From an uncultured Bifidobacterium sp. (GTDB lineage: Bacteria > Verrucomicrobiota > Verrucomicrobiia > Limisphaerales > JADLHS01), in assembly GCA_964561105.1 (NCBI GenBank), contig CAZLOH010000008.1:3093-67092 (forward strand): DNA of 64,000 nucleotides, written 5' to 3'. Under the pieces are notes generated by a model. The model saw only the letters and a program-made list of their open reading frames with translations. It ran no database searches and had not been told where the DNA came from. Positions 1 to 64,000 of this stretch are shown piece after piece (the stretch's first letter is position 1; each line of letters starts with the position of its first letter). The translations under genes and the position numbers were made by a program.

Positions 1-1
1 G

Positions 2-1225
2 GCGCCAATTGCCGTCCACGAAGAGGTCCACCTGCTGGACGGGGCGCGCGGTCGAAGGGGAATTAAAATTCAGCGCCAGATTGGTCGTGCCGCGGAGCAG
101 CGCACCCGCCGGGAGATTGAGCCACTGGCCGCTGCACGGTTGGGCGAAGGGCGCGGAGAGCGGCTCGCCCACCAGAATGCCCTGGTAGGGATTGGTCAGG
201 CTTTGATAGTAACATTCGGCAATGCTGAAACCGCGCGCCTGATAGAAATAATTCTGCGGCGAAGGGAATTTTTCCAGGTAGGCGCACGGCTCCACCACCG
301 TGCCATAACTGGCCGTCGCCCCGGCCAGCAGCACGTTCCACAAATACGCCTGGCTGCCGTTGGGCTCAAAGAGCTGGCCGCCGTACGAAGTGAGGTTGTC
401 CGCCATGGCACCGGGAACAAAATTCGCCGGTGCGACCGAGTAATTGTAAATGCCGGTCTGATATCCGAGCATGTCGCCCAGATTGAACGCCGCGTTCGAG
501 TTGGTCCGGCTGACGAGGTAATTGCCGCACAGTCGGGTATCAAAGACCACGTTGTCGAACAGCCAGTAGCGCACATTGCGATCCACGTCGGACGTCTTGG
601 CGAGATACACCGCCTGCGCCGGGAACGTGGCATCGCCCGCCACCCCGCGGTCAATGACCTGCCGGGCCTGGGCCAGATTGCTGGAGGTCAGCATCATGGT
701 GAGCCAGGAATTGCTGGCGACATTGATCGGCGGTAGCTGGCGAAAAACTCCCTCGCTGCCGGCGTAGGCATTGGAACTCGCGCCGGGAAGGTTGCAAGAG
801 CCGTACGCGCCGCCACCATCCGGCTGGAAGCCATAGAACAACGCGGCCGTGCTGCTGTTCGCCCCGCTCGTCGCCGGCACGCCGGTATTCTCAACCACGC
901 GGTAAGGCACGTCCATCGAGAGCAGCACATAATCCACCTGATTCGTGAGCTGACGCGCGGCCAACATGGCATTGAGCGGGGCGCGCAGGGTCGTTTCAAA
1001 CGCGCTGCGCGACCACTGGACCTGGCTTCCGCTCCAGTTAATGCGCAGTAGATTCTGCGGCGGAACCCCCCGGCGCTCGCAGTAGTAATTGCCGAGTTGA
1101 ACCGAGTTGGCGCTGTTCTGGTTGACGACCACGACGACGTTCAACCCACTCCCACCCGCGAATAGCTTCGCCGTCGGCAGGCTCACGGCGGCCGTGACCA
1201 GCAGGCATGGCAACAAGTTGTTCAC
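2..1225 (-). CDS. TIGR03790-family secreted protein, 5' part (runs off the left edge of the window)
   Basis: Manual translation of the minus strand from GTG at 1225: VNNLLPCLLVTAAVSLPTAKLFAGGSGLNVVVVVNQNSANSVQLGNYYCERRGVP...GAMADNLTSYGG...GATASYGTVVEPCAYLEKFP. This has a signal peptide and motifs typical of TIGR03790 proteins. It is absent from the ORF track because it is truncated. Confidence 0.8.
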   Translation of the reverse strand, partial: MNNLLPCLLVTAAVSLPTAKLFAGGSGLNVVVVVNQNSANSVQLGNYYCERRGVPPQNLLRINWSGSQVQWSRSAFETTLRAPLNAMLAARQLTNQVDYVLLSMDVPYRVVENTGVPATSGANSSTAALFYGFQPDGGGAYGSCNLPGASSNAYAGSEGVFRQLPPINVASNSWLTMMLTSSNLAQARQVIDRGVAGDATFPAQAVYLAKTSDVDRNVRYWLFDNVVFDTRLCGNYLVSRTNSNAAFNLGDMLGYQTGIYNYSVAPANFVPGAMADNLTSYGGQLFEPNGSQAYLWNVLLAGATASYGTVVEPCAYLEKFPSPQNYFYQARGFSIAECYYQSLTNPYQGILVGEPLSAPFAQPCSGQWLNLPAGALLRGTTNLALNFNSPSTARPVQQVDLFVDGNWR

Positions 1226-1274
1226 GGGGTAATTCTCGCCTGAGATCAAAAGATGGCAACGTGAATTGGCAACC

Positions 1275-3326
1275 TTACAGCCCGGCAACCCAGTCCACCA
1301 GCGCATCATCCGGGAGCAGCCCGGTTTCAATCTTCAGTTTGCCCCGCGCCGCCACCGCCTGGTAAGCCGACGCGATGCCCTGGGTGGGGAATGTCCTGCC
1401 GGTGTGATGCAGCAGCAACGGGTGCGGCGCCGCCAGCATCGCCCCACCCTCGAACGTGCCGAGGTTGCGCAGACCGGGACAGAACAACTCCGGCGCAAGC
1501 AAGGCTTCGTCGTCACTGACGTCCAGCGCGTCAGCATCGGCCACGACCGCATCCGCGCCCGGTGCGGCCAGGAGCGACCACACGCCCGCCCGTCCGCGAC
1601 CGCAGAGCACCACCCGGGATTTACTGCCGAAATCCAAAGTGCGCGCCTGCTCACAAACCGCCAGCAAGTCGCGCACACATTGTTGGAGGTAAGTGCGATT
1701 GTAAGCCGAAAAAAAGTTGCCGAACTGATTCTGGGGTGGCGTGGTGGAGAATTGTTCGATGGCGATAACCGCATAGCCATGTTCCACCAACTTCCGGGTC
1801 AGGCCCAGCGGTTGACCATCCGCTTCGTATCGGCCCGGGCGGGCTTCCGAATCCGCCAGAACCACCAGCACAGGCTTCCCCGAACGTCCCGGCTTCAATT
1901 TGACGGGCGTGAACTGCGTCGCCGCGAGACGCGCGGTTCCACTTCGCTGTCCGATTTCCAACCGGGATCGGATGTACGAGTCACCGTTCACCCGATCCTT
2001 GGTCGTCACCACGCTTTGGTTCACCGGCCAATCCACCAGCAACGTCCGCTGCCAGGCTGGCAGCGTCGTGGCCACGAATCGCTTGAATCCGGCGCGGTTT
2101 CGCGGCGACAGCGCTTCCCACTGTTGCCGGTGCGCCGCCTTGAGCGACGCGATGAACCGATCCGTGGGCAGGGCGTCGTCCGGCAGTTTATGCCCGGGAA
2201 AGACGCGCAAGTCGGCGTTCGACTCCTTCACGTACGGCTGTTCCTTGACCGGAGTTGTGTCCCGCCGCTTCAACAACCAGTGATCGAGCCAGGTATAGAC
2301 CGCCTCACGGGTGGTCTGGTTGTAGTTGTGCCCGAAATCAAACCGCGTGTAGTGGAAATTATCAGCGGCGCCGAGCAGCCGGTAAATGCCGGCGATGGCG
2401 GGACCTTCCACTTCCATGGTCGTCTTCGTCCAATCTCCAGTGGCGGCCACGAGCAACTGCCGGCGCGGCGCCGCGGCCGCCGCGATTTCCATGTTGGAAT
2501 ACTCGACGCGCAAGCCCGGGGCATTTTCGCACAAGCAACCACCCTGCATCGTGTGGCTGACCATCACAATGGGCGCTTGTGCCGCCAGCCGGTCCTCGAT
2601 CGCGCCCAGCATGAAAGTCTGCGTGCCGCCGCCAGAGGCACCGGTGCAGGCCAGTCGTTTCCGATCCACGTCGGGCAGGGACGCCAGAAAATCCAGCGCC
2701 CGGACGCTGTTCCAGGTTTGCAAGCCCATCAGGCTGATGTTCCACAGCAGGTCGGTCTGGTTCGTCCCGAACAACCGGTGGGACACGCCAAACTTCAGCG
2801 TGGGGGGAGTGTCGGGAAACTGCGTGTCGTTGTAGCCTACCATGTCATAGGCGAAGGCCACCATGCCCTGCCGGGCAAAACTGATGCACCGCGCGACCAC
2901 GCTCCCATCGGCAGTGTCCGTGAGCCGGCCCTCCTCCCAATGGCCGTGCGGATTGAGAATGCCGGGAAACGGCCCGCGTCCCCGACCGAGCGGGCGATAC
3001 AGATTGCCGGCCAGATAAAAGCCGGGATAGGTCTGGAAATAAACCTTCTCCACGCTGTAGCCGTCACGCTCGATCTTCCCGAAAATCTGCTCTCGCAACG
3101 GGGACCGCTCCGGCAATGGCCATAGTCCGCAACTCACCAGCACCTGTTCACGGATGTCCCGGGCGCGCTGCTTCCATTCCGCGCGGGTGCTGATTTCGGG
3201 AAACGTGCGCGGCGTGTTCAGGTCGCGGGCGGCGACAGGTTGATCGGCGGCGGGCGCGGAGTTCATGGCAAACGCACAAAGCGCAATGATGGCAAAATAG
3301 GTCCGAAAATAATCAAGTCGTCTCAT
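1275..3326 (-). CDS. Secreted acetylxylan-esterase-like alpha/beta hydrolase with two hydrolase-fold modules
   Basis: Signal peptide, GILNPHGHW motif, nucleophile elbow CTGASGGG, GGCLCEN, and a second degenerate hydrolase module at the C-terminus. Start moved to the ATG at 3326 (MRRLDY). Confidence 0.8.
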   Translation of the reverse strand: MRRLDYFRTYFAIIALCAFAMNSAPAADQPVAARDLNTPRTFPEISTRAEWKQRARDIREQVLVSCGLWPLPERSPLREQIFGKIERDGYSVEKVYFQTYPGFYLAGNLYRPLGRGRGPFPGILNPHGHWEEGRLTDTADGSVVARCISFARQGMVAFAYDMVGYNDTQFPDTPPTLKFGVSHRLFGTNQTDLLWNISLMGLQTWNSVRALDFLASLPDVDRKRLACTGASGGGTQTFMLGAIEDRLAAQAPIVMVSHTMQGGCLCENAPGLRVEYSNMEIAAAAAPRRQLLVAATGDWTKTTMEVEGPAIAGIYRLLGAADNFHYTRFDFGHNYNQTTREAVYTWLDHWLLKRRDTTPVKEQPYVKESNADLRVFPGHKLPDDALPTDRFIASLKAAHRQQWEALSPRNRAGFKRFVATTLPAWQRTLLVDWPVNQSVVTTKDRVNGDSYIRSRLEIGQRSGTARLAATQFTPVKLKPGRSGKPVLVVLADSEARPGRYEADGQPLGLTRKLVEHGYAVIAIEQFSTTPPQNQFGNFFSAYNRTYLQQCVRDLLAVCEQARTLDFGSKSRVVLCGRGRAGVWSLLAAPGADAVVADADALDVSDDEALLAPELFCPGLRNLGTFEGGAMLAAPHPLLLHHTGRTFPTQGIASAYQAVAARGKLKIETGLLPDDALVDWVAGL

Positions 3327-3378
3327 GGTGGTGATGAACGTACCTCTGGGTTTAGCACAGTGCGTAACGAGGGAAAGC

Positions 3379-3410
3379 AAAAACGCCAGCCGGAGAGCCG
3401 GCTGGCGTTT
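3379..3410 (-). terminator. Intrinsic terminator downstream of clpC
   Basis: Perfect inverted repeat ACGCCAGCCGG/CCGGCTGGCGT followed by a T-run on the minus strand, just after the clpC stop at 3433. Confidence 0.75.
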
Positions 3411-3432
3411 GGCAAAGCCCGGGTTCGGGACC

Positions 3433-5931
3433 TCAACTCGAGAGCGCGTCGGCGGCCGAGGTGTTCTGGTTGAAGACCAGTTTTTCCTTGTCGCTCGTCA
3501 CGCGGATCGGTTCGCCCTCGTGAAACTGCCCGCGCAGGAGTTCCTCCGCGAGCGGGTCCTCCAGGAAGCGCTCGACCGCGCGCCGCATGGGCCGCGCGCC
3601 GTATTGCGGGTCGTATCCCTTTTCGACCAGGAAGTCCTTCGCGCTGTTCTCCAGAACGAGATGCAGATTCTTGCCCTTCATGCGACTCGTCACCTTGGCG
3701 ATTTCCAACTCGAGAATCTCGATCAAGTCCGGCTTGGTGAGCGACCGGAAAACAATCGTGTCGTCCAGACGGTTGAGGAATTCCGGCCGGAAGGTCTTCT
3801 TCGCCTCCTCCAGAATCCGCTCCCGCATTTTCTCGTAGCTGGACTCATCCGTGATCGGCGAGAAGCCCAGCGTGGACTGCCGCTTGATCGTGTCCGAACC
3901 GACGTTCGACGTCAGCAGGATGATCGTGTTCCGAAAGTTGACCACACGCCCGACGTTGTCGGTGAGTTTGCCCTCTTCCAAGATCTGCAGAAGCATGTTC
4001 CAAACGTCCGGATGCGCTTTTTCAATTTCGTCGAACAGCACGACGGAATACGGCTTGCGGCGGACCTGCTCGGTCAACTGCCCGCCTTCCTCGAAACCAA
4101 CATAACCCGGCGGCGAACCCACGAGCCGGGACACGTTGAATTTTTCCATGTATTCGCTCATGTCCAGTTGGATGAGCGACTTCGAGTCGCCAAACATCTG
4201 TTCCGCCAGCGTCTTGGCGAGGAGAGTTTTGCCGACGCCCGTGGGCCCGAGCAGGAGAAAAGTCCCGATGGGCCGGCGGGGATCCTTGAGATCCGCCCGG
4301 GAGCGGCGCAGCGCCTTGCAGATGGCCGACACGCCTTCGCGTTGGCCGATGACGACCTTGCCCATTTCGCCTTCGACGGCGAGCAAACGGTGCATCTCGT
4401 CCTGACCCATGCGTTGCAACGGCACGCCCGTCCACTTGGACACGATGTGCAGGATGTCCTCATCGCCAATGACCACCCGCTGTTCCTCGCGCGAGGTGCG
4501 CCATTCGCGCATGATGGTTTCCAGCTTTTCCTTGGCCTTCTTCTCTTCGTCGCGCATGTGGGCCGCGCCTTCGAAGTCCTGATTCTTGATGGCCTTCTCT
4601 TTCTTGCCTTTGATCGCTTCGATCTCCAGCTCGATCTGTTTGACCTCCGGCGGGCGCGTCATGGTACTGATGCGCGCCCGCGAACCGGCTTCGTCGAGGA
4701 CGTCAATCGCCTTGTCAGGTAGAAAACGGTCGGTGATGTAACGATCCGAAAGCCGCACCGCCGCCGCCACCGCGTCATCCGTGAACTCGGCCTTGTGATG
4801 CTCTTCGTATTTGGCGCGCAGTCCCTTCAGGATTTCGATGGCATCCTCGATGGACGGCGCTTCGACGCGCACGGACTGGAAGCGCCGCTCCAGGGCCGCG
4901 TCTTTTTCGATATACTTGCGATATTCATTCAGCGTCGTCGCGCCGACACATTGCATCTCGCCACGGCTGAGGGCGGGCTTGATGATATTCGAGGCGTCCA
5001 TCGTGCCCTCCGCCGAGCCGGCCCCGACAATGGTGTGCAACTCGTCAATGAACAGAATGATGTTTTTGGCGCGGCGAATTTCGTCCATCACCGCCTTGAT
5101 GCGTTCCTCGAACTGGCCACGATACTTCGTGCCCGCCACCATCAGCGCCAGGTCCAGCGTGATGACGCGCTTGTCGCGCAGGATTTCCGGCACGTTGCCC
5201 TTGGCGATCTCCTGGGCGAGACCTTCGACGATGGCCGTTTTGCCCACGCCCGCTTCACCGAGCAACACCGGATTGTTTTTGGTGCGCCGGCAAAGAATCT
5301 GGATGACGCGCTCGATTTCGTTCTTGCGACCGATGACCGGGTCCATGTCGCCCTTGCGGGCGATTTCCGTCAGGTCACGACCAAAAGCTTTCAGGGCCGG
5401 CGTCTTCACCTCACCCTTCTTGTCGCCCGCAGCCGGCTTTTCCGGGTGTTCTCCCGCCGTCTGCTCTTCCTGGGCGGCAAAGTTTGGATCCAGTTCCTTC
5501 AAAATCTCCTGCCGGGTCTGTTCAATATCCACTTCCAGATTCTTCAATACACGAGCGGCGACTCCGTCACCCTCGCGGAGCAGCCCGAGCAGGATGTGCT
5601 CCGTGCCCACGTACGTATGATTGAGCGCCTTGGCTTCCTTCGAAGCCAGCGCGAGGACTTTCTTGACGCGCGGCGTGTAGGGAATGTTGCCGATCATTTT
5701 CTGATCCGGCCCGGTGCCGACCTGTTTCTCGACTTCCATCCGGACGGTTTCCAGGTCGAGATCCATCTTCTGGAGCACGTTGACGGCGACGCCCTGGCCG
5801 AGTTTGATCAACCCCAGCAGGAGGTGTTCGGTGCCGACGAAATTGTGGTTGAAGCGATCGGCTTCCTTGCGGGCCAGCGCGAGCACCTGCTGCGCGCGCG
5901 GCGTAAAATTGTTCATGGCTTCTTCGCTCAT
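3433..5931 (-). CDS. clpC: ATP-dependent Clp protease ATP-binding subunit ClpC
   Basis: Clp N-domain repeats (FTPRAQQVL), Walker A motifs GEAGVGKT and [11 protein letters not shown] coiled coil, and location downstream of mcsA/mcsB. Confidence 0.95.
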
Positions 5932-5946
5932 AGTTACCTCACCTTG

Positions 5947-7071
5947 CTATGGTTTGCTGCCTTTGTCCATTCCGGCGGTGGACGGGCCGGCGGGGCGGGC
6001 CACGGGCCGGCGAATGGGCTTGAGCCGCTCGCGCAACATATCCGCACGGAGCAGGTCGCGTTCCTCGGCGGAGAGCTTCTCCGAGTGCTGCGCGTGCTGC
6101 TTTTGCAGATGGGCCGGCTGGGTCAGGATGAACAACTCATCCACCAACGCGGCGTCCGCGCCCGGGAACGATCCCACTTCCACGCCCAGCCGCAGCAGGG
6201 AGAGGAGGTTCATCGTTTCCTTGGAGGAAATGCTATGCGCATTGGCCAGGATGCCGTAAGCGCGCCCGATGTGGTTGTGAATCATCTTGGGCTTCTTTTC
6301 GAGCAAGGTTGCCCGGGCGTTTTCCTCGTGCTCGATGATTTGGGCCAGGACCTTCTCCAACCGCTCCACGATGGTCAGCTCGGTTTCGCCCAGTGTCATC
6401 TGGTTGGACACCTGGAAGACGTTGCCCAGGGCTTCCGTGCCTTCGCCGTAAAGTCCGCGCACCGCCAGCCCGAGCTTGTTGACCGATTGAATGATCGGAT
6501 TGATCTGATCGGCGAGCACCAATCCGGGCAGATGCAACATCGCGCTCACCCGGATGCCCGTGCCCAGATTGGTCGGGCAGGCGGTCAAATACCCCAGCGC
6601 ATTGCTGAAGGCGTAGTCAAGTTTCTGTTCCAACTCCGAGTCCAGCCGGTCAATCTCGTTCCACGCCTGGCGCAGTTGCAATCCCGGGCGCAACGCCTGC
6701 ATCCGCAAGTGATCCTCCTCGTTAATCATCACGCAGAGGGTCTCCTCCGGATTGAGGACGAGTCCGCTGCCCGCCTTTTTTGCGGCGTGCTCGCGGCTGA
6801 TCAGATGCCGCTCCACCAGGATGTGCTTGTCCAGTTCGGCGAGATTATCAATCGTTTCGGAAAACGCGCCCTTCATCTCCGGCAGACTCTCGACCGCCGG
6901 CCGGACGATCTCCAGTACCCGCACGCGGTCAGGCTTTTTGGCCCACCCGGGAAAAGGCCCATCCGCAAGATTGCGCGCCAGTCGCACCCGACTCGACAGG
7001 ACGATGCGGTCGTTCGGCCCTCTGCGCTGGGCGCTGGCGGCCGGTGAAATAAGAAATTGGTCGAGGTCCAT
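5947..7071 (-). CDS. mcsB: Protein-arginine kinase McsB
   Basis: SSRVRLARN, NEEDHLR and CPTNLGTG phosphagen-kinase motifs; located between mcsA and clpC. Confidence 0.93.
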   Translation of the reverse strand: MDLDQFLISPAASAQRRGPNDRIVLSSRVRLARNLADGPFPGWAKKPDRVRVLEIVRPAVESLPEMKGAFSETIDNLAELDKHILVERHLISREHAAKKAGSGLVLNPEETLCVMINEEDHLRMQALRPGLQLRQAWNEIDRLDSELEQKLDYAFSNALGYLTACPTNLGTGIRVSAMLHLPGLVLADQINPIIQSVNKLGLAVRGLYGEGTEALGNVFQVSNQMTLGETELTIVERLEKVLAQIIEHEENARATLLEKKPKMIHNHIGRAYGILANAHSISSKETMNLLSLLRLGVEVGSFPGADAALVDELFILTQPAHLQKQHAQHSEKLSAEERDLLRADMLRERLKPIRRPVARPAGPSTAGMDKGSKP

Positions 7072-7077
7072 AGGCGC

Positions 7078-7584
7078 TCAGACGGTGACGGCGGCGGCCA
7101 GGCGACCGCTCACCTGTTTGATTTCATCCCGCAATTGCGCGGCTTGCTCGAAATTTTCCGCCTCAATCGCTTGATTCAATTTATCCTGCAAGCGACTCAG
7201 TTGCTCGGTCAAATCGCGTTTGGCCCGGAGCGCTTGCGGCACCTTGCCGGCGTGCCGCGTCCCCTTGTGCATGGACTTGAGCAATCCGCCCAGCCCTTCC
7301 GAGAACGTCTCGTAACATGCCGGGCAGCCGAGCCGGCCCGATTTCTTGAAGTCGGCGTGCGTGAAACCGCACTGCGGGCATTTGGCGTCCGGGCCGCCGA
7401 CCGATTGCTCCAGCTCCTGCGAAGCGCCGAGGCCCAGCAGCAGGTCCGCCAGCGCGAAGCTGGAATCATTCACCCCTTTGAGCTTGGCGCACTCCTCGCA
7501 CAAATCCACCTTGTGCATCTTGTCGCCTTTGATGTCCGTCAGATGCACCTTCGCCGGCTTTTCTTTGCAAACGCAACACAGCAT
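7078..7584 (-). CDS. mcsA: McsA, zinc-binding UvrB/UvrC-motif activator of McsB
   Basis: CxxC pairs (CVCKEK, LCEECA, CPQCG, GCPACY), KSGRLGC and a C-terminal UVR motif (ENFEQAAQLRDEI). Start set at MLCCVC. Confidence 0.92.
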   Translation of the reverse strand: MLCCVCKEKPAKVHLTDIKGDKMHKVDLCEECAKLKGVNDSSFALADLLLGLGASQELEQSVGGPDAKCPQCGFTHADFKKSGRLGCPACYETFSEGLGGLLKSMHKGTRHAGKVPQALRAKRDLTEQLSRLQDKLNQAIEAENFEQAAQLRDEIKQVSGRLAAAVTV

Positions 7585-7588
7585 AATT

Positions 7589-8461
7589 CTATTCGTATAT
7601 CGGCTCACCCGAGGCGTTCGTCAAGGTGCGGTAATTCTCCACCAACCGGCGCGTGAACGGGCCGGGTTTCCCGCTGCCGATGACGCGGCCATCCACCTTC
7701 ACCACCGGCATGATTTCCGCGCCGGTGCCGGTGAGGAAACACTCATCCGCATTGAACAGATCATATCGCGTCAGATTCGGTTCCGAAACCTGCAACCCGG
7801 CTTGCCCGGCCAGTTCCATCACCGTTCCCCGCGTAATGCCGTAGAGCGCCCCCGCCGAAAGGGGCGGTGTGGCCAGTGTGCCGTTCTTGATGATGAATAA
7901 ATTATCCGCCGTCCCCTCCGCCACGTAGCCTTCGGCGTTCAGCATCACCGCCTCCTCCACCCCGGCGTTGTTCGCCTCGATCTTGGCCAGAATGTTGTTC
8001 AGGTAGTTCAACGACTTGATGGCCGGATTCACCGCGCTGTGCAAATTGCGCACGGTCGGCACCGTCACGATGTCCATGCCCTGGGCATACAACTCCGCCG
8101 GGTACACTTGGATCTTGCCGGCAATGATGATCACGGACGGCTTTTTGCACCGGCGCGGATTCAAGCCCAGCGTTCCCACGCCGCGCGTGACCACGAGCCG
8201 GATGTAGGCATCGCGCAACTTGTTCCGCCGGCACGTTTCGATCGTGGCCCGCATCAAGGCCGCATGCGACATCGGCACGGTGAGCAAAATGGCCTTGGCC
8301 GAGTAAAACAGCCGGTCAATGTGCTCCCGGAGTTTGAAGACGCGACCATTGTAAGCCCGGATGCCCTCAAACACGCCGTCGCCGTACAACAGCCCGTGAT
8401 CGAGCACCGACACCTTCGCGTCCCGTTCGGCGCAGTATTTTCCGTCAATAAAAACTTTCAT
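7589..8461 (-). CDS. ilvE: Branched-chain amino acid aminotransferase (fold-type IV PLP enzyme)
   Basis: HGLLYGDGVFEGIRAY, IKSLNY (PLP lysine), EGTADN, GITRG and FLTGTGAEI. Start set at MKVFIDG (8461). Confidence 0.92.
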   Translation of the reverse strand: MKVFIDGKYCAERDAKVSVLDHGLLYGDGVFEGIRAYNGRVFKLREHIDRLFYSAKAILLTVPMSHAALMRATIETCRRNKLRDAYIRLVVTRGVGTLGLNPRRCKKPSVIIIAGKIQVYPAELYAQGMDIVTVPTVRNLHSAVNPAIKSLNYLNNILAKIEANNAGVEEAVMLNAEGYVAEGTADNLFIIKNGTLATPPLSAGALYGITRGTVMELAGQAGLQVSEPNLTRYDLFNADECFLTGTGAEIMPVVKVDGRVIGSGKPGPFTRRLVENYRTLTNASGEPIYE

Positions 8462-8617
8462 GTCCAAACCTCGGCAAGCTAGGAGAAACCACAGGTCAAC
8501 GCAAACGGGAATTTCCACCGCCAAACTCATTTTCCTTTCCTGCCGGCAACCACTGCGTAAAATCCGTGCCGCCGCCGGCGGGAGCCGCGGTCATACTCAC
8601 TTGCAACCGATCAATAC

Positions 8618-9109
8618 ATGACCAACAAACCAACCGTAGGAATCCTGATGGGCAGCGACTCGGACTGGCCCACCATGAAAGCCGCCGCCGAGGCGCTGAA
8701 GGAATTCGACCTCGTTTCCGAAGCAAAGGTTATCTCCGCCCACCGCACACCGCGCGACCTTGAACAATATGTTTCCTCCGCCCGCGAACGCGGCTTGCGC
8801 GTCATCATTGCGGGGGCCGGCGGCGCGGCGCATCTGCCCGGAGTCACCGCGGCCTTCACCACCCTGCCCGTCATCGGCGTGCCCATCCTGGGCAAAGCCC
8901 TCGATGGCCTGGATTCATTGCTTTCCATCGTTCAAATGCCGCCCGGAGTTCCGGTGGCAACCGTCGGCGTCAATGCCGCGCGCAACGCGGGACTCCTCGC
9001 CGCCCAGATCATCGGCAGCGGTGATGCGGCAATGCAGACCAAGCTCGATGCCTTCAAGGAGAAACTCGCCGTCGAGTCGCGCGCCAAAAACAAAACCCTC
9101 GCCGCCTGA
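8618..9109 (+). CDS. purE: N5-carboxyaminoimidazole ribonucleotide mutase (class I PurE)
   Basis: [24 protein letters not shown] and [13 protein letters not shown] motifs. Confidence 0.95.
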
Positions 9110-9118
9110 CCTGCCGCC

Positions 9119-9760
9119 ATGCAAAAACTTATTGCCGGCGTCCACAAATTCCAGACCGGCGAATTCGGGAACTACCAGAAACTGTTTCACAAACTTTCGC
9201 AGGAGGGCCAGGACCCGCACACGCTGTTCATCACCTGCTCGGACTCCCGGGTGATCGCCGAGCTGATCACGCAGAGCAAGCCCGGGGATTTGTTTGTCGT
9301 CAAAAATATCGGCAACATTGTCCCCCCGGCCGACGTCACCGGCAGCACCAATTCCACCGCCGCCGCGATCGAGTTCGCCGTCGGGAATCTGCACGTAAGC
9401 GACGTGGTGGTCTGCGGCCATTCCCAGTGCGGCGCGATGACGGCCTTGCTGACGGACCTGCCGGCGAATCAGGCCACGCCCAATTTGCGGGAATGGCTGG
9501 CGCTGGCCGCTCCGGTGCGTCAAGTCCTCCAAACGGAATACGCCCACCTAACCAGCCAGGCCGAACGCGTCACCGCCGCCGCCGAGGAAAATGTGCTGTT
9601 CGCGCTGGAAAATTTGCGCGGTTATCCCACCGTGCAAGCCCGCCTGGCCGATGGCTCGCTGCGATTGCACGGCTGGTTCTTCAAAATTGCCACGGCCGAA
9701 CTGTTCGCCTACGACCCAGACTCCAAACAGTTCCTACCGCTGGTCGCGGATCGGCAGTAA
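9119..9760 (+). CDS. Beta-class carbonic anhydrase
   Basis: Zinc ligands in CSDSR and HSQCG; PGDLFVVKNIGN. Confidence 0.92.
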   Translation: MQKLIAGVHKFQTGEFGNYQKLFHKLSQEGQDPHTLFITCSDSRVIAELITQSKPGDLFVVKNIGNIVPPADVTGSTNSTAAAIEFAVGNLHVSDVVVCGHSQCGAMTALLTDLPANQATPNLREWLALAAPVRQVLQTEYAHLTSQAERVTAAAEENVLFALENLRGYPTVQARLADGSLRLHGWFFKIATAELFAYDPDSKQFLPLVADRQ

Positions 9761-9829
9761 ATTTTCGTGTGCGGAATCGCCGGCGATGCCGCCTGCCGTG
9801 TCGCCCGAATTCTGGAAACGGCCGGCAGT

Positions 9830-10474
9830 TCAGCGGCCAACCACTTTGAGGCCCAGGCAGGGAATACCCACGACTTGCAGTAGCGAGAGGCACGCGGGCA
9901 GGAGCATCTCCATCGCTCGGGCTTGTTTAATATCGCCCAGGTCGAGAACATCCTGCCAGCCCAGATCGGTCAACAGCACCATGACCGCAGTCTTGGCTGC
10001 TGCGTCGTTGCCGCAGAGCAGCATGGTGGGATGACCGCCCTGCGCCGGATTCACCATCACTTCGCTCTGCACCATGTTCAGCGTTTTGACCACCTGGCTC
10101 CGGGGCAGCGCCTTTTGCACCTGCTCTCCGAGCGAATCCGTGTTGCAGATCAGCAGCGATGGCGGTGTGCCCCGGGAAAAATCCAACGGGTTGCTCACGT
10201 CCACCACGATTTTGTCGGCGAACGCGGCTGGCCCCACAGCGCGGATCACTTCCAACGTCGCCTCGCCTTTGGTGCAGAGAAACAGGAGCTCGCTCAACGC
10301 GGCCGCGTCGGCAAACGTCCCTTGCGAAGCATTGATCCCTTGCGCCTGAGCCCAACGGGCGGCGTTGAGATTGTCGGGCGCGCGCGACCCCATGGTGACG
10401 TGGTGACCGAGTTGCACGAGTTTTGTTCCGAGCGCCTGACCGACCGATCCGGTTCCTAAAACACCAATTTTCAT
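9830..10474 (-). CDS. NADPH-dependent F420 reductase-like NAD(P)-binding oxidoreductase
   Basis: Rossmann motif MKIGVLGTGSVG, VDVSNPL, SLGEQVQ and VVKTLN. The ORF-track N-terminal extension to 10954 is judged spurious. Confidence 0.85.
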   Translation of the reverse strand: MKIGVLGTGSVGQALGTKLVQLGHHVTMGSRAPDNLNAARWAQAQGINASQGTFADAAALSELLFLCTKGEATLEVIRAVGPAAFADKIVVDVSNPLDFSRGTPPSLLICNTDSLGEQVQKALPRSQVVKTLNMVQSEVMVNPAQGGHPTMLLCGNDAAAKTAVMVLLTDLGWQDVLDLGDIKQARAMEMLLPACLSLLQVVGIPCLGLKVVGR

Positions 10475-10632
10475 AATCCGATTCGTCCTCCTACTCCTCA
10501 CTTTAGCACGGGACAAAAAGCGCGCCGCAAAAGAATTTTGGCCCACCGTCCACGACGACTCCGCTGGCTGGAATCGGGACAGATTGGGAAAATGCCAGGA
10601 TGTGCGCGATTCCCCCGCTGAGCACGCGCGGA

Positions 10633-10660
10633 TTGCCAACGGTCGCTCTCCGGTTAAACT
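10633..10660 (+). promoter_or_regulatory. Sigma70-like promoter for the HAD-NUDIX/folB operon, probably leaderless
   Basis: TTGCCA-16 nt-TAAACT, with the GTG start 6 nt after the -10 box. Confidence 0.6.
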
Positions 10661-10666
10661 GCGAGC

Positions 10667-11764
10667 GTGATCCGCAACATCATCTTTGACTGGTCGGGCA
10701 CTCTGGTGGACGACCTGCCCGCCGTCTGGGAGGCGTCCAATTTTGTGCTGACTCAGGCCGGTCGCGACGAGATGTCTTTGGAACAGTTTCGGGCGGAATT
10801 TTGTCTGCCATTCACAAATTTTTACGACAAGCACACGCCCCACGTGCCGATGGACCAGTTGGAGTCCTGGTTTCACGGCCGCTTCCGCCAATGCCAGGCG
10901 TCCGTGCGTCCCCTGCCCCACGCCCGGGCGTTTCTCGAATTTTCGCGGGAGCAACGACTGCGGACGTTTTTGTTAAGCACGGTCGCCAGCGATCATTTCG
11001 CCGTTCAGAATCGCTCCCTCGGCTTCGACGAGTTTCTCGACAAACCCTATCTCGGCATCTGGGACAAGCGAACGAAGATTCATGAAATACTCGAGGAGAA
11101 CAAACTCCGCCCGCGGGAGACGCTGTTCATCGGCGACATGCAGCACGACATCGAGACCGCGCGGCACGGCGGCATCCATTCCTGCGCGGTGCTGACCGGC
11201 TACAACACGCTGGCCCAATTGCGCGCCGCCGGGCCGGACTTGATCGTGGAACACCTCGGTGAATTGCGGGAGGTCCTGCAGCGGAATGAACTGCAGTTGC
11301 AACCGGCCGGAAACACGACCGAATCCACCCATCCGCCGGTCGTCACAGTCGGGGGTTTGATCTTCAATGACGCGGAACAGGTGCTGATGGTGCGCACGCA
11401 CAAGTGGTCCGACCGTTGGGGCATCCCGGGCGGCAAAGTGAAATGGGGCGAGCCGGCGGAGGCAGCCTTGCGACGGGAACTCAAGGAGGAAACCAACCTC
11501 GACCTCGCAGACATCCAATTCGTACTGGTGCAGGACTGCATTCACTCGCCGGAATTTTATCGTGATGCCCACTTTGTGCTGTTGAACTACACCTGTCGTT
11601 GCGCGGGCACGCCGGACGTAAAGTTGAATGACGAGGCGCAGGAATTTCGGTGGGTCGAACTGGCCGCCGCCGGCGATTTGGCGCTCAACGCCCCAACCCG
11701 CCGGTTGCTCGACGCCGTGCGGGAGCGCAAAGCGGCGGCCGCCAAACCCGCCGGAAAGAATTAG
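10667..11764 (+). CDS. HAD-family phosphatase fused to a C-terminal NUDIX hydrolase
   Basis: HAD motif I variant FDWSGTLVDD and motif IV FIGDMQHD; Nudix box GGKVKWGEPAEAALRRELKEETNL. Confidence 0.88.
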   Translation: MIRNIIFDWSGTLVDDLPAVWEASNFVLTQAGRDEMSLEQFRAEFCLPFTNFYDKHTPHVPMDQLESWFHGRFRQCQASVRPLPHARAFLEFSREQRLRTFLLSTVASDHFAVQNRSLGFDEFLDKPYLGIWDKRTKIHEILEENKLRPRETLFIGDMQHDIETARHGGIHSCAVLTGYNTLAQLRAAGPDLIVEHLGELREVLQRNELQLQPAGNTTESTHPPVVTVGGLIFNDAEQVLMVRTHKWSDRWGIPGGKVKWGEPAEAALRRELKEETNLDLADIQFVLVQDCIHSPEFYRDAHFVLLNYTCRCAGTPDVKLNDEAQEFRWVELAAAGDLALNAPTRRLLDAVRERKAAAAKPAGKN

Positions 11765-11767
11765 CCC

Positions 11768-12154
11768 ATGTCAAAAATCACAATCGTTGATCTGGAAGTG
11801 CAATATCACGTCGGGGTGCCCGACGAGGAACGCGCCCACCCCCAACGCCTGCTCATTACGGTGGACCTGACGCATGATTTCTCGTCGGCGGCCCTGACGG
11901 ATCGCGTTACCAAGACGATTGATTACTTCGACGTGTCGCAACGCATTCTCCAGTTCGGCCAGGACCGCAGTTGGAAGTTGATCGAAAAAGTGGCCGTGGA
12001 TATCGCGGACATGATCCTCGGCGAGTTTCGTCCCGAGGCCGTGACGGTAACGGTGAAAAAATTTGTTCTGCCCCAGGCCAATCACGTTTCGGTCAGCATC
12101 ACGCAAAACCGCTCCGGCAGTGGCGTCAAGCGGGCGGGCTGGGGAATCCCGTGA
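11768..12154 (+). CDS. folB: Dihydroneopterin aldolase
   Basis: HVGVPDEER...Q, TIDY, KLIEKVA and VTVKK, all typical of FolB. Confidence 0.88.
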   Translation: MSKITIVDLEVQYHVGVPDEERAHPQRLLITVDLTHDFSSAALTDRVTKTIDYFDVSQRILQFGQDRSWKLIEKVAVDIADMILGEFRPEAVTVTVKKFVLPQANHVSVSITQNRSGSGVKRAGWGIP

Positions 12155-12581
12155 TGTAAGTCTCCAACTGATGAATGGCGGAAGTCTGGTGCGAGATGAT
12201 CGAGTTCACCAGGTCGCCAATGGAAATCACCCCGAGGATTCTTGGCCCGGCCACCACCGGCAAATGGCGGATGCGATGTTCGGTCATCAACAACATGCAG
12301 TCCTCCACCGTCTGGTCCGGACCAACGGAGATCACCTTGCCCGAAATGATGTCCCGCACCGGCGTCTCCCGGGAGGATCGCCCCTTGAGCGCCACCTTTC
12401 GGGTGTAATCCCGTTCGGAGATGACTCCCAGCAGTTGCTCGCCCTGGGTAACCAACAACGCCCCCACGTTCTTTTCCGCCATCACCTGGATCGCCTCCAG
12501 AACCGTGGCCTCCGGCGAAACGGTCCAGACGACGCTGCCCTTGTGCGCGAGGATTTCACTGATTTGAATGGAATGAGTCAT
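12126..12581 (-). CDS. CBS-domain pair protein
   Basis: Two CBS repeats (NVGALLV, GVISERDYTRKV, HRIRHLPV, GVISIGDLV). Its 3' end overlaps the convergent folB. Confidence 0.9.
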   Translation of the reverse strand: MTHSIQISEILAHKGSVVWTVSPEATVLEAIQVMAEKNVGALLVTQGEQLLGVISERDYTRKVALKGRSSRETPVRDIISGKVISVGPDQTVEDCMLLMTEHRIRHLPVVAGPRILGVISIGDLVNSIISHQTSAIHQLETYITGFPSPPA

Positions 12582-12977
12582 AAGCGGGAAGCAATGGTTA
12601 AACCGGCGGGCAGGAGCGACCAGACCACGATGCTGTCACCGAAGGCACGACGACCACTTGGGCCGGATTTGCCCTTCGCCTGCCCCTGCAGTTCCTCAAC
12701 CTGGATTCTGGCCGTGACATTGCACCGAAGGTAACACACGAGCGGGTGGCGTGGACACAAAAAAAGCGGCACGCGCACTCCGATGGATCCTGCTGAAAAA
12801 CCCAGGATCTACATGGCGAAATCTGAAATAGCTTGAAATGTTCCCAATTCCGAAATCCGTTTGAAGAAAAAAATTGACAACCAAACACCGTTCAAGTTGC
12901 CTTGCTGACAGAAAGCCCGAGCCTATTACAAGCGCAACGCTTGTTACTCCCGTTTTCGAAACCAGAAAGTAACAAAA

Positions 12978-14201
12978 ATGAAGATCTTGATTAAGATTGG
13001 CTTGTTGTTCACATTCGCCTTTGTTCAATCCGCGTACTCAATGCAGGGGAGCTATCCCAGGTGGGATGGCTTCTTTGGCAGCCAGAATTTCTACGGCTAC
13101 TCTGTTTCTACGCCTGCGGTTGGGGGCACTTATGGTTCGGTGTTGTATTACACGTCTCACGATCCAGGTGGAGATTTAGTTTTTGTTCGGGACAGCTACT
13201 ACCAGACAGAAAATTTGGTCGCAGGAGTGAATGCTGGAGGCGTGATATATGCGATCTGCAAAGGAAATGACGGACTATACATTGCTGGCTATTTCAGTAG
13301 TGTGAATGGTGTCCCCGCAACGAATGTGGCAAAATTAACCGGATCGGGTTGGGTTGGGCTCAACACGACGTTAGTGCCAGTCGCAGTCGCTGCTGGTAAC
13401 AACGGGACTGTGTACATCGGCACTCAAAATACTACGAGCACTTGCGATCATGACGACGTTCAAGTATTTCTGAAATGGAACCCCAATGCGTTACAGTGGC
13501 AAACTGTAGGAGGGGGAATGGAAATACTTGGTACAAGCCAGGCTGGAGTTCATTGTTTAGCCATCGACCAGACGGACGGCGTTAGCGTGTTTGTAGGTGG
13601 TAACTTCTTGGGAGGATCAGGCGTTTACTCCCCAAACCTCATAAAGTGGAATGGACAGACACACGCTTGGGTGGCCATGGGGAGTGGGCTGGTCGCCGAT
13701 CCCGGAACTATTCTGGATTGCAACCACAACGAATTTTTAAGTCCCATTTCGCAAAGTTGGGTAACCGAAATAGCCGTCGCAGCAAGCACCGAGGTCTATG
13801 TGGCAGGCAGGTTCTACGGGGGGATTGCTCGGTTTAGTTCAACTGGCAACCGGCTTTCCTTTGGTACACTTCTTAAGGGCGGAGGGGGGGAGGAGGGATT
13901 TGGAATAGCTTACTTAAATGGAGTGGTCTATGTGTCTGGGCTTTTCGACAGCGTAAGCGACGGCGTAAGCAACACTTCAGCCAATGGGGTAGCGCAGTGG
14001 CACGCAAACATTTGGAGCAGCTTGAGTTGCGGTCTGTGGTCACCAGACGGACTTGCCACAGGTGGAAAACTAGCAGTCACGGCGAATAGCGTAATCGTGT
14101 TTCAGGCGGGTCCAAATGGTTATCAGAATGCAGGTTGCGAGTCTCTCGATCAGGTACCCGCTCGATGGCAAATCTATGCGGACAGTCTTCTTCCACATTG
14201 A
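12978..14201 (+). CDS. Low-GC secreted protein with beta-propeller-like repeats (GxF...NVAxW...W..LG)
   Basis: Signal peptide MKILIKIGLLFTFAFVQSAYS and repeats TNVAKLTGSGWVGL, NLIKWNGQTHAWVAMGSGL and NGVAQWHANIWSSL. Two sampled 60-nt lines are 45% and 53% GC. Confidence 0.7.
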   Translation: MKILIKIGLLFTFAFVQSAYSMQGSYPRWDGFFGSQNFYGYSVSTPAVGGTYGSVLYYTSHDPGGDLVFVRDSYYQTENLVAGVNAGGVIYAICKGNDGLYIAGYFSSVNGVPATNVAKLTGSGWVGLNTTLVPVAVAAGNNGTVYIGTQNTTSTCDHDDVQVFLKWNPNALQWQTVGGGMEILGTSQAGVHCLAIDQTDGVSVFVGGNFLGGSGVYSPNLIKWNGQTHAWVAMGSGLVADPGTILDCNHNEFLSPISQSWVTEIAVAASTEVYVAGRFYGGIARFSSTGNRLSFGTLLKGGGGEEGFGIAYLNGVVYVSGLFDSVSDGVSNTSANGVAQWHANIWSSLSCGLWSPDGLATGGKLAVTANSVIVFQAGPNGYQNAGCESLDQVPARWQIYADSLLPH

Positions 14202-14613
14202 CTGACGACCCCTCCGATTTGCAAGCAGCAAGAGGCGTTTACGAATCCGGATTGGTGCTTCATAGTTTGAGAGTTGGTTGTTCTAAAAAATATTTGGTGA
14301 TTCACAATGCATCAGTCCCCTCTGCCTCAAATATATCCGAGGCAGAAGGGCTATGGTTCTGTTCGACGCAGAAATCGCAGCACTCCATGATTCGGTGTAG
14401 CGCGTTGTGATTTTTGTCAAAGGTGTTTTGATTGTTCAGACTGGAAGGCTTTTGGACGAATCGGCCAGCTGTTGCCAATCCACCACCGCTCCGCATTGAC
14501 TTTTGTAATTATTCCGCTTGCAAAAGCTGCTCCTGACAGGCATTTTTGCCCCATCAAGCCTTCCGTGAGGACAAACCCGGTGGCGCCATCACTCTAGCTA
14601 AGGTCAAACTGAT

Positions 14614-15480
14614 ATGAAAAATCGAAAGACAGGTTTCACCCTGATCGAACTTCTGGTGGTCATTGCCATCATCGCCATCCTCGCGGCCATGTTGTTGCCC
14701 GCCCTGGCCAAGGCCAAGACCAAGGCCCAAGGCATCCTTTGCATGAACAACACCAAGCAACTCATGCTCGCCTGGCACATGTACGGCGTTGATAACAATG
14801 ACGCCATTGTCGGCAGTTATCACGGTGGTGATGCCCAAGGGGGCGCTGCGGGCAACGATCCAAAAAAGTCGCCGTGGGTGACTGGCTGGTTGGACTGGAG
14901 TACCAGTACCGACAACACCAACACTCTGTTTTTAACCGAGGAGAAGTACGCCAGACTCGGGAAGTATTTGGGCAAGAATAAGAATGTATTCCAATGCCCG
15001 GCGGACCACTACGTCAGCACGGTCCAGGCGAGGATGGGCTGGTCCGCACGCTGTCGGAGCTTGTCCGGCAACATTGGTGTGGGAGATGGGAATGCCGATG
15101 CATCAGGCGCTCCTTGGGACACGATCTATAAACACATCAAGAAAACGACCGATTTTCAATATCCCAGTCCTGCGGAAACATGGGTCTATCTGGACGAACA
15201 TCCCTGCAGCATCAACGACGCAGGTTTTTTTAATCCTCATGCCAACTCGTGGATTGACCAGCCGGCTTCCTACCATAATGGCGCAGCTGGATTCTCCTTC
15301 GCCGACGGCCATTCCGAAATCCACAAATGGACGGCTTCGCTCTCGACCCCACAGGCCAAGGCCATCAATACCACCTTTAACGGCGTCACCGCTACTTCCG
15401 TGGCGGCCAAAGACCGGGACATCTCCTGGATGAGCTATCACGCCGGGCGACGGACTCCCACATACTACGGTGGATATTAA
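14614..15480 (+). CDS. Prepilin-type N-terminal cleavage/methylation protein with H-X9-DG motif (DUF1559-like)
   Basis: [23 protein letters not shown] at the N-terminus; [12 protein letters not shown] is H-X9-DG. Confidence 0.92.
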
Positions 15481-15587
15481 GTCGCAATAAGCGACGAGGC
15501 AGGGACGGACTCACCGGATCAACCCGGGCGTTGCTCCTCGTCTTTTGAGTCGGGCGGTAACAGCGTGTCCGCGCGGCACGGACAAAC

Positions 15588-17309
15588 TTACACCCCACGT
15601 CCGGCTTGCCTGGCCAGTTGCGAATACATGCTTGCCTTCGCGTGAAACTTTGGGTCGGCGTCGAGTTCCCTCGCGGTTTGCGGCAGCCGGGCCGACCAGT
15701 TGGACGCGGAAGTCGAACCGGGCACATTGAAGCGCGCCGTCAGCGCAAACACGTCCTGGACTTGAAAGACGGCGAGCCAGGAATTTGATTCCAGAACCGC
15801 GCGGGTGAAAGCCTCCTGCAATTCCCCGTTGAATTCGCGGGGCGGCTCCGCGCCCCGGGCCAGCCCGGCAAAATCCATCAGGTGTTGCAGCTCGCGCCGG
15901 TTATTCGCCACGTCCCGGCCTGATTCAATGTTGGCCCAACATTCCTGCCACAGCAGCGCAATCGGCGTGTGATCGTGGGTCGCGGGCTGGGCCAGCGAGA
16001 GGCGGGGATATTGCTTCGGATCGGCGTAGGAGCCATCCGCTTCCCGGAACAGCATCGGGATGCGAAAGCCGGGCGTGCCCAACTTCTCGAGCGTGGGCGG
16101 AACGTATTCCGGCACGCAGCCCAGGTCTTCGGCCACCACGGTCGTTTCCCCGGACGCCTCCAGCACGACGCGCAGGATTTCCTCCCCTTGCGCCTGGTTG
16201 GCCCGCTTGTGCTCTTCCGAATCGTCCGGGAACTGCTTGAAACCGGGCAGCCGTCCCCCCGTGCGTTCGGCCGCCTGAGGTTCGTCGAGCGGCAGAAACT
16301 CCGCGTTCCGATCCGGTGTCCAGGGAAACGAATAGATGCGAAAGAAGCCCAGGACATGATCAATGCGGTACAAATGAAACACCTGCCGGATGTTGCCGAC
16401 GCGTGTGCGCCACCACGCGAACTGGTGCCGGCGCAGTTCATCCCACCGGTAGTTGGGGATGCCCCAGTTCTGCCCCCACTTTTCGGTGAATGGATCCACT
16501 TTGAACGTCCGCTCCGGAGGCGCGCCGCCGCTCCAGTCGAGATCAAAGATGGTGCGATTGGCCCAGACATCGGCGCTGTAACGTCCGACGCCGAACGGAA
16601 TGTCACCCATCAGATAAACCTTTTTCGCCGTGCCGTAGTCCTTCACCGCCTGCCACTGGGCAAAGGCAATCCACTGCACGTAGGCAAAGAAGAGCTGCCG
16701 GCGATTCAGTTCCGCGCGGCGCGGCTCCGGGAGCGACAACAGCCAGGTGCGCGCCCGGCGCGGCCTCTGATGCTCCTGCGGCCAGCGATCCCACGCGGGC
16801 GAATTGCCGTTCTGCTCCATCAACGCGCGGAACAACACGTAGTCCGACAACCACTCCGCGTGCTCGCGCAGGAAGCCGCGGAACCCGGCGGCACGTTCAG
16901 TCTCCGCGTTGAAATGACGTTTGAGAAAACTCTCGAACGCAACCTCGAGCAAGGCGCGCTTGAGCGCCTTGACCCGGGGATAATTCACCGGCCCGGCGCG
17001 CAACTCTTGCAGCAATCGGGGTGTGGCCAGCTTGCGAAAGGCCCTCGGGGACAAATCCGGCAGTTGCTCCGGCGTCAGGGCCAGCGTCGTCGGCTCGATG
17101 GCAAGCGAGCTGATGGCGTTGTAAGGCGAATTGTCATCGCTAATTTCATTGATCGGCAGCGTCTGGAAAATGTTCAGCCGATGACGCTGGCACCAGTCAA
17201 TCATCTGGCGCACGCCTTCCGTGTCGCCAATGCCCAGATCCGCCTCGGTGCGGATGGCAAAGGTGGGTTCGAGGATTCCGGCAAGCGACTGGTCGGGACT
17301 TAATTTCAT
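15588..17309 (-). CDS. malQ: 4-alpha-glucanotransferase (amylomaltase, GH77)
   Basis: GIGD, SPYNAISS, MGDIPFGV, GQNWGIP, YRIDHVLGFFR, AEDLG and ATHDH. Start set at MKLSPD. Confidence 0.9.
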   Translation of the reverse strand: MKLSPDQSLAGILEPTFAIRTEADLGIGDTEGVRQMIDWCQRHRLNIFQTLPINEISDDNSPYNAISSLAIEPTTLALTPEQLPDLSPRAFRKLATPRLLQELRAGPVNYPRVKALKRALLEVAFESFLKRHFNAETERAAGFRGFLREHAEWLSDYVLFRALMEQNGNSPAWDRWPQEHQRPRRARTWLLSLPEPRRAELNRRQLFFAYVQWIAFAQWQAVKDYGTAKKVYLMGDIPFGVGRYSADVWANRTIFDLDWSGGAPPERTFKVDPFTEKWGQNWGIPNYRWDELRRHQFAWWRTRVGNIRQVFHLYRIDHVLGFFRIYSFPWTPDRNAEFLPLDEPQAAERTGGRLPGFKQFPDDSEEHKRANQAQGEEILRVVLEASGETTVVAEDLGCVPEYVPPTLEKLGTPGFRIPMLFREADGSYADPKQYPRLSLAQPATHDHTPIALLWQECWANIESGRDVANNRRELQHLMDFAGLARGAEPPREFNGELQEAFTRAVLESNSWLAVFQVQDVFALTARFNVPGSTSASNWSARLPQTARELDADPKFHAKASMYSQLARQAGRGV

Positions 17310-17549
17310 TTTGGCGGCCGGAGTGTGGCAGGAGCTCTGGCCAAACTCAATGGGCGTGAGGCGGCGATCACCCCGCCGCGTGGGGCAGCGACCGACAAGC
17401 CTCGGTCGTCTGGTCCTGCAGGCCGGCTTCCCCAACCTGGCGTTTCGAATGTGAAGTGCCCGGGGAAGGCAACGAAGGTTGTCCTCCAAAAAGAGTCAAT
17501 CCCCGCCGAATGGACCCCGGCGGGGATTGCTCCGGAACCAACCGAAAAT

Positions 17550-18233
17550 TCAGGCGGGCACTTCGCGTTGCACCCAAGAGGTGGCGTATTGCGTCAGTTC
17601 GGAGGCGTCCTTGAGGTTGAGCTTCCGTTTGATCTGCTCGCGATAGTATTCGACAGTCTTGACGCTCAGATGAAGTTCGCTCGCGATTTCCTTGGTCTTT
17701 TTCCATTGACCGATCAGATGAAACACTTCCACTTCGCGATCGCTCAGGGACTTGATCGCCGGTTGCTGCACATCCGTCTGGCCGCGCACCTGTTGCTGGA
17801 GCATCTTGGCCCCCAGCTTGTCGCTCACATACACGCTGCCCGCCAGCACTCGGCGAATGGCCGTGACAATCTTCTCCAGCGCCTCCTGCTTCATCAAGTA
17901 GCCGAGCGCCCCGGCGCGGAAGGCAATCTCGGCGTAAACCGTTTCATCATGGACGCTGACCACCAGGATCGGGAGCGCGGGAAACTGGGCTTTGATGTTG
18001 CGGATCAATTCCAGCCCGCTGCTATCCTTGAGCGACAGATCCGCGATGATGAGATCGGCCTTGAGCCGGAGGATGGCATCGAGCGCTTTGCGCGCGTCCT
18101 CTTCTTCCCCGCAGACCACCAGGTCGTTTTGCCGATTGATGAGCTGGGCAATTCCAAATCGCACCACGGCATGATCGTCCACCAGCAGAATTTTTTTCCG
18201 GTTGTCTTTGACTTCCGCGTCTTTGGTTTGCAT
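17550..18233 (-). CDS. NarL/FixJ-family response regulator (REC plus LuxR HTH)
   Basis: LLVDDH, IADLSL (phospho-Asp), LSDREVEVF...SVKTVEYYREQIKRKL. Confidence 0.93.
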   Translation of the reverse strand: MQTKDAEVKDNRKKILLVDDHAVVRFGIAQLINRQNDLVVCGEEEDARKALDAILRLKADLIIADLSLKDSSGLELIRNIKAQFPALPILVVSVHDETVYAEIAFRAGALGYLMKQEALEKIVTAIRRVLAGSVYVSDKLGAKMLQQQVRGQTDVQQPAIKSLSDREVEVFHLIGQWKKTKEIASELHLSVKTVEYYREQIKRKLNLKDASELTQYATSWVQREVPA

Positions 18234-18533
18234 CAGTTGTTAGGAAATGTTTGCACGGCCTCTGTTATGGTGTCCGCGTAGTGCAAGTTGGAAGCCAAAT
18301 TCGCGCCATTCGCGATTCCAGCGGTTCAATTCACCACACTGCAAGCCGGTTGTCCCAAGCCGGGACAGGCCGGCGGCAGATCAAGACAAGCGGGTTGAAT
18401 TCTCCCTGTCCGTGGGCGACGGCAGCATTTCCTTTTGATTCCGCGCGCCTGACCGACGAATGGTTGCCGGCCACCACGCTCCGAGCGGTGAATGAATTGA
18501 CGCGAAATTTTATTTGGGCAATGTATCGCGCCG

Positions 18534-19793
18534 ATGGGAACTGAAACCCTCCCCCCCAATCCGTGGATGCTGCTGCCGTTTGTCGTTTTGCTCGGCACCA
18601 TCGCTTTGGCTCCGCTGTGCGCGGCCGACTGGTGGGGAAAACACTATCCCAAAGTGGCGCTCGCCCTGGGCGCCATCACCCTGGGCTATTACCTGGTTGG
18701 CCTGCACGCTTCCGGACGGGTGCTTCAGGTGGCGCACGAGTATGCGAGCTTCATTGCGCTCATCGGCTCGCTGTTCATCGTGGCCGGCGGCATCCACATT
18801 AATGTCAAAGGCGAAGCCACGCCCGCGGCAAATGTGTTGTTCCTGCTCGTCGGCGCGGTCGTGGCCAATCTTCTGGGCACCACCGGCGCTTCCATGCTTT
18901 TGATTCGCCCGTGGATCCGGATGAACAAATATCGCGTCACCGGGCATCACATCGTGTTCTTCATTTTCATCGTGTCCAACGTGGGCGGCTGCCTCACGCC
19001 CATCGGGGATCCGCCCTTGTTTCTGGGCTACCTCAAAGGCGTACCGTTCTGGTGGGTGGCCCGGCAGTGCTGGCCAATGTGGGCCACCGGCCTGGCCATA
19101 CTGCTGGCAATGTTTTACGTTCTCGACCGCCGCAACTTTCAACGTGCGCCGCAACCGGTCCGCACGAAGGAAACCGAATCCGCTCACTGGCGTTTCGATG
19201 GCTTGGGCAATCTCTTTTTTCTGGCGGTCATCCTCGGGGCGGTGTTCATCAACCAACCGGTGTTCCTGCGCGAAGGCCTGATGCTCGCGGCGGCGCTGGG
19301 GTCCTATTTCACGACGCGCGCCGACATCCACGAGGCGAATCATTTCAATTTCCATCCGATCAAGGAGGTGGCCATCCTGTTCATCGGCATTTTTGCCACC
19401 ATGATTCCGGCCCTGGACTGGTTGCAACTCAACGCCGGCCGGCTCGGCGCGCCGACCCCCGGAGTTTTCTTCTGGAGCAGCGGCGCGTTGTCCAGCGTGC
19501 TGGATAACGCGCCCACGTATCTGAGCTTTTTCAGCGTAATGATCGGGGCCGCGCCCGCCGGCGAGATGCAGCACCTGTTGACCACGCAAGCGCCCACGCT
19601 CGTCGCCATCAGCGTGGGGGCCGTGTTTTTCGGCGCGAACACCTACATTGGCAACGGCCCCAACTTCATGGTCAAAGCCATCGCCGACCACCAAAAGATC
19701 AAAACCCCGACGTTCATCGGCTATGTGGTCAAGTACACCCTGCCCTGCATGGTGCCGATGCTGCTCATCGTGTGGTTGATCTTCTTTCGCTGA
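18534..19793 (+). CDS. Putative Na+/H+ antiporter or IT-superfamily membrane transporter
   Basis: Multi-TM protein with GTTGASMLLIRP, SNVGGCLTPIGDPPLFLG, SSVLDNAPTY and TYIGNGPNFMVK. Confidence 0.8.
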   Translation: MGTETLPPNPWMLLPFVVLLGTIALAPLCAADWWGKHYPKVALALGAITLGYYLVGLHASGRVLQVAHEYASFIALIGSLFIVAGGIHINVKGEATPAANVLFLLVGAVVANLLGTTGASMLLIRPWIRMNKYRVTGHHIVFFIFIVSNVGGCLTPIGDPPLFLGYLKGVPFWWVARQCWPMWATGLAILLAMFYVLDRRNFQRAPQPVRTKETESAHWRFDGLGNLFFLAVILGAVFINQPVFLREGLMLAAALGSYFTTRADIHEANHFNFHPIKEVAILFIGIFATMIPALDWLQLNAGRLGAPTPGVFFWSSGALSSVLDNAPTYLSFFSVMIGAAPAGEMQHLLTTQAPTLVAISVGAVFFGANTYIGNGPNFMVKAIADHQKIKTPTFIGYVVKYTLPCMVPMLLIVWLIFFR

Positions 19794-19875
19794 TCAGCGA
19801 CGATGTTTCCATTGAACACTTGGGCGGCCAAGCCGTCCAACCCTTGGACAAACAATCAACCAACGAACTGCCAAC

Positions 19876-20310
19876 ATGAAAAAAATCCTCATCGCCCTCT
19901 GCGCCACCTTCGCGCTGCTGCAACTCCATGCGGCCGAAGCCTCGTGGCTGACCGACGTGCCCCAAGCCCAAACCCAGGCCGCCAAGGAAAAGAAACTGGT
20001 CCTGCTCGATTTCACGGGCTCCGACTGGTGCGGCTGGTGCATCAAATTACACAAGGAAGTCTTCTCCCAGCCGGCGTTCAACGACTACGCCAAAAAGAAC
20101 CTGGTGCTGGTGACGGTGGATTTTCCCATGAAGAAGAAGTTGAGCGCCGCGCAAAAGCAGGCCAATGACGCGCTCGCCAAGAAATACAACATCCAGGGCT
20201 ACCCGACGATCATCGTGCTGGACGGAGCCGGAAAAAAAGTCGGTGAACTGGGCTATCAACCCGGCGGTCCCAAGCCGTTTATTGCGGCGTTGGAGAAGCT
20301 GAAAAAGTAA
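19876..20310 (+). CDS. Secreted thioredoxin-fold protein
   Basis: Signal peptide, DFTGSDWCGWC (CxxC) and IQGYPT (cis-Pro). Confidence 0.9.
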   Translation: MKKILIALCATFALLQLHAAEASWLTDVPQAQTQAAKEKKLVLLDFTGSDWCGWCIKLHKEVFSQPAFNDYAKKNLVLVTVDFPMKKKLSAAQKQANDALAKKYNIQGYPTIIVLDGAGKKVGELGYQPGGPKPFIAALEKLKK

Positions 20311-20334
20311 CCAGGCTCCTCACATCCACATCCC

Positions 20335-20363
20335 GGCGCGGCGACTTTCGCCGCGCCTTTTTT
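20335..20363 (+). terminator. Intrinsic terminator
   Basis: GGCGCGGCG-acttt-CGCCGCGCC followed by TTTTTT after the thioredoxin gene. Confidence 0.8.
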
Positions 20364-20421
20364 GTCCTTCAAACTTGACCGCGCCCGATTCCAATCTAGC
20401 ATCCGCACCGTTGGTCACGGC

Positions 20422-21579
20422 ATGAAAGCAATCCTCGCACTCGAAGACGGTTCCATTTTCCACGGCACAGGCTTTGGCGCACGCGCCTCGGCCTGCGGGG
20501 AGGTTTGTTTCAACACTTCCATGACCGGCTACCAGGAAATCCTCACCGACCCGTCCTACAAAGGCCAGATTGTCACGATGACTTATCCGCTCATCGGCAA
20601 CTACGGCGTGAACGATCAGGACGTGGAATCGTGGCGTCCCCACGTGGGCGGCTTTGTGGTGCGGGAAGTCTCTCCCGTGGTCAGCAACTGGCGGGCGGAC
20701 CACTCCCTGACCGACTATCTTCAAACCAACGCCATCCCCGGGATTCAAGGCATTGATACGCGGGCGCTCACCAAGAAACTGCGCGTGCGCGGCGCGATGA
20801 ACGGGTTCATCTCCACGGAGGAAATCTCCGCCGACCAAGCCGTGCAACGCGCGCGGGCGTGGCCCGGTCTGGCCGGTGTGGACTACGTGAAGGAAGTCAC
20901 GCATCCGCAAACTTTCCGCTGGGATGAACCCGATGAGCAGAGCGCCGACTTTACCCTCGTGCGCGGCAACGCGGCGGGGGCGGCGCGCCATCAACGCAAA
21001 CCACTACCCGCCGCGGGCATTCCCATCGTCGCCTACGATTTCGGGATGAAGTACAACATCCTCCGCCGCCTGCGCCAGCACGGCTTCCGGATTCAAGTGG
21101 TACCGGCCACGACTCCCGCCGCCGAAGCGCTCAAACACAAGCCTGCCGGAATTTTTCTCTCGAACGGTCCCGGCGACCCCGCCGCGCTCGGCTACGCGGT
21201 GCAGGCCGTGAGCGGATTGATCCGGTCCGGCATCCCCATCTTTGGCATTTGCCTCGGCCACCAGATTCTCGGCCAGGCGTTCGGCGGCAAAACCTTCAAA
21301 CTCAAGTTCGGCCACCGGGGCGGCAACCAGCCGGTGAAAGACCTGGAGTCGGGCCAGGTCGAGATCACCTCCCAGAATCATGGATTCGCCGTGGACGCCG
21401 ATTCACTGCCGGCCGACGTGACGGTCAATCGGATCAATCTGAACGATCAAACCGTGGAAGGGTTGCGGCACAAGACCAAGCCGATCTTCTGCGTGCAATA
21501 TCATCCCGAGGCATCACCCGGCCCGCATGACTCAACCCCGTTGTTCGCCCAGTTTCGCGAGTTGATTGCTCGGAAGTGA
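20422..21579 (+). CDS. carA: Carbamoyl-phosphate synthase small subunit
   Basis: [35 protein letters not shown] (catalytic Cys), GHRGGNQP and [12 protein letters not shown]. Start set at MKAIL. Confidence 0.96.
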
Positions 21580-21694
21580 TGTCGCCGACGACGAACTAGG
21601 CCGCTGTGGGCCAGGTGAGATTATCTCACAAAACCGAAACCTTTGCGTTTGACTTGAATTTGCCGGGGCCGATACCTTGGCGGCGTTAACCATT

Positions 21695-22222
21695 ATGGCC
21701 AAACTTGTATTCCTCAGTCAGGGCATGACCGGTCGGTCACACGAATTGAAGGTGGACAAGACCACCATCGGCCGGGTGGACGACAACACGTTACCCATCA
21801 CCGAGGCTTCGGTTTCGAGCCACCATTGCGAAGTTTTGTTGCGCGGGACCGATGTCGTGATTCGCGACCTGGACTCCACCAATGGCACTTTCATCAACGG
21901 GGAGAAAGTTACGGAAGCCGTCTTGAAGCCGGGCCAGACGTTACGGCTGGGGCAAATTGAGTTGCGACTGGAGGCCGATGGTCCTGCCACGAGTACGGGA
22001 AAAAAAGGCACGGAGTCCATGTCGGGCGTGCAACGCGGCGTGAGCCTTACCGATCTGGAAGCCGGCGCACGGAGTGGCTTCGACAACAAGGACAAGGGCT
22101 TCACCAAGAAGGATAACAAGGCGAACAAAATTTTTCTGATCGCCGCCATTGCCGTGGGCGTCATCATCGTCGCTTTGGTGCTGATCGCGCTGATGACCGC
22201 CAGCTCGCCCACCAAACCCTGA
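21695..22222 (+). CDS. FHA-domain protein with a C-terminal transmembrane anchor
   Basis: TIGR, VSSHH and DLDSTNGTFING FHA motifs; hydrophobic C-terminal helix. Confidence 0.88.
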   Translation: MAKLVFLSQGMTGRSHELKVDKTTIGRVDDNTLPITEASVSSHHCEVLLRGTDVVIRDLDSTNGTFINGEKVTEAVLKPGQTLRLGQIELRLEADGPATSTGKKGTESMSGVQRGVSLTDLEAGARSGFDNKDKGFTKKDNKANKIFLIAAIAVGVIIVALVLIALMTASSPTKP

Positions 22223-22247
22223 CTCAACCGAAAGATTTATCCGCCCC

Positions 22248-22282
22248 GCCGCCGGCGTTGTTTCCGGCGGTCTTTTATTTTT
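22248..22282 (+). terminator. Probable intrinsic terminator between the convergent FHA gene and hemB
   Basis: CCGCCGG...CCGGCGG stem followed by TCTTTTATTTT. Confidence 0.55.
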
Positions 22283-23282
22283 CCCGCAGCCACTCCGCCA
22301 CGTCGGCCGCGGCGTACGTGATCAAGATGTCCGCCCCGGCCCGCCGCATCGCGAGCAAGCTTTCCAGCGTCACCGCGCGCTCATCAATCCAACCCTGGGC
22401 GGCCGCCGCCTTCACCATCGAGTACTCCGCGCTCACCGCGTACGCCGCCGTCGGGTAGCCGAACTCCGCCTTCACTCGCTGGATGATATCGAGATACGCC
22501 AGGGCCGGCTTCACCATCACAATGTCCGCACCCTCGACAATATCCAGCGCCACTTCCCGGAGCGCTTCTTCGGCATTCGCCGCGTCCATCTGGTAGCTGC
22601 GGCGGTCGCCGAATTTTGGAGTGGATTCGGCGGCTTCGCGAAACGGACCGTAAAAGGCGGAGGCAAACTTCGCGGCGTACGACATGATCGGCGTCTCCGC
22701 AAATCCCGCGCGATCCAGCGCCGCGCGCATCGCCCGCACGCGCCCATCCATCATGTCGCTGGGTGCCACCAGGTCCGCGCCCGCCTCGGCGTGACTGACG
22801 GCGGCCCGCGCGAGCAACGACAGCGTTGGATCATTCAAAATTTTTGTCCCGCGCGCACCGGTCTGCACAATTCCGCAATGACCGTGCGACATGTACTCAC
22901 ACAGGCAAACATCCGTGATGACGAGCAGTTCCGGCAGCGCCCGCTTCAACTGACGCACCGCTTGTTGCACGATCCCGTTGCGCGCGTAAGCACCGGTGGC
23001 CCGCGCGTCCTTCCGGTCGGGAATCCCGAAGAGCAGCACCGCCGGAACGCCGAGCGCGTGAACCCGCGTCGCCTCGCGCACCAGTTCGTCCGGCGACAAT
23101 TGGAACACGCCGGGCATGGCAGCGATGGGGCGGCGCACATGACGACCACTGCGGACGAACAACGGCAGCACCAGTTGCTCAACGCTCAGGCGCGTCTCGC
23201 TCACCAGCCGCCGCAGCGCCGCCGATTGCCGGAGACGGCGCGGGCGCACGGTCGGAAACTGTCCTCCCCCGTGGAGATTCAT
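22275..23282 (-). CDS. hemB: Porphobilinogen synthase (delta-aminolevulinate dehydratase)
   Basis: RPRRLR, DVCLCEYMSHGHCG (zinc site), PSDMMDGRV, SAFYGPFR and MVKPAL. Confidence 0.96.
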   Translation of the reverse strand: MNLHGGGQFPTVRPRRLRQSAALRRLVSETRLSVEQLVLPLFVRSGRHVRRPIAAMPGVFQLSPDELVREATRVHALGVPAVLLFGIPDRKDARATGAYARNGIVQQAVRQLKRALPELLVITDVCLCEYMSHGHCGIVQTGARGTKILNDPTLSLLARAAVSHAEAGADLVAPSDMMDGRVRAMRAALDRAGFAETPIMSYAAKFASAFYGPFREAAESTPKFGDRRSYQMDAANAEEALREVALDIVEGADIVMVKPALAYLDIIQRVKAEFGYPTAAYAVSAEYSMVKAAAAQGWIDERAVTLESLLAMRRAGADILITYAAADVAEWLREK

Positions 23283-23286
23283 CGCT

Positions 23287-24177
23287 TCAAACCTTGTTGC
23301 CGGACTCTCTGAGGATGCTGAGGAACTGCTTCATCGCCGGCGAGAGCACCTTGTTCTTCTTGTGAATCGCCCCCAACGGCCGGAAGAGTTCCGCGTCCTC
23401 GATCGTCACCGCGGCGAGCGTTTGTTTCGCGATTTCCTGGCTGATGGTGCCCTGCGGCACGATGGCAACCCCGGCATCAATCTCCACGGCGCGCTTCACG
23501 GTTTCGATGTTGTCAAACTCCATCACGGTATTGACCTCGACCGCGTGATCTCTGAGCACCTTGTCCAGCGCCTTGCGCGTGGGGATGTCCGGCTCGAACC
23601 CGACGAATTTTTGCCCGGAAATCGCCTTGAGCTTGATCGCTTTCTGCTTGGCGAACGGATGTTGCGGATGACAAATCAACACCAGCGGGTCTTTGCGCAA
23701 CGCCACGATCTCCAGCTTCGCGTCCTTGGCCGGATACGCCACCAACCCGAGGTCCACCACGTTGCTGAGCACGTCCTCATACACTTGGTTCGCCCGCCGA
23801 TATTCCACATGCACATGCACGGTTGGATAATCCTTCAAGAAGCGTTTGATGTAGGGCGGCAGATCGTGCAAGCCGATGCTGTAAATCGTCGCCACGCGGA
23901 TCGTGCCGGAAATGATGTCCTTGATCTCCTGGAGCTTGTTGTGCAACGCATCGAACGTCTGGATGATCTGCTTGCTGTAATCGTACAACACCTGTCCCTC
24001 ACGCGTGAGACGGAATTTCTTTTTGCTGCGCTCGATGAGCAGCGATTTGAACTGGCGCTCCAGGGAGCTGATCTGCTGGCTCACGGCGGATTGCGTGACG
24101 CCGTTGATTTGTGCGGCTTTGGTGAAACTTTCCGTTTCGGCGAGGTCGCAAAAGACTTTCAAACTTTCAATTTGCAT
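23287..24177 (-). CDS. LysR-family transcriptional regulator
   Basis: N-terminal HTH SFTKAAQINGVTQSAVSQQISSLE plus a substrate-binding domain. Confidence 0.93.
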   Translation of the reverse strand: MQIESLKVFCDLAETESFTKAAQINGVTQSAVSQQISSLERQFKSLLIERSKKKFRLTREGQVLYDYSKQIIQTFDALHNKLQEIKDIISGTIRVATIYSIGLHDLPPYIKRFLKDYPTVHVHVEYRRANQVYEDVLSNVVDLGLVAYPAKDAKLEIVALRKDPLVLICHPQHPFAKQKAIKLKAISGQKFVGFEPDIPTRKALDKVLRDHAVEVNTVMEFDNIETVKRAVEIDAGVAIVPQGTISQEIAKQTLAAVTIEDAELFRPLGAIHKKNKVLSPAMKQFLSILRESGNKV

Positions 24178-24252
24178 AGCTTATTCAAGGCGAATCTGGC
24201 GCGGGCGTCAACTTGTGTTATTGCCGAACTCCAATCATTTATTGTCCTACTG

Positions 24253-24654
24253 TCAGGTCAATTTCCGAAACGCGCCGGGCAGCAGCTCCGAAACCGTGAA
24301 TTCCCGCACGCGTCCCAGCGCCCGGCTGTCGGCCACCCACACCCGCGCTTCAGGCGCGTACTCGGCCAACAATTGCCGGCACGCGCCGCAGGGCATCGCC
24401 CCGCCGGCCGCCCGGGCCACCACCGCCACCGCCACGAAATCTCGCTGGCCCGCCGTCAGCGCCTTGAACAAGGCCACTCGCTCGGCACAACACGTCAACC
24501 CGTAGCTCGCGCTCTCCACGTTCGCCCCCGCAATGACCTCACCGTGGCGCGTCAATAACGCGGCGCCGACCCGAAATTTCGAGTAGTGCGCGACGGCGCT
24601 CCGTCGCGCCTTCGCGGCGGCGCGGATGAGAACTGCCTTATTGATTTTGCCCAT
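24253..24654 (-). CDS. cdd: Cytidine deaminase
   Basis: YSKFRVGAAL, GANVE, CAERVAL and PCGACRQ. Confidence 0.93.
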   Translation of the reverse strand: MGKINKAVLIRAAAKARRSAVAHYSKFRVGAALLTRHGEVIAGANVESASYGLTCCAERVALFKALTAGQRDFVAVAVVARAAGGAMPCGACRQLLAEYAPEARVWVADSRALGRVREFTVSELLPGAFRKLT

Positions 24655-25462
24655 AGCGTCTCGCGAACTCCGTTATCAACCGCGACCCAACAATCTTGAC
24701 CCGTTCACCGGTTGCCAAAACTTCACCATGCGACAGCGGCGACTTTCCAATGCCCGCCGCCAGATTCGTGATGCAGGACAACGCCGTCACTCTCAAGCCG
24801 CATTGCCGTGCCGCGATGACTTCTGGCACTGTGCTCATGCCCACCGCATCCGCGCCCAACCGATCGAACGCCCGAATCTCCGCCGGCGTCTCGTAGCTCG
24901 GCCCGCTCACCGCCAGATAAACGCCGCGCCGGAGTTTCAACTTCACGCCGCGCGCCGCAGACATCAGCAACGAATTAAGGTGCCGATCGTACGCGCACGT
25001 CAGATCCACAAAACGGTCCTCACCCGATGGACATGGACCTCGCAGTGGGTTCACGCCCATGAAATTGATGTGATCCGTCAGCACCATGAAATCGCCCACA
25101 CGGAACTTTCGGTTGATGCCTCCTGCCGCATTGGTCAACAGCAGGTCGGTGATGCCACACGCGGCGAGCGCGCGCACGGCGAATGTCACCTGCTCCATCG
25201 AATAGCCCTCGTAAAAATGCACTCGCCCGCTCAACGACATCACCGGGGTCCCACCCAGCTTGCCAACCACCAGTCTGCCCTCGTGCCCTGGTACCCTTGT
25301 CGTCAGAAACCCCGGCAGCTTCGCGTAAGGAACTTCGGCATCCACCTCCAGTTCACCCAAGACATGCTTGAACCCGCTGCCCAACACGATGGCGAGCTTC
25401 GGTCGAAGGCGCGTGCGCCGGTGAATGAGCGCGGCAGGAAGGCTTGGGTCGGGACTTCGCAC
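24638..25462 (-). CDS. punA: Purine nucleoside phosphorylase (trimeric PNP family)
   Basis: VLGSG, GRVHFYEG, LTNAAGG, GPSYETPAE, VGMSTVPE and CITN. Confidence 0.9.
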   Translation of the reverse strand: MRSPDPSLPAALIHRRTRLRPKLAIVLGSGFKHVLGELEVDAEVPYAKLPGFLTTRVPGHEGRLVVGKLGGTPVMSLSGRVHFYEGYSMEQVTFAVRALAACGITDLLLTNAAGGINRKFRVGDFMVLTDHINFMGVNPLRGPCPSGEDRFVDLTCAYDRHLNSLLMSAARGVKLKLRRGVYLAVSGPSYETPAEIRAFDRLGADAVGMSTVPEVIAARQCGLRVTALSCITNLAAGIGKSPLSHGEVLATGERVKIVGSRLITEFARRYGQNQ

Positions 25463-25547
25463 CCGGAGAGGTTGACCGTATCCTGCTCAATTCACCAGCC
25501 AAACCTGCCGGCCGGCTTCCTACCGGAGGATCCAAGTTTCTTGCTGC

Positions 25548-25675
25548 GGGGAGTGTACGCGCCCAAGCGTGCGGCGGTGGACGCCCGCATCCACCGCACC
25601 CGAGCGCGCCACCGCGCGAGACTCAACGCGCGTGTGCTCCCCAATCCGGTACGGGTGCAATAAAGTGAGTTGCGC
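25548..25675 (+). repeat. MITE/REP-like element, copy 1 (about 125 bp)
   Basis: Close to the reverse complement of 57012-57130; shared blocks GCGTGCGGCGGTGGACGCCCGC and GTGTGCTCC.CAATCCGGTACGGG. Confidence 0.8.
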
Positions 25676-25819
25676 TCCGTCCTGCCCCGTTTCGTTATTT
25701 CCAAGCTGACAGCTCGGGACTATGCTCCCGCGTGTCCGATGAAAATGAATCACGTCCAGCCACGATTGCCAGACCGGTCAGGCGAAGAAAACCAACTGTG
25801 ACCTTGGCGATCCGCTAAC

Positions 25820-26044
25820 ATGAGAATCACGCACTCCATATTCCTTTGCACCCTCCTTCTCCTCGGCTCCAGTTGCGCCAGCAGTTCTTCCAGTTCCAAA
25901 CAATGGGAGTATCGCGTCGTCAGCACTACAGACCCGGACAAAGGAAGGGCGTTTAACGAACTGGCAAAGCAAGGCTGGCAGTTGGTAGGCAGCGACCCGC
26001 TCAAAGGCTATCTGTTTCGACGCGCCAAGCCGCCAAGCCCGTGA
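25820..26044 (+). CDS. Small lipoprotein, DUF4177-like
   Basis: Lipobox-like LLGSSC and KQWEYRVV...FNELAKQGWQLV...YLFRR. Confidence 0.7.
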   Translation: MRITHSIFLCTLLLLGSSCASSSSSSKQWEYRVVSTTDPDKGRAFNELAKQGWQLVGSDPLKGYLFRRAKPPSP

Positions 26045-26268
26045 CTCCGAACGATCCGGACCGGGAATAGCGCGGCACTGTTGCGCGGCGACACGGTCGA
26101 GTTTTAACCGACGGCGGGTCCAGGTATTTGATCGCGTGCCCGGCTTGATTTCTCCCCAATCTCCCCTACGCTGACACTCGCGAATCCGTTTGGATTCGCA
26201 TTGATTAGCTCCCTCGCTCCATCCGATGGGGAGAGGGCCGGGGCGAGGGGCGAACCGAAATTGATTTT

Positions 26269-27417
26269 ATGAACCTTAACAACGAAGAAATCCGCCGCTA
26301 TTCACGGCACCTGATCCTGCCGGAAGTCGGTCTGGCCGGACAAAAGAAAATCAAAGCCACCAGCGTCCTGTGCATCGGCGCGGGCGGCCTCGGCTCGCCC
26401 ATCGGCATGTACCTCGCCGCCGCCGGCATCGGCAAGATCGGCATCGTGGATTTCGACCAGGTGGACGTGTCCAACTTGCAACGGCAGATTCTCCACACCG
26501 ACGCCGACGTGGGCCGGTCCAAGGCGGAATCCGCCAAGGAAACCATCGTGGGCATCAATCCCCACTGCGAAGTGGTGCTGCACCAGACCGCCATCAATTC
26601 CGGCAACGCCCTCGACCTCATCCGCCCCTACGACATCGTGGTGGACGGCACGGACAATTTCCCGACCCGCTACCTCACCAACGACGCCTGCGTGCTGCTC
26701 AAGAAGCCGAATGTCTATGGCTCCATCTTCCGCTTCGAAGGCCAGGCCAGCGTGTTCGCGCCGCATCTCGGCGGACCCTGCTATCGCTGTCTCTATCCCG
26801 AACCGCCGCCACCCGGCATGGTGCCGAGTTGCGCGGAAGGCGGCGTGCTCGGCGTGTTGCCCGGCATCATCGGCTGCATTCAGACCACGGAAATCCTGAA
26901 ACTCGCGCTCGGCAAAGGCACCTCGCTCGTCGGGCGCCTGCTCCTGTTCAACGCGCTCGACATGAAGTTCCGCGAACTCAAGCTGCGTCGCGACCCGGCA
27001 TGTCCGATCTGCGGTGACCATCCGACGATCAAGGAATTGATTGATTACGAACAATTCTGCGGCATCCAACCCGCACCCGCCGAACCGGAGAGCAATCCCG
27101 ACGAAGTCACCGTGCAGGACATGAAGCAGGCGTTAGACGATCCGAAGTTAGGCATCAAGGTCATTGACGTGCGCGAGCCGGACGAATACGAGATTGCGAA
27201 AGTGGACGGCGTGCCGTTGCTGCCCTTGAGCCAGATCGAATCACGCTTCACCGAACTCGATCCGAACCAGACCTATTACCTCCACTGCAAAGGCGGCGTG
27301 CGTTCGTTGAAGGCGCTGAACTTCCTGCGGCAACAGGGATTCAAATACCTCAAAAGCGTCAAAGGCGGCATCGCGGCGTGGTCGGATGAAATTGACCGAA
27401 ACGTGCCGAAGTATTGA
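26269..27417 (+). CDS. moeB: Molybdopterin-synthase adenylyltransferase/sulfurtransferase (ThiF/MoeB plus rhodanese, MoeZ-type)
   Basis: RYSRHLIL, GAGGLGSP, SNLQRQ, DGTDNFPTRYL, CYRCLYP and CPICG; rhodanese domain IDVREPDEY...HCKGGVRS...GGIAAW. Confidence 0.93.
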   Translation: MNLNNEEIRRYSRHLILPEVGLAGQKKIKATSVLCIGAGGLGSPIGMYLAAAGIGKIGIVDFDQVDVSNLQRQILHTDADVGRSKAESAKETIVGINPHCEVVLHQTAINSGNALDLIRPYDIVVDGTDNFPTRYLTNDACVLLKKPNVYGSIFRFEGQASVFAPHLGGPCYRCLYPEPPPPGMVPSCAEGGVLGVLPGIIGCIQTTEILKLALGKGTSLVGRLLLFNALDMKFRELKLRRDPACPICGDHPTIKELIDYEQFCGIQPAPAEPESNPDEVTVQDMKQALDDPKLGIKVIDVREPDEYEIAKVDGVPLLPLSQIESRFTELDPNQTYYLHCKGGVRSLKALNFLRQQGFKYLKSVKGGIAAWSDEIDRNVPKY

Positions 27418-27444
27418 AGCGAGGCAATTCACCGCAAAGGCGCA
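27364..27444 (+). repeat. Invariant 81-bp core of the array unit, copy 1 (last 54 nt of moeB plus 27 nt downstream)
   Basis: GGCGGCATCGCGGCG...GTATTGAAGCGAGGCAATTCACCGCAAAGGCGCA, identical at 28787-28867 and 30015-30095. Confidence 0.95.
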
Positions 27445-27866
27445 GCGCGACCGAGTCACAAGCCAAGGGGCGCGGCTGTGCTGAAAGCCAGCCGCAGCAG
27501 CTACACCTTCATAGATCGGTTGGGGAGGGGTAACACGACCCGGCGTTCGAATGTGCTGCGGCTGGTGCTGCGCACACAGCCGCGCTCCGGAAAAATCTTT
27601 GCAGCACGAAACGAAGTTGGGAGATAGCACTGCAAAGAAGTGCAGTCGCAAAGAAAACCCGTCAGGGCTGGCATATCTGTAGTCTGACCATCGGTTGACG
27701 AACCAAGCCCCGCTCAGGGGCGACATCATTCGCGGGTCGGAATATGCCGCTCCGCTGGAGCTTGTGATTTGTTGGGTTGGCAATCTACAATGATGTCGCA
27801 CCGATGGTGCTGGATGCTTGGATGAGCTTTGCGCCTTTGCCCCTTGGCGGCTTTGCGTTGCTTCGG
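27418..27866. repeat. Composite nested palindromic (REP-like) element R1
   Basis: Outer inverted repeat CGCAAAGGCGCA...TGCGCCTTTGC. It encloses a GGGGCGCGGCTGTG...CACAGCCGCGCTCC module and a CCCGTCAGGGCTGGCATAT...GCTCCGCTGGAGCTT module. Confidence 0.85.
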
Positions 27867-27917
27867 GGTATCACCGCTTGGAGCGAGGAGATTGATTCCA
27901 CAATGCCGAGGTATTGA
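27867..27917 (+). pseudogene. Diverged copy of the last 17 codons of moeB (GITAWSEEIDSTMPRY*)
   Basis: In-frame alignment to the moeB C-terminus GIAAWSDEIDRNVPKY*. Confidence 0.85.
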
Positions 27918-27943
27918 GCAGTCCCTGCCGACGGGAGAATCAC

Positions 27944-27973
27944 ATTGCCAATCAATGGCAATAGATATATGCT
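27944..27973 (+). promoter_or_regulatory. Promoter of TA cassette 1 with an operator palindrome over the -35 box
   Basis: TTGCCA-17 nt-TATGCT, 7 nt before the ATG at 27981; perfect inverted repeat ATTGCCA-atcaa-TGGCAAT at 27944-27962. Confidence 0.7.
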
Positions 27974-27980
27974 TCCAGGC

Positions 27981-28244
27981 ATGAAGATGAACACCGTCAA
28001 CATCTCGCTGCCGACGGCAATGAGCGAGTTTGTGCGCAAAAGCGTGGAGCGCGATTACGGCAACGTCAGCGAGTTCTTTCGGGACCTTCTGCGCGAGCGG
28101 ATGCGACGCGAGATCGAAGCCGACGTTACGTTTTTGAACGACGCGACCGAAGGCGCACCGCCTGGCCCGACGGAAGCCGAGATTCAGGAGATCCTCACGA
28201 TTCAAAAGCGGGTACGGAAGAAACTCCATGCGCGTGGTCTTTGA
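27981..28244 (+). CDS. Ribbon-helix-helix (ParD/CopG-like) antitoxin
   Basis: TVNISLPTAMSEFVRKSVERDYGNVSEFFRDLLR RHH pattern; overlaps the downstream PIN gene. Start set after the promoter. Confidence 0.82.
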   Translation: MKMNTVNISLPTAMSEFVRKSVERDYGNVSEFFRDLLRERMRREIEADVTFLNDATEGAPPGPTEAEIQEILTIQKRVRKKLHARGL

Positions 28245-28635
28245 CGCGAATGTCGCCGCTTCGGCAGTCGTATTCCGGGGAGAGGCTTGGGCCTGTCTCG
28301 TGAAGCTGGCGCGCAGACAAGTGTTTGCGTTTGGCACAGCGTTCACAATGGAGGAGACACGAGAGACTGCCACTGAGTTGATCCTTCATCGCAAGGCGAG
28401 ACACAACGCGGCGGGCGCGCTCCTCTGGTATCTGGAAAATGTGCGGCAAGTTCAGCCCGCCCCGCTGGGCAAGCAACGCAGCCGTGACGCGAAGGATGAT
28501 CCATACCTCGCCGCTGCGTTGGCTGGGCGAGCGAAAATCATCGTGAGCTACGACAAGGATTTGCTGGATTTGCAAAAGCCGTTTGGAATCGCCATCGTGC
28601 GGCCAGGCGAATTTCTGAAGCAATTGAAGGGCTGA
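28228..28635 (+). CDS. PIN-domain toxin (TIGR00305/PIN_3-like)
   Basis: MRVVFDANV and RDAKDDPYLAAA...IVSYDKDLL acidic PIN residues. Confidence 0.88.
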   Translation: MRVVFDANVAASAVVFRGEAWACLVKLARRQVFAFGTAFTMEETRETATELILHRKARHNAAGALLWYLENVRQVQPAPLGKQRSRDAKDDPYLAAALAGRAKIIVSYDKDLLDLQKPFGIAIVRPGEFLKQLKG

Positions 28636-28660
28636 ACAAATCTTGCTTTGGACTCCCGAC

Positions 28661-28840
28661 GAATCGCGCCTCACTGAACTCGACCCGAGCACGCCCTACT
28701 GCCTGCACTACAAAGCCGGCGTGCGATCGCTGAAGGCGCTGAACTTCCTGCGGCAACAGGGATTCACATTTCTCAAGAGCGTCCAAGGCGGCATCGCGGC
28801 GTGGTCGGATGAAATTGACCGAAACGTGCCGAAGTATTGA
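28661..28840 (+). pseudogene. 180-bp duplicate of the moeB 3' end (rhodanese fragment)
   Basis: Aligns without gaps to 27238-27417. It has 20 substitutions in the first 126 nt and none in the last 54 nt; the catalytic HCKGG has become HYKAG. Confidence 0.92.
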
Positions 28841-29109
28841 AGCGAGGCAATTCACCGCAAAGGCGCAAAGAAGCGGAGTCGCAAGGGAAGCCCGTCAGGG
28901 CTGGCATAATTATAGTTTGGAATCTCCGAATCAAATCAAGCTTCGTCCAGCGGCGACACCTTGTTGTAAAACAGAATACGTCGCTCCGCTGGAGCTTGTA
29001 GTTTTGCGTGGTTGGTTTTCTACAAAGATGCTGCACCTACGGTGCCGGTGTCGTGGACGATCCACACTCCCTTGCGCCTTTGCCCCTTGGCGACTTTGCG
29101 TTGCTTCGG
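28841..29109. repeat. Composite palindromic element R2 (short version)
   Basis: Same outer inverted repeat as R1 and the CCCGTCAGGGCTGGCAT module, but without the GGGGCGCGGCTGTG module. Confidence 0.85.
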
Positions 29110-29160
29110 GGCATCACCGCCTGGAGCGAGGAGGTTGATCCCAGAGTGCCGAGGTAATGA
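29110..29160 (+). pseudogene. Diverged copy of the moeB C-terminal codons (GITAWSEEVDPRVPR**)
   Basis: GGCATCACCGCCTGGAGCGAGGAGGTTGATCCCAGAGTGCCGAGGTAATGA. Confidence 0.85.
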
Positions 29161-29180
29161 GGCGGCGGCAGGAATTCGGT

Positions 29181-29678
29181 TCAACTCTCGCCAGCCCGCT
29201 TCAATGCAGCAGCCTCGACTGCTGGACTCAGCCAGAATGTCGTTCGGGTGGCCAGCAGTCCGAGCACTGGTTTCAAAGCAGGGATTTTTCCTACCGCTTT
29301 TGCGCGCAATAGAACACCCAAAGTTCCCGTGTAAGCGATGCCCAAAGCCGCCGCCGCCTTTCGTCCTCGAGCATCGTCCACCAAAAGCAACGAGCCAGGC
29401 AACTCCAAAGCCAGCGCCAAAGCCTCGGTCTCGCCGGGTTGCAGGTTGAACGGCAGCGATGAGACTCTCGCCAAGTTGTGCGGCGACTGTACCACCAGCC
29501 AGCCTTCCGCGTTAGCGCGTTGAACTTCTTGAACGCCGTAAGTTTTGGGTGATGCCGCGGTTTCGTTCCAGACCTCCGGCGGAATGTGGATGGTGGAATA
29601 AAACTCCTGGAGCAGATGGAATTGCTCGCCTGCCGCGAGCGTGATCAATACCGACAAATCAACGACGACCGCCGGCAT
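29181..29678 (-). CDS. DUF3368-type PIN-domain toxin
   Basis: VVVDLSVLI, IPPEVWNE, LQPGETEALALA and LLVDDARGRKAA...GTLGVLLRAK. Confidence 0.88.
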   Translation of the reverse strand: MPAVVVDLSVLITLAAGEQFHLLQEFYSTIHIPPEVWNETAASPKTYGVQEVQRANAEGWLVVQSPHNLARVSSLPFNLQPGETEALALALELPGSLLLVDDARGRKAAAALGIAYTGTLGVLLRAKAVGKIPALKPVLGLLATRTTFWLSPAVEAAALKRAGES

Positions 29679-29916
29679 AAGCGATGTCGTGTTCGAGATC
29701 GGTCATCGAGTAAGGCATTGGCACACGCCGTTCTCGCAAGATTTCCGTGAAACGCGCCTCCGTCATGCTGGCCACCCGCGCCGCTTTGCCAACGGGTAAA
29801 CTGCCGGAACGGTAGAGTGCGACGGCCAGTTCCAGATGCAACTCGGCTTCCGCCGCTTCCGGCTGGCTTTCCAACCGTTGGGCGAAGTCGTCTGAAACAT
29901 TTAGGGTCACACTCAT
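29659..29916 (-). CDS. UPF0175-family antitoxin
   Basis: ELAVALYRSGSLPVGKAARVASM...EILRERRVP; overlaps the DUF3368 gene. Confidence 0.88.
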   Translation of the reverse strand: MSVTLNVSDDFAQRLESQPEAAEAELHLELAVALYRSGSLPVGKAARVASMTEARFTEILRERRVPMPYSMTDLEHDIAYAGGRR

Positions 29917-29922
29917 GCCTGC

Positions 29923-29951
29923 ACTTTAGTTCGCGCTTGGGAATCAAGCAA
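29923..29951 (-). promoter_or_regulatory. Promoter of TA cassette 2 (leaderless)
   Basis: Minus strand TTGCTT-17 nt-TAAAGT, 6 nt before the ATG at 29916. Confidence 0.65.
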
Positions 29952-29961
29952 GCCACGGTGG

Positions 29962-30068
29962 AAAGCGCTGAACTTTCTGCGGCAACGGGGATTCAAATAC
30001 TCAAAAGCGTCAAAGGCGGCATCGCGGCGTGGTCGGATGAAATTGACCGAAACGTGCCGAAGTATTGA
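29962..30068 (+). pseudogene. Duplicate of the moeB 3' end (about 107 bp) carrying a 1-nt deletion
   Basis: AAAGCGCTGAACTTTCTGCGGCAAC...AAATACTCAAAAGCGTC (moeB reads AAATACCTCAAAAGCGTC), then identical to moeB up to the stop. Confidence 0.92.
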
Positions 30069-30525
30069 AGCGAGGCAATTCACCGCAAAGGCGCAGCGCG
30101 ACCGAGTCACAAGCCAAGGGGCGCGGCTGTGCTGAAAGCCAGCCGCAGCAGCTACACCTTCATAGATCGGTTGGGGAGGGGTAACACGACCCGGCGTTCA
30201 AACGTGCTGCGGCTGGTGCTGCGCACACAGCCGCGCTCCGGAGAAATCTTTGCAGCACGCAACGAAGTTGGGAGATAGCACTGCAAAGAAGTGCAGTCGC
30301 AAGGAAAGCCCGTCAGGGCTGACATATTTGTAGCCTGGCCATCGCACTCAAGCCCAAGCCCTGTAGGGGCGACATCGTGTAGCGAGACAGAATACGTCGC
30401 TCCGCTGGAGCTTGTAGTTTTGCGTGGTTGGTTTTCTACAAAGCTGCTGCACCTGCGGTGCTGGTGTCGCGGACGATCCAGACTCCCTTGCGTCTTTGCC
30501 CCTTGGCGTCTTTGCGTTGCTTCGG
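30069..30525. repeat. Composite palindromic element R3
   Basis: The first ~230 bp are nearly identical to R1; the last ~150 bp are nearly identical to R2. Confidence 0.88.
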
Positions 30526-30576
30526 GGCATCACCGCCGGGAGCGATGAGATTGTTTCCAAAGTGCCGAGGTATTGA
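30526..30576 (+). pseudogene. Diverged copy of the moeB C-terminal codons (GITAGSDEIVSKVPRY*)
   Basis: GGCATCACCGCCGGGAGCGATGAGATTGTTTCCAAAGTGCCGAGGTATTGA. Confidence 0.85.
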
Positions 30577-30666
30577 GCGCGACGACCAAACTCGCGTGAA
30601 ATCTTCGATCAACTTGGGTGCGTGGATCGCACGGACTGTTTGTCGAGAGAAACGGCATCGCGCCGG

Positions 30667-31377
30667 CTAATCTCCGCCAATCAACAAGCGGTCCACTGCT
30701 TCCCCGCCATCACCGAGCGAGAACAGGCGGTCGGAGATTTCATTCAAGGCCCGGCGCGTGGTGGTGAAGCGTTCCGAGAGTGTGCCGAGGATGCTGGTCA
30801 GTTCGTAGCGTTGCGCCAACCGATGATCGCTGGCCGCGCGGTATTGGCTGCGCCCCAGCGCCTCATAGTAATGCAAATCCGGAAAGCCGCGCTGTTCCGC
30901 CCGGAAGCGGATGCGTTCATGGAAGACGCCGGAGAGGAACAGGGAGTGGTTCCCAATGTGAACTCGGATTTGGAAGCTGGTGCGGTCATCCGCCGTTTGC
31001 AACGCGGCAAGCATTTCGAAGAAATAGTCCAGGACGTTGGGCTGGCCGGGGACGACGCAGCGCAACTGTTCTGTGCGGGCGAATTCCGCCAGCACCTCGG
31101 CCACGTAATCCGCCACGGCGCGATCCTTGATGTCGGCGCGCTGGAAAACGTGACGGACCAGGATGTAGAAATAGAAGTGAGTGGAGACACGCAGGCAACC
31201 GCGCCGTTCGAGCAGCGTGTGCAACAGCGCCGGGTCGTCGAGGATCTGGTCGCGGGTTTCCACGTCGGCGAGCAGTTTGACGAGACAATCCGCATTGCCC
31301 GTTTTCGTGCCGAGTACCGACACGATGAACTCGATGTCCTCCGCGGCGAATTGCACGCGGCAGTTGGGTTGAATCAC
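30667..31377 (-). CDS. Conserved hypothetical protein (helical, PVC-type)
   Basis: Long ORF with host-like codon usage (VIQPNCRVQFAAEDIEFIV...HIGNHSLFLSGVFHERI...YYEALGRSQY). Start moved to the GTG at 31377. Confidence 0.7.
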   Translation of the reverse strand: MIQPNCRVQFAAEDIEFIVSVLGTKTGNADCLVKLLADVETRDQILDDPALLHTLLERRGCLRVSTHFYFYILVRHVFQRADIKDRAVADYVAEVLAEFARTEQLRCVVPGQPNVLDYFFEMLAALQTADDRTSFQIRVHIGNHSLFLSGVFHERIRFRAEQRGFPDLHYYEALGRSQYRAASDHRLAQRYELTSILGTLSERFTTTRRALNEISDRLFSLGDGGEAVDRLLIGGD

Positions 31378-31654
31378 TTTCACGCTTTCAACAGTGGTCT
31401 GCGCTACTATGCCCTCGAATGGCCAGGAAGCAAAACCAGTTCCAGCGGACGGACGATGCGGTGATTCTCGACGCCGCGTCCGCAAACCGCCCTGCATCCC
31501 ATTTCCGCCTGAACACCTTGGATGCACGCAGGTCTCGCCAAAATTTTGACGCTCCTTTCCCCCGCCGTTGATCAGCGCACCAGCCACGCAGCCAGGACCG
31601 CCGCGAATTGCTGGACAGTTTTGCCCATTGTGTAGAATAGACGGCGCAGTGCCG

Positions 31655-32545
31655 ATGCCCCTTGAATCTCACGAACCAGCGGAAGCGCCGACCGCCCAGA
31701 TCCCGGCCCGGTCGCGATCGCAGGCGATGGACTGGAGTCTCGTGCTCGCGAGCCAGGGCATCGAGCACGCGGTGGAACGGCCGGCTGAAGCAGGCTGGGG
31801 TTTGCGGCTGGCCGGAACGGACTACGAGCGCGCGCTCGCGGTCATCCGCCAATACCAGCGCGAGAACCGGCATTGGCCGTGGCGCAAAGCAATTCCGCAC
31901 AGCGGCGAAATCTTTGACTGGGGCGTCGTTGGTTGGGTGCTGTTGAATGTGATGTTCTACTACGTCAGCGACCGGCATCCGGACTGGCGCAACGCGGCCT
32001 TGATGGACGGCGGAGCGCTGGCGCATGGCGAATGGTGGCGGCTGTTCACCGCCACGCTGTTGCACGCGGACTTCGCGCATCTGACGGCCAATGCGCTGTT
32101 CGGGTTTGTGCTGCTGGGTCTGGCGATGGGCCGGCTGGGAACGGGCATCGGGTTGCTGGCGACGTTGCTCGCAGGCGCGGTGGGCAATCTGACTTCGTGG
32201 TGGGTGCGGGGAGACCAGTTTCACGGACTCGGCGCGTCGGGCGTGGTGATGGGCGCACTGGGGCTGGTGACCGTGCAATCCTTCGCGCTGTTGCAAAAAC
32301 ATCCGCGCGCCGGGAGAATTATTCTGGTTGGGCTGGCGGGCGGCGCCATGCTCTTCACGTTACTCGGGCTTTCACCCGAAGCGGATGTGGTGGCGCATTT
32401 CGGCGGATTTCTGGCCGGCATCGTTTTCGGTTTTCTCCTTTCACCGCCACAACTGCGCCGGCGTACCATCAATATCGCCGCCGGTATCCTGTTCGCGGCG
32501 TTAATCCTATGGACCTGGAAACTGGCGATCAGCCACGCTACATGA
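31655..32545 (+). CDS. Rhomboid-family intramembrane serine protease
   Basis: EWWRLFTATLLHADFAHL, GASG (catalytic Ser) and AHFGGF (catalytic His). Confidence 0.92.
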   Translation: MPLESHEPAEAPTAQIPARSRSQAMDWSLVLASQGIEHAVERPAEAGWGLRLAGTDYERALAVIRQYQRENRHWPWRKAIPHSGEIFDWGVVGWVLLNVMFYYVSDRHPDWRNAALMDGGALAHGEWWRLFTATLLHADFAHLTANALFGFVLLGLAMGRLGTGIGLLATLLAGAVGNLTSWWVRGDQFHGLGASGVVMGALGLVTVQSFALLQKHPRAGRIILVGLAGGAMLFTLLGLSPEADVVAHFGGFLAGIVFGFLLSPPQLRRRTINIAAGILFAALILWTWKLAISHAT

Positions 32546-32603
32546 AAATCGTTTATCCTACTGGCGACCGTCAGGAAAACCCGACATCCTTCTCCGGCTG
32601 GCA

Positions 32604-33695
32604 ATGAAAACATTGCACCCGACCATTTTTCTTGCCCTCACCCTGCCTTTTCTTGCGCCCATGAAATCCATCAGCGCGCCGGTTGACCCGCGCGGCCTCC
32701 AGTTCATTGCCTTTCATTCCACTGCCGCATTTACGCAAAGCTGCGGAACGAACGCGGATGAAATAATTCTTACCTCACCCGAAATAAGAACCCGGATTCG
32801 TTGGGACGAACTCATTGCCTCTTGGAACGCCACCACACCAGCGGGCACCGGTTTGTCCGTCGCCGTCCGCGCCATTTATCCCGACCACGCAACGAAATGG
32901 TTCACGATGGGCATCTGGTCCTCTCATCCGGACAGGTATCCACGCACCAGCGTCCGCCGGCAGAAGGACTCCGACGGCGATGTGGACACGGACACGCTGT
33001 CGCTCAAGCAACCGGCAGAGCGCGTCCAAGTACGCGTCACGCTCACCGCCGCGGGCAGACAAAAACCGAAGCTGAAATTCCTCAGCCTCTCGCTACGGGA
33101 TCGGACAGCGACGCCCGCCCCCTTGCCTCCGGACCAAAAGGCCTGGGGCAAAACCATCGCCGTCGTGGAGCGGTCCCAGATGGCCTACGAAAACGGAAAT
33201 CAGATTTGCAGTCCCACGACCGTTTCCATGTTGCTCGCTTATTGGAGCCGGCGGCTGGATCGGCCGGGACTGGACGACGGCGTGCCGGCGGTGGTGCGCG
33301 GGGTTTACGACCCGGAATGGGGCGGCACGGGCAATTGGGTGTTCAACACCGCCTACGCCGGGTCGTTCCGCTGGATGCGCGCCTACACCACCCGATTGAG
33401 CGATGTGGCCGAGCTGGAAGCGTTCATCGCCCAGGGCATTCCCGTCGGCCTTTCGCTCTGTTACAACCGGCTGCGTGGAAAGAGTCGCGTTCCGAGCGGC
33501 CACCTGGTCGTCTGCGTTGGGTTCACCCAGAATGGCGACGTCATCCTCAACGACCCGGGCACGAGCCGTCAGGTGCGAAAAACTTTTCCACGGGCAAACT
33601 TGATTGATGCCTGGGCCTACTCCAAGAACACGGTCTATCTGATTTACCCTGTGAATACGCGGCTGCCGCACGATCGCTTTGGACATTGGGAGTAG
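32604..33695 (+). CDS. Secreted peptidase C39-like protein
   Basis: Signal peptide, SQM...ICSPTTVSM (Cys), GNWVFNTAYA and GHLVVCVGF...VILNDP. Confidence 0.82.
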   Translation: MKTLHPTIFLALTLPFLAPMKSISAPVDPRGLQFIAFHSTAAFTQSCGTNADEIILTSPEIRTRIRWDELIASWNATTPAGTGLSVAVRAIYPDHATKWFTMGIWSSHPDRYPRTSVRRQKDSDGDVDTDTLSLKQPAERVQVRVTLTAAGRQKPKLKFLSLSLRDRTATPAPLPPDQKAWGKTIAVVERSQMAYENGNQICSPTTVSMLLAYWSRRLDRPGLDDGVPAVVRGVYDPEWGGTGNWVFNTAYAGSFRWMRAYTTRLSDVAELEAFIAQGIPVGLSLCYNRLRGKSRVPSGHLVVCVGFTQNGDVILNDPGTSRQVRKTFPRANLIDAWAYSKNTVYLIYPVNTRLPHDRFGHWE

Positions 33696-33853
33696 CCACT
33701 GACGAACGCGCGAAACTCAGAATCCCAAGCGCCACCTTCCCAAGAAGCTTCCAGCGCCAAACTTAGAATTGTCGCCGGAAGCAAACGCCACTGATCCCTG
33801 GCGTTTGACACCACGAGTTAAACTTTCCCCCGCCCGCCGCGCCCACTAACCTC

Positions 33854-35383
33854 ATGACGATGTCGAAATCAGGCACAGTGTATCTCGTGGGCGCCGGACC
33901 GGGCGACCCCGGATTGCTCACGTTGCGCGGCGCGGAGTTATTGAAGCGCGCCGACGTGGTGATCTACGATTTGCTGGTTAATCAAGAACTGCTCCGGCAC
34001 GCCCGCAGCGATTGCGAACTCCTTTCGCGCGGCAAACGCCAGGACGTTTCTCAAGAACAACTCAACGCGTTGATGATTGCCAAAGCCCGGGAAGGTAAAT
34101 GCGTCGTGCGGCTCAAGGGCGGCGATCCCTACACCTTCGGTCGCGGGGGCGAGGAAGCGGAAGCGCTGGCGGCGGCGAAAATTTCTTTCGAGGTCGTGCC
34201 CGGCGTGTCCTCCATCACGGCGGCGGCGAATTACGCCGGCATCCCGCTCACGCATCGCGATCACACCTCCAACTTCACGGTATTCACCGGTCACGAGGGC
34301 GACGGCAAAACCACGAGCGCGCTCGACTTCGATCAGATTGCCCGCATCTCCGGCACGAAGGTGATTTTGATGGGGGTGACGCACCTGCCTGAACTCACGC
34401 AAGCTCTGTTGTCGCGCGGAATGTCACCTGGCACGCCGGTCGCGATTGTGCAATGGGGCACATGGGGAAAACAAAAATCTTGCGTCGGCTCGCTCGGCAC
34501 GATCGAGAAGCTGGTGGCGAAGGAACACATCACCCCGCCCGCTCTGACGATCATCGGCGACGTGGTGAAGTTCCGCGAGAAGTTGAACTGGTTCGAGCGC
34601 CGGCCGCTGTTTGGTCAGCGCGTGGTCGTCACCCGTTCACGCGTCCAGGCGCCGGAACTGACGACCCGGTTCGCGGAACTGGGCGCGGACGTGCTGGAGA
34701 TTCCGTGCATCCTGCGGAGCGCGCCGGGCAATCCGCAGCATCTGGCGGATGCGTTGCTTGAATTGAACTCCTACGACTGGCTGGTGTTCACCAGCGCCAA
34801 CGGCGTCACGGCGTTTTTCGAATACTTCTTCCGCGCATTCCAGGACCTGCGCCATATCGGCGGCGTACGGCTGGCCGCCATCGGTCCGGCCACGGCGGCC
34901 CGACTGCGCGAGTTGCATTTGGAAGTGGATTTGGTGCCCGAGGAAGCGCTCGCCGCAAAAATCGCGAAGGAGTTCGTAAAGGTCGGGAGTATCGAACATC
35001 AAAAAATCTGTCTGCTCCGGGCCGAGGTGGCGAACCCGGATTTGCCGCGTGAGTTGGAAGCGCTCGGAGCCATTGTGGACGACATCCCGGTTTATCGCAC
35101 GGTCGCCGAGACTGATCTAGCCGCCGCAGCCAGCACGCGGTTGCTCGCAGAAGGCGTGGATTGGATCACCTTCACGAGCGCCTCGACGGTTGAGCATTTT
35201 CACACGCGATTCGGTCTGCCCGCATTGTTGAAAAAATTTCCGCAAACGAAACTGGCTTCCATCGGGCCGGAGACGAGCAAAGCCCTGGCGACGCTGGCGC
35301 TCCAACCGACGGTGGAAGCCAGGACGCACACGATCGAGGGGTTGGTGTTGGCGCTGTTGAAAGGTAAGGGTCGGAAAAGCTGA
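33854..35383 (+). CDS. cobA: Uroporphyrinogen-III C-methyltransferase fused to uroporphyrinogen-III synthase
   Basis: VYLVGAGPGDPGLLT, VRLKGGDPYTFGRGGEE and VVPGVSS; C-terminal HemD domain (VVVTR, FTSANGV, AIGPAT, FTSASTV). Confidence 0.93.
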   Translation: MTMSKSGTVYLVGAGPGDPGLLTLRGAELLKRADVVIYDLLVNQELLRHARSDCELLSRGKRQDVSQEQLNALMIAKAREGKCVVRLKGGDPYTFGRGGEEAEALAAAKISFEVVPGVSSITAAANYAGIPLTHRDHTSNFTVFTGHEGDGKTTSALDFDQIARISGTKVILMGVTHLPELTQALLSRGMSPGTPVAIVQWGTWGKQKSCVGSLGTIEKLVAKEHITPPALTIIGDVVKFREKLNWFERRPLFGQRVVVTRSRVQAPELTTRFAELGADVLEIPCILRSAPGNPQHLADALLELNSYDWLVFTSANGVTAFFEYFFRAFQDLRHIGGVRLAAIGPATAARLRELHLEVDLVPEEALAAKIAKEFVKVGSIEHQKICLLRAEVANPDLPRELEALGAIVDDIPVYRTVAETDLAAAASTRLLAEGVDWITFTSASTVEHFHTRFGLPALLKKFPQTKLASIGPETSKALATLALQPTVEARTHTIEGLVLALLKGKGRKS

Positions 35384-35590
35384 CGATGCCGGGGCGACGA
35401 CGAAGCGATCGCCCAACAAGCAAGCTTGCCTCATCCGTTTGACGGCGACGAGTCGCCTGCCAAAAGCGCGGACAAGTTTGCGCACTCCAAAGCGGCTGCG
35501 GCTTCACCGGCCGCTCCCGGCAACACGCACTCCGGTTCGGGGGCACAACTCAAAACTTGTGGGGAGGATTCGCGCCACAGCCGCCTCCGG

Positions 35591-35661
35591 GTAGCCGCCG
35601 AGGTGACGAGGCGGAGGCTCGAAGCCAACAATGGGTTCCGCCTCCTTACGTCGTCGGCTAC
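35591..35661. repeat. REP-like palindrome (GTAGCCGCCGAGGTGACGAGGCGGA...TCCGCCTCCTTACGTCGTCGGCTAC)
   Basis: Imperfect inverted repeat; second copy at 43670-43745. Confidence 0.8.
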
Positions 35662-35695
35662 GATTCAAGCAGGCCCGGCAAGAGGCGATCCGCTT

Positions 35696-36463
35696 TCAGT
35701 TCCGGAGCGGAGTCAGGGGCGGTTCTCCCAGCAATTCGGCCAGCTTCGGCTCCATGGCCTCAGCCCACAACCGGTAGCCAGCCGGCGTCAGATGCACAAA
35801 GTCGGGCATCATGTCTTTGGAAATTCTCCCGTCGGGCTGGACGAACTGGTAACCGAAGTCGAGAAATTGCACCCAGTAGCCATCGTCGAGTTGGTGGAGG
35901 GCTTGATTGACCTGGGCGGCCGTGGCGCGCTGGCGGTCGAAGTCTTCGCGAAAAGGAAAGATGCCCAGCAACAGCACTTTGGTTTCCGGCAATTTCTCGC
36001 GCAGCTTGCGGACCACAGCCGTCACGCCCTCCAGGATCATGCGGGGGGTGTTGCGTTCATCGGGAATGTTGTTCACGCCGATCAAGACCACCGCGACCTT
36101 GGGTTTCAGTCCCTCGATCTGGCCGTGGTCCAGTCGCCAGAGCACGTGTTGCGTGCGGTCGCTGCCGATGCCCAGATTGAGGGCGTGGCGCGGCGCGTAA
36201 TATCTGGCCCAGACATCCTTGCCGTTGCCTTCCCACCGTTCGGTGATCGAGTCGCCGATAAAAATCACCTGCGCCTGGCCGCCGCTGTTCTTGATGCGCT
36301 GACAAAGTTCATGGAATCGGTTGGTGGCGTGCGCTTCGGTACGTGGAACCGGCACGACACAAGGGTTGCTCTCCGGGGCCGGCTCGGTTTGGCCCGCGGC
36401 GCTCGCGGCCACCAACCATCCGGCCGCGATCCAGGCTCCGCACTTGGACGCAAAGAATTTCAT
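35696..36463 (-). CDS. SGNH/GDSL hydrolase (PAF-acetylhydrolase-like)
   Basis: FIGDSIT, GIGSDRT, IGVNN and DFVH motifs with a signal peptide. Start set at MKFFAS. Confidence 0.88.
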   Translation of the reverse strand: MKFFASKCGAWIAAGWLVAASAAGQTEPAPESNPCVVPVPRTEAHATNRFHELCQRIKNSGGQAQVIFIGDSITERWEGNGKDVWARYYAPRHALNLGIGSDRTQHVLWRLDHGQIEGLKPKVAVVLIGVNNIPDERNTPRMILEGVTAVVRKLREKLPETKVLLLGIFPFREDFDRQRATAAQVNQALHQLDDGYWVQFLDFGYQFVQPDGRISKDMMPDFVHLTPAGYRLWAEAMEPKLAELLGEPPLTPLRN

Positions 36464-36545
36464 TTGTGCAGAATCGAAATTACCTGCGGCGCATGCAAGC
36501 GGTTTTGCGGCAGACCGGCAACAGCGTGCGCCGCTTGACTCTGCC

Positions 36546-36664
36546 GGAGGGCGGCTGGGTTGAAAACCAGCCGCAGCAGCGTGAATAAATGGCGGCAGTG
36601 ATTCACCAAGCAGGCTGAGTTTAACATCCGCTGCGGCTGGTCGAGGACGACACAGCCGCGCTCC
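36546..36664. repeat. REP-like palindrome of the GCGGCTG...CAGCCGCAGCA family
   Basis: GCGGCTGGGTTGAAAACCAGCCGCAGCA...CTGCGGCTGGTCGAGGACGACACAGCCGCGCTCC; related to the modules in R1/R3 and to 49295-49543. Confidence 0.8.
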
Positions 36665-36714
36665 GCGCCCATTCCGGTTCGGGGGAAGTGCCAAACTCCG
36701 CCCGGCGACGATGG

Positions 36715-37662
36715 CTACAACCCAACAAACTTCAGCCCGAACCGAATCCACAGTGGAATGGTGGCCAGACCGACGAGCGAAGTGGCGATGACCACGCGCA
36801 CGGCGGTCGCCGGGTCGCCAGGATAAAGCCGCGACATGACGATGGGAAAAGTCGCCGCCGGCATCGCGGCTTCCAGCACGAGCACGCGTTTCAGTTCCAC
36901 GGACGCGGGCAGATAGCGGATGGCCAGCAGCAGGAGCAACGGCAACACGCCCTGGCGCATCAGGACGGCCACGCCCATGACGCGCCAGCCGGATTGGGAG
37001 TGAAATTCATGCAGATGATCCGCCACCACGGCGCCGATGAGGAGGAGCGCCATGGGAATGGCGCATTGGCCGAGCCAATGAATGCCCGTCAGCATCGGCC
37101 CGGGCAGATGCGCGTTCAGGCCCAGCTCATTGAGCACGAGCGCCAGCACGATGGCGATGAGCGGCCCGTTGAGGAGACGACGCCAGCTTTGAACGGGATT
37201 GCCGCCCTTCAACGTCCATACGCCTAACGTCCACAACGCCGTTTCCACGCCCATCATCAAGAGGAACAACACGCCGGTGGTGGCCTTGTCGAAGAGGAGA
37301 ATCGTCAGGGGCAGCGGAACATAACCATAATTCTGGAGGCCGACGCACAGGGCAAATGTGCGGATCGCCGGGCGTTCTTTTAGCCCGTGCCACCGGCGCA
37401 CCGCCCAGGCCAGCCCGATGCCCAGCGCGGCCATGGCGTACCCCAGCATCGGAGCCAGCAGCAGATTGCCGATCTGCCGCAAGGCTGGATTGCCCAGGGC
37501 CGAATCCAGGATGAGACACGGCAACAACACGTTCACCGTCACCCGCAACAGGCTTTGATCCGCCTCCTCGGTAAACCAGTTGGCCTTGCGCAGTCCCAAG
37601 CCCACGAGCATCAGGCCAAAGATCGGCAGGACGGCGCCGAGCACGGTGGAAAATTCAATCAT
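36715..37662 (-). CDS. AEC (auxin efflux carrier) family transporter
   Basis: VLPIFGLMLVG, VLLPCLI, QNYGYVPLPL, PMALLLIG and EAAMPAA. Start set at MIEFS. Confidence 0.88.
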   Translation of the reverse strand: MIEFSTVLGAVLPIFGLMLVGLGLRKANWFTEEADQSLLRVTVNVLLPCLILDSALGNPALRQIGNLLLAPMLGYAMAALGIGLAWAVRRWHGLKERPAIRTFALCVGLQNYGYVPLPLTILLFDKATTGVLFLLMMGVETALWTLGVWTLKGGNPVQSWRRLLNGPLIAIVLALVLNELGLNAHLPGPMLTGIHWLGQCAIPMALLLIGAVVADHLHEFHSQSGWRVMGVAVLMRQGVLPLLLLLAIRYLPASVELKRVLVLEAAMPAATFPIVMSRLYPGDPATAVRVVIATSLVGLATIPLWIRFGLKFVGL

Positions 37663-38206
37663 GGCAGAAAAAACCGAGCAGCACTTCGGATTCGAGAAGT
37701 TGCAGCTCGCGCAAGATCCGAATGTGCGGTTCGTCGCTTGCCGAGTCGCAAGCATCCACGAACGCGCCGGCGTCCCAACTGCCATTCGGCACCAGGCGTT
37801 TCGCCAGGTCCGCCGCCTCACACCGGTCGCTACCGTGAAGATACTCGCTCACCCGCCGGCCAATTTTCGGAAAGGCCGGGTGCTGGCCCACGCGCCGCCA
37901 CCAATACTTCGAGTTCCACGCGTCCGGCTCGCGCCGGTGCATGATGGCGTGGACAAAACTGCCGTCGGCGTTTTCGATTCCTTGCGCGAGGTTGTGCGAA
38001 GCATCGAGGTGATCGTGCCAGAGCAACAGGAGTGAGCGGATAAGTTGCTGTCGTGTCGCCGGGAGGCCGGTTTCGACGAACAACGAATCGAGTTTCGCAT
38101 TGAGCGTGGCCTCGGCCAAGACTCCTACGCGGGGACCCGGCCCGAGGTCGGCGGGTGCGGGAGTGACCAGCAATTTTTTGATTTCGGCAATGGCGGACTC
38201 GGACAT
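37655..38206 (-). CDS. Conserved hypothetical protein, translationally coupled to the AEC transporter
   Basis: C-terminal part of the 609-aa ORF, from MSESAIAEIK (LLLWHDHLDASH...HAIMHRREPDAWNSKYWWRRVG). The N-terminal part of that ORF is only the antisense of batD. Confidence 0.72.
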   Translation of the reverse strand: MSESAIAEIKKLLVTPAPADLGPGPRVGVLAEATLNAKLDSLFVETGLPATRQQLIRSLLLLWHDHLDASHNLAQGIENADGSFVHAIMHRREPDAWNSKYWWRRVGQHPAFPKIGRRVSEYLHGSDRCEAADLAKRLVPNGSWDAGAFVDACDSASDEPHIRILRELQLLESEVLLGFFCHD

Positions 38207-38383
38207 CGCGTCAGCTTGAACACGACGGCGGCGGTTGCCAAGAACGGAGCGCGGGACGGGAAGGTCCGGACGCCAGAATTTTGACCGAACATTATCCAGT
38301 GCCGATTGTCCACTATATGTCGGTCTGCCAGTGAACAGACGCTTGCGCCCGGCACACCGACCGACAAGACTGTTCGAGCAAAG

Positions 38384-40210
38384 ATGGAAAAAATTTGGTG
38401 GCAGGAAATTGGTGAGCGCTGCGCCCGCCACGGCCGCGCGCTGCGATGCGCGGTGTGGCTGATGGCCCTGGTAGCGGCGGTACTGCCGGCTTCGGCGGTG
38501 ACGTTCACGGCCTCTTTGGATCGCGACACCATCACCTTCGGGGAGAGCGTGGGACTTTCCCTCACCTTTGATGGCGCGCAACCCGAAGGCACGCCCACGA
38601 TTCCGTCCATTCCCAACCTGCAAATCGCCTACAACGGCCCGTCTAGTCAGATCAGCTTCGTCAATGGCCAGGTCAGCTCCAAGATCACGCATAATTTCAC
38701 CGTCACCCCCAGGCAACCCGGCGACTACACAATCCCGCCGTTGCGCTACGATGTCGCCGGCCAGCAACTCGTGACCCAACCGATCCAGCTGAAGGTGCTC
38801 AAACCCGGTGCGCCGCCCCCCGGTGCGGTCGCCGCCGGGTCGCAGCCCGTGTTTCTCCGGCTGCAGTTGCCCAAGACAAATGTTTATCTCGGCGAAATCA
38901 TCCACGGCGAGTTCCAGCTTTATCTGCGCGACGGCGTGCTGGGGGCCAGCCAGTTTCAATTCACCGCCACGCCCACCGAAGGTTTTTCCGTCGGCAAAAT
39001 GCTTGAAGGCCAGAAACGCCGGATGCAAATCGGCAGCAGCGGCTACACCGTGGTCCCCATCTCCGTCCTGCTCACGCCCAACAAAACCGGGCCGTTGAGC
39101 ATCGGCCCGGTGACCGCCAGCGTGGTGATTGAACTGCGCTCGAACAACCGCCGGCGCGACCCCTTCGTGGACCCGCTCGGCATGTTTAGCAATAATCAGC
39201 GGCAGCAAATCGCGCTCGCAACGGAGGCGCAGACGGTGCAATGCCTGCCACTGCCCGAGGAAGACAAGCCCGTCAATTTCAACGGTGCCGTCGGCAACTA
39301 CACCATGACGGTGAGCGTCGGCCCGACCAACGTCGCCACCGGCGATCCCATCACCGTGCGGGTGCGAATCAGCGGTACCGGCGCGCTCAACGCACTCACG
39401 CTGCCCGAACAAACGGCGTGGCATGACTTCAAAACCTATCCTCCCACCGCCAGTGTGGAAACCACCGACCCGATAGGATTGCAAGGCACGAAAACTTTCG
39501 AGCAGATCATCACGCCCGAAAGCACGGACATCAAAGCGCTACCGGCCTTTTCCTTTTCCTATTTCGACCCCGAAACGCGGACGTATCACACCCTCCGCCA
39601 ACCCGCCGTGCCCCTCGAGGTGCGTCCCGGCGGCAGCGCCCCACCTCCGGTGATTGCCGCCACCGCGAAGCCAGCCAGTGACACTCCGCCGACGCCGCAG
39701 GACATCGTGCCCATCAAGACCCGCCTGGGAACCGTCACGTCCACGCACCCGGCGATCAGCCGGCAGAAAGTTTTCCTCGCGCTGAACACCGTGCCCGCGC
39801 TCGCGTTCCTGGCGGTGCTGGTCTGGCGCAAACGCACCGCCGCCCTGGCCAACAACCCGCGTCGCCGCCGACACCGCGAGGTGGCCGAGACCTTGCGCAC
39901 CGGACTGGAGCAACTGCGGGAACACGCCGCCCAGAATCGGTCGGACGACTTTTTCGCCGGACTGGTGCACCTGCTGCAGGAGAAGCTGGGCGAACGACTC
40001 GATTGCCCGGCCTCCGCCATCACGGAAGCGGTGGTGGAAGAAAAGCTCCGACCGCGCGGCCTGCCGGACTCGACGCTCGACGAATTGCGCGCGTTGTTCC
40101 AGGCGTGCAATCTCGCGCGCTACGCACCGATCCAATCGAGCCACGAACTCGCCGCCCTCATCCCCCGGCTGGAAAACGTGCTGAAGAAATTGGAGGAGAT
40201 GAAGACATGA
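38384..40210 (+). CDS. batD: BatD-like protein
   Basis: Signal peptide, FTASLDRDTITFGE, FNGAVGNYTM, DFKTYPP and FSFSYFDP, plus a C-terminal TM helix and soluble tail. Confidence 0.8.
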   Translation: MEKIWWQEIGERCARHGRALRCAVWLMALVAAVLPASAVTFTASLDRDTITFGESVGLSLTFDGAQPEGTPTIPSIPNLQIAYNGPSSQISFVNGQVSSKITHNFTVTPRQPGDYTIPPLRYDVAGQQLVTQPIQLKVLKPGAPPPGAVAAGSQPVFLRLQLPKTNVYLGEIIHGEFQLYLRDGVLGASQFQFTATPTEGFSVGKMLEGQKRRMQIGSSGYTVVPISVLLTPNKTGPLSIGPVTASVVIELRSNNRRRDPFVDPLGMFSNNQRQQIALATEAQTVQCLPLPEEDKPVNFNGAVGNYTMTVSVGPTNVATGDPITVRVRISGTGALNALTLPEQTAWHDFKTYPPTASVETTDPIGLQGTKTFEQIITPESTDIKALPAFSFSYFDPETRTYHTLRQPAVPLEVRPGGSAPPPVIAATAKPASDTPPTPQDIVPIKTRLGTVTSTHPAISRQKVFLALNTVPALAFLAVLVWRKRTAALANNPRRRRHREVAETLRTGLEQLREHAAQNRSDDFFAGLVHLLQEKLGERLDCPASAITEAVVEEKLRPRGLPDSTLDELRALFQACNLARYAPIQSSHELAALIPRLENVLKKLEEMKT

Positions 40211-40962
40211 GAGCTTTGACGTTGCTGGTTTTATTGGCGTTGCTGGGGAGCGTTCGGACTGGCCGGGCCGCCGCCGGACTGGACAGTGAGTTTGACGCCG
40301 CCAACAAGCTGTATGCGCAGAGCAAATTCGCGGAGGCGGCGACGGCCTACGAAAAAATAATTCAAACCGGGGAGATTTCGCCCGCGCTGTATTTCAACCT
40401 GGGCAACGCCTGCTTCAAAGCCGGGCAGCTCGGGCACGCCATCGCTGCCTATCGGGAGGCGGAAGAAATTTCGCCGCGCGACCCGGACGTGCGCGCCAAC
40501 CTGCAATTCGCCCGCCAGCGTGTGGCCGGCCCCAAGTTGACAGAAAGCTGGTGGGAACGCGGGCTGGGCACGCTCACCATCACGGAATGGATGTCCCTCG
40601 CCACACTCACGATCTGGACGACTTTGAGTTTGCTGGTGATTGGCCAACTCAAACCCGCAGTCGCGCCCGGGCTGCGTCCATGGGTGTGGGTGGCCGTCGT
40701 TTGCTCACTGGTGGTGATTGCCGCCACAAAGCTGGCCACCATGCAAACGGCCGCACACCGCGTTGCCATCGTGGCCGTCCCCGAAGCCGCCGTGCGCAAC
40801 GGGCCGTTTGACGAATCACCCACGGCCTTCACCGCGCAGGACGGCGCGGAATTGCGCACGCTGGACAGCAAGGATGGCTGGTGGCAGGTGACCGATGGCA
40901 CGAGCCGCATCGGATGGGTGAAACAAGAGGCGTTGGTCTGGTCGCCGCGCGCCCCCTCATGA
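40207..40962 (+). CDS. BatE-like TPR plus SH3 protein
   Basis: ATGA overlap with batD; TPR (ANKLY...LYFNLGNACFK...DPDVRANL), two TM helices and an SH3-like C-terminus (DGWWQV...GWV). Confidence 0.8.
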   Translation: MRALTLLVLLALLGSVRTGRAAAGLDSEFDAANKLYAQSKFAEAATAYEKIIQTGEISPALYFNLGNACFKAGQLGHAIAAYREAEEISPRDPDVRANLQFARQRVAGPKLTESWWERGLGTLTITEWMSLATLTIWTTLSLLVIGQLKPAVAPGLRPWVWVAVVCSLVVIAATKLATMQTAAHRVAIVAVPEAAVRNGPFDESPTAFTAQDGAELRTLDSKDGWWQVTDGTSRIGWVKQEALVWSPRAPS

Positions 40963-41127
40963 ATTCGTGGCCCGACGACGCGATGGTTGGGCTTGTCATT
41001 TTCGCGCCGGCATGTTTCTCTGCGTCTGCGATGAACCCATTTCTTCTCCGTCAAGGTTCGCGGAGTGGCCGACCAGCTTCGGGCGGCTTCGGCTCGATTG
41101 ACCCAGAACCGCAACGCAATTGATCTG

Positions 41128-42144
41128 ATGAAAAAATCCCACTTGCTTCTGCCCTTCGCTCTGACCGCCGTCGCTTGGGGACTCGCTTCCTGCGCCTCGA
41201 CGCCCGCCTCGGCCACCGCCAATCCGTTCGGCGTCCACATCACCCGCACGAACGACTGTCTGCGCGTGGACCTCAACGGCAAATTTTTCACCGACTACTT
41301 TTACACCAACGTCCCCCGTCCGTATTGCTATCCGCTCATCGGTCCGGGAGGCGCGCACATGACGCGCGATTACCCCATGATTCGCGATTCCAAGGACGAA
41401 GACCACGATCATCCGCATCATCGTTCGCTCTGGTTCGCCCTCGGCAACATCAACGGGGAAGATTTATGGGCCGAGCAGAAAAAGAGCGGGCGCACCGTGC
41501 ATCGGGGTTTTACGGAAATTCTCTCCGGCACCAAGACCGGCGTCATCCAAACGCTCAATGACTGGGTATCCGTGGATGGCAAGGTGCTCTGCTCGGACGA
41601 GGAAACCCTCCGTTTCCATGCGCCGGAGGACGACGTAACCGTGCTCGATTTTGAAGTCACCCTCCACGCCTCGCACGGCGACGTCACGTTGGGCGACACC
41701 AAGGAAGGCAGCTTCGGCGTGCGCGTGGCCGAATCCATGCGCCTCAAGCCGAACAAATACAATGTGGGCAAACCCACCGGCCACATCGTCAACAGCAATG
41801 GCCTGCGCGATGAGCAGACTTGGGGCAAACGCGCGGACTGGTGCGATTACTACGGTCCCGTGGGCAGCAACATCGTCGGCATCGCCATCTTTGATCATCC
41901 GGCCAATCCACGTCACCCCACCTGGTGGCATGTGCGCGATTACGGGCTGTTTGCCGCGAATCCGTTTGGCCAGCATGATTTCGAACACCTGTCCGATCCG
42001 CACGCGGGCGACTTCAAACTGCCCGCCGGTCAGAGTGTGACCTTTCGTTACCGCGTCGTGCTGCACCCCGGCAACGAACAGACCGGGCAGATCGCCCGGC
42101 GTTACGCCGAATACGTGAAAGAGACGGAAACCAAGGACAACTAG
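41128..42144 (+). CDS. Secreted DUF6807 / 'PmoA-family' protein
   Basis: RPYCYPL, DHPHHRSLWF, TKEGSFGVR, DHPANPRHPTWWHVRDYGLFAANPFG and FRYRVVLH. Confidence 0.8.
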   Translation: MKKSHLLLPFALTAVAWGLASCASTPASATANPFGVHITRTNDCLRVDLNGKFFTDYFYTNVPRPYCYPLIGPGGAHMTRDYPMIRDSKDEDHDHPHHRSLWFALGNINGEDLWAEQKKSGRTVHRGFTEILSGTKTGVIQTLNDWVSVDGKVLCSDEETLRFHAPEDDVTVLDFEVTLHASHGDVTLGDTKEGSFGVRVAESMRLKPNKYNVGKPTGHIVNSNGLRDEQTWGKRADWCDYYGPVGSNIVGIAIFDHPANPRHPTWWHVRDYGLFAANPFGQHDFEHLSDPHAGDFKLPAGQSVTFRYRVVLHPGNEQTGQIARRYAEYVKETETKDN

Positions 42145-42182
42145 AACCAACCCGCGCCCGAACGCGCTTAACCAAACGAATT

Positions 42183-43625
42183 ATGAATCGCCGCACCTTC
42201 CTCAAAAACTCCCTGCTCACCACCGCCACCCTGAGCCTCGCACCAGCCCTAAGCCGCGCGCAGGTGCCTGGCGCCAACGGCGACATCCGCGTCGCCGTCG
42301 TTGGCTTCAATGGCCGGGGCAAAAGTCACATTGAAGGTTTCCGCGAACAGAAAGGCGTGCGCGTGGTGGCGTTGTGCGACGTGGACCAGAAGGTCCTGGA
42401 CCAAATGGCGGAAAAATTCAAAGCGGAGAATGTGCCGGTGGAAACCTATCAGGACGTCCGAAAATTGCTCGAGAACAAGGACATTGACGCGGTCTCCTTC
42501 GCCACGCCGAATCACTGGCACGCGCTGGGCACCATCTGGGCCGTGCAGGCGGGCAAGGATGTGTACGTGGAAAAACCCGTGGCCCACAATGTCTGGGAAG
42601 GTCAGCAGATGGTGGCCGCCGCCCGAAAATACAATCGGATGGTCCAGGCCGGCACCCAGACGCGTTCGTGTTACGGCATTCGCGAAGCCATCGAATGGTT
42701 GCGCGCCGGCAGCCTGGGCAAGATTAAACTGGGCCGGAGCATGTGCTACAAACGCCGCGCCAGCATCGGCAAGGCAACCGAGCCTTGCCCGATTCCGGCC
42801 ACCCTGGATTATGACCTGTGGTGCGGTCCGGCGCCGAAAGTGGAACCGCTCTGGCGCAAACGCCTGCACTACGACTGGCACTGGGTCTGGCCCACCGGCA
42901 ATGGCGACCTGGGCAATCAGGGCGTACATCAGGTGGACATGGCGCGCTGGGCGCTGGGTTATGATGCCGTTTCACCCCGCGTGTTCGCATTCGGTGGCAG
43001 GTTCGGTTACGAAGACGACGGCACCACGCCCAACACGCTGATTGCCTGGCACGATTACAAGCCCGTGCCGATCATTTTTGAAGTGCGCGGTCTGCCCACC
43101 GCCGCCGGCTCGGACAAGATGGATCAATATCGCGGTTTCACCGGCATCAGCGCGGCGTTCGAGTGTGAGGGCGGCTTCATGGTGTTCCCCAATTACAACA
43201 CCGCCATCGTCTGCGACAACGACGGCAAACAGATCAAAAAGTTTTCCGGCTCGGACAATCACTTCGCCAACTTCATCAAAGCGGTGCGTAGCCGGAAACA
43301 GTCGGACCTCAACGCCGACATTCTCGACGGCCATCTTTCGGCCGCGATTTGCCACACGGCGAATATTTCGTATCGGCTCGGTCATGGCCAATCGCCGGAC
43401 GAAATCCGGGATGCGGTGAAAAACAACCACGACATGGCCGACGCCCTGGGGCGGATGGAAGAACACCTGGCTGCCAACAACGTGGATGTGAAGAAAACGC
43501 CGACGGCTCTAGGTCCGGTGTTGACGATGACTCCGGAAACGCAGCGCTTCACCAACAACACCACGGCGAATCAAATGCTCACGCGCGAGTATCGGAAGCC
43601 GTTCGTCGTACCCGAAAAGGTGTAA
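42183..43625 (+). CDS. Tat-exported Gfo/Idh/MocA oxidoreductase
   Basis: Twin-arginine signal MNRRTFLK, ATPNHWH, DVYVEKP, YDLWCGPAP and GDLGNQGVHQVD. Confidence 0.92.
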   Translation: MNRRTFLKNSLLTTATLSLAPALSRAQVPGANGDIRVAVVGFNGRGKSHIEGFREQKGVRVVALCDVDQKVLDQMAEKFKAENVPVETYQDVRKLLENKDIDAVSFATPNHWHALGTIWAVQAGKDVYVEKPVAHNVWEGQQMVAAARKYNRMVQAGTQTRSCYGIREAIEWLRAGSLGKIKLGRSMCYKRRASIGKATEPCPIPATLDYDLWCGPAPKVEPLWRKRLHYDWHWVWPTGNGDLGNQGVHQVDMARWALGYDAVSPRVFAFGGRFGYEDDGTTPNTLIAWHDYKPVPIIFEVRGLPTAAGSDKMDQYRGFTGISAAFECEGGFMVFPNYNTAIVCDNDGKQIKKFSGSDNHFANFIKAVRSRKQSDLNADILDGHLSAAICHTANISYRLGHGQSPDEIRDAVKNNHDMADALGRMEEHLAANNVDVKKTPTALGPVLTMTPETQRFTNNTTANQMLTREYRKPFVVPEKV

Positions 43626-43669
43626 GTGCGGCGGAGCAAAACGTCCGGTTTTACTGTTTCATGCGTAAA

Positions 43670-43745
43670 GTAGCCGACGAGGTAACGAGGCGGAGCAAGC
43701 GACACGAGTTTCCGAGCGAATCCGCCTCCTCACGTCGGCGGCTAC
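43670..43745. repeat. REP-like palindrome, second copy of the 35591-35661 family
   Basis: GTAGCCGACGAGGTAACGAGGCGGAG...TCCGCCTCCTCACGTCGGCGGCTAC. Confidence 0.8.
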
Positions 43746-43881
43746 GGCACGAAGTGGGGCCTTTCGCACCGGCGCTGAAGCCCGCCCGCGAGCGCACCAA
43801 TTTGGAAATGGGAGCGGGGCTGGATTCCGCGCGCGGATTGCAATGTCCCCGACCACCGGAGCTGATCGCTGCTTCAGGCGC

Positions 43882-44310
43882 TCACGACCGCTTCTCGTCG
43901 GCGTCAATGTAATCCACGAAATTCTTGATGTCCGCGCGATGGCCGAGGCCGGCTTGTTCCTTGCGTTGCTGGAGTCGGGCAATGCCGTCGGCGTCGTTGG
44001 CGGCGGGATAATCCAGCATTTGCTGAAAGAACGCGGCCTTGTCCGCCGGGGATTTTTTTACGTGTCGCTTCACCCAATCGCAGACCTGGCCGTCGGTGAT
44101 TGAGTTCTTGACCACTTCGAGCATTTGCGCGTGCGTCACGCCGGCCGCGTCGAGCCACGCCTTGTCGAAGCCGCGCGCGCCATAATTCGGCTGATAATCC
44201 GCGTGCAGCTTACCGGCCAGGTGCAGACGGATCTTGTCCACATACCGGGGCAAATGCGCCCAGCCATCCATGGTTTCGCGGGGGCTGCGGGGAGGAATAA
44301 TGTCGCTCAT
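43882..44310 (-). CDS. DUF5069-like protein
   Basis: PRSPRETMDGWAHLPRYVDKIRL...Y...D...L...GVT and C-terminal DYIDADEKR. Confidence 0.78.
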   Translation of the reverse strand: MSDIIPPRSPRETMDGWAHLPRYVDKIRLHLAGKLHADYQPNYGARGFDKAWLDAAGVTHAQMLEVVKNSITDGQVCDWVKRHVKKSPADKAAFFQQMLDYPAANDADGIARLQQRKEQAGLGHRADIKNFVDYIDADEKRS

Positions 44311-44610
44311 GCACCCATGATTGGCGACCAGCGGGAAGCTGTCAACCTTCCCGACAACTCAAACGCGATTCGAACCAATGACCGGTTTTGTTGGCACAGC
44401 CGCCGGACCACTGACGCCAGCAACACCTGGGGGAGCGAACGAAGCGCCAGCCGGTCCGGGCCACGGCTCCTGATTTTTTCACAACCCTGCTCCGCCGGAT
44501 CGGCACACGACGATAGGGCTGCTGACAACAATTGCTGCCGCGGCAATTTGCGCTGGTCAGTTCCCGCGAGATTCAGCTACGATGGCGGCGACACGAACCA
44601 GATCATTGTG

Positions 44611-45771
44611 ATGCCAGCCATTTCACGCCGTTCCAAGTTTTACGATTGTTACCGACATTCTTTCGACTGGCCGGCCTGGTTGCTGGTGGCAACCATCGCA
44701 ATCGGGTTGTCCCCGCGCGTGGGCGCGGCGGACCTCAAGACCAAAAATGTCTTCCTCATCACCACCGACGGATTGCGCTGGCAGGAGGTGTTCACCGGCG
44801 CCGAGGAAGCGTTGCTGACCAAGGCCAACGGAGGCGTGGCCGATGAGGCGGCCAACCGGAAAAAATTCTGGCGCGCCACTCCCGGAGAACGACGGCGCGC
44901 GCTGCTGCCCTTTCTCTGGAGCGAGGTGGCGGCGCACGGGCAGATTTACGGAAATCAAACCAAGGGCAGTGTGGCGCACATCACCAACACCCGGAAGTTT
45001 TCCTACCCGGGCTACAGCGAGTTTCTCACCGGGGTCGCCGACGCACGGATTGACAGCAACGACAAGTTTCTCAACCCGAACACGAACGTCTTCGAATGGC
45101 TGAACACGCGGCCCGGCTTTTCCGGTCGGGTGGCGGCCGTGGTGAATTGGGATGTGATTCCCTGGATCCTGAACACCGAGCGCAGCCAGTTGCCGGTATG
45201 GACCGGATTCCCGCTGCCGCCCCATTCGCGGGAAATCAAGATTTCGCCGGAACTGGCGCAGTTGCTGGGCGACACCACCGCGATCTTTGACGGAATAATC
45301 TTTGATTCGTTCACCGAACGGGCGGCGGTGGACTACGTGAAGCAGGCAAAGCCACGAGCGTTGTATGTCGCCTTTGGCGAGACGGACGAGTGGGCGCATG
45401 AAGGTCGCTATGATCTCCTGTTGGAATCCGCGCATCATGTGGATCGCTTCATCCAGCGCCTGTGGGAGACGGCGCAGGCTCTCCCCGAGTATCGCAACCA
45501 GACCACGTTCATCATCGCCACCGATCACGGTCGCGGCGATGGCCTGCACCAGTGGCGGAATCACGGGGCGAAAGTGGACGGGGCGGAAAATATCTGGATC
45601 GCCATCTTCGGGCCGGACACGCCGCCGCTGGGCGAACGCGAGAACTGCGCGCCGGTCACGCAGGCGCAGATCGCCGCCACAGTCGCGGCTTTTCTCGGGC
45701 AAGATTTTCGCGCGGCCTTGCCCCAGGTGGCTGCGCCAATCAACGAAGCCATTCGATCCGGAGCGAACTAG
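44611..45771 (+). CDS. Alkaline-phosphatase-superfamily metalloenzyme (secreted)
   Basis: FLITTDGLRWQE, FSYPGYSE, ETDEWAH and TDHGRG. Start moved to MPAIS. Confidence 0.82.
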   Translation: MPAISRRSKFYDCYRHSFDWPAWLLVATIAIGLSPRVGAADLKTKNVFLITTDGLRWQEVFTGAEEALLTKANGGVADEAANRKKFWRATPGERRRALLPFLWSEVAAHGQIYGNQTKGSVAHITNTRKFSYPGYSEFLTGVADARIDSNDKFLNPNTNVFEWLNTRPGFSGRVAAVVNWDVIPWILNTERSQLPVWTGFPLPPHSREIKISPELAQLLGDTTAIFDGIIFDSFTERAAVDYVKQAKPRALYVAFGETDEWAHEGRYDLLLESAHHVDRFIQRLWETAQALPEYRNQTTFIIATDHGRGDGLHQWRNHGAKVDGAENIWIAIFGPDTPPLGERENCAPVTQAQIAATVAAFLGQDFRAALPQVAAPINEAIRSGAN

Positions 45772-45872
45772 GATCGCAATGGATGCTGTTCCCGCTCCCA
45801 GTATGACTCAGTTTTTTCAAGCGTCCGCCAATTTTGACCGAATAACTCAACTGTAAAATCGTCCTAATCACC

Positions 45873-46784
45873 ATGCTAAATCCAAAGCGTAGTCTGCTCG
45901 TCCTCCTGATCGGAATTATTTCACTCAGCCTCTTCCTGCCCAACCTCGCCGGCGCCGCGCCGCGGGTGAAGCACGTGTTCATCATCAGCTTTGATCAAGG
46001 CAATCCGGCGTTGATCGAGCGGACGGACATGCCGACGTATCATCAGATGGTGGCCGAAGGCGCGCACACCTGGAGCGCTTACACGATCGTGCCGAGCATC
46101 ACGCTGCCCTCCCACACCTCGATGCTCACCGGCGTCGGCCCGCAGGCGCATCAGGTACTATGGAACAGTTACATCCCGACCAATGGCCTGGTCAAAGTGC
46201 CCACCATCTTCAGCCTGGCCAAGGCGCGCGGTCTGGTGACGGCGATGTATGTGGGCAAGGAGAAATTCAAGCACCTGCTCCTGCCCGGCAGCGTGGACAG
46301 CTTCGTGTGGCCGCAACCGGAGGACAATGCCAAGGCGGTGGCGCAGGCCTTTGCCGGAGAAGTGGCGCAACTCAAACCCAATCTCTGCTTCATCCACTTC
46401 CGCGATCCCGACAGCGCCGGCCATGCGCATGGCGCGAACTCGCCGGAGAAAGTGCAGGCGTTGAAAGATTGCGACGAAGCCCTCAAGGTCATCAAGGACG
46501 CGATCGCAGCGGCCGGCCTCACGGACAGCAGCGTCATCATTCTCACGGCAGATCACGGATCCCATGACATCCTCAAGAATGGCAAAACTGTTGCCACGCA
46601 CGGCACGGCCGAGTCCGTGGACGTGAAAATTCCCTGGGTGGCCTGGGGCAAAGGCGTAAAGAAGGATTTCACCATCACCGCGCCGGTGATCCAGTATGAC
46701 ACGGCGGCCACCGCGCTCTGGCTGCTGCACGTGCCGCTGCCGGAATCCTTCTGGGGCCGGCCCGTCACCAGCGCGTTCAAATAG
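45873..46784 (+). CDS. Nucleotide pyrophosphatase/phosphodiesterase (alkaline-phosphatase superfamily)
   Basis: IISFD, SITLPSHTSMLTG (catalytic Thr), DSAGHAHG and LTADHG. Confidence 0.85.
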   Translation: MLNPKRSLLVLLIGIISLSLFLPNLAGAAPRVKHVFIISFDQGNPALIERTDMPTYHQMVAEGAHTWSAYTIVPSITLPSHTSMLTGVGPQAHQVLWNSYIPTNGLVKVPTIFSLAKARGLVTAMYVGKEKFKHLLLPGSVDSFVWPQPEDNAKAVAQAFAGEVAQLKPNLCFIHFRDPDSAGHAHGANSPEKVQALKDCDEALKVIKDAIAAAGLTDSSVIILTADHGSHDILKNGKTVATHGTAESVDVKIPWVAWGKGVKKDFTITAPVIQYDTAATALWLLHVPLPESFWGRPVTSAFK

Positions 46785-46913
46785 TGTCGTCCGGCTCGGC
46801 GGATCTTGCGACTGATGATGGAACTTGACTGATTTGCCTGCGCGCAAAAACGTCGCGTCAGTGCGCGACCGACTGCGGGGAGTGTTTGGTTCATTTTATC
46901 GGGAGCTGCCTCA

Positions 46914-49247
46914 ATGAGACTCAATTTGCGATTCATCGTCGCCGTGCCGTTGCTCGTGGCCGCGACCAGCTCGGCCCCCGCCGCCGTGAAACTCGCCGAG
47001 CGCGGCCAACCGCGGGTCGTCATCGTTCAACCCGCCGGAGCAACCGCGCCGGAGCAGCACGCCGTGGCCGAGCTTGCGCTTCACCTGAATCTGATCACCG
47101 GCGCGCGTTTTGAAATCCAGACCAATGCCGTGACCGCGCCGCCGAACGCCATCATCGTCGGTCAAGGCGCGCTGGCGACGGAGCTGTTCCCGGAAGTGGA
47201 TTTTGGCCGTCTCGGCGAAGAAGGCTTTGTCCTCCGCACCAAGGGTCAGCGGCTGTTGCTGGCGGGCGGGCGGCCCCGCGGGACGATTTATGCGGTGGAC
47301 CGTTTCCTGCAAGACCAATGCGGCGTGCGCTGGTGGACGCCGTGGGCCACCAACCTTCCGCACCACGCCACGTTGCGGATTCCCGACCTGGACGTGCGCG
47401 GGCAGCCGCCGTTCGAATATCGCGAACCGTTCTGGTTTCAGGGTTTTGATCCGCTGTGGAAGACGCGCAACGGAGCGAACGGTTCGAATCACCAGATCCC
47501 GTCCGACTGGGGCGGCTGCATCACCTACAAGGGATTTGCCCACACGTTCTATCCGCTCGTGCCCCCGGAGAAGTATTTCGCCGCCCATCCCGAGTGGTAC
47601 AGCCTCATCAATGGCAAGCGGACCCATGACCACGCCCAATTGTGCCTCTCGAATCCGGAGCTGCGCGATTTTGTCGTCGGACGCATCAAGGAATGGTTGC
47701 GCGAGGCGCCGGACGCCCGGATCATTTCCGTGACCCAAAACGACTGGCATGGCCAGTGTCAGTGCGCCAAGTGCCAGGCCATTGATGACACGGAAGGCAG
47801 CCCGGCCGGCAGCATGCTGGCCTTTGTGAATTACATCGCCGAAAAGATCGAACCGGATTTCCCGAATGTGGCGGTTGATACCTTTGCCTACCAATACACG
47901 CGCAAACCGCCAAAGCATATCAAGCCGCGCCCCAACGTCATCGTCCGGCTTTGCAGTATCGAGTGTAATTTCCGCGAGCCACTGGATCACCCGTCCAACG
48001 CCGCGTTTCTGGCGGACCTGGCTGGTTGGTCAAAAATATGTTCCCGCCTTTACATCTGGGATTACACGACGGATTTTTCGGCCTACTTGATGCCACACCC
48101 GAACTGGTTCGCGCTCGGCCCGAACGTGCGGTTGTTCCAGAAGTTTGGCGTGCGCGGCGTGTTCGAGCAGGGCGCCTATCAAGGATTCGGCAACGAGCTG
48201 GGAGAATTGCGCGCCTGGGTGCTGGCGCAACTCCTCTGGAATCCGCAACAGGATGATCGCGCGCTGATCCAGGAATTTCTCGTCGGCTACTACGGCCCGG
48301 CGGCGGCCAAATCCATCGGGCGTTACCTCGAACTCATGGATCACGCCTCGCAGGGGTTCTACCTCGGCTGCTTTACCCGGCCCAACGCCCCGTTCCGGAC
48401 GGCCGGGGTGTTGATCGAAGCCGAGCGACTCTGGCAGCAGGCGGAGCAGGCGACAGCCAAGGATCCGGAACTCAACGCGCGCGTGCGGCTCAGCCATCTG
48501 CCCGTGCGTTTTGCCTTCCTGCGCAAATGGGAAAAACTTCGCTACGATGCGTGGGAACAGAATCTCACCTGGCCGTTGTCCGAATCGCGCCGGGCGGTGG
48601 CGGATGAATTTGCGGCGGTGGCAAAAGGCTTGCCGGGCCGGCCGTGGACCGTGGTGAACCCCATGCGTGAATCCGGTCTGACCGTGGACAAATTCCTGGC
48701 GGACTTTGCCGAGGACCCGAAACGCGAGTTCGGTCCGCCGCCGCCCAAGCGTTTGCGCAATCCGCCTCCGCCTTCGGACCTGCCGCGATCAAGTCGGGCC
48801 GGCGCGGTGGAGCTGCCGGACAATCTGGCCGTGTTGGCCCGGCCGGGTGAATGGGCGGAAGTTCGCCCGGATGCGACCGCATCCGATCGGCGCGCCGTAT
48901 GGATGCCGGGTCGTCACAAGGAATGGGCCTGCACATTCGTGGGTTCGCGGCTGCCGGCCAAGGCGCAACGCGGACATTGGGACATTTACGCCGTGGTGCG
49001 CATCGAGCCGGGAACGGAAACCAAACCAGACGCGCCGGCGTTCAGCGCGGGGGTGTATGACGAGCAGGCGCGGAAATCCTTGGCGAGCCTCAGTGTATCG
49101 CGAGCGCAAGCCGGCGAGGGTTATCACTCGCACTTGATCGGTACCGTCGAGATGAATCCCGAGTGCGAAATTTATGTGGCGCCGGCGGCGAACGACGCAG
49201 CGCGCGCGGTCTGGGTGGATCGGGTGTTCCTCGTCCCTGCGCGCTGA
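46914..49247 (+). CDS. DUF4838-domain secreted protein (glycoside-hydrolase-like) with a C-terminal beta-domain
   Basis: N-terminal GH-N domain (EEGFVLRT...GTIYAV), PPFEYRE, HPEWY, QLCLSNPE, SVTQND and YIWDY. Confidence 0.82.
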   Translation: MRLNLRFIVAVPLLVAATSSAPAAVKLAERGQPRVVIVQPAGATAPEQHAVAELALHLNLITGARFEIQTNAVTAPPNAIIVGQGALATELFPEVDFGRLGEEGFVLRTKGQRLLLAGGRPRGTIYAVDRFLQDQCGVRWWTPWATNLPHHATLRIPDLDVRGQPPFEYREPFWFQGFDPLWKTRNGANGSNHQIPSDWGGCITYKGFAHTFYPLVPPEKYFAAHPEWYSLINGKRTHDHAQLCLSNPELRDFVVGRIKEWLREAPDARIISVTQNDWHGQCQCAKCQAIDDTEGSPAGSMLAFVNYIAEKIEPDFPNVAVDTFAYQYTRKPPKHIKPRPNVIVRLCSIECNFREPLDHPSNAAFLADLAGWSKICSRLYIWDYTTDFSAYLMPHPNWFALGPNVRLFQKFGVRGVFEQGAYQGFGNELGELRAWVLAQLLWNPQQDDRALIQEFLVGYYGPAAAKSIGRYLELMDHASQGFYLGCFTRPNAPFRTAGVLIEAERLWQQAEQATAKDPELNARVRLSHLPVRFAFLRKWEKLRYDAWEQNLTWPLSESRRAVADEFAAVAKGLPGRPWTVVNPMRESGLTVDKFLADFAEDPKREFGPPPPKRLRNPPPPSDLPRSSRAGAVELPDNLAVLARPGEWAEVRPDATASDRRAVWMPGRHKEWACTFVGSRLPAKAQRGHWDIYAVVRIEPGTETKPDAPAFSAGVYDEQARKSLASLSVSRAQAGEGYHSHLIGTVEMNPECEIYVAPAANDAARAVWVDRVFLVPAR

Positions 49248-49294
49248 GTCCGCCTCCCCGCGCGTGCATCTTGCCCCTGCCGGCGGACCGGAAT

Positions 49295-49543
49295 GGGGCG
49301 CGGCTGTGTCGTCCTCGACCAGCCGCAGCAGTTGCCACCCAACCTGGAAATTTCACACTCGTAACACCGGGTCGGGAACCCGGCCTTCAGGACTGGGCGA
49401 ACAAAGCTTGTAGGCCGCGTGCCCACGCGGCGGGTGTCAACATTCCAAGCTGCATGTGAAACATGCGGGGTAAATCCGCCTGCCGAATCGCTGCGGCCCA
49501 TTTTTCGCGCTGGTGCGGCTGGTTTTCAACCCGGCCGCGCTCC
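49295..49543. repeat. Nested REP-like element (GGGGCGCGGCTGTGTCGTCCTCGACCAGCCGCAGCA...GCGGCTGGTTTTCAACCCGGCCGCGCTCC)
   Basis: The two arms are reverse complements of the arms at 36546-36664, with additional palindromes nested inside. Confidence 0.78.
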
Positions 49544-49651
49544 TGGACAGTGTCAGGCTGCGCGCCCCCGCCCGCGCTTCCGTCGTTTTTCCTTGGGTAG
49601 TTTCCGTGGCTTCGCCTATGCTCCCTGCCGCTGAATTTTTGATTTGTCGCA

Positions 49652-52141
49652 ATGAAAGTCACCCTGAACTGGCTCAAGCAATACGTGGATTTCAACTGGT
49701 CACCGGAAACGCTGACGGAGCGGCTGACCTTGCTCGGACTCGAGGTCGAGGGCGTGCGGAAAATTTCCGGCGACTTCGAGGGCATCGTCGTGGCGCAGAT
49801 CCTCACCCGCGAGCCCGTGCCCGGCTCTGACAAACTTTCGGTCTGCAAAGTGAATGACGGCAAGGGCGAGAGGACCATCATTTGCGGTGCGCAGAACCAT
49901 CAGCCGGGCGACAAGGTCCCGCTCATTCTGCCGAACTTCGCGTTGCCGTTGAAGCCCGGCGAGTCGGAGCCGTTCGTCATCAAGGAACGAAAAGTCTTTG
50001 GCATCACAAGCCAGGGCATGATGTGTTCGCCCCAGGAACTCGGTCTGCCGGACCCAGTGGACGGCCTGCTGATTCTTCCGGCGGACGCGCCCGTCGGAAA
50101 ACCGTTCGGCGAATATCTCGGACGCACCGGCGGCGATGTGGTGTTTGACCTCGAAGTCACGCCCAACCGGCCTGATCTCAACAGCGTCATCGGCATCGCC
50201 CGCGAAATTGCAGCCCTCACGGGCAACGAACTCCGCTTCCCGGAAATTCCCGCTGGCCAGGATTCCGGTGGACCCGACACGACCCAGTTGCCGGTGTCAA
50301 CGGGCAACGACCCCATCACGGTTCGGATCGAGGATGCGGAGCGTTGCCCACGTTACACCGCCCGGATCATCCGGGGCGTGAAGGTGGGGCCGAGTCCGGA
50401 TTGGTTGCGTTCGGCGCTGGAGAAGGTCGGCGTTCGCAGTATCAGCAATGTGGTGGATGTGACGAACTACGTCATGCTCGAAACCGGCCAGCCACTGCAC
50501 GCGTTTGATTATCATTTGATCGCCAAAGGCGCGGATGGACGACCGACCATTGTGATCCGGCGCGCGCAGGCCGGTGAAAAATTTCAGACGCTCGACAATC
50601 AGGAGCGCACGCTCACGGACGAGATGCTGCTGATTGCGGATGAACAAAAGGGCATCGCGCTCGCCGGAGTGATGGGCGGCGCGAACTCCGAGATCAACGA
50701 GCAGACCGTGGACGTGTTGCTCGAGAGCGCCTGCTTCTCCCCGACCAACATCCGCCGCACGAGCAAACAGCTCGGCCTCCGCAGCGAGTCCAGTTACCGC
50801 TTCGAGCGGGGCGCGAACATCGGCCGCTGCGATTGGGCCAGTCGGCGCGCCGCCGGATTGATTTTGGAAACCGCGGGTGGCCAGTTGGTGGAACGCGCGG
50901 TGGACGCCTTCCCGCGACCGGTTGAACCCAAAGTTCTCACATTGCGCCCGGAAAAAGTCGAAGCCTTGCTGGGCCTCGCGATTCCTCGCGACCAGATCGA
51001 AGTGATGCTCAACCGTCTGGGTCTCCAATCCACCGCGCGCGTGCCGGTGCCGGTGGCAGGTCCGCCGGAAACGCCGTTGCCGCCGTTGAAATTCCGGGTG
51101 CCATCGTGGCGCGTGGACTTGAAACGCGAGGTGGATTTGATCGAGGAAGTCGGCCGGCTGCATGGAGTGGAGAAAATCCCCAGCACGCCACCACGGGGTG
51201 CGACGGGCGCCAACGCGTTTGATTCCGTTTTTGACCAGATTGGGGACGTGCGGCGAATTCTCACCGGGCTGGGCTTGCACGAGGCGCAGGGGCAGACGCT
51301 GGTGTCGAAAGCCGAGTGTCGAATGTCAGACGACCAGATCGTCGCGCTGGCCAATCCACTGAGTTCGGACATGGACGTGCTGCGGCCGAGTCTGTTGCCG
51401 GGTTTGCTCGCCGTGTTGCGCCACAATGTCAACCGGAAGAATCAAGACCTGGCGCTGTTTGAAGTGGGCCGGGTGTTCACGCGGGTGAACGGGGCGACGA
51501 AGGAGGAACGCCGGGTCGCCCTGGCGCTCACCGGTCAACGCGCGCTGCCGTTCTGGAGCGGGGGCGAACGCGAAGCCAGGTTTGACGCCTACGATCTCAA
51601 AGGTCTGGTGGAGGTCTGGCTGGAGCAATTTGGTTTGCGCGGCGTGGTGTTTGGCAAGCGCGCGGAGAGCACGCCCTGGTTTCTCGAATCCGCCACGGTG
51701 ACCTTGGGCGGGAAAGTGCCGCTGGGCGAACTCGGCCAGTTGCTCCCGACCCTGGCCAAACAATCCGACCTGCGCGACGCCGTGTTTCTCGCCGAGTTCA
51801 ATCTCGATGTGCTGCTGGCCAAACGAAATCCCGCCAATTCTTTCAAACCGCTGCCGCAATTCCCGTCGAGCCGCCGCGATGTGGCGATGCTCGTGCCGGA
51901 GGCGACCACGCACGAGGCCGTGTTGCAAACGGTCCGGCAGGCCAAGCCGGCCAATCTGGAAACGGTGGAGTTGTTCGATGTGTTTCGCGGCCAACACGTG
52001 CCGGCCGGACAGAAGAGTCTGGCCTACGCGATCACTTATCGCGCGGCGGACCGGACTTTGACCGAGGCCGAAGTGAACGCCGCCCATGAGCGGGTGGTGG
52101 CCGCCTGCCAGACACACTTGCGGGCCGTGTTGCGGGCATGA
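49652..52141 (+). CDS. pheT: Phenylalanine--tRNA ligase beta subunit
   Basis: tRNA-binding OB domain, [44 protein letters not shown] and the FDX-ACB C-terminus. Confidence 0.96.
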
Positions 52142-52233
52142 CGCGGCCCGGACATTTGAAACGCATTTTTGGCAGCGACGGACTGGCCGATAAGCGGAAT
52201 CAGTTCAGACTGCCCGGAGAACCGAACCGAACC

Positions 52234-53541
52234 ATGAGCCAAACCACGAGCTTCGCCCTGACGCAGGCGGATATTCCAACCGCCTGGTACAACCTCAATG
52301 CCGATTTCCCCGAGCCGCTGCCGCCGCCGCTGCACCCGGGCACGAAACAACCGATGCCGCCCGAGGCGCTCGAAGCCATTTTCCCGCGCAACCTGGTCGA
52401 ACAGGAGATCAGCACCGAGCGTTGGATTGAAATCCCCGAACCCGTCCGGGAAATCTACGCGCTGTGGCGGCCGACACCGCTGTTGCGCGCAGTGCGTCTG
52501 GAACGGGCGCTGCAAACGCCGGCGCACATTTATTACAAATACGAGGGCATCAGCCCCGCCGGCAGTCACAAGGTCAACACGTCGGTGGCGCAGGCTTATT
52601 TCAACCGGCAGGCGGGCACGAAACGACTCGCGACCGAGACCGGCGCCGGGCAATGGGGTTCCTCGCTCGCGTTCGCGTGCAGTTTGTTCGACCTGGAGTG
52701 CAACGTGTACATGGTCAAGGTCAGTTATGAGAGCAAGCCGTATCGCCGGATGCTCATGCACACCTGGGGCGCGACGGTTCATGCCAGCCCGAGCAACACG
52801 ACGGACTATGGCCGCAAGGTGCTGGCCGAGGATCCGCACTGTCCCGGTAGTCTGGGGATGGCGATCAGCGAGGCCATCGAGGACACGGTCAAACACCCGC
52901 ATACCAAGTACTCCCTCGGCAGTGTGCTGAACCACGTGTGCCTGCACCAGACTGTCATCGGCGAGGAAACCCTCAAGCAGATGGAACTCGCCGGAGAAGA
53001 GCCGGACGTGATCATCGGTTGCTGCGGCGGCGGCAGCAACTTTGCCGGGCTGGCCTTCCCGTTTCTGCGCCGGAAGATTCAGGAGAAAAAGAAATATCGC
53101 CTGGTGGGCGTGGAACCTTCGGCGTGCCCGACCTTGACCCAGGGAGAACTGCGCTACGATTTTGGGGACACGGCCGAGACGACGCCCTTGCTGATGATGC
53201 ACACACTGGGACACAAATTCATGCCGCCGCCGATTCATGCCGGCGGACTGCGCTATCACGGCATGTCGCCGATGATCAGCCACGCCCTGAAGCTGGGCCT
53301 GATCGAAGCCGAGGCGTATCACCAGACCAAGGTCTTCGAGGCCGCCACGTTGTTCGCGCGCCGTGAAGGTCTGGTGCCGGCACCGGAATCAGCGCACGCG
53401 ATCGCGGCCGTGGTGCGGCATGCCCTCGAGGCCCGGGAGCAGGGAAAAAAGCGCGTGCTGTTGTTCAATCTTTCCGGACACGGGCTGCTCGACTTGAGCG
53501 CCTACGAATCCTACCAGCACGGAAAACTGCAGGATGTTTGA
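52234..53541 (+). CDS. trpB: TrpB2-type tryptophan synthase beta-like PLP enzyme
   Basis: WYNL, WRPTPL, GSHKVNT (PLP lysine), [25 protein letters not shown] and HAGGLRYHG. No trpA is adjacent. Start may instead be 52138, which overlaps pheT. Confidence 0.9.
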
Positions 53542-53608
53542 GACGAAACTGCAACGAGCAGTCCGGCAATCCAGCCGCGGCGGCGAAGTTCGTGCTGCGC
53601 CACCGAGG

Positions 53609-56600
53609 CTATTTTAACGAGGCCAGATAGGCCACCAGGTCGCGAATTTCGCTCTTGGTAAGCACCTGGCGCATGTTGTCGAGCATTCCGGAGGCTCCGG
53701 TCTTGCGCGTCTTGATGTCCGATTTCTTGAGGGTCACCAGACCGTCTTCCGGCGTGTACAATTCAATACTATCCGCCGTTTCGTGCTTGAGCAGGCCGGC
53801 GTAGGAGACGCCGTTGTTCAACACGCCCTGGATCGTTTCATAGCCCGGCGCAATCTTGTTGTTCGGATAAGTGATGGACTCAAGAATGTAAGCGCGGTCG
53901 GCGCGCGCGCCGATCTGGGAGAGGTTCGGGCCGGCATCGCCACCCTCCCCGGTGACTTTGTGGCAGCGGATGCAGGAGGCTTCAATTTTTTCGTGGAAAA
54001 TCTTGCTTCCATTCGCAGCATTCCCGCCGTCCAGACAATCGGCGAACTGCGCCACACCGGTCTGACTCGCGCGTTGCTTCGCCAGCGCGGCCAGTTCGGA
54101 CTTGACCTGAGGATCCTGGCGCTGGGCGGCGGCTTCCTCCAGATCCAATTCCACCGCCGGGGCAATTTTGCCCGCGCGCAATTCGCCCAGTTGTTGCGCG
54201 AGCAACCGATCCGAGGCGGGATCCGGGGTCCTCGCCAGCACGGAATAGACCGCCTGTTTTTCGGCCACGGTGCCGTGGGTCAGGTATTTCTCCAGAGTAG
54301 CGACGACCTGATGGGCGGGAACGGATTGCGCCGTGAGTTTGACGGCCGCCAGCCGGAGGACTTCCGATGAGGAGGCGCTCGCCGCTTGCATCGCGGCCGG
54401 CAACTGTGGCGACTTCAAGTGGCCGAGACATTCCAACGCGGTCGTGCGCAATTCCGGGCTGGCCCCGGTGTCGCTCACGCACTTGAGCGCCGGCGGACCG
54501 AAACTCGTCCAGTTATTTTCCCCCGCCAGCTCAAACACGCCGATCGCCATTTTCTCCGACGCCGGGTGCGTGGTGATGGCAAGCAACGTGGCTTCCACCT
54601 TGCCGGAATTGAGCGGCGGACGTTCGGGCAGGGGCCGCCAGAGTCCGGAGACGTGATCCTTCCCGTCCGGCTTCGACCACTGACTGAGCGCCGTGATGGC
54701 TTCCGATCGAATCAACTTGGGCAGCGGTTCGGCGGCCGCCAACGTCGCCAGTCGTTCGGCGGCGGCAGGCGTGCCGACCCGGAGATTGGCGTTGACGATG
54801 CGGCGCAAGATGGCGTCGCGCGGCGCGGGTTGTTCAACGGACCCGACGGGCAGACGCGCGAACTGGGGCCACTGATCGCCGAGCGCAGCCAGCGCGGGCA
54901 AATCCGCCACCACCGGCAGGTCATTGATGGCGCGCGCGACCTCGGCCACCACCCGTGGATTGGGGTCGTTCAAAAATTGGTCCAGTTTCGACGAGGCCAG
55001 ACGGCGCAACGCCACAACGGCCGCGAGCCGGAGGTTGACCGAGGCATCGCCGTGCAACGCGGCCAGTTCGGATTCGGTGGCGCAGTGCAGCAGCGCCATC
55101 ACCCCGGCGTGCCGCAGCCACGGATCCTCGCCGCTCTGGCGCAACATTTTCTGCACGGCGGCCAGATCGCGCGCCTGACCAACTTTGCTCACGGACAACG
55201 CCGCGAAGTAACGCACGCGCGGCTCGGGGTCGCTCAACATTTTGACGAACTGCTTGACGTAACGCGCGTCCTGCGCGTCGCCGAGGACCTTGAAAGATTG
55301 CGCGCGGACCTCCGTCTCCGGGTCTTTCAGCAATTTGGCGAAATCAGGTTTCTGGCCGCTGCGCTCAAGCTGCCCCAACCCCCAGATGGCGTGCAGCCGC
55401 GCCAACAATGACGGATTCTGAGCCGCGACGCGGACCAGGTCACGCCGGGCCAAGTGCGCCACGAGCGCGAACTGCGCTTCGCGTCGCACCCGCCGGTCCG
55501 CATGCGCGAGCAGGCCGGCCAGTTCCACATTCGATCGTTGCGTGAAGCCCTCGGCGAAAAGTTTTTTCACCTCGGCCACGACTGGCTGGTTGCGTTCCTC
55601 CGGCGTGAAGACGCGATAGATACGGCCCTTGCCGGTGCCGGCCCAGCCGTCTATCCAATCGCTGGCGTAGAGACAACCGTCGTAACCAAAGTCAACGTCC
55701 GTGGGCAGAAAATCCCACCAGAAATGTTTCACTTCACCGAGGGCAAAGCCCGCGCCCTGTGGCTGCACGGTGAAGGCGAGGATGCCGCTGTTGGGCCGGG
55801 GGCTCCCGCTGAAATTGCACATGAAAAAATGTCCGCGCCACGGCGGCGGCAGACCGATGCCCGGATCCAGTGTCAGCCCGCTGGGCCCATTGCCGACTTT
55901 CGAGGACACGGGGGGCAGCGCGTAGGCCGCGCGATCAGGAAATTGTTCGTAGCAGAGCCGCTCGGCGAGCCACGAACTGCGGGCCATGGGTTGCGTGATG
56001 AATTGCCAGCCCACACGCCAGCCGCTGTCGCCACCCTCGGCCGCGTACACGATGCGTGCCGGGTCGCCGGCATCGGAGTTGTTGTCGCCGGTCCAGAGAT
56101 TGCCGTAATCATCGAAGACCAGTTCCTGCGGATTGCGCAGACCCTGGTAAAAGATTTCCACGTTGGACCCATCGAGGTTGCAGCGATAAATCGCGCCGCA
56201 CTCGGAGTTGTCCACCACTTTGCCGTCCGGCCGCACGATGTGCCCGCCGCGATCGCCGATGGAATAGTAGAGCCGCCCGTCCGGGCCGATTTGCAGTCCG
56301 TGCAGGTCGTGGCCGAGGAAACCGTACCGCACGCCGTAGCCATAGCTAAGACTCTTTCGCGAATCAGCCACGCCATCGTGGTTCGTGTCCTGCAACAGCC
56401 ACAGGTTCGGGATGTCGGTGTAATAGACGTCGCCGTGGCGCGCGAGGACGCTGGCGCCGAGTCCGTCCTCCAACTGGTTGAAACCTTTGGCAAAAATCCG
56501 GGACCGGTCAATCTTGCCGTCACCCTGGCTGTCCCAGAGGAAGGCGATCTGGTCGTCGCGATTCGTCCACCAGGCGGTGTTGTTGGGTTCAAAGCGCTTC

Positions 56601-56950
56601 GTGTAGGCGATGCGCTCGGCCACGGATCGGGAGGCGAGTTCGGTGTCCAACCAGTTCATGCGCTCGCGAATGTCCGGCACGCCAGCCCCGAAACGAAAAG
56701 TTTCGGCGACGTAAAAATGACCCTGCTCATCAATGCTGAAGGCCACGGGATTGGCGAGCAACGGTTCGGCGGCGACCAATTCGCACGTAAAACCTTTGGG
56801 CAGCGCGAAACCCTTGATGGCCTGTTCCGCTTCATCGCTGGCGCGGGCGTCCGCTTTGACGGCAACTCCGAAGTCGTCCACGGCGGGGAGTTGAGTGACG
56901 GTGAAGCAGGCTACGGACGCAAGCGCGAGGGAAAGCTTTCGGCAAAACAT
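53609..56950 (-). CDS. PVC-type membrane-bound dehydrogenase-like protein with HEAT repeats and a C-terminal c-type heme
   Basis: N-terminal beta-propeller (LVAAEPLLANPVA, GLRNPQEL, GNGPSG), HEAT repeats, CIRCH heme motif and GPNLSQIG. Confidence 0.88.
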   Translation of the reverse strand: MFCRKLSLALASVACFTVTQLPAVDDFGVAVKADARASDEAEQAIKGFALPKGFTCELVAAEPLLANPVAFSIDEQGHFYVAETFRFGAGVPDIRERMNWLDTELASRSVAERIAYTKRFEPNNTAWWTNRDDQIAFLWDSQGDGKIDRSRIFAKGFNQLEDGLGASVLARHGDVYYTDIPNLWLLQDTNHDGVADSRKSLSYGYGVRYGFLGHDLHGLQIGPDGRLYYSIGDRGGHIVRPDGKVVDNSECGAIYRCNLDGSNVEIFYQGLRNPQELVFDDYGNLWTGDNNSDAGDPARIVYAAEGGDSGWRVGWQFITQPMARSSWLAERLCYEQFPDRAAYALPPVSSKVGNGPSGLTLDPGIGLPPPWRGHFFMCNFSGSPRPNSGILAFTVQPQGAGFALGEVKHFWWDFLPTDVDFGYDGCLYASDWIDGWAGTGKGRIYRVFTPEERNQPVVAEVKKLFAEGFTQRSNVELAGLLAHADRRVRREAQFALVAHLARRDLVRVAAQNPSLLARLHAIWGLGQLERSGQKPDFAKLLKDPETEVRAQSFKVLGDAQDARYVKQFVKMLSDPEPRVRYFAALSVSKVGQARDLAAVQKMLRQSGEDPWLRHAGVMALLHCATESELAALHGDASVNLRLAAVVALRRLASSKLDQFLNDPNPRVVAEVARAINDLPVVADLPALAALGDQWPQFARLPVGSVEQPAPRDAILRRIVNANLRVGTPAAAERLATLAAAEPLPKLIRSEAITALSQWSKPDGKDHVSGLWRPLPERPPLNSGKVEATLLAITTHPASEKMAIGVFELAGENNWTSFGPPALKCVSDTGASPELRTTALECLGHLKSPQLPAAMQAASASSSEVLRLAAVKLTAQSVPAHQVVATLEKYLTHGTVAEKQAVYSVLARTPDPASDRLLAQQLGELRAGKIAPAVELDLEEAAAQRQDPQVKSELAALAKQRASQTGVAQFADCLDGGNAANGSKIFHEKIEASCIRCHKVTGEGGDAGPNLSQIGARADRAYILESITYPNNKIAPGYETIQGVLNNGVSYAGLLKHETADSIELYTPEDGLVTLKKSDIKTRKTGASGMLDNMRQVLTKSEIRDLVAYLASLK

Positions 56951-57011
56951 ACGCCGGGAAGATTGCAAACCGCGGCGGCCTTAGCAAGAAAGTTGGCCCG
57001 GGTTGGGCATG

Positions 57012-57130
57012 TCGCACCTCTGATTGCTCCGCCCGTACCGGATTGAGGAGCACACGCCCTCGCGCGGGGGCGCACCCGGAGGCGGCGGACGCGGGCGTCC
57101 ACCGCCGCACGCGAAGGCGCGTGCGCTCCC
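57012..57130 (-). repeat. MITE/REP-like element, copy 2
   Basis: Reverse complement resembles 25548-25675; begins GGGAGCGCACGCG. Confidence 0.8.
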
Positions 57131-57305
57131 GACTGCCATAAACGGAGAACACCCGTTGAGCACGAGCGGCCAGATTCCGTTGGCCTGTCGGCGCGCGCTC
57201 CGCTACGATTCACTTGGGACTGAGAGTCACGACTTCAGGTGAAACGTGACTTCGCCCTGCCGACGAAATTTCAGTCGGGCAACGAACCATACTTGAATTA
57301 TCACT

Positions 57306-58361
57306 ATGAACGCCAAAATCACCAAACTGCTCGGCGATTCCGCCGCGAGCCTGCTCCAACACAAGGCCATCTTCCCGAAGGAAAAATTGCATCTGCCTGG
57401 GTCGGATTTCATGGACCGCATCTTCGTCGGCTCGGACCGAAATCCGCAGGTGTTGCGGAGTCTGCAACAGATGTTCGGCCACGGCCGGCTGGGCGGCACG
57501 GGGTATCTCTCGATCCTGCCGGTGGATCAAGGCATCGAACACTCGGCGGGCGCGAGCTTCGCGCCGAACCCAGATTACTTTGATCCGGAGAACATCGTGA
57601 AGCTGGCCCTCGAGGGTGGCTGCAACGCGGTGGCTTCCACGCTCGGCGTGCTGGGCATCGTGTCGCGCAAATACGCGCACAAGATTCCGTTCCTGGTGAA
57701 GTTGAATCACAACGAACTGCTGACCTGCCCGAACAAGTTCGACCAGATTTATTTCGCGCAAGTGGAGCAGGCGTGGAACCTGGGGGCGGCGGCGGTTGGC
57801 GCGACGATTTATTTCGGTTCGGCGGAATCCACGCGGCAGATTGTCGAGACCAGCCAGGCGTTCAAACGCGCGCACGAACTTGGCCTGGCCACGGTGTTGT
57901 GGTGCTATCTGCGCAACAGCGCGTTCAAGACGAAGGAAAAGGATTATCATGTGAGCGCCGATCTCACCGGCCAGGCGAATCATCTGGGCGTGACCATCGA
58001 AGCCGACATCATCAAACAGAAGCTCCCCGAGAACAACGGCGGCTACAAGGCCATCCCGAATTACGGCAAGACCAGCGAGAAAGTTTACACCGAGCTGACC
58101 ACGGAGCACCCGATTGATCTGTGCCGGTATCAGGTGCTGAACTGCTACGCGGGGCGCGCGGGTCTGATCAACTCCGGCGGCGAGTCCAAGGGCCAGGGCG
58201 ACCTCGCAGCGGCGGTGCGAACGGCGGTGATCAACAAGCGCGCCGGTGGCATGGGGTTGATTTCCGGCCGCAAAGCCTTCCAACGTCCGCTCCGTGAAGG
58301 CGTCGAGTTGCTCAACGCCATTCAGGACGTGTATCTGGATCAGGACATCACGGTGGCGTGA
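57306..58361 (+). CDS. fbaB: Class I fructose-bisphosphate aldolase (DhnA/FbaB type)
   Basis: [44 protein letters not shown] and [10 protein letters not shown]. Confidence 0.95.
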
Positions 58362-58404
58362 CGCCGGCTGCTGTTTGACAGCTCCGTGGTCTCCGGAACG
58401 GAGT

Positions 58405-58728
58405 TCAGAGTTGCAACCACGTCCGCAGTCGTTGGTTCAGCGCGCGTTGATCGGCTGAAGAGAGCGAGCCAAGCACTTTGACAACCAGCCTTGCTTCCAC
58501 GGTGGCCAATTGCGCTTTGACTCCACAGGCCACGTTCAAACCGGCCACGCGCCAGTCTTGGACCGGAATATCCGTGTTGGAAAGCACCGAAGAAATCGGA
58601 GCCAGGAACAGGTCAGCCCCGTAGCGCCCAAGGACCACGGCCGGCCGGACTTTGCGGCTCGTCAGGTCCGTGAACGGAATCGGCAGGAGAACGACGTCAT
58701 TTCTTGAGCAATTCATTGAAGACGTCAT
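58405..58728 (-). CDS. MazF/PemK-family toxin
   Basis: DVVLLPIPFTDLTSRKVRPAVVL...APISS. Confidence 0.85.
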   Translation of the reverse strand: MTSSMNCSRNDVVLLPIPFTDLTSRKVRPAVVLGRYGADLFLAPISSVLSNTDIPVQDWRVAGLNVACGVKAQLATVEARLVVKVLGSLSSADQRALNQRLRTWLQL

Positions 58729-58900
58729 CCGCGTCGTTGTCCCAGACCTGGGCGAGCGATGTTTCGGAAAGTTTCAACCACGCCTCCCGCTCCGAGTCGG
58801 TTTCAATGGTCACGCGGACACGGCTCTTTTCGGGAAGCGGCAACGACCCGGACAAAACGAGTTTGCCGTTTTCGTAGATGGCCTCAACGGTCGTTGTCAT
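58697..58900 (-). CDS. Antitoxin, DUF104/AF2212-like (swapped hairpin)
   Basis: TVEAIYENGKLVL...LPEKSRVRVTI; overlaps the toxin gene. Confidence 0.82.
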   Translation of the reverse strand: MTTTVEAIYENGKLVLSGSLPLPEKSRVRVTIETDSEREAWLKLSETSLAQVWDNDADDVFNELLKK

Positions 58901-58906
58901 GGTGGA

Positions 58907-58934
58907 AAGTTAGCGCGCGTTTGCGTGACGGCAA
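58907..58934 (-). promoter_or_regulatory. Promoter of the antitoxin-MazF pair (leaderless)
   Basis: Minus strand TTGCCG-16 nt-TAACTT, 6 nt before the ATG at 58900. Confidence 0.6.
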
Positions 58935-58943
58935 GTCACCGGC

Positions 58944-59345
58944 TCAGCTCTTCCAGTCGAACGCCTTCTTTTTCAATGCGTAAATGTAGCCAACGAAGAG
59001 GATGCCGAGGAAGGAAACCATCGAGCCAAGAATCAGGTTGCGCGTCGCGGGCTCCGCCAGCATCGCCTTGTAAACCACGGCCCACGGGTACATGAACACC
59101 ACCTCGATATCGAACAGGATGAACAACATCGCCACGAGGTAAAATTTCACGGACATGCGCGTGGTGCCGCCGCCGACGGGCAACATGCCGCACTCGTAGG
59201 CGGTGTCCTTGATCTTGCTCCGTGACCCGCGTTTACCGAGCACGAGCGAAAGGACGATCATCCCGCCCGTCGCCGCGATGGCGAGAACGACGAGCATCAG
59301 CACCGCGAGGTATTGGGGGAACTGTGGGAACGGCGTTGTTTCCAT
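58944..59345 (-). CDS. nuoA: NADH-quinone oxidoreductase subunit A
   Basis: Three TM helices with YECG, SVKFYLVAMLFILFDIEVVFMYPWA and YALKKKAFDW. Start set at METTP. Confidence 0.92.
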   Translation of the reverse strand: METTPFPQFPQYLAVLMLVVLAIAATGGMIVLSLVLGKRGSRSKIKDTAYECGMLPVGGGTTRMSVKFYLVAMLFILFDIEVVFMYPWAVVYKAMLAEPATRNLILGSMVSFLGILFVGYIYALKKKAFDWKS

Positions 59346-59440
59346 GGCAACCAGCTTAAAAGAAGTGGCGGCAACACGCAAGCCTGTCAGATTTTCCATC
59401 CTGAGCACGGACGCACCTGGTTTCGATCTTTGCTCAACCA

Positions 59441-59585
59441 CACCGTGGCTTCAGCCGGGGTTAAGATAGCGACAAAGAATCGCAGCCGTTTTAACGGCTT
59501 CAGTGCGCGCGGTCAAGCCGTTGAAACGGCTGATTGCATTCTTACGTCCGTTACCCACCGGGCTAAAGCCGCGGTGTTAATGAGA
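59441..59585. repeat. REP-like palindrome (CACCGTGGCTTCAGCC...AAGCCGTTGAAACGGCT...GGGCTAAAGCCGCGGTGTTAATGAG)
   Basis: Nested inverted repeats: AGCCGTTTTAACGGCTT vs AAGCCGTTGAAACGGCT, and outer CACCGTGGCTT vs AAGCCGCGGTG. Confidence 0.72.
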
Positions 59586-59635
59586 GGCCTCGGAAACAAA
59601 TCACGACAGGTGCTTCTGCCCTGATGGTTCGTCGC

Positions 59636-59848
59636 TCATCTGCGAAACAGCCACATCAGGAAGGACAACAACACGCTAAGCAAAAGGCAGGTGACGATGG
59701 GGAAATGGAAACTGACATTGGCGCGCTCAACGTGGATGTCGCCGGGCAACCGTCCGAACCAACCTTTGCCCAACCCGGCCCACAACAGCGCGCCGACAAA
59801 GGCGATCACCAACCCGATGACCACGAGATACCGGCCCAAGTCATTCAT
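59636..59848 (-). CDS. DUF2905-like small membrane protein
   Basis: GRLPGDIHVERANVSFHFPIVTCLLLS; upstream promoter TTGAAA-17 nt-TAGCTT lies 8 nt before the ATG. Confidence 0.85.
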   Translation of the reverse strand: MNDLGRYLVVIGLVIAFVGALLWAGLGKGWFGRLPGDIHVERANVSFHFPIVTCLLLSVLLSFLMWLFRR

Positions 59849-59949
59849 GCGATCGCAAGCTACGCGCAGGTTTCCGGTGTTTCAAAACCTTATTGACGGT
59901 CGTCGCACTCGGAGGCGGGCAGGCAGGCGGAAATTCTTGATACCGGGAG

Positions 59950-62490
59950 TCAATGACGCATCCGATAGAACGCGCTGGAACCACTCGGTGGTTGGTCGGC
60001 AATGAAGAATTGCCCGGAAGCCGGAGCATTGGTGGATTGCACAGCTTCCCATATCGCCGACGACCCCAGGGTCGTGGTGCGCTCAATCAGATAGTTCGTG
60101 CCGGGAGCGCCCACGCAGGCGAGCTGAATCTGGCCGCTGGCAAGCGTGACCTGGGCAATGTATTCCAGGGGATCACCGAATCTAAAAATCGTGCCGGCGT
60201 CACTTGGGCCGCCTTGGTCCGTCGTCCCGTAGAGCGCGCCCTTCGGCCCCGAGGTTAGCCCTCCACGCGGATACGCGCCGGTGCTTGCGTCAAAGCTCGC
60301 CAGCACCGCGTAGCCGCTTCCGTCCTTGTTCAGTTGGAACAGCGTCCCCTGGCCGGAGGCCCCGCCGCGTTCGGTGGTCCCGTAAAGCGTGCCGTCGGCC
60401 GCTTCCACCAAACTCCCGCACGGATGTCGGCCATCCCCGGCCACGCCCAGAAAGGCATGGAGCAGTTGAAATCCTGAGCCGTCCTTGTTGACGCGGTACA
60501 CCACACCCGCGTCGTTGGTGGTGCCGCCGGAATACGTGGTACCGTAGAGCATCCCGTCATTCCCTTCGAGGAGTGGCGACATGGGGTTCGCGCCGGTCGT
60601 CAAACGATTGTCGAAAGTTTTCACCAAAGTGTAGTTCGTGCCGTCCAAGTCTATCCGGAAGATGCAGCCGTTCGCTGCGTTGCTGTAGGTAGTGTTCAGG
60701 TAGCTGACATAGGTGGTGCCATACAGCCGGCCGTCACTGGCTTGCAGCAGTGGTTGCATGGGGTTGAGACCGCCGGGATCAAACTGGTGGAGGACGGTAT
60801 AGTTCGATCCATCGGGTGTGAGTCGGAACAAAATGCCACGAAAGCCGGTACCACCTTGGGCGGTGATGCCGTACAGGTATCCATTCGTGGCACGCGTAAG
60901 TGCGGCGGAAGCATAATAGCCGTCAACCCCGGGAGCAAAATCGTGCAAAGTAGTCAGGTCCGGCCCGGTGGGATTCAGCGAGAAAATCGCTCCGTGACCT
61001 CCCGTGCCGTCGTTGATACCGGCGCCGACAAATACGCCGTTGGCGCTTTCAATCACGGAGGCTGTGGGGTTTGCCCCCACTGGTAACGCCGCAGTGATCT
61101 GGTACGCGCGACCCAGTGCATCAATCTGGAATACGCACCCCGCGCCCTGTTCTGAGCCGAGTCTCGTGGTCCCGTAATACAGTCCGTCGCTGGCGTGCAG
61201 CAAACCGGCATAAGGGGATTCTCCGTCACCGCCCGCGGCGGAAAACTGTCGCAGCACCGTGAATCCGGCTCCGTTCTTTTGAATTCGGAAAATGGTGCCT
61301 TCGCCGGCAACGCCTCCGAGCTTGGTGGTGCCGATCAAGTCCCCGTCTGTGGACTCCACCAACCCCGCCGCCGCCCCCTGTCCCAAGACAATGTTCGTTA
61401 GCGTCAGGTAGTTGCTGCCGTCCTGATCAATCCGAAAAACCACCCCGCCACCGTTCGTGCCGCCGTCGAACGTCGTACCGTAGAGTCGCCCGTCGGTAGC
61501 CAGAGCCAGCCCGCTCAACGATATGGCTCCGGTCGAGTTGGTTAGCTCGCGCAATACGGCAAAGTCCGCGCCATTGGTGTTGATCCGATAAACCGTTCCG
61601 GAATTCTGGCGACCGCCAGCGGAAGTTGTGCCGTAAAGAAATCCATTCGTGCCTTGAACCACTTCTCCATACGGAAAATAGCCGTTGGTCTGCACCAACA
61701 CGGGGACGGAACCGCTTGGGTATCGGTAAAAATGATGCAAAACACTGAAACCGGAACCGTCCTTTTCGAGTCGGAATAGTGTTCCCACATTCGAGCTGAT
61801 CGTCGAAGTCCAGCCCGGGATGTTGGTTCCGCCGCCAAAAAGCGTCGTGCCGTAAAGTCCGCCGTCCGTGGCCTCCAGCAGACCACCTTCGGGATTCGCG
61901 CCATCGTTACCCGCGAAAGTTTTCAACACCTCAAACCCGGTGCCGTCCTTGTGCAATCGAAATACCACGCCGTAATCGTTCGTGCCCGGGCCACCGCCCG
62001 AAGTCGTTCCATAGAGCAAGCCGTCGCTGGCTTCCAGCAATCGGGCTTCGGGATACGCGCCATTGGTGCCATCGAAACTCGCGAGCACGCTGAAATTGCT
62101 CCCGGCCATGTCGCTGCGAAACACCGTCCCAAGCCCGAAGTTGCCGCCTTCGCCGGTAGTCCCGTAAAGGAAACCGTCCGTGGCCTCGATCACCGCCGCA
62201 GACGGTCGTTGCCCGTCATTGGTCACTGACCCGAACGATTTGATGACCACGAAGCCGGTGCCGTCCTGGTTCACCCGATACAACGTCCCTTGGCGCACAC
62301 TGCCACCTGCGACCGTGGTGCCATAGAGCTTCCCGTCGCTACCCTTGATCAACTCCGCCTGCGGCATGGCCGCGCTCTGTTCCGAAAAACCGAACGCGCG
62401 CAATGCCGACAGCGATGCCGCATCAATGGAAACAGGGATCAAGCAAGCGAGGGAAAGGAGGCAAAGTGACTTGAAAGTCGGCGCGCCCAT
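59950..62490 (-). CDS. Secreted GloVer (choice-of-anchor tandem) repeat protein with a Verrucomicrobia-type C-terminal domain
   Basis: More than 12 repeats of SDGxLYGTTxxGG...GTxFRxxxDGxGFxVL; signal peptide; C-terminal domain ending SSAFYRMRH. Start set at MGAPT, downstream of the promoter. Confidence 0.88.
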   Translation of the reverse strand: MGAPTFKSLCLLSLACLIPVSIDAASLSALRAFGFSEQSAAMPQAELIKGSDGKLYGTTVAGGSVRQGTLYRVNQDGTGFVVIKSFGSVTNDGQRPSAAVIEATDGFLYGTTGEGGNFGLGTVFRSDMAGSNFSVLASFDGTNGAYPEARLLEASDGLLYGTTSGGGPGTNDYGVVFRLHKDGTGFEVLKTFAGNDGANPEGGLLEATDGGLYGTTLFGGGTNIPGWTSTISSNVGTLFRLEKDGSGFSVLHHFYRYPSGSVPVLVQTNGYFPYGEVVQGTNGFLYGTTSAGGRQNSGTVYRINTNGADFAVLRELTNSTGAISLSGLALATDGRLYGTTFDGGTNGGGVVFRIDQDGSNYLTLTNIVLGQGAAAGLVESTDGDLIGTTKLGGVAGEGTIFRIQKNGAGFTVLRQFSAAGGDGESPYAGLLHASDGLYYGTTRLGSEQGAGCVFQIDALGRAYQITAALPVGANPTASVIESANGVFVGAGINDGTGGHGAIFSLNPTGPDLTTLHDFAPGVDGYYASAALTRATNGYLYGITAQGGTGFRGILFRLTPDGSNYTVLHQFDPGGLNPMQPLLQASDGRLYGTTYVSYLNTTYSNAANGCIFRIDLDGTNYTLVKTFDNRLTTGANPMSPLLEGNDGMLYGTTYSGGTTNDAGVVYRVNKDGSGFQLLHAFLGVAGDGRHPCGSLVEAADGTLYGTTERGGASGQGTLFQLNKDGSGYAVLASFDASTGAYPRGGLTSGPKGALYGTTDQGGPSDAGTIFRFGDPLEYIAQVTLASGQIQLACVGAPGTNYLIERTTTLGSSAIWEAVQSTNAPASGQFFIADQPPSGSSAFYRMRH

Positions 62491-62503
62491 AGATTTCGCT
62501 TGC

Positions 62504-62532
62504 ATGTTATCGCAGCGGAGATTTAGAGTCAA
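62504..62532 (-). promoter_or_regulatory. Sigma70-like promoter of the GloVer gene
   Basis: Minus strand TTGACT-17 nt-TAACAT. Confidence 0.65.
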
Positions 62533-62574
62533 TCCACTTGCACTGAAAAAAAGCCGGCGCCGGCAAAACTCACG

Positions 62575-63492
62575 ATGCAACCGCTACGAAGCCATCACTC
62601 GAACCGCCGGGGTTCTTCCTCCCAGCGCGCCTTTACCTTTACCGAATTGCTGGTCGTCGTCGGGGTGATGGTGTTGCTAATGCTGGTCTTGCTCCCCGCG
62701 CAAGCGGACTCCCGCGTCAAATCCCGGAGCATTCGTTGCCTGGATAACTTACGGCAGATCATGAATGCGGTGTTGCTTTATACGGGAGACAACCACGACT
62801 TTTTTCCGCCCAACCCGGATGATGGGAATACTGTGCTTGGTCATCATTGGTGCCAGGGCAATGGCGGAGTGGGTGAGTTTGGGCCGTTCAACCCGGATAT
62901 CCTGACAGACCCGACGCGCTGTTTGATTACCACCTACCTCCACACCAACGTCAGCCTTTTTCGCTGCACGGCTGATCCTCGTTTCGGCACCTACCAAGGC
63001 AGCGATCCGGCCAAGATTGGAACCACAGTGCCGGCAGCCCGAAGCATTTCCATGAATCAGGCAGTCGGTACCATTTGTCCGACATTTAACACGGGAGGCG
63101 GACATTCCGGCGTGCCGACCATGTCGGTAAATGGCCCGTGGTTGAATAACAACGACTCTCACCGCCGTAATACCCCGTGGCGAACCTACGGCCAGCTATC
63201 CGACGTAATCATTCCTGGGCCTGCCAACCTCTGGGTGATTACGGAAGAAGATCCTTTCAGCATTAACGATGCAAGCTTTGCCTTCGGTATCAACATACCG
63301 GAGTGGGTCAACTGGCCCAGTACATTGCACGACATGAGTTGCGTTGTCACTTTCGCCGATGGTCATGTGGAGCTTCACAAATGGGTGGATCCAAGCACCC
63401 GAGTTGTCAACGGCAAGCTAATGCGCCGGTCCGTTCCCGGCAGCGCCGACTGGGCATGGCTCAAAGCGCGAACCTCGGCGCGGGCGCACTAG
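62575..63492 (+). CDS. Prepilin-type N-terminal cleavage protein with H-X9-DG motif, tandem copy 1
   Basis: RAFTFTELLVVVGVMVLL; HDMSCVVTFADG is H-X9-DG. Confidence 0.88.
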   Translation: MQPLRSHHSNRRGSSSQRAFTFTELLVVVGVMVLLMLVLLPAQADSRVKSRSIRCLDNLRQIMNAVLLYTGDNHDFFPPNPDDGNTVLGHHWCQGNGGVGEFGPFNPDILTDPTRCLITTYLHTNVSLFRCTADPRFGTYQGSDPAKIGTTVPAARSISMNQAVGTICPTFNTGGGHSGVPTMSVNGPWLNNNDSHRRNTPWRTYGQLSDVIIPGPANLWVITEEDPFSINDASFAFGINIPEWVNWPSTLHDMSCVVTFADGHVELHKWVDPSTRVVNGKLMRRSVPGSADWAWLKARTSARAH

Positions 63493-63671
63493 GTGCCCAG
63501 CTGGGGATGTTTGTGAAGGTGGCAGTTCTCGCGCTGCGAGAACTCCGCCCGCGTAGAGCGGGCGACGGGAGCGGCAGACGGCGTAATTTAGCCCGCCTCC
63601 CGTGCGAAAGTTGGGTTGACGTCAATCCACTTGCACTGCATGTAACAAGACGAGTCCAGCAATAACTCACG

Positions 63672-64000
63672 ATGCAACCGCTACGAAGCCATCACTCGAA
63701 CCGCCGGGGTTCTTCCTCCCAGCGCGCCTTTACCTTTACCGAATTGCTGGTCGTCGTCGGGGTGATGGTGTTGCTAATGCTGGTCTTGCTCCCCGCGCAA
63801 GCGGACTCCCGCGTCAAATCCCGGAGCATTCGTTGCCTGGATAACTTACGGCAGATCATGAATGCGGTACTGCTCTACACGCGGGACAACCACGACTTTT
63901 TCCCGCCCAACCCGGATGATGGGAATACTGTGCCTGGTCATAACTGGTGTCCGGGACAGGGTGGAGCGGGTGGAGGTCAAGAATTCAACTCGGAGATTTT
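63672..64000 (+). CDS. Prepilin-type protein, tandem copy 2 (runs off the right edge)
   Basis: MQPLRSHHSNRRGSSSQRAFTFTELL...; 63664-63868 is identical to 62567-62771, after which the copies diverge. Confidence 0.88.
   Translation, partial: MQPLRSHHSNRRGSSSQRAFTFTELLVVVGVMVLLMLVLLPAQADSRVKSRSIRCLDNLRQIMNAVLLYTRDNHDFFPPNPDDGNTVPGHNWCPGQGGAGGGQEFNSEI

What the first reader, a model, noticed from the sequence alone, without database searches (positions are those of the whole stretch)
27238..30576. Toxin-antitoxin cassette array built on repeated copies of the moeB 3' end
Seen: the layout is moeB-end / palindromic element / diverged moeB-end / TA cassette 1 (+) / moeB-end / element / diverged end / TA cassette 2 (-) / moeB-end / element / diverged end. 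An 81-bp core is identical at 27364, 28787 and 30015 (spacings 1423 and 1228 bp). Each cassette carries its own promoter and an unrelated antitoxin-PIN pair (RHH plus TIGR00305-like; UPF0175 plus DUF3368), and the two point in opposite directions. No integrase or transposase lies in the window. Known: integrative elements often target gene 3' ends and restore them, and integron arrays carry self-promoting TA cassettes. Inference: this is an integron-like or accordion cassette array whose recombination site is the end of a protein-coding gene plus a REP composite rather than attC or a tRNA. I do not know a described system with this layout.
Basis: partly seen in the sequence, partly recalled or inferred. 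Interest (0 to 1): 0.85.

Follow-up and report, generated by a model that had tools for sequence, protein, structure and literature searches.

The report
Gene-tail repeats flanking toxin-antitoxin cassettes
Behind the moeB gene of an uncultured Verrucomicrobia bacterium, small foreign gene cassettes have piled up, each bracketed by a copy of the gene's last stretch. Close relatives carry different cassettes at the same spot, so it is a real insertion hot spot, most like known pile-ups of integrase-less mobile-element remnants.

Summary
An 83-bp block is exact at 27362, 28785 and 30013 and lies in three composite units that bracket two type II toxin-antitoxin (TA) pairs. The block holds the last 56 nt of moeB plus 27 nt downstream. 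No recombinase, transposase, tRNA or Rfam RNA lies in the 64 kb. Independent assemblies span the unique junctions.

All four sampled relatives with MoeB at least 92% identical, plus two more distant ones, also carry displaced moeB 3' fragments. Their cargo differs: other TA pairs, HNH, Uma2, PMT_2, a truncated DUF885. About 38 array-less relatives (MoeB 90% identical or less) have a single moeB end.

The window's working moeB tail is a replacement. The "diverged end" is the clade's original tail, pushed downstream.

The "palindromic element" is a 230-250-bp element with conserved inverted ends built of GCAAAG repeats. Many fragment breakpoints fall on moeB sites that resemble that repeat. The same 30-nt end motif recurs in an integrase-encoding phage-like genome.

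My best reading (confidence about 0.5) is serial site-specific integration of integrase-less modules at the moeB 3' end, as with CIMEs and microCIMEs or tycheposon islands, followed by homologous reshuffling. It is not an integron. The recombinase was not found. I rate it a new variant of a known kind.

The parts
26269..27417 (+). moeB (adenylyltransferase/sulfurtransferase, 382 aa), intact. Its last ~57 nt are a replaced 'A-type' tail (..GGIAAWSDEIDRNVPKY).
   Evidence: Pfam ThiF 1.6e-81 + Rhodanese 6.3e-14. The A tail is closest to L106's native tail, not to the clade's own.
27362..27444 (+). Copy 1 of the 83-bp exact direct repeat (candidate att core): 56 nt of moeB including the stop, a 12-nt spacer and the first 15 nt of the E2 left end.
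   Evidence: Exact-match extension; alignment.
27445..27632 (+). E1: a 188-nt REP-like palindromic insert nested in the left end of E2 (units 1 and 3 only).
   Evidence: Absent from unit 2. Two-part stem of about 26 bp in the centroid fold, z-score -1.0. Partial arm matches at 36551-36665 and 49509-49544.
27632..27866 (+). E2 copy 1: body and right inverted end of a TIR-like element. Its left end starts at about 27430 and is split by E1.
   Evidence: Ends conserved in the window (3 copies), L170 (2) and an L168 mini-copy. Terminal stem of about 35 bp plus internal hairpins, with 5 pairs kept through changes on both sides.
27861..27917 (+). A'1: displaced ancestral moeB tail (..GITAWSEEIDSTMPRY*).
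   Evidence: 88-90% identical to the native tails of L001 and L002. All relatives with MoeB at least 92% identical have this tail type.
27981..28244 (+). TA1 antitoxin (RHH/ParD-like, weak match). A palindrome and promoter-like site lie at 27944-27973.
   Evidence: TIGR02606 E 6.9e-6, below the curated cut-off; promoter scan.
28228..28635 (+). TA1 toxin, PIN domain (TIGR00305 / PIN_3). It overlaps the antitoxin gene by 17 nt.
   Evidence: Pfam PIN_3 3.3e-13. TIGR00305 scores 37.3 bits against a 29.15 cut-off.
28660..28843 (+). A2: 5'-truncated moeB 3' fragment (-181 to the stop), a pseudogene with the catalytic Cys changed to Tyr. Its last 56 nt open core copy 2 (28785-28867).
   Evidence: The part upstream of the core is only 82% identical to native moeB.
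28853..29109 (+). E2 copy 2 (no E1).
29104..29160 (+). A'2: displaced ancestral-type tail, with Tyr mutated to a stop.
29181..29678 (-). TA2 toxin (DUF3368, PIN-like).
   Evidence: Pfam DUF3368 4.2e-12.
29659..29916 (-). TA2 antitoxin (UPF0175).
   Evidence: Pfam UPF0175 3.8e-18.
29958..30071 (+). A3: 5'-truncated moeB fragment (-112 to the stop) with a 1-nt deletion. Its last 56 nt open core copy 3 (30013-30095).
30081..30525 (+). E2 copy 3 with nested E1 (30096-30283). The right-end motif at 30489-30518 (- strand) is identical to the phage-contig motif.
30520..30576 (+). A'3: displaced ancestral-type tail, followed by core chromosome.
30667..31497 (-). First gene beyond the array: a conserved Verrucomicrobia hypothetical protein of 276 aa (chromosomal flank).
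   Evidence: 2666 homologues, 80-90% identical among the top hits. Logan contigs carrying it all stop at the array edge, about 30489.

Best explanation
The 3' end of moeB is an attachment region where small mobile modules without an integrase have integrated one after another.

Shown by the sequence:
- moeB stays intact.
- Its present tail (type A) is an imported allele.
- The clade's original tail (type A') lies displaced downstream.
- Three exact 83-bp repeats delimit two modules, of 1423 bp (27445-28867) and 1228 bp (28868-30095).
- Each module holds one E2 element, one A' tail, one TA pair and a diverged moeB-like arm.
- The repeats are identical while both of their flanks differ by 10-28%.

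Inferred mechanism:
1. A recombinase encoded elsewhere exchanges strands at short CAAAG[G/C]CG-like sites. It is most likely a tyrosine integrase of a phage-like or ICE-like element.
2. Such sites occur in the moeB tail at about -58, -110 and -130. They also make up the inverted ends of E2.
3. The incoming DNA carries its own copy of the gene end, so moeB is repaired at each event and the older end is pushed downstream.
4. A-E2-A' is the smallest such insertion, comparable to a microCIME.
5. The TA pairs are cargo that resists loss.
6. Homologous recombination and gene conversion between units then reshuffle the array and give its mosaic identity.
For: Repeats and layout.

Tail replacement: all four sampled relatives with MoeB at least 92% identical, and L002, have A'-type native tails. 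The window's three A' copies match those tails at 88-90%. The window's functional tail resembles L106's instead.

A hot spot with variable cargo in six other genomes:
- L001: truncated DUF885, Uma2, a PemK TA pair.
- L165: PMT_2 and a 1200-aa Ig-like protein.
- L168: M4 peptidase, a UPF0175/DUF3368 TA pair, a YafQ TA pair.
- L170: HNH and two E2 copies.
- L106: HNH and, beyond its one displaced end, a RelE/YafQ-like TA pair.
- L166: a Kelch protein.
About 38 more distant relatives have none.

Breakpoints cluster: 13 of 31 left boundaries fall at three sites. The strict motif occurs only twice in the 1149-nt gene, at -130 and -58, and both positions are boundary classes. The sequences joined on the left differ between cases.

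The E2 ends are made of GCAAAG(N)CGC repeats, and the right end always abuts GGCG of the moeB tail, at -57 in the window and -106 in L170.

The 30-nt E2 end motif is exact in a 47.7-kb phage-like genome that encodes a Phage_integrase (E 1.1e-17), with at least 7 copies near int.

The exact core between 72-90% identical flanks is the usual signature of att repeats.

Precedent: CIMEs of 1.2-13 kb and microCIMEs of 130-220 bp in tandem at gene 3' ends (PMC7563491); tycheposon arrays with partial target copies.
Against: - No integrase lies in the window or within the sequenced flanks of any of the seven arrays.
- No viral contig carries a moeB tail, and the motif-bearing phage has none in the parts read. 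The autonomous partner is therefore hypothetical.
- At least six classes of left boundary exist (about -53, -108, -128, -240, -322, -417). Some L168 fragments do not reach the stop codon. One att site does not predict this.
- Truncated cargo (DUF885 in L001) and moeB partial copies of 0.6 to about 1 kb (L168, L001) fit duplication and deletion as well.
- The link between the motif and arrays is confounded by phylogeny, and 11 of 39 array-less relatives also carry the -58 motif.
Confidence: 0.5

Rival explanations
1. A homology-driven 'accordion' with no dedicated recombinase. An illegitimate tandem duplication first places a moeB 3' fragment behind whatever lies downstream. RecA-dependent recombination between the two tails then releases circles of one tail plus cargo. 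Because the moeB tail is highly conserved, these circles re-enter other genomes by Campbell-type single crossover. Only insertions that keep moeB whole survive, which is why fragments run to the stop codon.
For: - Variable fragment lengths of 48 to about 800 nt.
- Cargo that includes ordinary, sometimes truncated genes that are native moeB neighbours elsewhere (DUF885 in L001; a ~548-aa ORF I did not annotate sits at the same spot in L006).
- Mosaic identity between units: units 1 and 3 are 99% identical on the left but 76% in E2, and units 2 and 3 are about 90% identical over the right-hand 213 nt (part of E2 plus A').
- A ~1-kb partial moeB copy in L001 and one of about 0.6 kb in L168.
- No integrase near any array.
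Against: - Breakpoints recur at the same 2-3 motif positions with unrelated partner sequences in different genomes.
- E2 is found only in these arrays and abuts the same tail positions.
- No other conserved gene in the 64-kb window shows duplicated ends.
- The exact 83-bp block has sharp borders.
Confidence: 0.25
2. A true integron analogue. A chromosomal recombinase encoded far from the array captures and excises cassettes, using the composite A-E2-A' unit, or the CAAAGGCG motif inside it, as an attC-like site. The array would then be a maintained cassette store rather than decayed element remnants.
For: - Small one- or two-gene cassettes, often TA pairs as in chromosomal integrons.
- A regular alternation of unit and cassette in the window.
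- Motif-linked breakpoints.
- Arrays in every sampled member of the clade.
Against: - No IntI-like gene or attC features; a mixture of cargo sizes up to 3.6 kb; truncated genes; opposite orientations; irregular fragments in L001 and L168.
- No evidence of current mobility.
Confidence: 0.12
3. Transposition-driven. E2 is a MITE- or REPIN-like element. Its transposase also uses look-alike pseudo-ends inside moeB, so it mobilises 'moeB tail + E2' composites and neighbouring DNA. The gene-end repeats are a by-product.
For: - Inverted ends of about 35 nt are conserved across three genomes while the interior varies or is deleted.
- L170 has a tandem [-106 tail + E2] unit of 351 bp.
- Mini-E2 occurs as simple insertions at -57 in L001 and L165, and inside a moeB pseudo-copy next to a TA pair in L168.
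- The motif matches at the breakpoints.
Against: - No transposase or RAYT gene in the window or in the array loci (one DDE_Tnp_1 gene in L169, which has no clear array).
- No clear target-site duplication.
- E2 is not dispersed elsewhere in the window or in about 2.3 Mb of related loci.
- Most L001 junctions lack E2.
Confidence: 0.1
4. Assembly artefact: strain variants of the region downstream of moeB were stitched into one array.
For: The 300-bp 99% repeat cannot be bridged by short reads alone. Short-read contigs break at the repeats.
Against: - Every unique junction (E2-A'-TA1-A2 and E2-A'-TA2-A3) is reproduced in independent assemblies of several runs, including a 97.5% variant.
- Analogous arrays occur in six other assemblies from different projects.
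Confidence: 0.03

Closest known systems
CIMEs and microCIMEs accreted in tandem at the 3' end of protein-coding genes (rpmG, rpsI, fda, rplL in Streptococcus salivarius; PMC7563491)
   Same: - Integrase-less modules flanked by direct repeats that contain the 3' end of a conserved gene, which stays functional.
- Size classes match: 1.2-13 kb with cargo, against the 1.2-1.4 kb TA modules here; and 130-220 bp without genes, against E2 at about 230-250 bp and the mini-E2 copies: about 31-37 bp in L001 and L165, about 100 bp in L168.
- Content differs between strains.
- The most decayed modules lie furthest from the gene.
   Different: - In streptococci the arrays sit next to an ICE or IME whose integrase is known. 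Here no integrase lies near any of seven arrays, and none has been linked to moeB.
- Here the repeated gene-end fragments vary in length (48 to about 800 nt) and fall into several breakpoint classes.
- The phylum is Verrucomicrobiota.
Phage 21 / e14 integration into icd, where the element supplies a replacement 3' end
   Same: The functional gene ends in an element-derived allele of its last codons. The original end survives downstream as a pseudo-copy. This is exactly the A versus A' relation shown.
   Different: e14 and phage 21 are single elements with their own integrase and one crossover site. Here there is a multi-copy array of tiny modules.
Tycheposon-seeded genomic islands of Prochlorococcus (bioRxiv 10.1101/2020.12.28.424599)
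   Same: Repeated integration at one site pushes older elements outward. Remnants and partial copies of the target are scattered through the island. Cargo is diverse.
   Different: The targets there are tRNA and tmRNA genes, and many elements carry a tyrosine recombinase. Here the target is a protein-coding gene, and no element with a recombinase has been seen.
Chromosomal integron cassette arrays
   Same: Arrays of small cassettes separated by a recurring structured site. TA pairs are frequent cargo. Cassette content varies between relatives.
   Different: No IntI, attI or Pc, and no attC architecture. The units are direct repeats of a gene end. Cassettes have either orientation, and one carries a promoter-like site. 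Some cargo is truncated.

Membership tests
Integron | IntI-type tyrosine recombinase next to the array | tested here: not met
   No Phage_integrase or other recombinase family among the window's ORFs. XerD probe negative.
Integron | attC sites: 57-141-bp imperfect palindromes with RYYYAAC / GTTRRRY cores | tested here: not met
   The units are 500-680 bp and made of direct moeB-end repeats plus E2. The E2 right ends read GCGTTGCTT (window) and GCGTTAATC (L170), which do not fit GTTRRRY.
Integron | Cassettes are mostly single promoterless ORFs in one orientation | tested here: not met
   Two-gene TA operons on opposite strands. TA1 has a promoter-like site and a palindrome.
CIME / microCIME tandem accretion at a gene 3' end | Sits at the 3' end of a conserved gene that remains intact | tested here: met
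   moeB is 382 aa with full ThiF + Rhodanese domains and the same length as its relatives.
CIME / microCIME tandem accretion at a gene 3' end | Modules bounded by direct repeats (att) that include the gene's 3' end | tested here: met
   Three exact 83-bp repeats, with flanks 72-90% identical.
CIME / microCIME tandem accretion at a gene 3' end | No recombination or transfer genes inside the modules | tested here: met
   The modules hold only a TA pair, E2 and moeB fragments.
CIME / microCIME tandem accretion at a gene 3' end | Derived from, and mobilisable by, an ICE, IME or phage whose integrase is specific for this att site | tested here: inconclusive
   No integrase in seven arrays. No viral contig carries a moeB tail. 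The only link is the shared 30-nt motif with an integrase-encoding phage-like genome.
CIME / microCIME tandem accretion at a gene 3' end | Presence and content vary between related genomes | tested here: met
   Different cargo in L001, L106, L165, L166, L168 and L170. None in about 38 other relatives.
Type II toxin-antitoxin modules | Small antitoxin gene followed by an overlapping toxin gene of a known toxin family | tested here: met
   TA1: ParD/RHH-like antitoxin (weak) + PIN TIGR00305, 17-nt overlap. TA2: UPF0175 + DUF3368, 20-nt overlap.
Type II toxin-antitoxin modules | Toxin arrests growth and the antitoxin neutralises it | not testable with these tools
   Needs expression assays.
REP / REPIN / MITE (for E1 and E2) | Inverted terminal or paired repeats able to form a hairpin | tested here: met
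   E2: ends of about 35 nt pair in the consensus fold, with 5 pairs kept through changes on both sides. E1: long two-part stem.
REP / REPIN / MITE (for E1 and E2) | Many dispersed copies in the genome and a cognate transposase (RAYT or IS) | tested here: not met
   E2 occurs only in moeB arrays within 64 kb plus about 2.3 Mb of loci. No transposase in the window. The whole genome is not available.

The most novel reading that the evidence does not exclude
A dedicated cassette-exchange system in one Verrucomicrobiota lineage. An unlinked recombinase would recognise CAAAG[G/C]CG repeats, which are present both in the ends of the E2 element and, by coincidence of codons (..V-K-G-G..), in the moeB tail. 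It would use the gene's 3' end as a reusable docking site, repairing the gene at each event. This would be a functional analogue of an integron built on a protein-coding gene end.
Probability: 0.17. Interest if true: 0.8.

Novelty: new variant of a known kind. Interest (0 to 1): 0.55.

Why it matters
If site-specific integration is confirmed, moeB joins the short list of protein-coding genes whose 3' end serves as a reusable docking site. It would be the first such site that I know of in Verrucomicrobiota, a phylum with almost no characterised mobile elements.

The locus offers three concrete handles for finding the missing recombinase: an 83-bp core, a 9-nt breakpoint motif and a conserved 35-nt element end. 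It also gives a marker locus for strain-level variation in environmental Verrucomicrobia.

The arrays break short-read assemblies. The cargo they hold (TA pairs, HNH and Uma2 nucleases, surface proteins) is therefore probably under-sampled in MAGs.

Tried and rejected
- Rfam and tRNA scans of the window found nothing.
- The integron reading was rejected on its defining features (see the membership test).
- A one-off tandem duplication was rejected because six other genomes carry arrays with other cargo.
- Integrase search:
  - Pfam on all plausible window ORFs.
  - Pfam on 142 ORFs downstream of moeB in 34 relatives. The commonest neighbour was NusB, and no recombinase family appeared among the 25 families shown of 149.
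This is a low-sensitivity test.
- IMG/VR scans for either moeB tail type and for the MoeB C-terminus found nothing.
- The motif-bearing phage-like genome was read over 21 kb around its integrase and has no moeB-like attP there. Its integrase has only 3 distant homologues in the protein database, so it could not be traced into Verrucomicrobia genomes.
- The exact-protein look-up of the window's MoeB found no record.
- Look-ups of the TA proteins and of the downstream gene returned only short contigs that end in the repeats. Population heterogeneity could therefore not be assessed.
- L167 and L169 'fragments' are probably frameshifted single moeB genes, not arrays.
- A literature search for moeB as an integration site gave only irrelevant hits.

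Full report
**What is in the window.** The window is 60% G+C. By its closest MoeB matches it comes from an uncultured Verrucomicrobiota bacterium of the Pedosphaera/Limisphaerales type.

- moeB lies at 26269-27417 on the + strand and encodes 382 aa with ThiF and rhodanese domains.
- An 83-bp block is exact at 27362, 28785 and 30013, with spacings of 1423 and 1228 bp. It holds the last 56 nt of moeB plus 27 nt downstream.
- Around each block lies a composite unit. From left to right the unit has four parts:
  - a moeB 3' fragment 'A': the native end in unit 1, a fragment from -181 in unit 2, and one from -112 with a 1-nt deletion in unit 3;
  - a 27-nt spacer;
  - an element 'E2' of about 235-245 bp, whose left end is split in units 1 and 3 by a 188-nt palindromic insert 'E1';
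  - a 57-nt diverged moeB end 'A''.
- Between the units lie two TA pairs. One is RHH/ParD-like + PIN (TIGR00305) on the + strand. The other is UPF0175 + DUF3368 on the - strand.
- The window has no tRNA, no Rfam match and no recombinase or transposase.
- A promoter-like site over a palindrome precedes TA1. The scan flags nothing comparable for TA2.

**Is it real?**

- Logan assemblies of several sequencing runs contain contigs identical to 27622-28814 and 28998-30029. A 97.5% variant covers 27736-28760. The unique junctions A'-TA1-A2 and A'-TA2-A3 are therefore independently supported.
- Short-read contigs that carry the downstream gene all stop at about 30489, where the repeat begins.
- One caveat remains. 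The 300-nt, 99% repeat (27349-27648 / 30000-30299) has two ways in and two ways out. An empty site plus a 2651-bp circle would give the same junctions.

**Relatives.** Of about 45 Verrucomicrobia loci with a moeB gene that I examined, seven carry displaced moeB fragments. These are the window itself, all four other sampled genomes with MoeB at least 92% identical (L001, L165, L168, L170), and L106 and L166.

The cargo differs everywhere:

- L001: a 3'-truncated DUF885 gene, two unknown ORFs, a ~1-kb partial moeB copy, Uma2, and an RHH-like/PemK pair.
- L165: a PMT_2 glycosyltransferase and a 1200-aa Ig-like protein.
- L168: an M4 peptidase, a UPF0175/DUF3368 pair, a 621-aa ORF and a YafQ pair.
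- L170: a 93-aa ORF plus HNH, then three short tail-plus-spacer units, two of which hold an E2 copy.
- L106: HNH; beyond its single displaced end, a deaminase-like ORF and a RelE/YafQ-like pair.
- L166: a Kelch protein.

In array-less relatives the usual downstream neighbour is nusB.

**Which tail is the original?** L001, L165, L168, L170 and L002 all end MoeB with ..WSEEIDSxVP(R/C)Y. The window's three A' copies match those tails at 88-90%. The window's working tail (..WSDEIDRNVPKY) resembles L106's.

So the working end of the window's moeB was brought in, and the original end was pushed downstream. This is the relation known from phage 21 and e14 in icd (my own knowledge). The order 'A-type tail, short spacer, A'-type tail' recurs in L001 (12897-13324) and twice in L165.

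**The element.**

- E2 has conserved inverted ends of about 35 nt built from GCAAAG(N)CGC repeats. The left end reads TCAACGCAAAGgCGCAAAGAaG. The right end reads TTGCGCCTTTGCcccTTGGCGnCTTTGCGTT.
- These ends are shared by three window copies, two L170 copies and a 100-bp mini-copy in L168. The interior varies or is deleted.
- The ends pair in a consensus fold.
- E2 was found nowhere else in the window or in about 2.3 Mb of fetched loci.
- Its right end always abuts GGCG of a moeB tail, at -57 in the window and at -106 in L170.
- A 30-nt stretch of the end motif, identical to window 30489-30518, occurs at least 7 times near the integrase gene of a 47.7-kb phage-like genome in IMG/VR. That genome also encodes ParB/KorB-like, CsrA and sigma-70 proteins. 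Most of the + strand copies sit 8-15 nt upstream of ORF starts.
- That phage has no moeB-like sequence in the parts I read.

**Breakpoints.**

- I collected 31 left boundaries of displaced fragments in seven genomes. Thirteen fall at three sites: -48 to -57, -106 to -112 and -128/-129. The sequences joined on the left are unrelated between cases.
- The strict motif NAA[AG]G[GCA]CG[GC] occurs only twice in the 1149-nt gene, at -130 and -58. Both are boundary classes. The third site reads TGAAGGCGC.
- AAAGGCGGCAT at -58 is present in 7 of 7 array genomes and in 11 of 39 others. This comparison is confounded by phylogeny.
- Other boundaries, at about -163, -181, -240, -322 and -417, show no such motif. 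Some L168 fragments do not reach the stop codon.

**Interpretation.** The three exact 83-bp repeats sit between flanks that are only 72-90% identical. That is the usual signature of att cores bounding tandemly integrated elements. They delimit two modules, 27445-28867 and 28868-30095.

- Each module carries an E2, an A' tail, a TA pair and a moeB-like arm that is 13-18% diverged from the resident gene. This is what an incoming attP arm would look like.
- The closest described situation is the tandem accretion of CIMEs (1.2-13 kb, with cargo) and microCIMEs (130-220 bp, no gene) at the 3' ends of rpmG, rpsI, fda and rplL in streptococci (PMC7563491).
- Tycheposon islands are similar: successive integrations leave partial target copies behind.
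- I therefore favour serial site-specific integration of integrase-less modules, followed by homologous reshuffling. The reshuffling explains the mosaic of units 1-3, the tandem tail-plus-E2 units of L170 and the irregular fragments of L168.

What is missing is the recombinase. None lies in the window or near any array, and no autonomous element with a moeB-type attP was found. For that reason a purely homology-driven accordion model keeps substantial weight. A transposition model centred on E2 and a true integron analogue remain possible.

**Verdict.**

- The 'cassette array built on the end of moeB' reading is supported.
- The 'integron-like, undescribed' reading is only partly supported.
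- It is best filed as a new variant of a known kind: accretion of att-flanked, integrase-less modules at a gene 3' end. The new features are the target gene, the phylum, and a motif shared by the breakpoints, the E2 ends and a phage-like genome.

Noticed in passing
window 58405-58728 (-): A lone PemK/MazF-like toxin gene (Pfam E 5.7e-6) far from the moeB array. I did not look for a partner antitoxin.
   Followed up: no
window ~12000-14500: A stretch with unusually low third-position G+C (0.39-0.51, against about 0.75 elsewhere). It contains a 407-aa ORF with weak beta-propeller matches (12978-14201). This is probably foreign DNA.
   Followed up: partly
window 62567-62866 and 63664-63963: A 300-nt direct repeat at 95% identity. 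Its first copy starts with the prepilin-type (N_methyl) gene 62575-63492 (weak match, below cut-off); the second copy was not annotated.
   Followed up: no
window 36551-36665 and 49509-49544: Partial copies of the arms of the E1 palindrome. This suggests that E1 belongs to a dispersed REP-like family, unlike E2.
   Followed up: partly
L178 (IMGVR_UViG_3300014202_001126) 9521-19469: A phage-like genome with a 30-nt direct-repeat motif (AACGCAAAGACGCCAAGGGGCAAAGACGCA) placed 8-15 nt upstream of most + strand copies' ORF starts near its integrase. It is probably a repeated regulatory site. The genome also encodes SIR2_2-TPR, ParB/KorB-like, CsrA and sigma-70 proteins.
   Followed up: partly
L001, L165, L168, L170 upstream of moeB: The widely conserved upstream synteny LysR-CDA-PNP-moeB is kept in the window, L166, L085 and L088. 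It is lost in four of the array-bearing close relatives. In L001, homology to the window begins only about 95 nt before the moeB start.
   Followed up: partly
L168 4965-7070: Three moeB pseudo-copies share a REP-like hairpin (CCGGTGAGATAGGCCGGGCCATCTCACGGGG) inserted after ..TGCGGCATCC in the linker between the ThiF and rhodanese domains. The YafQ TA pair plus a mini-E2 is inserted at the same point of a fourth copy.
   Followed up: partly
L106 1032-1604 (-) and L170 9430-9837: The HNH proteins carried as cargo match only the HNH region of the IscB model (NCBIfam E 1e-12 and 3e-7, far below the cut-off). They are stand-alone HNH nucleases, not IscB.
   Followed up: no

Follow-up and report, generated by a model that had tools for sequence, protein, structure and literature searches.

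Candidate relics of a displaced moeB 3' end in a toxin-antitoxin cassette array of Verrucomicrobiota

Islands moved by tyrosine recombinases leave attL and attR remnants and accrete in tandem at the 3' ends of genes, and accretion of ICEs and CIMEs has reportedly been described for fda of Streptococcus thermophilus. A conserved gene can also serve as an anchor for homology-based exchange, as in the minimal mobile elements of Neisseria, in the homology-facilitated illegitimate recombination of transformable bacteria and in the partial 3'-CS duplications of complex class 1 integrons. DNA entering at a gene 3' end classically leaves a displaced gene end behind, and the three GITAW-type segments analyzed here are therefore unsurprising in themselves. 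Less ordinary is that a clade of Verrucomicrobiota keeps a hypervariable array right behind one housekeeping gene, each layer of which appears to be marked by the fossil of an earlier moeB end, with no recombinase in sight. Two old allele classes of the last 16 moeB codons seem to swap back and forth here at one conserved 18-mer.

We analyzed a 64-kb stretch of DNA (hereafter the window), in which moeB is the sole gene with such an array. The working moeB/moeZ-type gene (26269-27417, forward strand) encodes a 382-residue protein with ThiF (Pfam, 1.6e-81) and rhodanese (6e-14) domains, and the top one of its 8000 homologues is 93% identical. Its final 16 codons and stop (27367-27417) encode GIAAWSDEIDRNVPKY, here termed the A-type end, and two further forward-strand ends at 28790-28840 and 30018-30068 have the same translation. 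A second, T-type end is found three times on the same strand, as T1 (27867-27917, GITAWSEEIDSTMPRY and a stop), T2 (29110-29160, GITAWSEEVDPRVPR and two stops) and T3 (30526-30576, GITAGSDEIVSKVPRY and a stop), with exactly the coordinates and translations given in a previous sequence-only reading of this locus. That reading counted six moeB C-termini of two types, and a six-frame scan of the window with a C-terminal motif returned exactly six matches, all on the forward strand within the array. Among other loci scanned, 50 had one match each and only L001 had several. A 24-mer of the T end, with up to three mismatches allowed, hits the three T sites only, versus none expected.

We compared the two end types with those of relatives. 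Among 120 MoeB homologues, 45 end in GITAWSDEIDRNVPRY and the closest (93%) in GITAWSEEIDRNVPRY; the GIAAW..VPKY end is found in none of them except the window's own protein. T-type DNA forms the working moeB end in L001, L002 and L167, and a T-type relic lies behind moeB in every close relative whose working end is of the R/A type (L161, L162, L164-166 and L169/171, counting relatives with 90-93% MoeB identity and enough downstream sequence). These comparisons show that the T type is native to this lineage, and that the A type represents a different allele class. The A/R type is the common allele class across the wider family. The sequence-only reading had taken the GITAW end for a displaced ancestral or foreign gene end and proposed that GITAW-type C-termini in close relatives would support this; relatives do carry them. 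The gene body of the window moeB matches that of L001 at 982 of 1098 positions (89.4%), with 58/60 matches at positions -52 to -111 (counted back from the stop), followed by only 34/51 (67%) in the final 51 nt (Fisher p = 2e-5). No other of the 1099 sliding 51-nt windows scores lower than this final stretch, and only an adjacent overlapping one equals it. The drop from 89% in the body to 67% in the end thus places a break at -51, between GGC and ATC, where the crossover had been proposed to lie. Here, the break is located within a small palindrome, AGGCGG-CATCA-CCGCCT. The A end is nearest to the working ends of L102 (46/51) and L004 (44/51) and matches that of L169 at 38/45 positions, versus 34-36/51 (67-71%) for the T ends. 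Conversely, the T ends match the working ends of L001 at 43/51 and of L002 at 45-46/51 positions, and relic c behind the L001 gene at 47/51 (T1, T3) or 46/51 (T2). These identities of 84-92% to moeB ends, working or relic, in the nearest relatives indicate homology rather than chance. The T segments are real moeB 3' ends, as described earlier, but to call them recoded is misleading, as they are diverged relics of the other allele class rather than a re-encoded version of the present end.

The T copies carry marks of decay. From a putative ancestral form, GITAWSEEIDSKVPRY and a stop, T1 differs by two synonymous and two nonsynonymous codon changes, T2 by one and four, including a tyrosine-to-stop change, and T3 by one and three, including a tryptophan-to-glycine change at a residue retained in 119 of the 120 homologues. 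With nine nonsynonymous versus four synonymous changes in sum, among them a nonsense change and the loss of this tryptophan, the T copies are probably dead. The 20 nt after T3 resemble the native flank behind the L001 gene (30526-30596 matches L001 9099-9168). As part of our best explanation for the locus, to which we assign a probability of roughly 55% as a whole, the T segments would be non-functional, decaying relics of the lineage's own moeB 3' end. They have no present coding role, and their significance is that of fossils and recombination substrates.

In each of the three units, the same kind of insert separates the relic, exactly 51 nt before its stop, from the moeB sequence that formerly preceded it. 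An A/R-type version of the final 16 codons and stop opens the insert, and a gene-less spacer of REP-like palindromes follows; the borders of the insert share only the 6-nt repeat GGCATC, and the break is identical in all three units. Spacers X1 (27418-27866) and X3 (30069-30525) each contain a nested palindrome (27444-27631, REP-like and about 190 nt long, and 30095-30282, respectively), relatives of which are found in the window at 36550-36665 and 49296-49545. In Logan contigs, X1 shows depth spikes and loose ends. Spacer X2 (28841-29109), a minimal 269-nt form, has outer inverted arms at 28853-28888 and 29068-29103 (inverted repeat I1) and a terminator-like hairpin at 28983-28995, and folds into a single long hairpin (-60.9 kcal/mol, z = -5.0). 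The inverted repeats I1, I4 and I17 of the spacer are short, imperfect, extragenic and dispersed and thus resemble REP/BIME sequences, a match that applies to the spacer and not to the T ends. As with REPs, the arms and the nested element of about 190 nt are imperfect palindromes located just after stop codons and recur elsewhere in the window and at many further places in metagenomes; public contigs show the palindromic arm with different neighbors. Gene ends are not carried by REPs, whereas here one such palindrome sits exactly at the break within a relic of coding sequence. The 64-kb window showed no RAYT gene. A MITE can be discarded, because the true ends of the insert, which starts with GCGGCGTGGTCGG and finishes with GCGTTGCTTCGG, are not inverted repeats; the 36-nt arms sit 13 nt and 6 nt inside its borders.

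Identities among the three units are mosaic. An 86-nt block comprising the A end and 26 nt of downstream flank (27358-27443) has an identical copy at 30009-30094 and a 98.8% copy at 28781-28866, whereas the right halves of the inserts differ by 15-27%. Units 1 and 3 are 99% identical over 300 nt (27349-27648 versus 30000-30299), units 2 and 3 90% identical over 213 nt. This pattern would fit recent gene-conversion tracts over older, more diverged copies. Alternatively, the 86-nt block, perfect in two non-coding copies, could be under selection as a DNA site.

Two cassettes lie between the units. TA1 (27981-28635, forward strand), preceded by its own promoter-like site at 27945-27973, consists of an antitoxin-like open reading frame of 85-99 residues (starting at 27981 or 27987 and ending at 28244), which has no Pfam match and overlaps a PIN_3 toxin gene (28228-28635, 3e-13). 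TA2 (29181-29916, reverse strand) combines a DUF3368/PIN toxin (29181-29678, 4e-12) with an overlapping UPF0175 antitoxin (29659-29916, 4e-18). Both thus show the type II toxin-antitoxin arrangement of a small antitoxin gene overlapping a toxin gene of known fold, and are predicted to function as such. Each cassette is followed by a partial moeB copy with an A-type end. The copy in unit 2 (28645-28840, forward strand) begins at about -180 to -205, ends with the stop and matches the working gene upstream of -51 at 54/60 and 55/69 positions in two segments; it is decayed, as the catalytic HCK motif reads HYK. The copy in unit 3 (29951-30068, forward strand) starts at about -117, and its junction with TA2 is the same in the window, L167 and L169. 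In L169 and L171, the orthologous fragment behind TA2 has the junction seen in the window but continues uninterrupted into a T end, and unit 3 was therefore already a relic, older than the insert, when it was split. The sequence-only reading had interpreted the T ends as attR-like scars. This holds in that the native end appears to have been displaced by an insert bearing a replacement end, but not as three rescues of a working gene, given the uninterrupted block in L169 and L171. Uninterrupted versions exist elsewhere too, and the break is sharp. Relics c, d and e of L001 are contiguous, and in Logan contigs from runs X16 and X18, whose moeB alleles are about 98% identical, position 27369 is followed directly by 27870, so that exactly 500 nt are missing.

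Similar arrays punctuated by relics are located behind moeB in most close relatives examined, with cassettes shared and reshuffled among them. In L167/168, L169/171 and the P0008 contig, a TA2 homologue (toxin identity 85-88%) comes right after moeB; L170 has the same cassette, and at the position of moeB its contig ends shortly after entering a reverse-strand gene. A ParD/PemK cassette common to L001 and L162 has the same right junction and different left neighbors. The relics have left borders at -51, -70, -79, -103, -117, -120, -131, -164/-192, about -180, -434 and about -1013, and in L001 a DUF885 gene is truncated mid-gene where a moeB fragment joins it. The window insert, the L102 relic and a 36-nt palindrome in the relics of L001, L162 and L164-166 share a breakpoint at -51, to within 3 nt. 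L102 has a 1.5-kb island with an HNH gene, and the L102 junction falls in microhomology with an unrelated gene fragment. In L164-166 the order is nearly tandem, with the working end followed by a single G, a relic from -70, the 36-nt palindrome and a T end.

We propose that moeB homology anchored both the accretion of the array and gene conversion within it, and that breaks recurred at -51. The probability of about 55% applies to this reading. The variable relic borders, the truncated DUF885 gene, the shared cassettes, the mosaic units and the T relics behind R/A ends together argue for such homology-driven growth. No dedicated recombinase would be required, as conserved moeB sequence and its relics would serve as portable homology. 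Incoming DNA from a related strain would recombine within moeB on one side and join on the other either in a relic, by homologous double crossover or integration of a circle through a single crossover, or through illegitimate joining. The gene end and downstream cassette of the newcomer would then lie proximally, with the resident end displaced to the distal side as a relic whose length varies. The A end and spacer may have been joined to moeB once, by an illegitimate or hairpin-promoted event at -51, after which gene conversion would have copied the insert into other moeB fragments, and it may still homogenize the left 86-300 nt. Homology-anchored exchange as described elsewhere likewise uses a conserved flanking gene as anchor, places different cassettes in the same slot of related strains, combines a homologous junction with one that can be illegitimate, and yields partial anchor duplications of variable length. 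At moeB, by contrast, successive events build up an array in which a relic follows each cassette, and -51 recurs as a breakpoint. We know of no natural transformation or other DNA delivery route in these uncultured Verrucomicrobiota. To account for three inserts at a single site, one of which entered a relic that already existed, gene conversion or active insertion must be invoked, and the flanks available for conversion are short (66-130 nt and 51 nt) and 85-90% identical. General homologous recombination by itself does not explain why moeB alone in 64 kb has such an array. The T relics would mark a recombination hot spot where toxin-antitoxin cassettes accumulate, and the array may be read as a layered record of genes acquired one after another. 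The locus offers a natural setting in which to ask whether an integron-like cassette store can run on homologous recombination alone or whether an unknown site-specific system operates.

The recurrence of the -51 breakpoint could equally reflect a site-specific enzyme. The A end and spacer would then be a miniature non-autonomous integrative element, akin to a cis-mobilizable element and moved by a recombinase encoded elsewhere. GGCATC would be its core site, the spare gene end would keep the target intact, the T ends would be attR scars, and cassettes with moeB fragments would be further modules bounded by GGCATC. We consider this possible but unlikely. The insertion is precise to one nucleotide in three moeB contexts, including a relic, at a GGCATC repeat within a palindrome; the insert restores the gene end, empty sites exist, the -51 position recurs in L102 and as the 36-nt palindrome site in six relatives, and the 86-nt block is nearly invariant even where it is non-coding. 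As in attL/attR systems, the gene receives a new 3' end from the incoming DNA while its native end stays at the far border; modules stand in tandem, with a 3'-end copy of the gene bordering each, and non-autonomous modules without an integrase as well as empty sites occur. However, Pfam detected no integrase or transposase in the array genes, in 24 neighboring genes (10.6 to 49.2 kb) and one gene at 59 kb, nor among the scanned cassette proteins of L001, L102 and L162, and precomputed Pfam matches around moeB in L161, L162 and the P0008 contig contain no such family. The moeB fragments on the cassette side, 51 to about 1000 nt long, have no fixed core, which a fixed crossover site does not predict; nor does this model account for the DUF885 truncation or for the L102 junction in microhomology. 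The modules are tiny toxin-antitoxin pairs (about 0.75 kb), the smallest consisting only of a gene end and REP-like palindromes, and the contrast between nearly identical left 86 nt and diverged right halves has the look of a conversion tract. Circle or excision joints were absent from public contigs of the same strain, which hide rare forms.

In a bolder version, the moeB 3' end would be the attachment site of a new integron-like cassette platform in Verrucomicrobiota of the Pedosphaerales type. A recombinase encoded elsewhere would recognize the palindromic GGCATC at -51, with the 86-nt block as its recognition arm, and move toxin-antitoxin cassettes and the gene-less miniature with its spare gene end. 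We regard this as improbable. As in chromosomal integrons and CALINs, compact cassettes, many of them toxin-antitoxin pairs, are stacked at one locus, are separated by palindromes, and are shared and reordered. Yet the locus does not look like an integron or CALIN proper, as the Pfam scans show no intI and inspection found no attC sites: the borders read CCGAGGTATTGA followed by G (TATTGA before the G), with no GTTRRRY there, rather than G followed by TTRRRY. In addition, both orientations occur among the cassettes, which come with promoter-like sites of their own, and the repeated unit is the 3' end of a housekeeping gene.

Two further readings are very unlikely. In the first, the final 51 nt were duplicated locally in tandem about a REP insertion, and T drifted while A stayed under selection. 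This would place A and T ends next to each other in the same orientation around a palindromic insert, as observed, and the near-tandem order in L164-166 resembles this. However, the T ends are 90-92% identical to relic c of L001, the same DNA type works in other genomes, and the A end is closer to the ends of L102 and L169 than to T, suggesting old allele classes rather than recent paralogues. Moreover, the synonymous differences between A and T, among them a TCG/AGC serine switch, are what a long history as coding sequence would produce. An assembly artefact, in which strain variants with different DNA behind moeB were strung across shared repeats so that the array or its order is unreal, is about as improbable. 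The units share 86-300 nt of identical sequence, exceeding short-read k-mers, and public contigs break at the repeats, leaving the moeB-X1 and unit 3-X3 links unverified. Such contigs are too short to confirm unit order across the 99% identical 300-nt repeats, and a path from moeB through X3 and T3 to the downstream region plus a 2.65-kb circle would also be allowed. Against this, single contigs from independent runs and four environments span, at even depth, X1, T1, TA1 and the following moeB fragment (27622-28814); others span the unit 2 fragment, its A end and X2 (28731-29027), X2, T2, TA2 and the next fragment (28998-30029), and T3 with the downstream region. Every relic and junction discussed thus lies on one molecule, and comparable arrays are present in the independent assemblies L001, L161, L162, L165 and L169.

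That the GITAW segment is a fixed part of a REP-like element resembling moeB by chance, part of the outcome that the sequence-only reading had named as speaking against it, is refuted: although the segment directly follows a palindromic arm with the same 6-nt linker in all three copies, further arm copies, from this and different metagenomes, run only as far as CTTTGCGTTG, 7 nt short of the T end, beyond which the sequence is unrelated (with loose ends at 27859 and 30517-30519), the window holds no further T copies, and T is 84-90% identical to the working ends of L001 and L002, besides its match to relic c. For annotation, neither the partial moeB copies nor the short open reading frames reaching into the T ends should be called as genes, both being pseudogene fragments.

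The moeB/moeZ-type gene of the window (26269-27417), which encodes ThiF and rhodanese domains (Pfam), heads an array of three repeat units that extends downstream of it. The window is part of a Verrucomicrobiota genome, and its best MoeB matches are MAGs labelled Verrucomicrobiia or Pedosphaera. Every unit consists of a 3' piece of moeB, an A-type end (GIAAWSDEIDRNVPKY, then a stop), a palindromic spacer devoid of genes, and a 51-nt T-type end. In unit 1, the moeB piece comprises the entire gene; in unit 2 it measures about 180-205 nt (start 28645/28660) and in unit 3 about 117 nt (start 29951). Its left border differs between units, and the right border of all units lies directly past the stop codon of the T end. 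Spacer X2 of unit 2 is 269 nt long, and X1 and X3 of units 1 and 3 measure about 450 nt and carry a nested palindrome of ~190 nt (27444-27631, 30095-30282). The units are separated by two toxin-antitoxin cassettes, TA1 on the + strand (a small ORF and a PIN_3 toxin) and TA2 on the - strand (UPF0175 and a DUF3368/PIN toxin). To the right of the array follow an unknown gene (30667-31587), a rhomboid gene (31568-32545) and a Peptidase_C39-like gene (32604-33695). In a synteny comparison, none of the genes from 30667 onward was found behind moeB in any related locus examined, whereas many of these loci retain synteny at the upstream PNP gene; the array is thus bordered on the right by a synteny break.

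The three T ends (T1, 27867-27917; T2, 29110-29160; T3, 30526-30576) have exactly the coordinates and translations given by the sequence-only reading. A six-frame scan of the 64 kb for the C-terminal motif returned six moeB ends and no others, and a 24-mer from the T end, with up to 3 mismatches, hit only the three T sites (0 expected). The T ends share 67-71% DNA identity with the A end but match the working ends of two related moeB loci at 43/51 (L001) and 45-46/51 positions (L002), and one of the moeB fragments in L001, relic c, at 46-47/51. The T ends are thus true moeB ends and represent a different allele class. Relative to a reconstructed T end (GITAWSEEIDSKVPRY, then a stop), T1-T3 have accumulated 4 synonymous and 9 nonsynonymous codon changes, including a tyrosine to stop and a tryptophan to glycine exchange, and they are decaying relics. 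The T ends are displaced native gene ends, a type of footprint already known; to that extent the earlier interpretation of them as attR-like scars holds, and it is supported in part.

Among the closest relatives, both allele classes are in use at the DNA level. T-type DNA (TGGAGCGAGGAGATTGATTCCAAAG) forms the working end in L001, L002 and L167, and R/A-type DNA (TGGTCGGAnGAAATTGACCGnAA) does so in the window, L161-166, L169/171 and the wider family. Among 120 MoeB homologues (87-93% identity), 45 end in GITAWSDEIDRNVPRY, the closest (93%) ends in GITAWSEEIDRNVPRY, and the C-terminus GIAAWSDEIDRNVPKY is that of the window's own protein alone. When the moeB genes of the window and L001 are aligned, 982 of 1098 positions match in the body (89.4%) and 58 of 60 between -52 and -111, counted back from the stop, versus 34 of the last 51 (Fisher p = 2e-5). 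These last 51 nt are the least conserved part, no other 51-nt stretch of the gene scoring lower. The A end finds its best matches in working ends of more distant genomes (L102, 46/51; L004, 44/51). Synonymous changes and a TCG/AGC serine switch are among the features that distinguish A from T, which indicates that both evolved as coding sequence. As the 18-mer AGCGTCAAAGGCGGCATC is the final block of identity before the classes diverge, allele switches map to -46..-63. A T-type relic is present in every close relative that has an R/A-type working end and sufficient downstream sequence; L001 represents the reverse case, with a T-type working end and an R-type relic behind it.

Homologues of the TA2 toxin (85-88% identity) are located directly behind moeB in L167/168, L169/171 and a further moeB-bearing contig, P0008. 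In L169/L171, TA2 and a moeB fragment (from about -117) form a block whose junction is that of window unit 3. Here, the fragment is uninterrupted (...GTCAAAGGCGGCATCACCGCGTGGAGCGAGGAGATTGATTCCAAAGTGCCGAGGTATTGA) and identical to the reconstructed T end. Unit 3 is thus this older, L169/L171-type relic, which was split at -51 by 508 nt comprising an A end and X3. Contigs from two public metagenome runs, X16 and X18, contain moeB alleles (about 98% identical) in which position 27369 is joined straight to 27870, omitting exactly 500 nt, the A end plus spacer X1. The insert thus truly entered as an insertion, at one exact position, and a minimum of one of the three insert copies lies in a fragment that already was a relic.

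Arrays in which moeB 3' fragments separate the cassettes are found behind moeB in several relatives. L001 contains five such fragments with cassettes including Uma2, ParD/PemK and two unknown genes, and a DUF885 gene is truncated at one junction. In L161, a 249-nt palindromic element and a relic from -120 are accompanied by a Kelch-repeat gene and one more moeB fragment; L162 combines a palindromic element with a relic from -79 that bears a 36-nt palindrome at -51, and with ParD/PemK and a second fragment. In L164-166, a single G links the working end to a relic from -70; the 36-nt palindrome lies at -51, and a T end closes the series. L165 also has a 4.3 kb gene with a moeB fragment after it. 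The P0008 contig and L102 also harbor such structures. The ParD/PemK cassettes of L001 and L162 share their right junction save for a 25-nt deletion, and their left neighbours differ. The moeB-anchored cassette array is unusual and, as a hot spot, conserved across a Verrucomicrobial clade. In the Blastocatellia loci L108 and L034, moeB 3' duplications bracket inserted genes, and outside Verrucomicrobiota, too, the 3' end of moeB may act as a hot spot for insertions. There, MoaD-MoeB fusion genes (Acidobacteriota) have a partial 3' duplicate 2.6-3.7 kb downstream (L108, 5436-5903; L034, 8363-8454), and the genes bracketed in L108 look like an ECF sigma/anti-sigma pair.

The 35-36-nt palindrome (CGCGAAAAGCGGCGnGGnCGCCTCGCGGCTTTACGC) occurs at -51 of a T-type relic in six relatives, for example at 11231-11266 in L001, 5180-5215 in L162, about 2709-2744 in L164 and about 11170-11204 in L165. 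Its right arm nearly repeats the neighbouring moeB bases GCGTCAAAGGC in inverted orientation, which suggests an origin by template switching or by REP insertion at a look-alike site. In L102 (2181-2630), the moeB relic runs, across the microhomology GGTATCACCG, into the 5' part of an ORF (...LEHIIRAAAGIT...) without a Pfam match, whose motif may resemble the N-termini of nucleotidyltransferase-type toxins. The same island encodes an HNH endonuclease (1032-1604, - strand), and a 5' fragment of the downstream neighbour gene is duplicated in it.

The loci show directly that ends were replaced at -51, that relics decay and vary in length, that cassettes are shared and reshuffled, and that identity among the units is mosaic. 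Conserved moeB and its relics would provide the homology for RecA-type exchange, which could proceed as a double crossover of moeB with one of its relics or, alternatively, by single-crossover integration of circles that had been excised between repeats; some joints would be illegitimate. In each event, the incoming end and its cassette would become proximal and the resident end would be shifted distally. The -51 joint is located inside a palindrome of the T-type gene (AGGCGG-CATCA-CCGCCT) that resembles REP arms (CGCAAAGGCGC). Hairpin-promoted breaks or REP insertion may make it a hot spot, which would account for the recurrence of -51.

No single homologous event puts the insert into units 2 and 3 alike, and thus it must have been copied, by gene conversion or by a site-specific activity. 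The 86-nt A-end blocks of units 1 and 3 are 100% identical, that of unit 2 reaches 98.8%, and over 300 nt units 1 and 3 match at 99%, whereas the right halves of the inserts differ by 15-27%, a pattern that counts for conversion. Copying by a site-specific activity appears rather unlikely: we found no integrase or transposase in the arrays examined (window, L001, L102, L161, L162, P0008 contig) or near the window array, the search of the window genome covering 64 kb. Homology-facilitated illegitimate recombination or a single Campbell integration was rejected as the sole origin of the -51 insert, since neither yields the insert in units 2 and 3 in one step and an extra copying step, conversion or site-specific insertion, would be needed. 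A MITE is dismissed because the true ends are not inverted repeats, and an integron by border sequence, cassette orientation, promoters and the lack of intI. A search of the literature for cassette arrays in Verrucomicrobia yielded integron papers only. No excision or circle joints of the same strain appeared in public contigs, which drop rare forms.

X2 folds into one long hairpin (DNA MFE -60.9 kcal/mol, z = -5.0) with 36-nt arms that are 78% complementary, and in every spacer a T-run follows a terminator-like hairpin (GCTCCGCTGGAGC). Sequences related to the nested ~190-nt palindrome lie at 36550-36665 and 49296-49545. In public contigs, the nested element and the right arm (27827-27859, 30486-30519) show depth spikes and many unrelated continuations, and arm similarity always stops at ...CTTTGCGTTG, 7 nt short of the T end. 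The spacer is thus built from dispersed REP-like repeats to which the T end does not belong. A GITAW segment that was a fixed part of a REP element would have spoken against the sequence-only reading; the result instead favours the scar. The two nested palindromes and the sequences at 36550-36665 and 49296-49545 form an intergenic family of REP-like palindromes (arms GGGGCGCGGCTGTG...CAGCCGCAGCAGC / GCTGCGGCTGG...CACAGCCGCGCTCC), with at least 4 copies in the 64 kb; in public metagenome contigs, the depth of the family is very high. The spread of the spacer as a whole beyond this locus was probed via a 109-aa ORF spanning X2, which had no matches among 5.8 billion proteins when spurious ORF calls over related elements were sought. 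The left arm of the spacer aligns locally with moeB (19/23 matches), but the right arm mirrors these bases, and the match therefore belongs to the palindrome and not to a hidden short relic comparable to the -70 relic of L164-166. Rfam scans (gathering threshold for the whole window, E-value threshold for 27300-30700) and tRNA/tmRNA scans gave nothing above threshold; a sub-threshold Acido-Lenti-1 RNA match in X3 (30357-30399, - strand; 18.4 bits versus a gathering cutoff of 37, E = 0.55) is probably due to chance.

Public contigs break at the identical repeats of the array, and the order of units, as well as a chromosomal rather than circular location of the two-cassette segment, rest on the window assembly. 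Each junction discussed lies on single contigs from several independent runs. A variant in run X16 joins 28936 to 27704, which shows that other strains carry the insert as well. Public runs X1-X15 contain 86-96% of the sampled 31-mers of window 27900-30000 (71% in run X15), and this part of the array is 100% identical in run X1; the strain is present at 100% identity in the samples of runs X1, X3, X5 and X14. At least 5 studies contributed the metagenomes with the array, which come from wastewater, wetland, soil and aquaculture; one strain with exactly this array is therefore geographically and ecologically widespread.

Elsewhere in the window, ORFs 12978-14201 (no Pfam match) and 14614-15480 (N-terminal methylation motif and DUF1559) have third-position GC contents of 0.51 and 0.67 versus about 0.75-0.8 in their neighbours, and may have been horizontally acquired. 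An 876-aa ORF (59950-62580, - strand) contains many internal 40-50-nt repeats spaced by about 160 nt, and its product looks like a beta-propeller or repeat protein. A 300-nt direct repeat of 95% identity (62567-62866 and 63664-63963, spacing 1097 nt) lies where two adjacent ORFs start (62575-63492 and from 63672 to the window end); these look like tandem paralogues.
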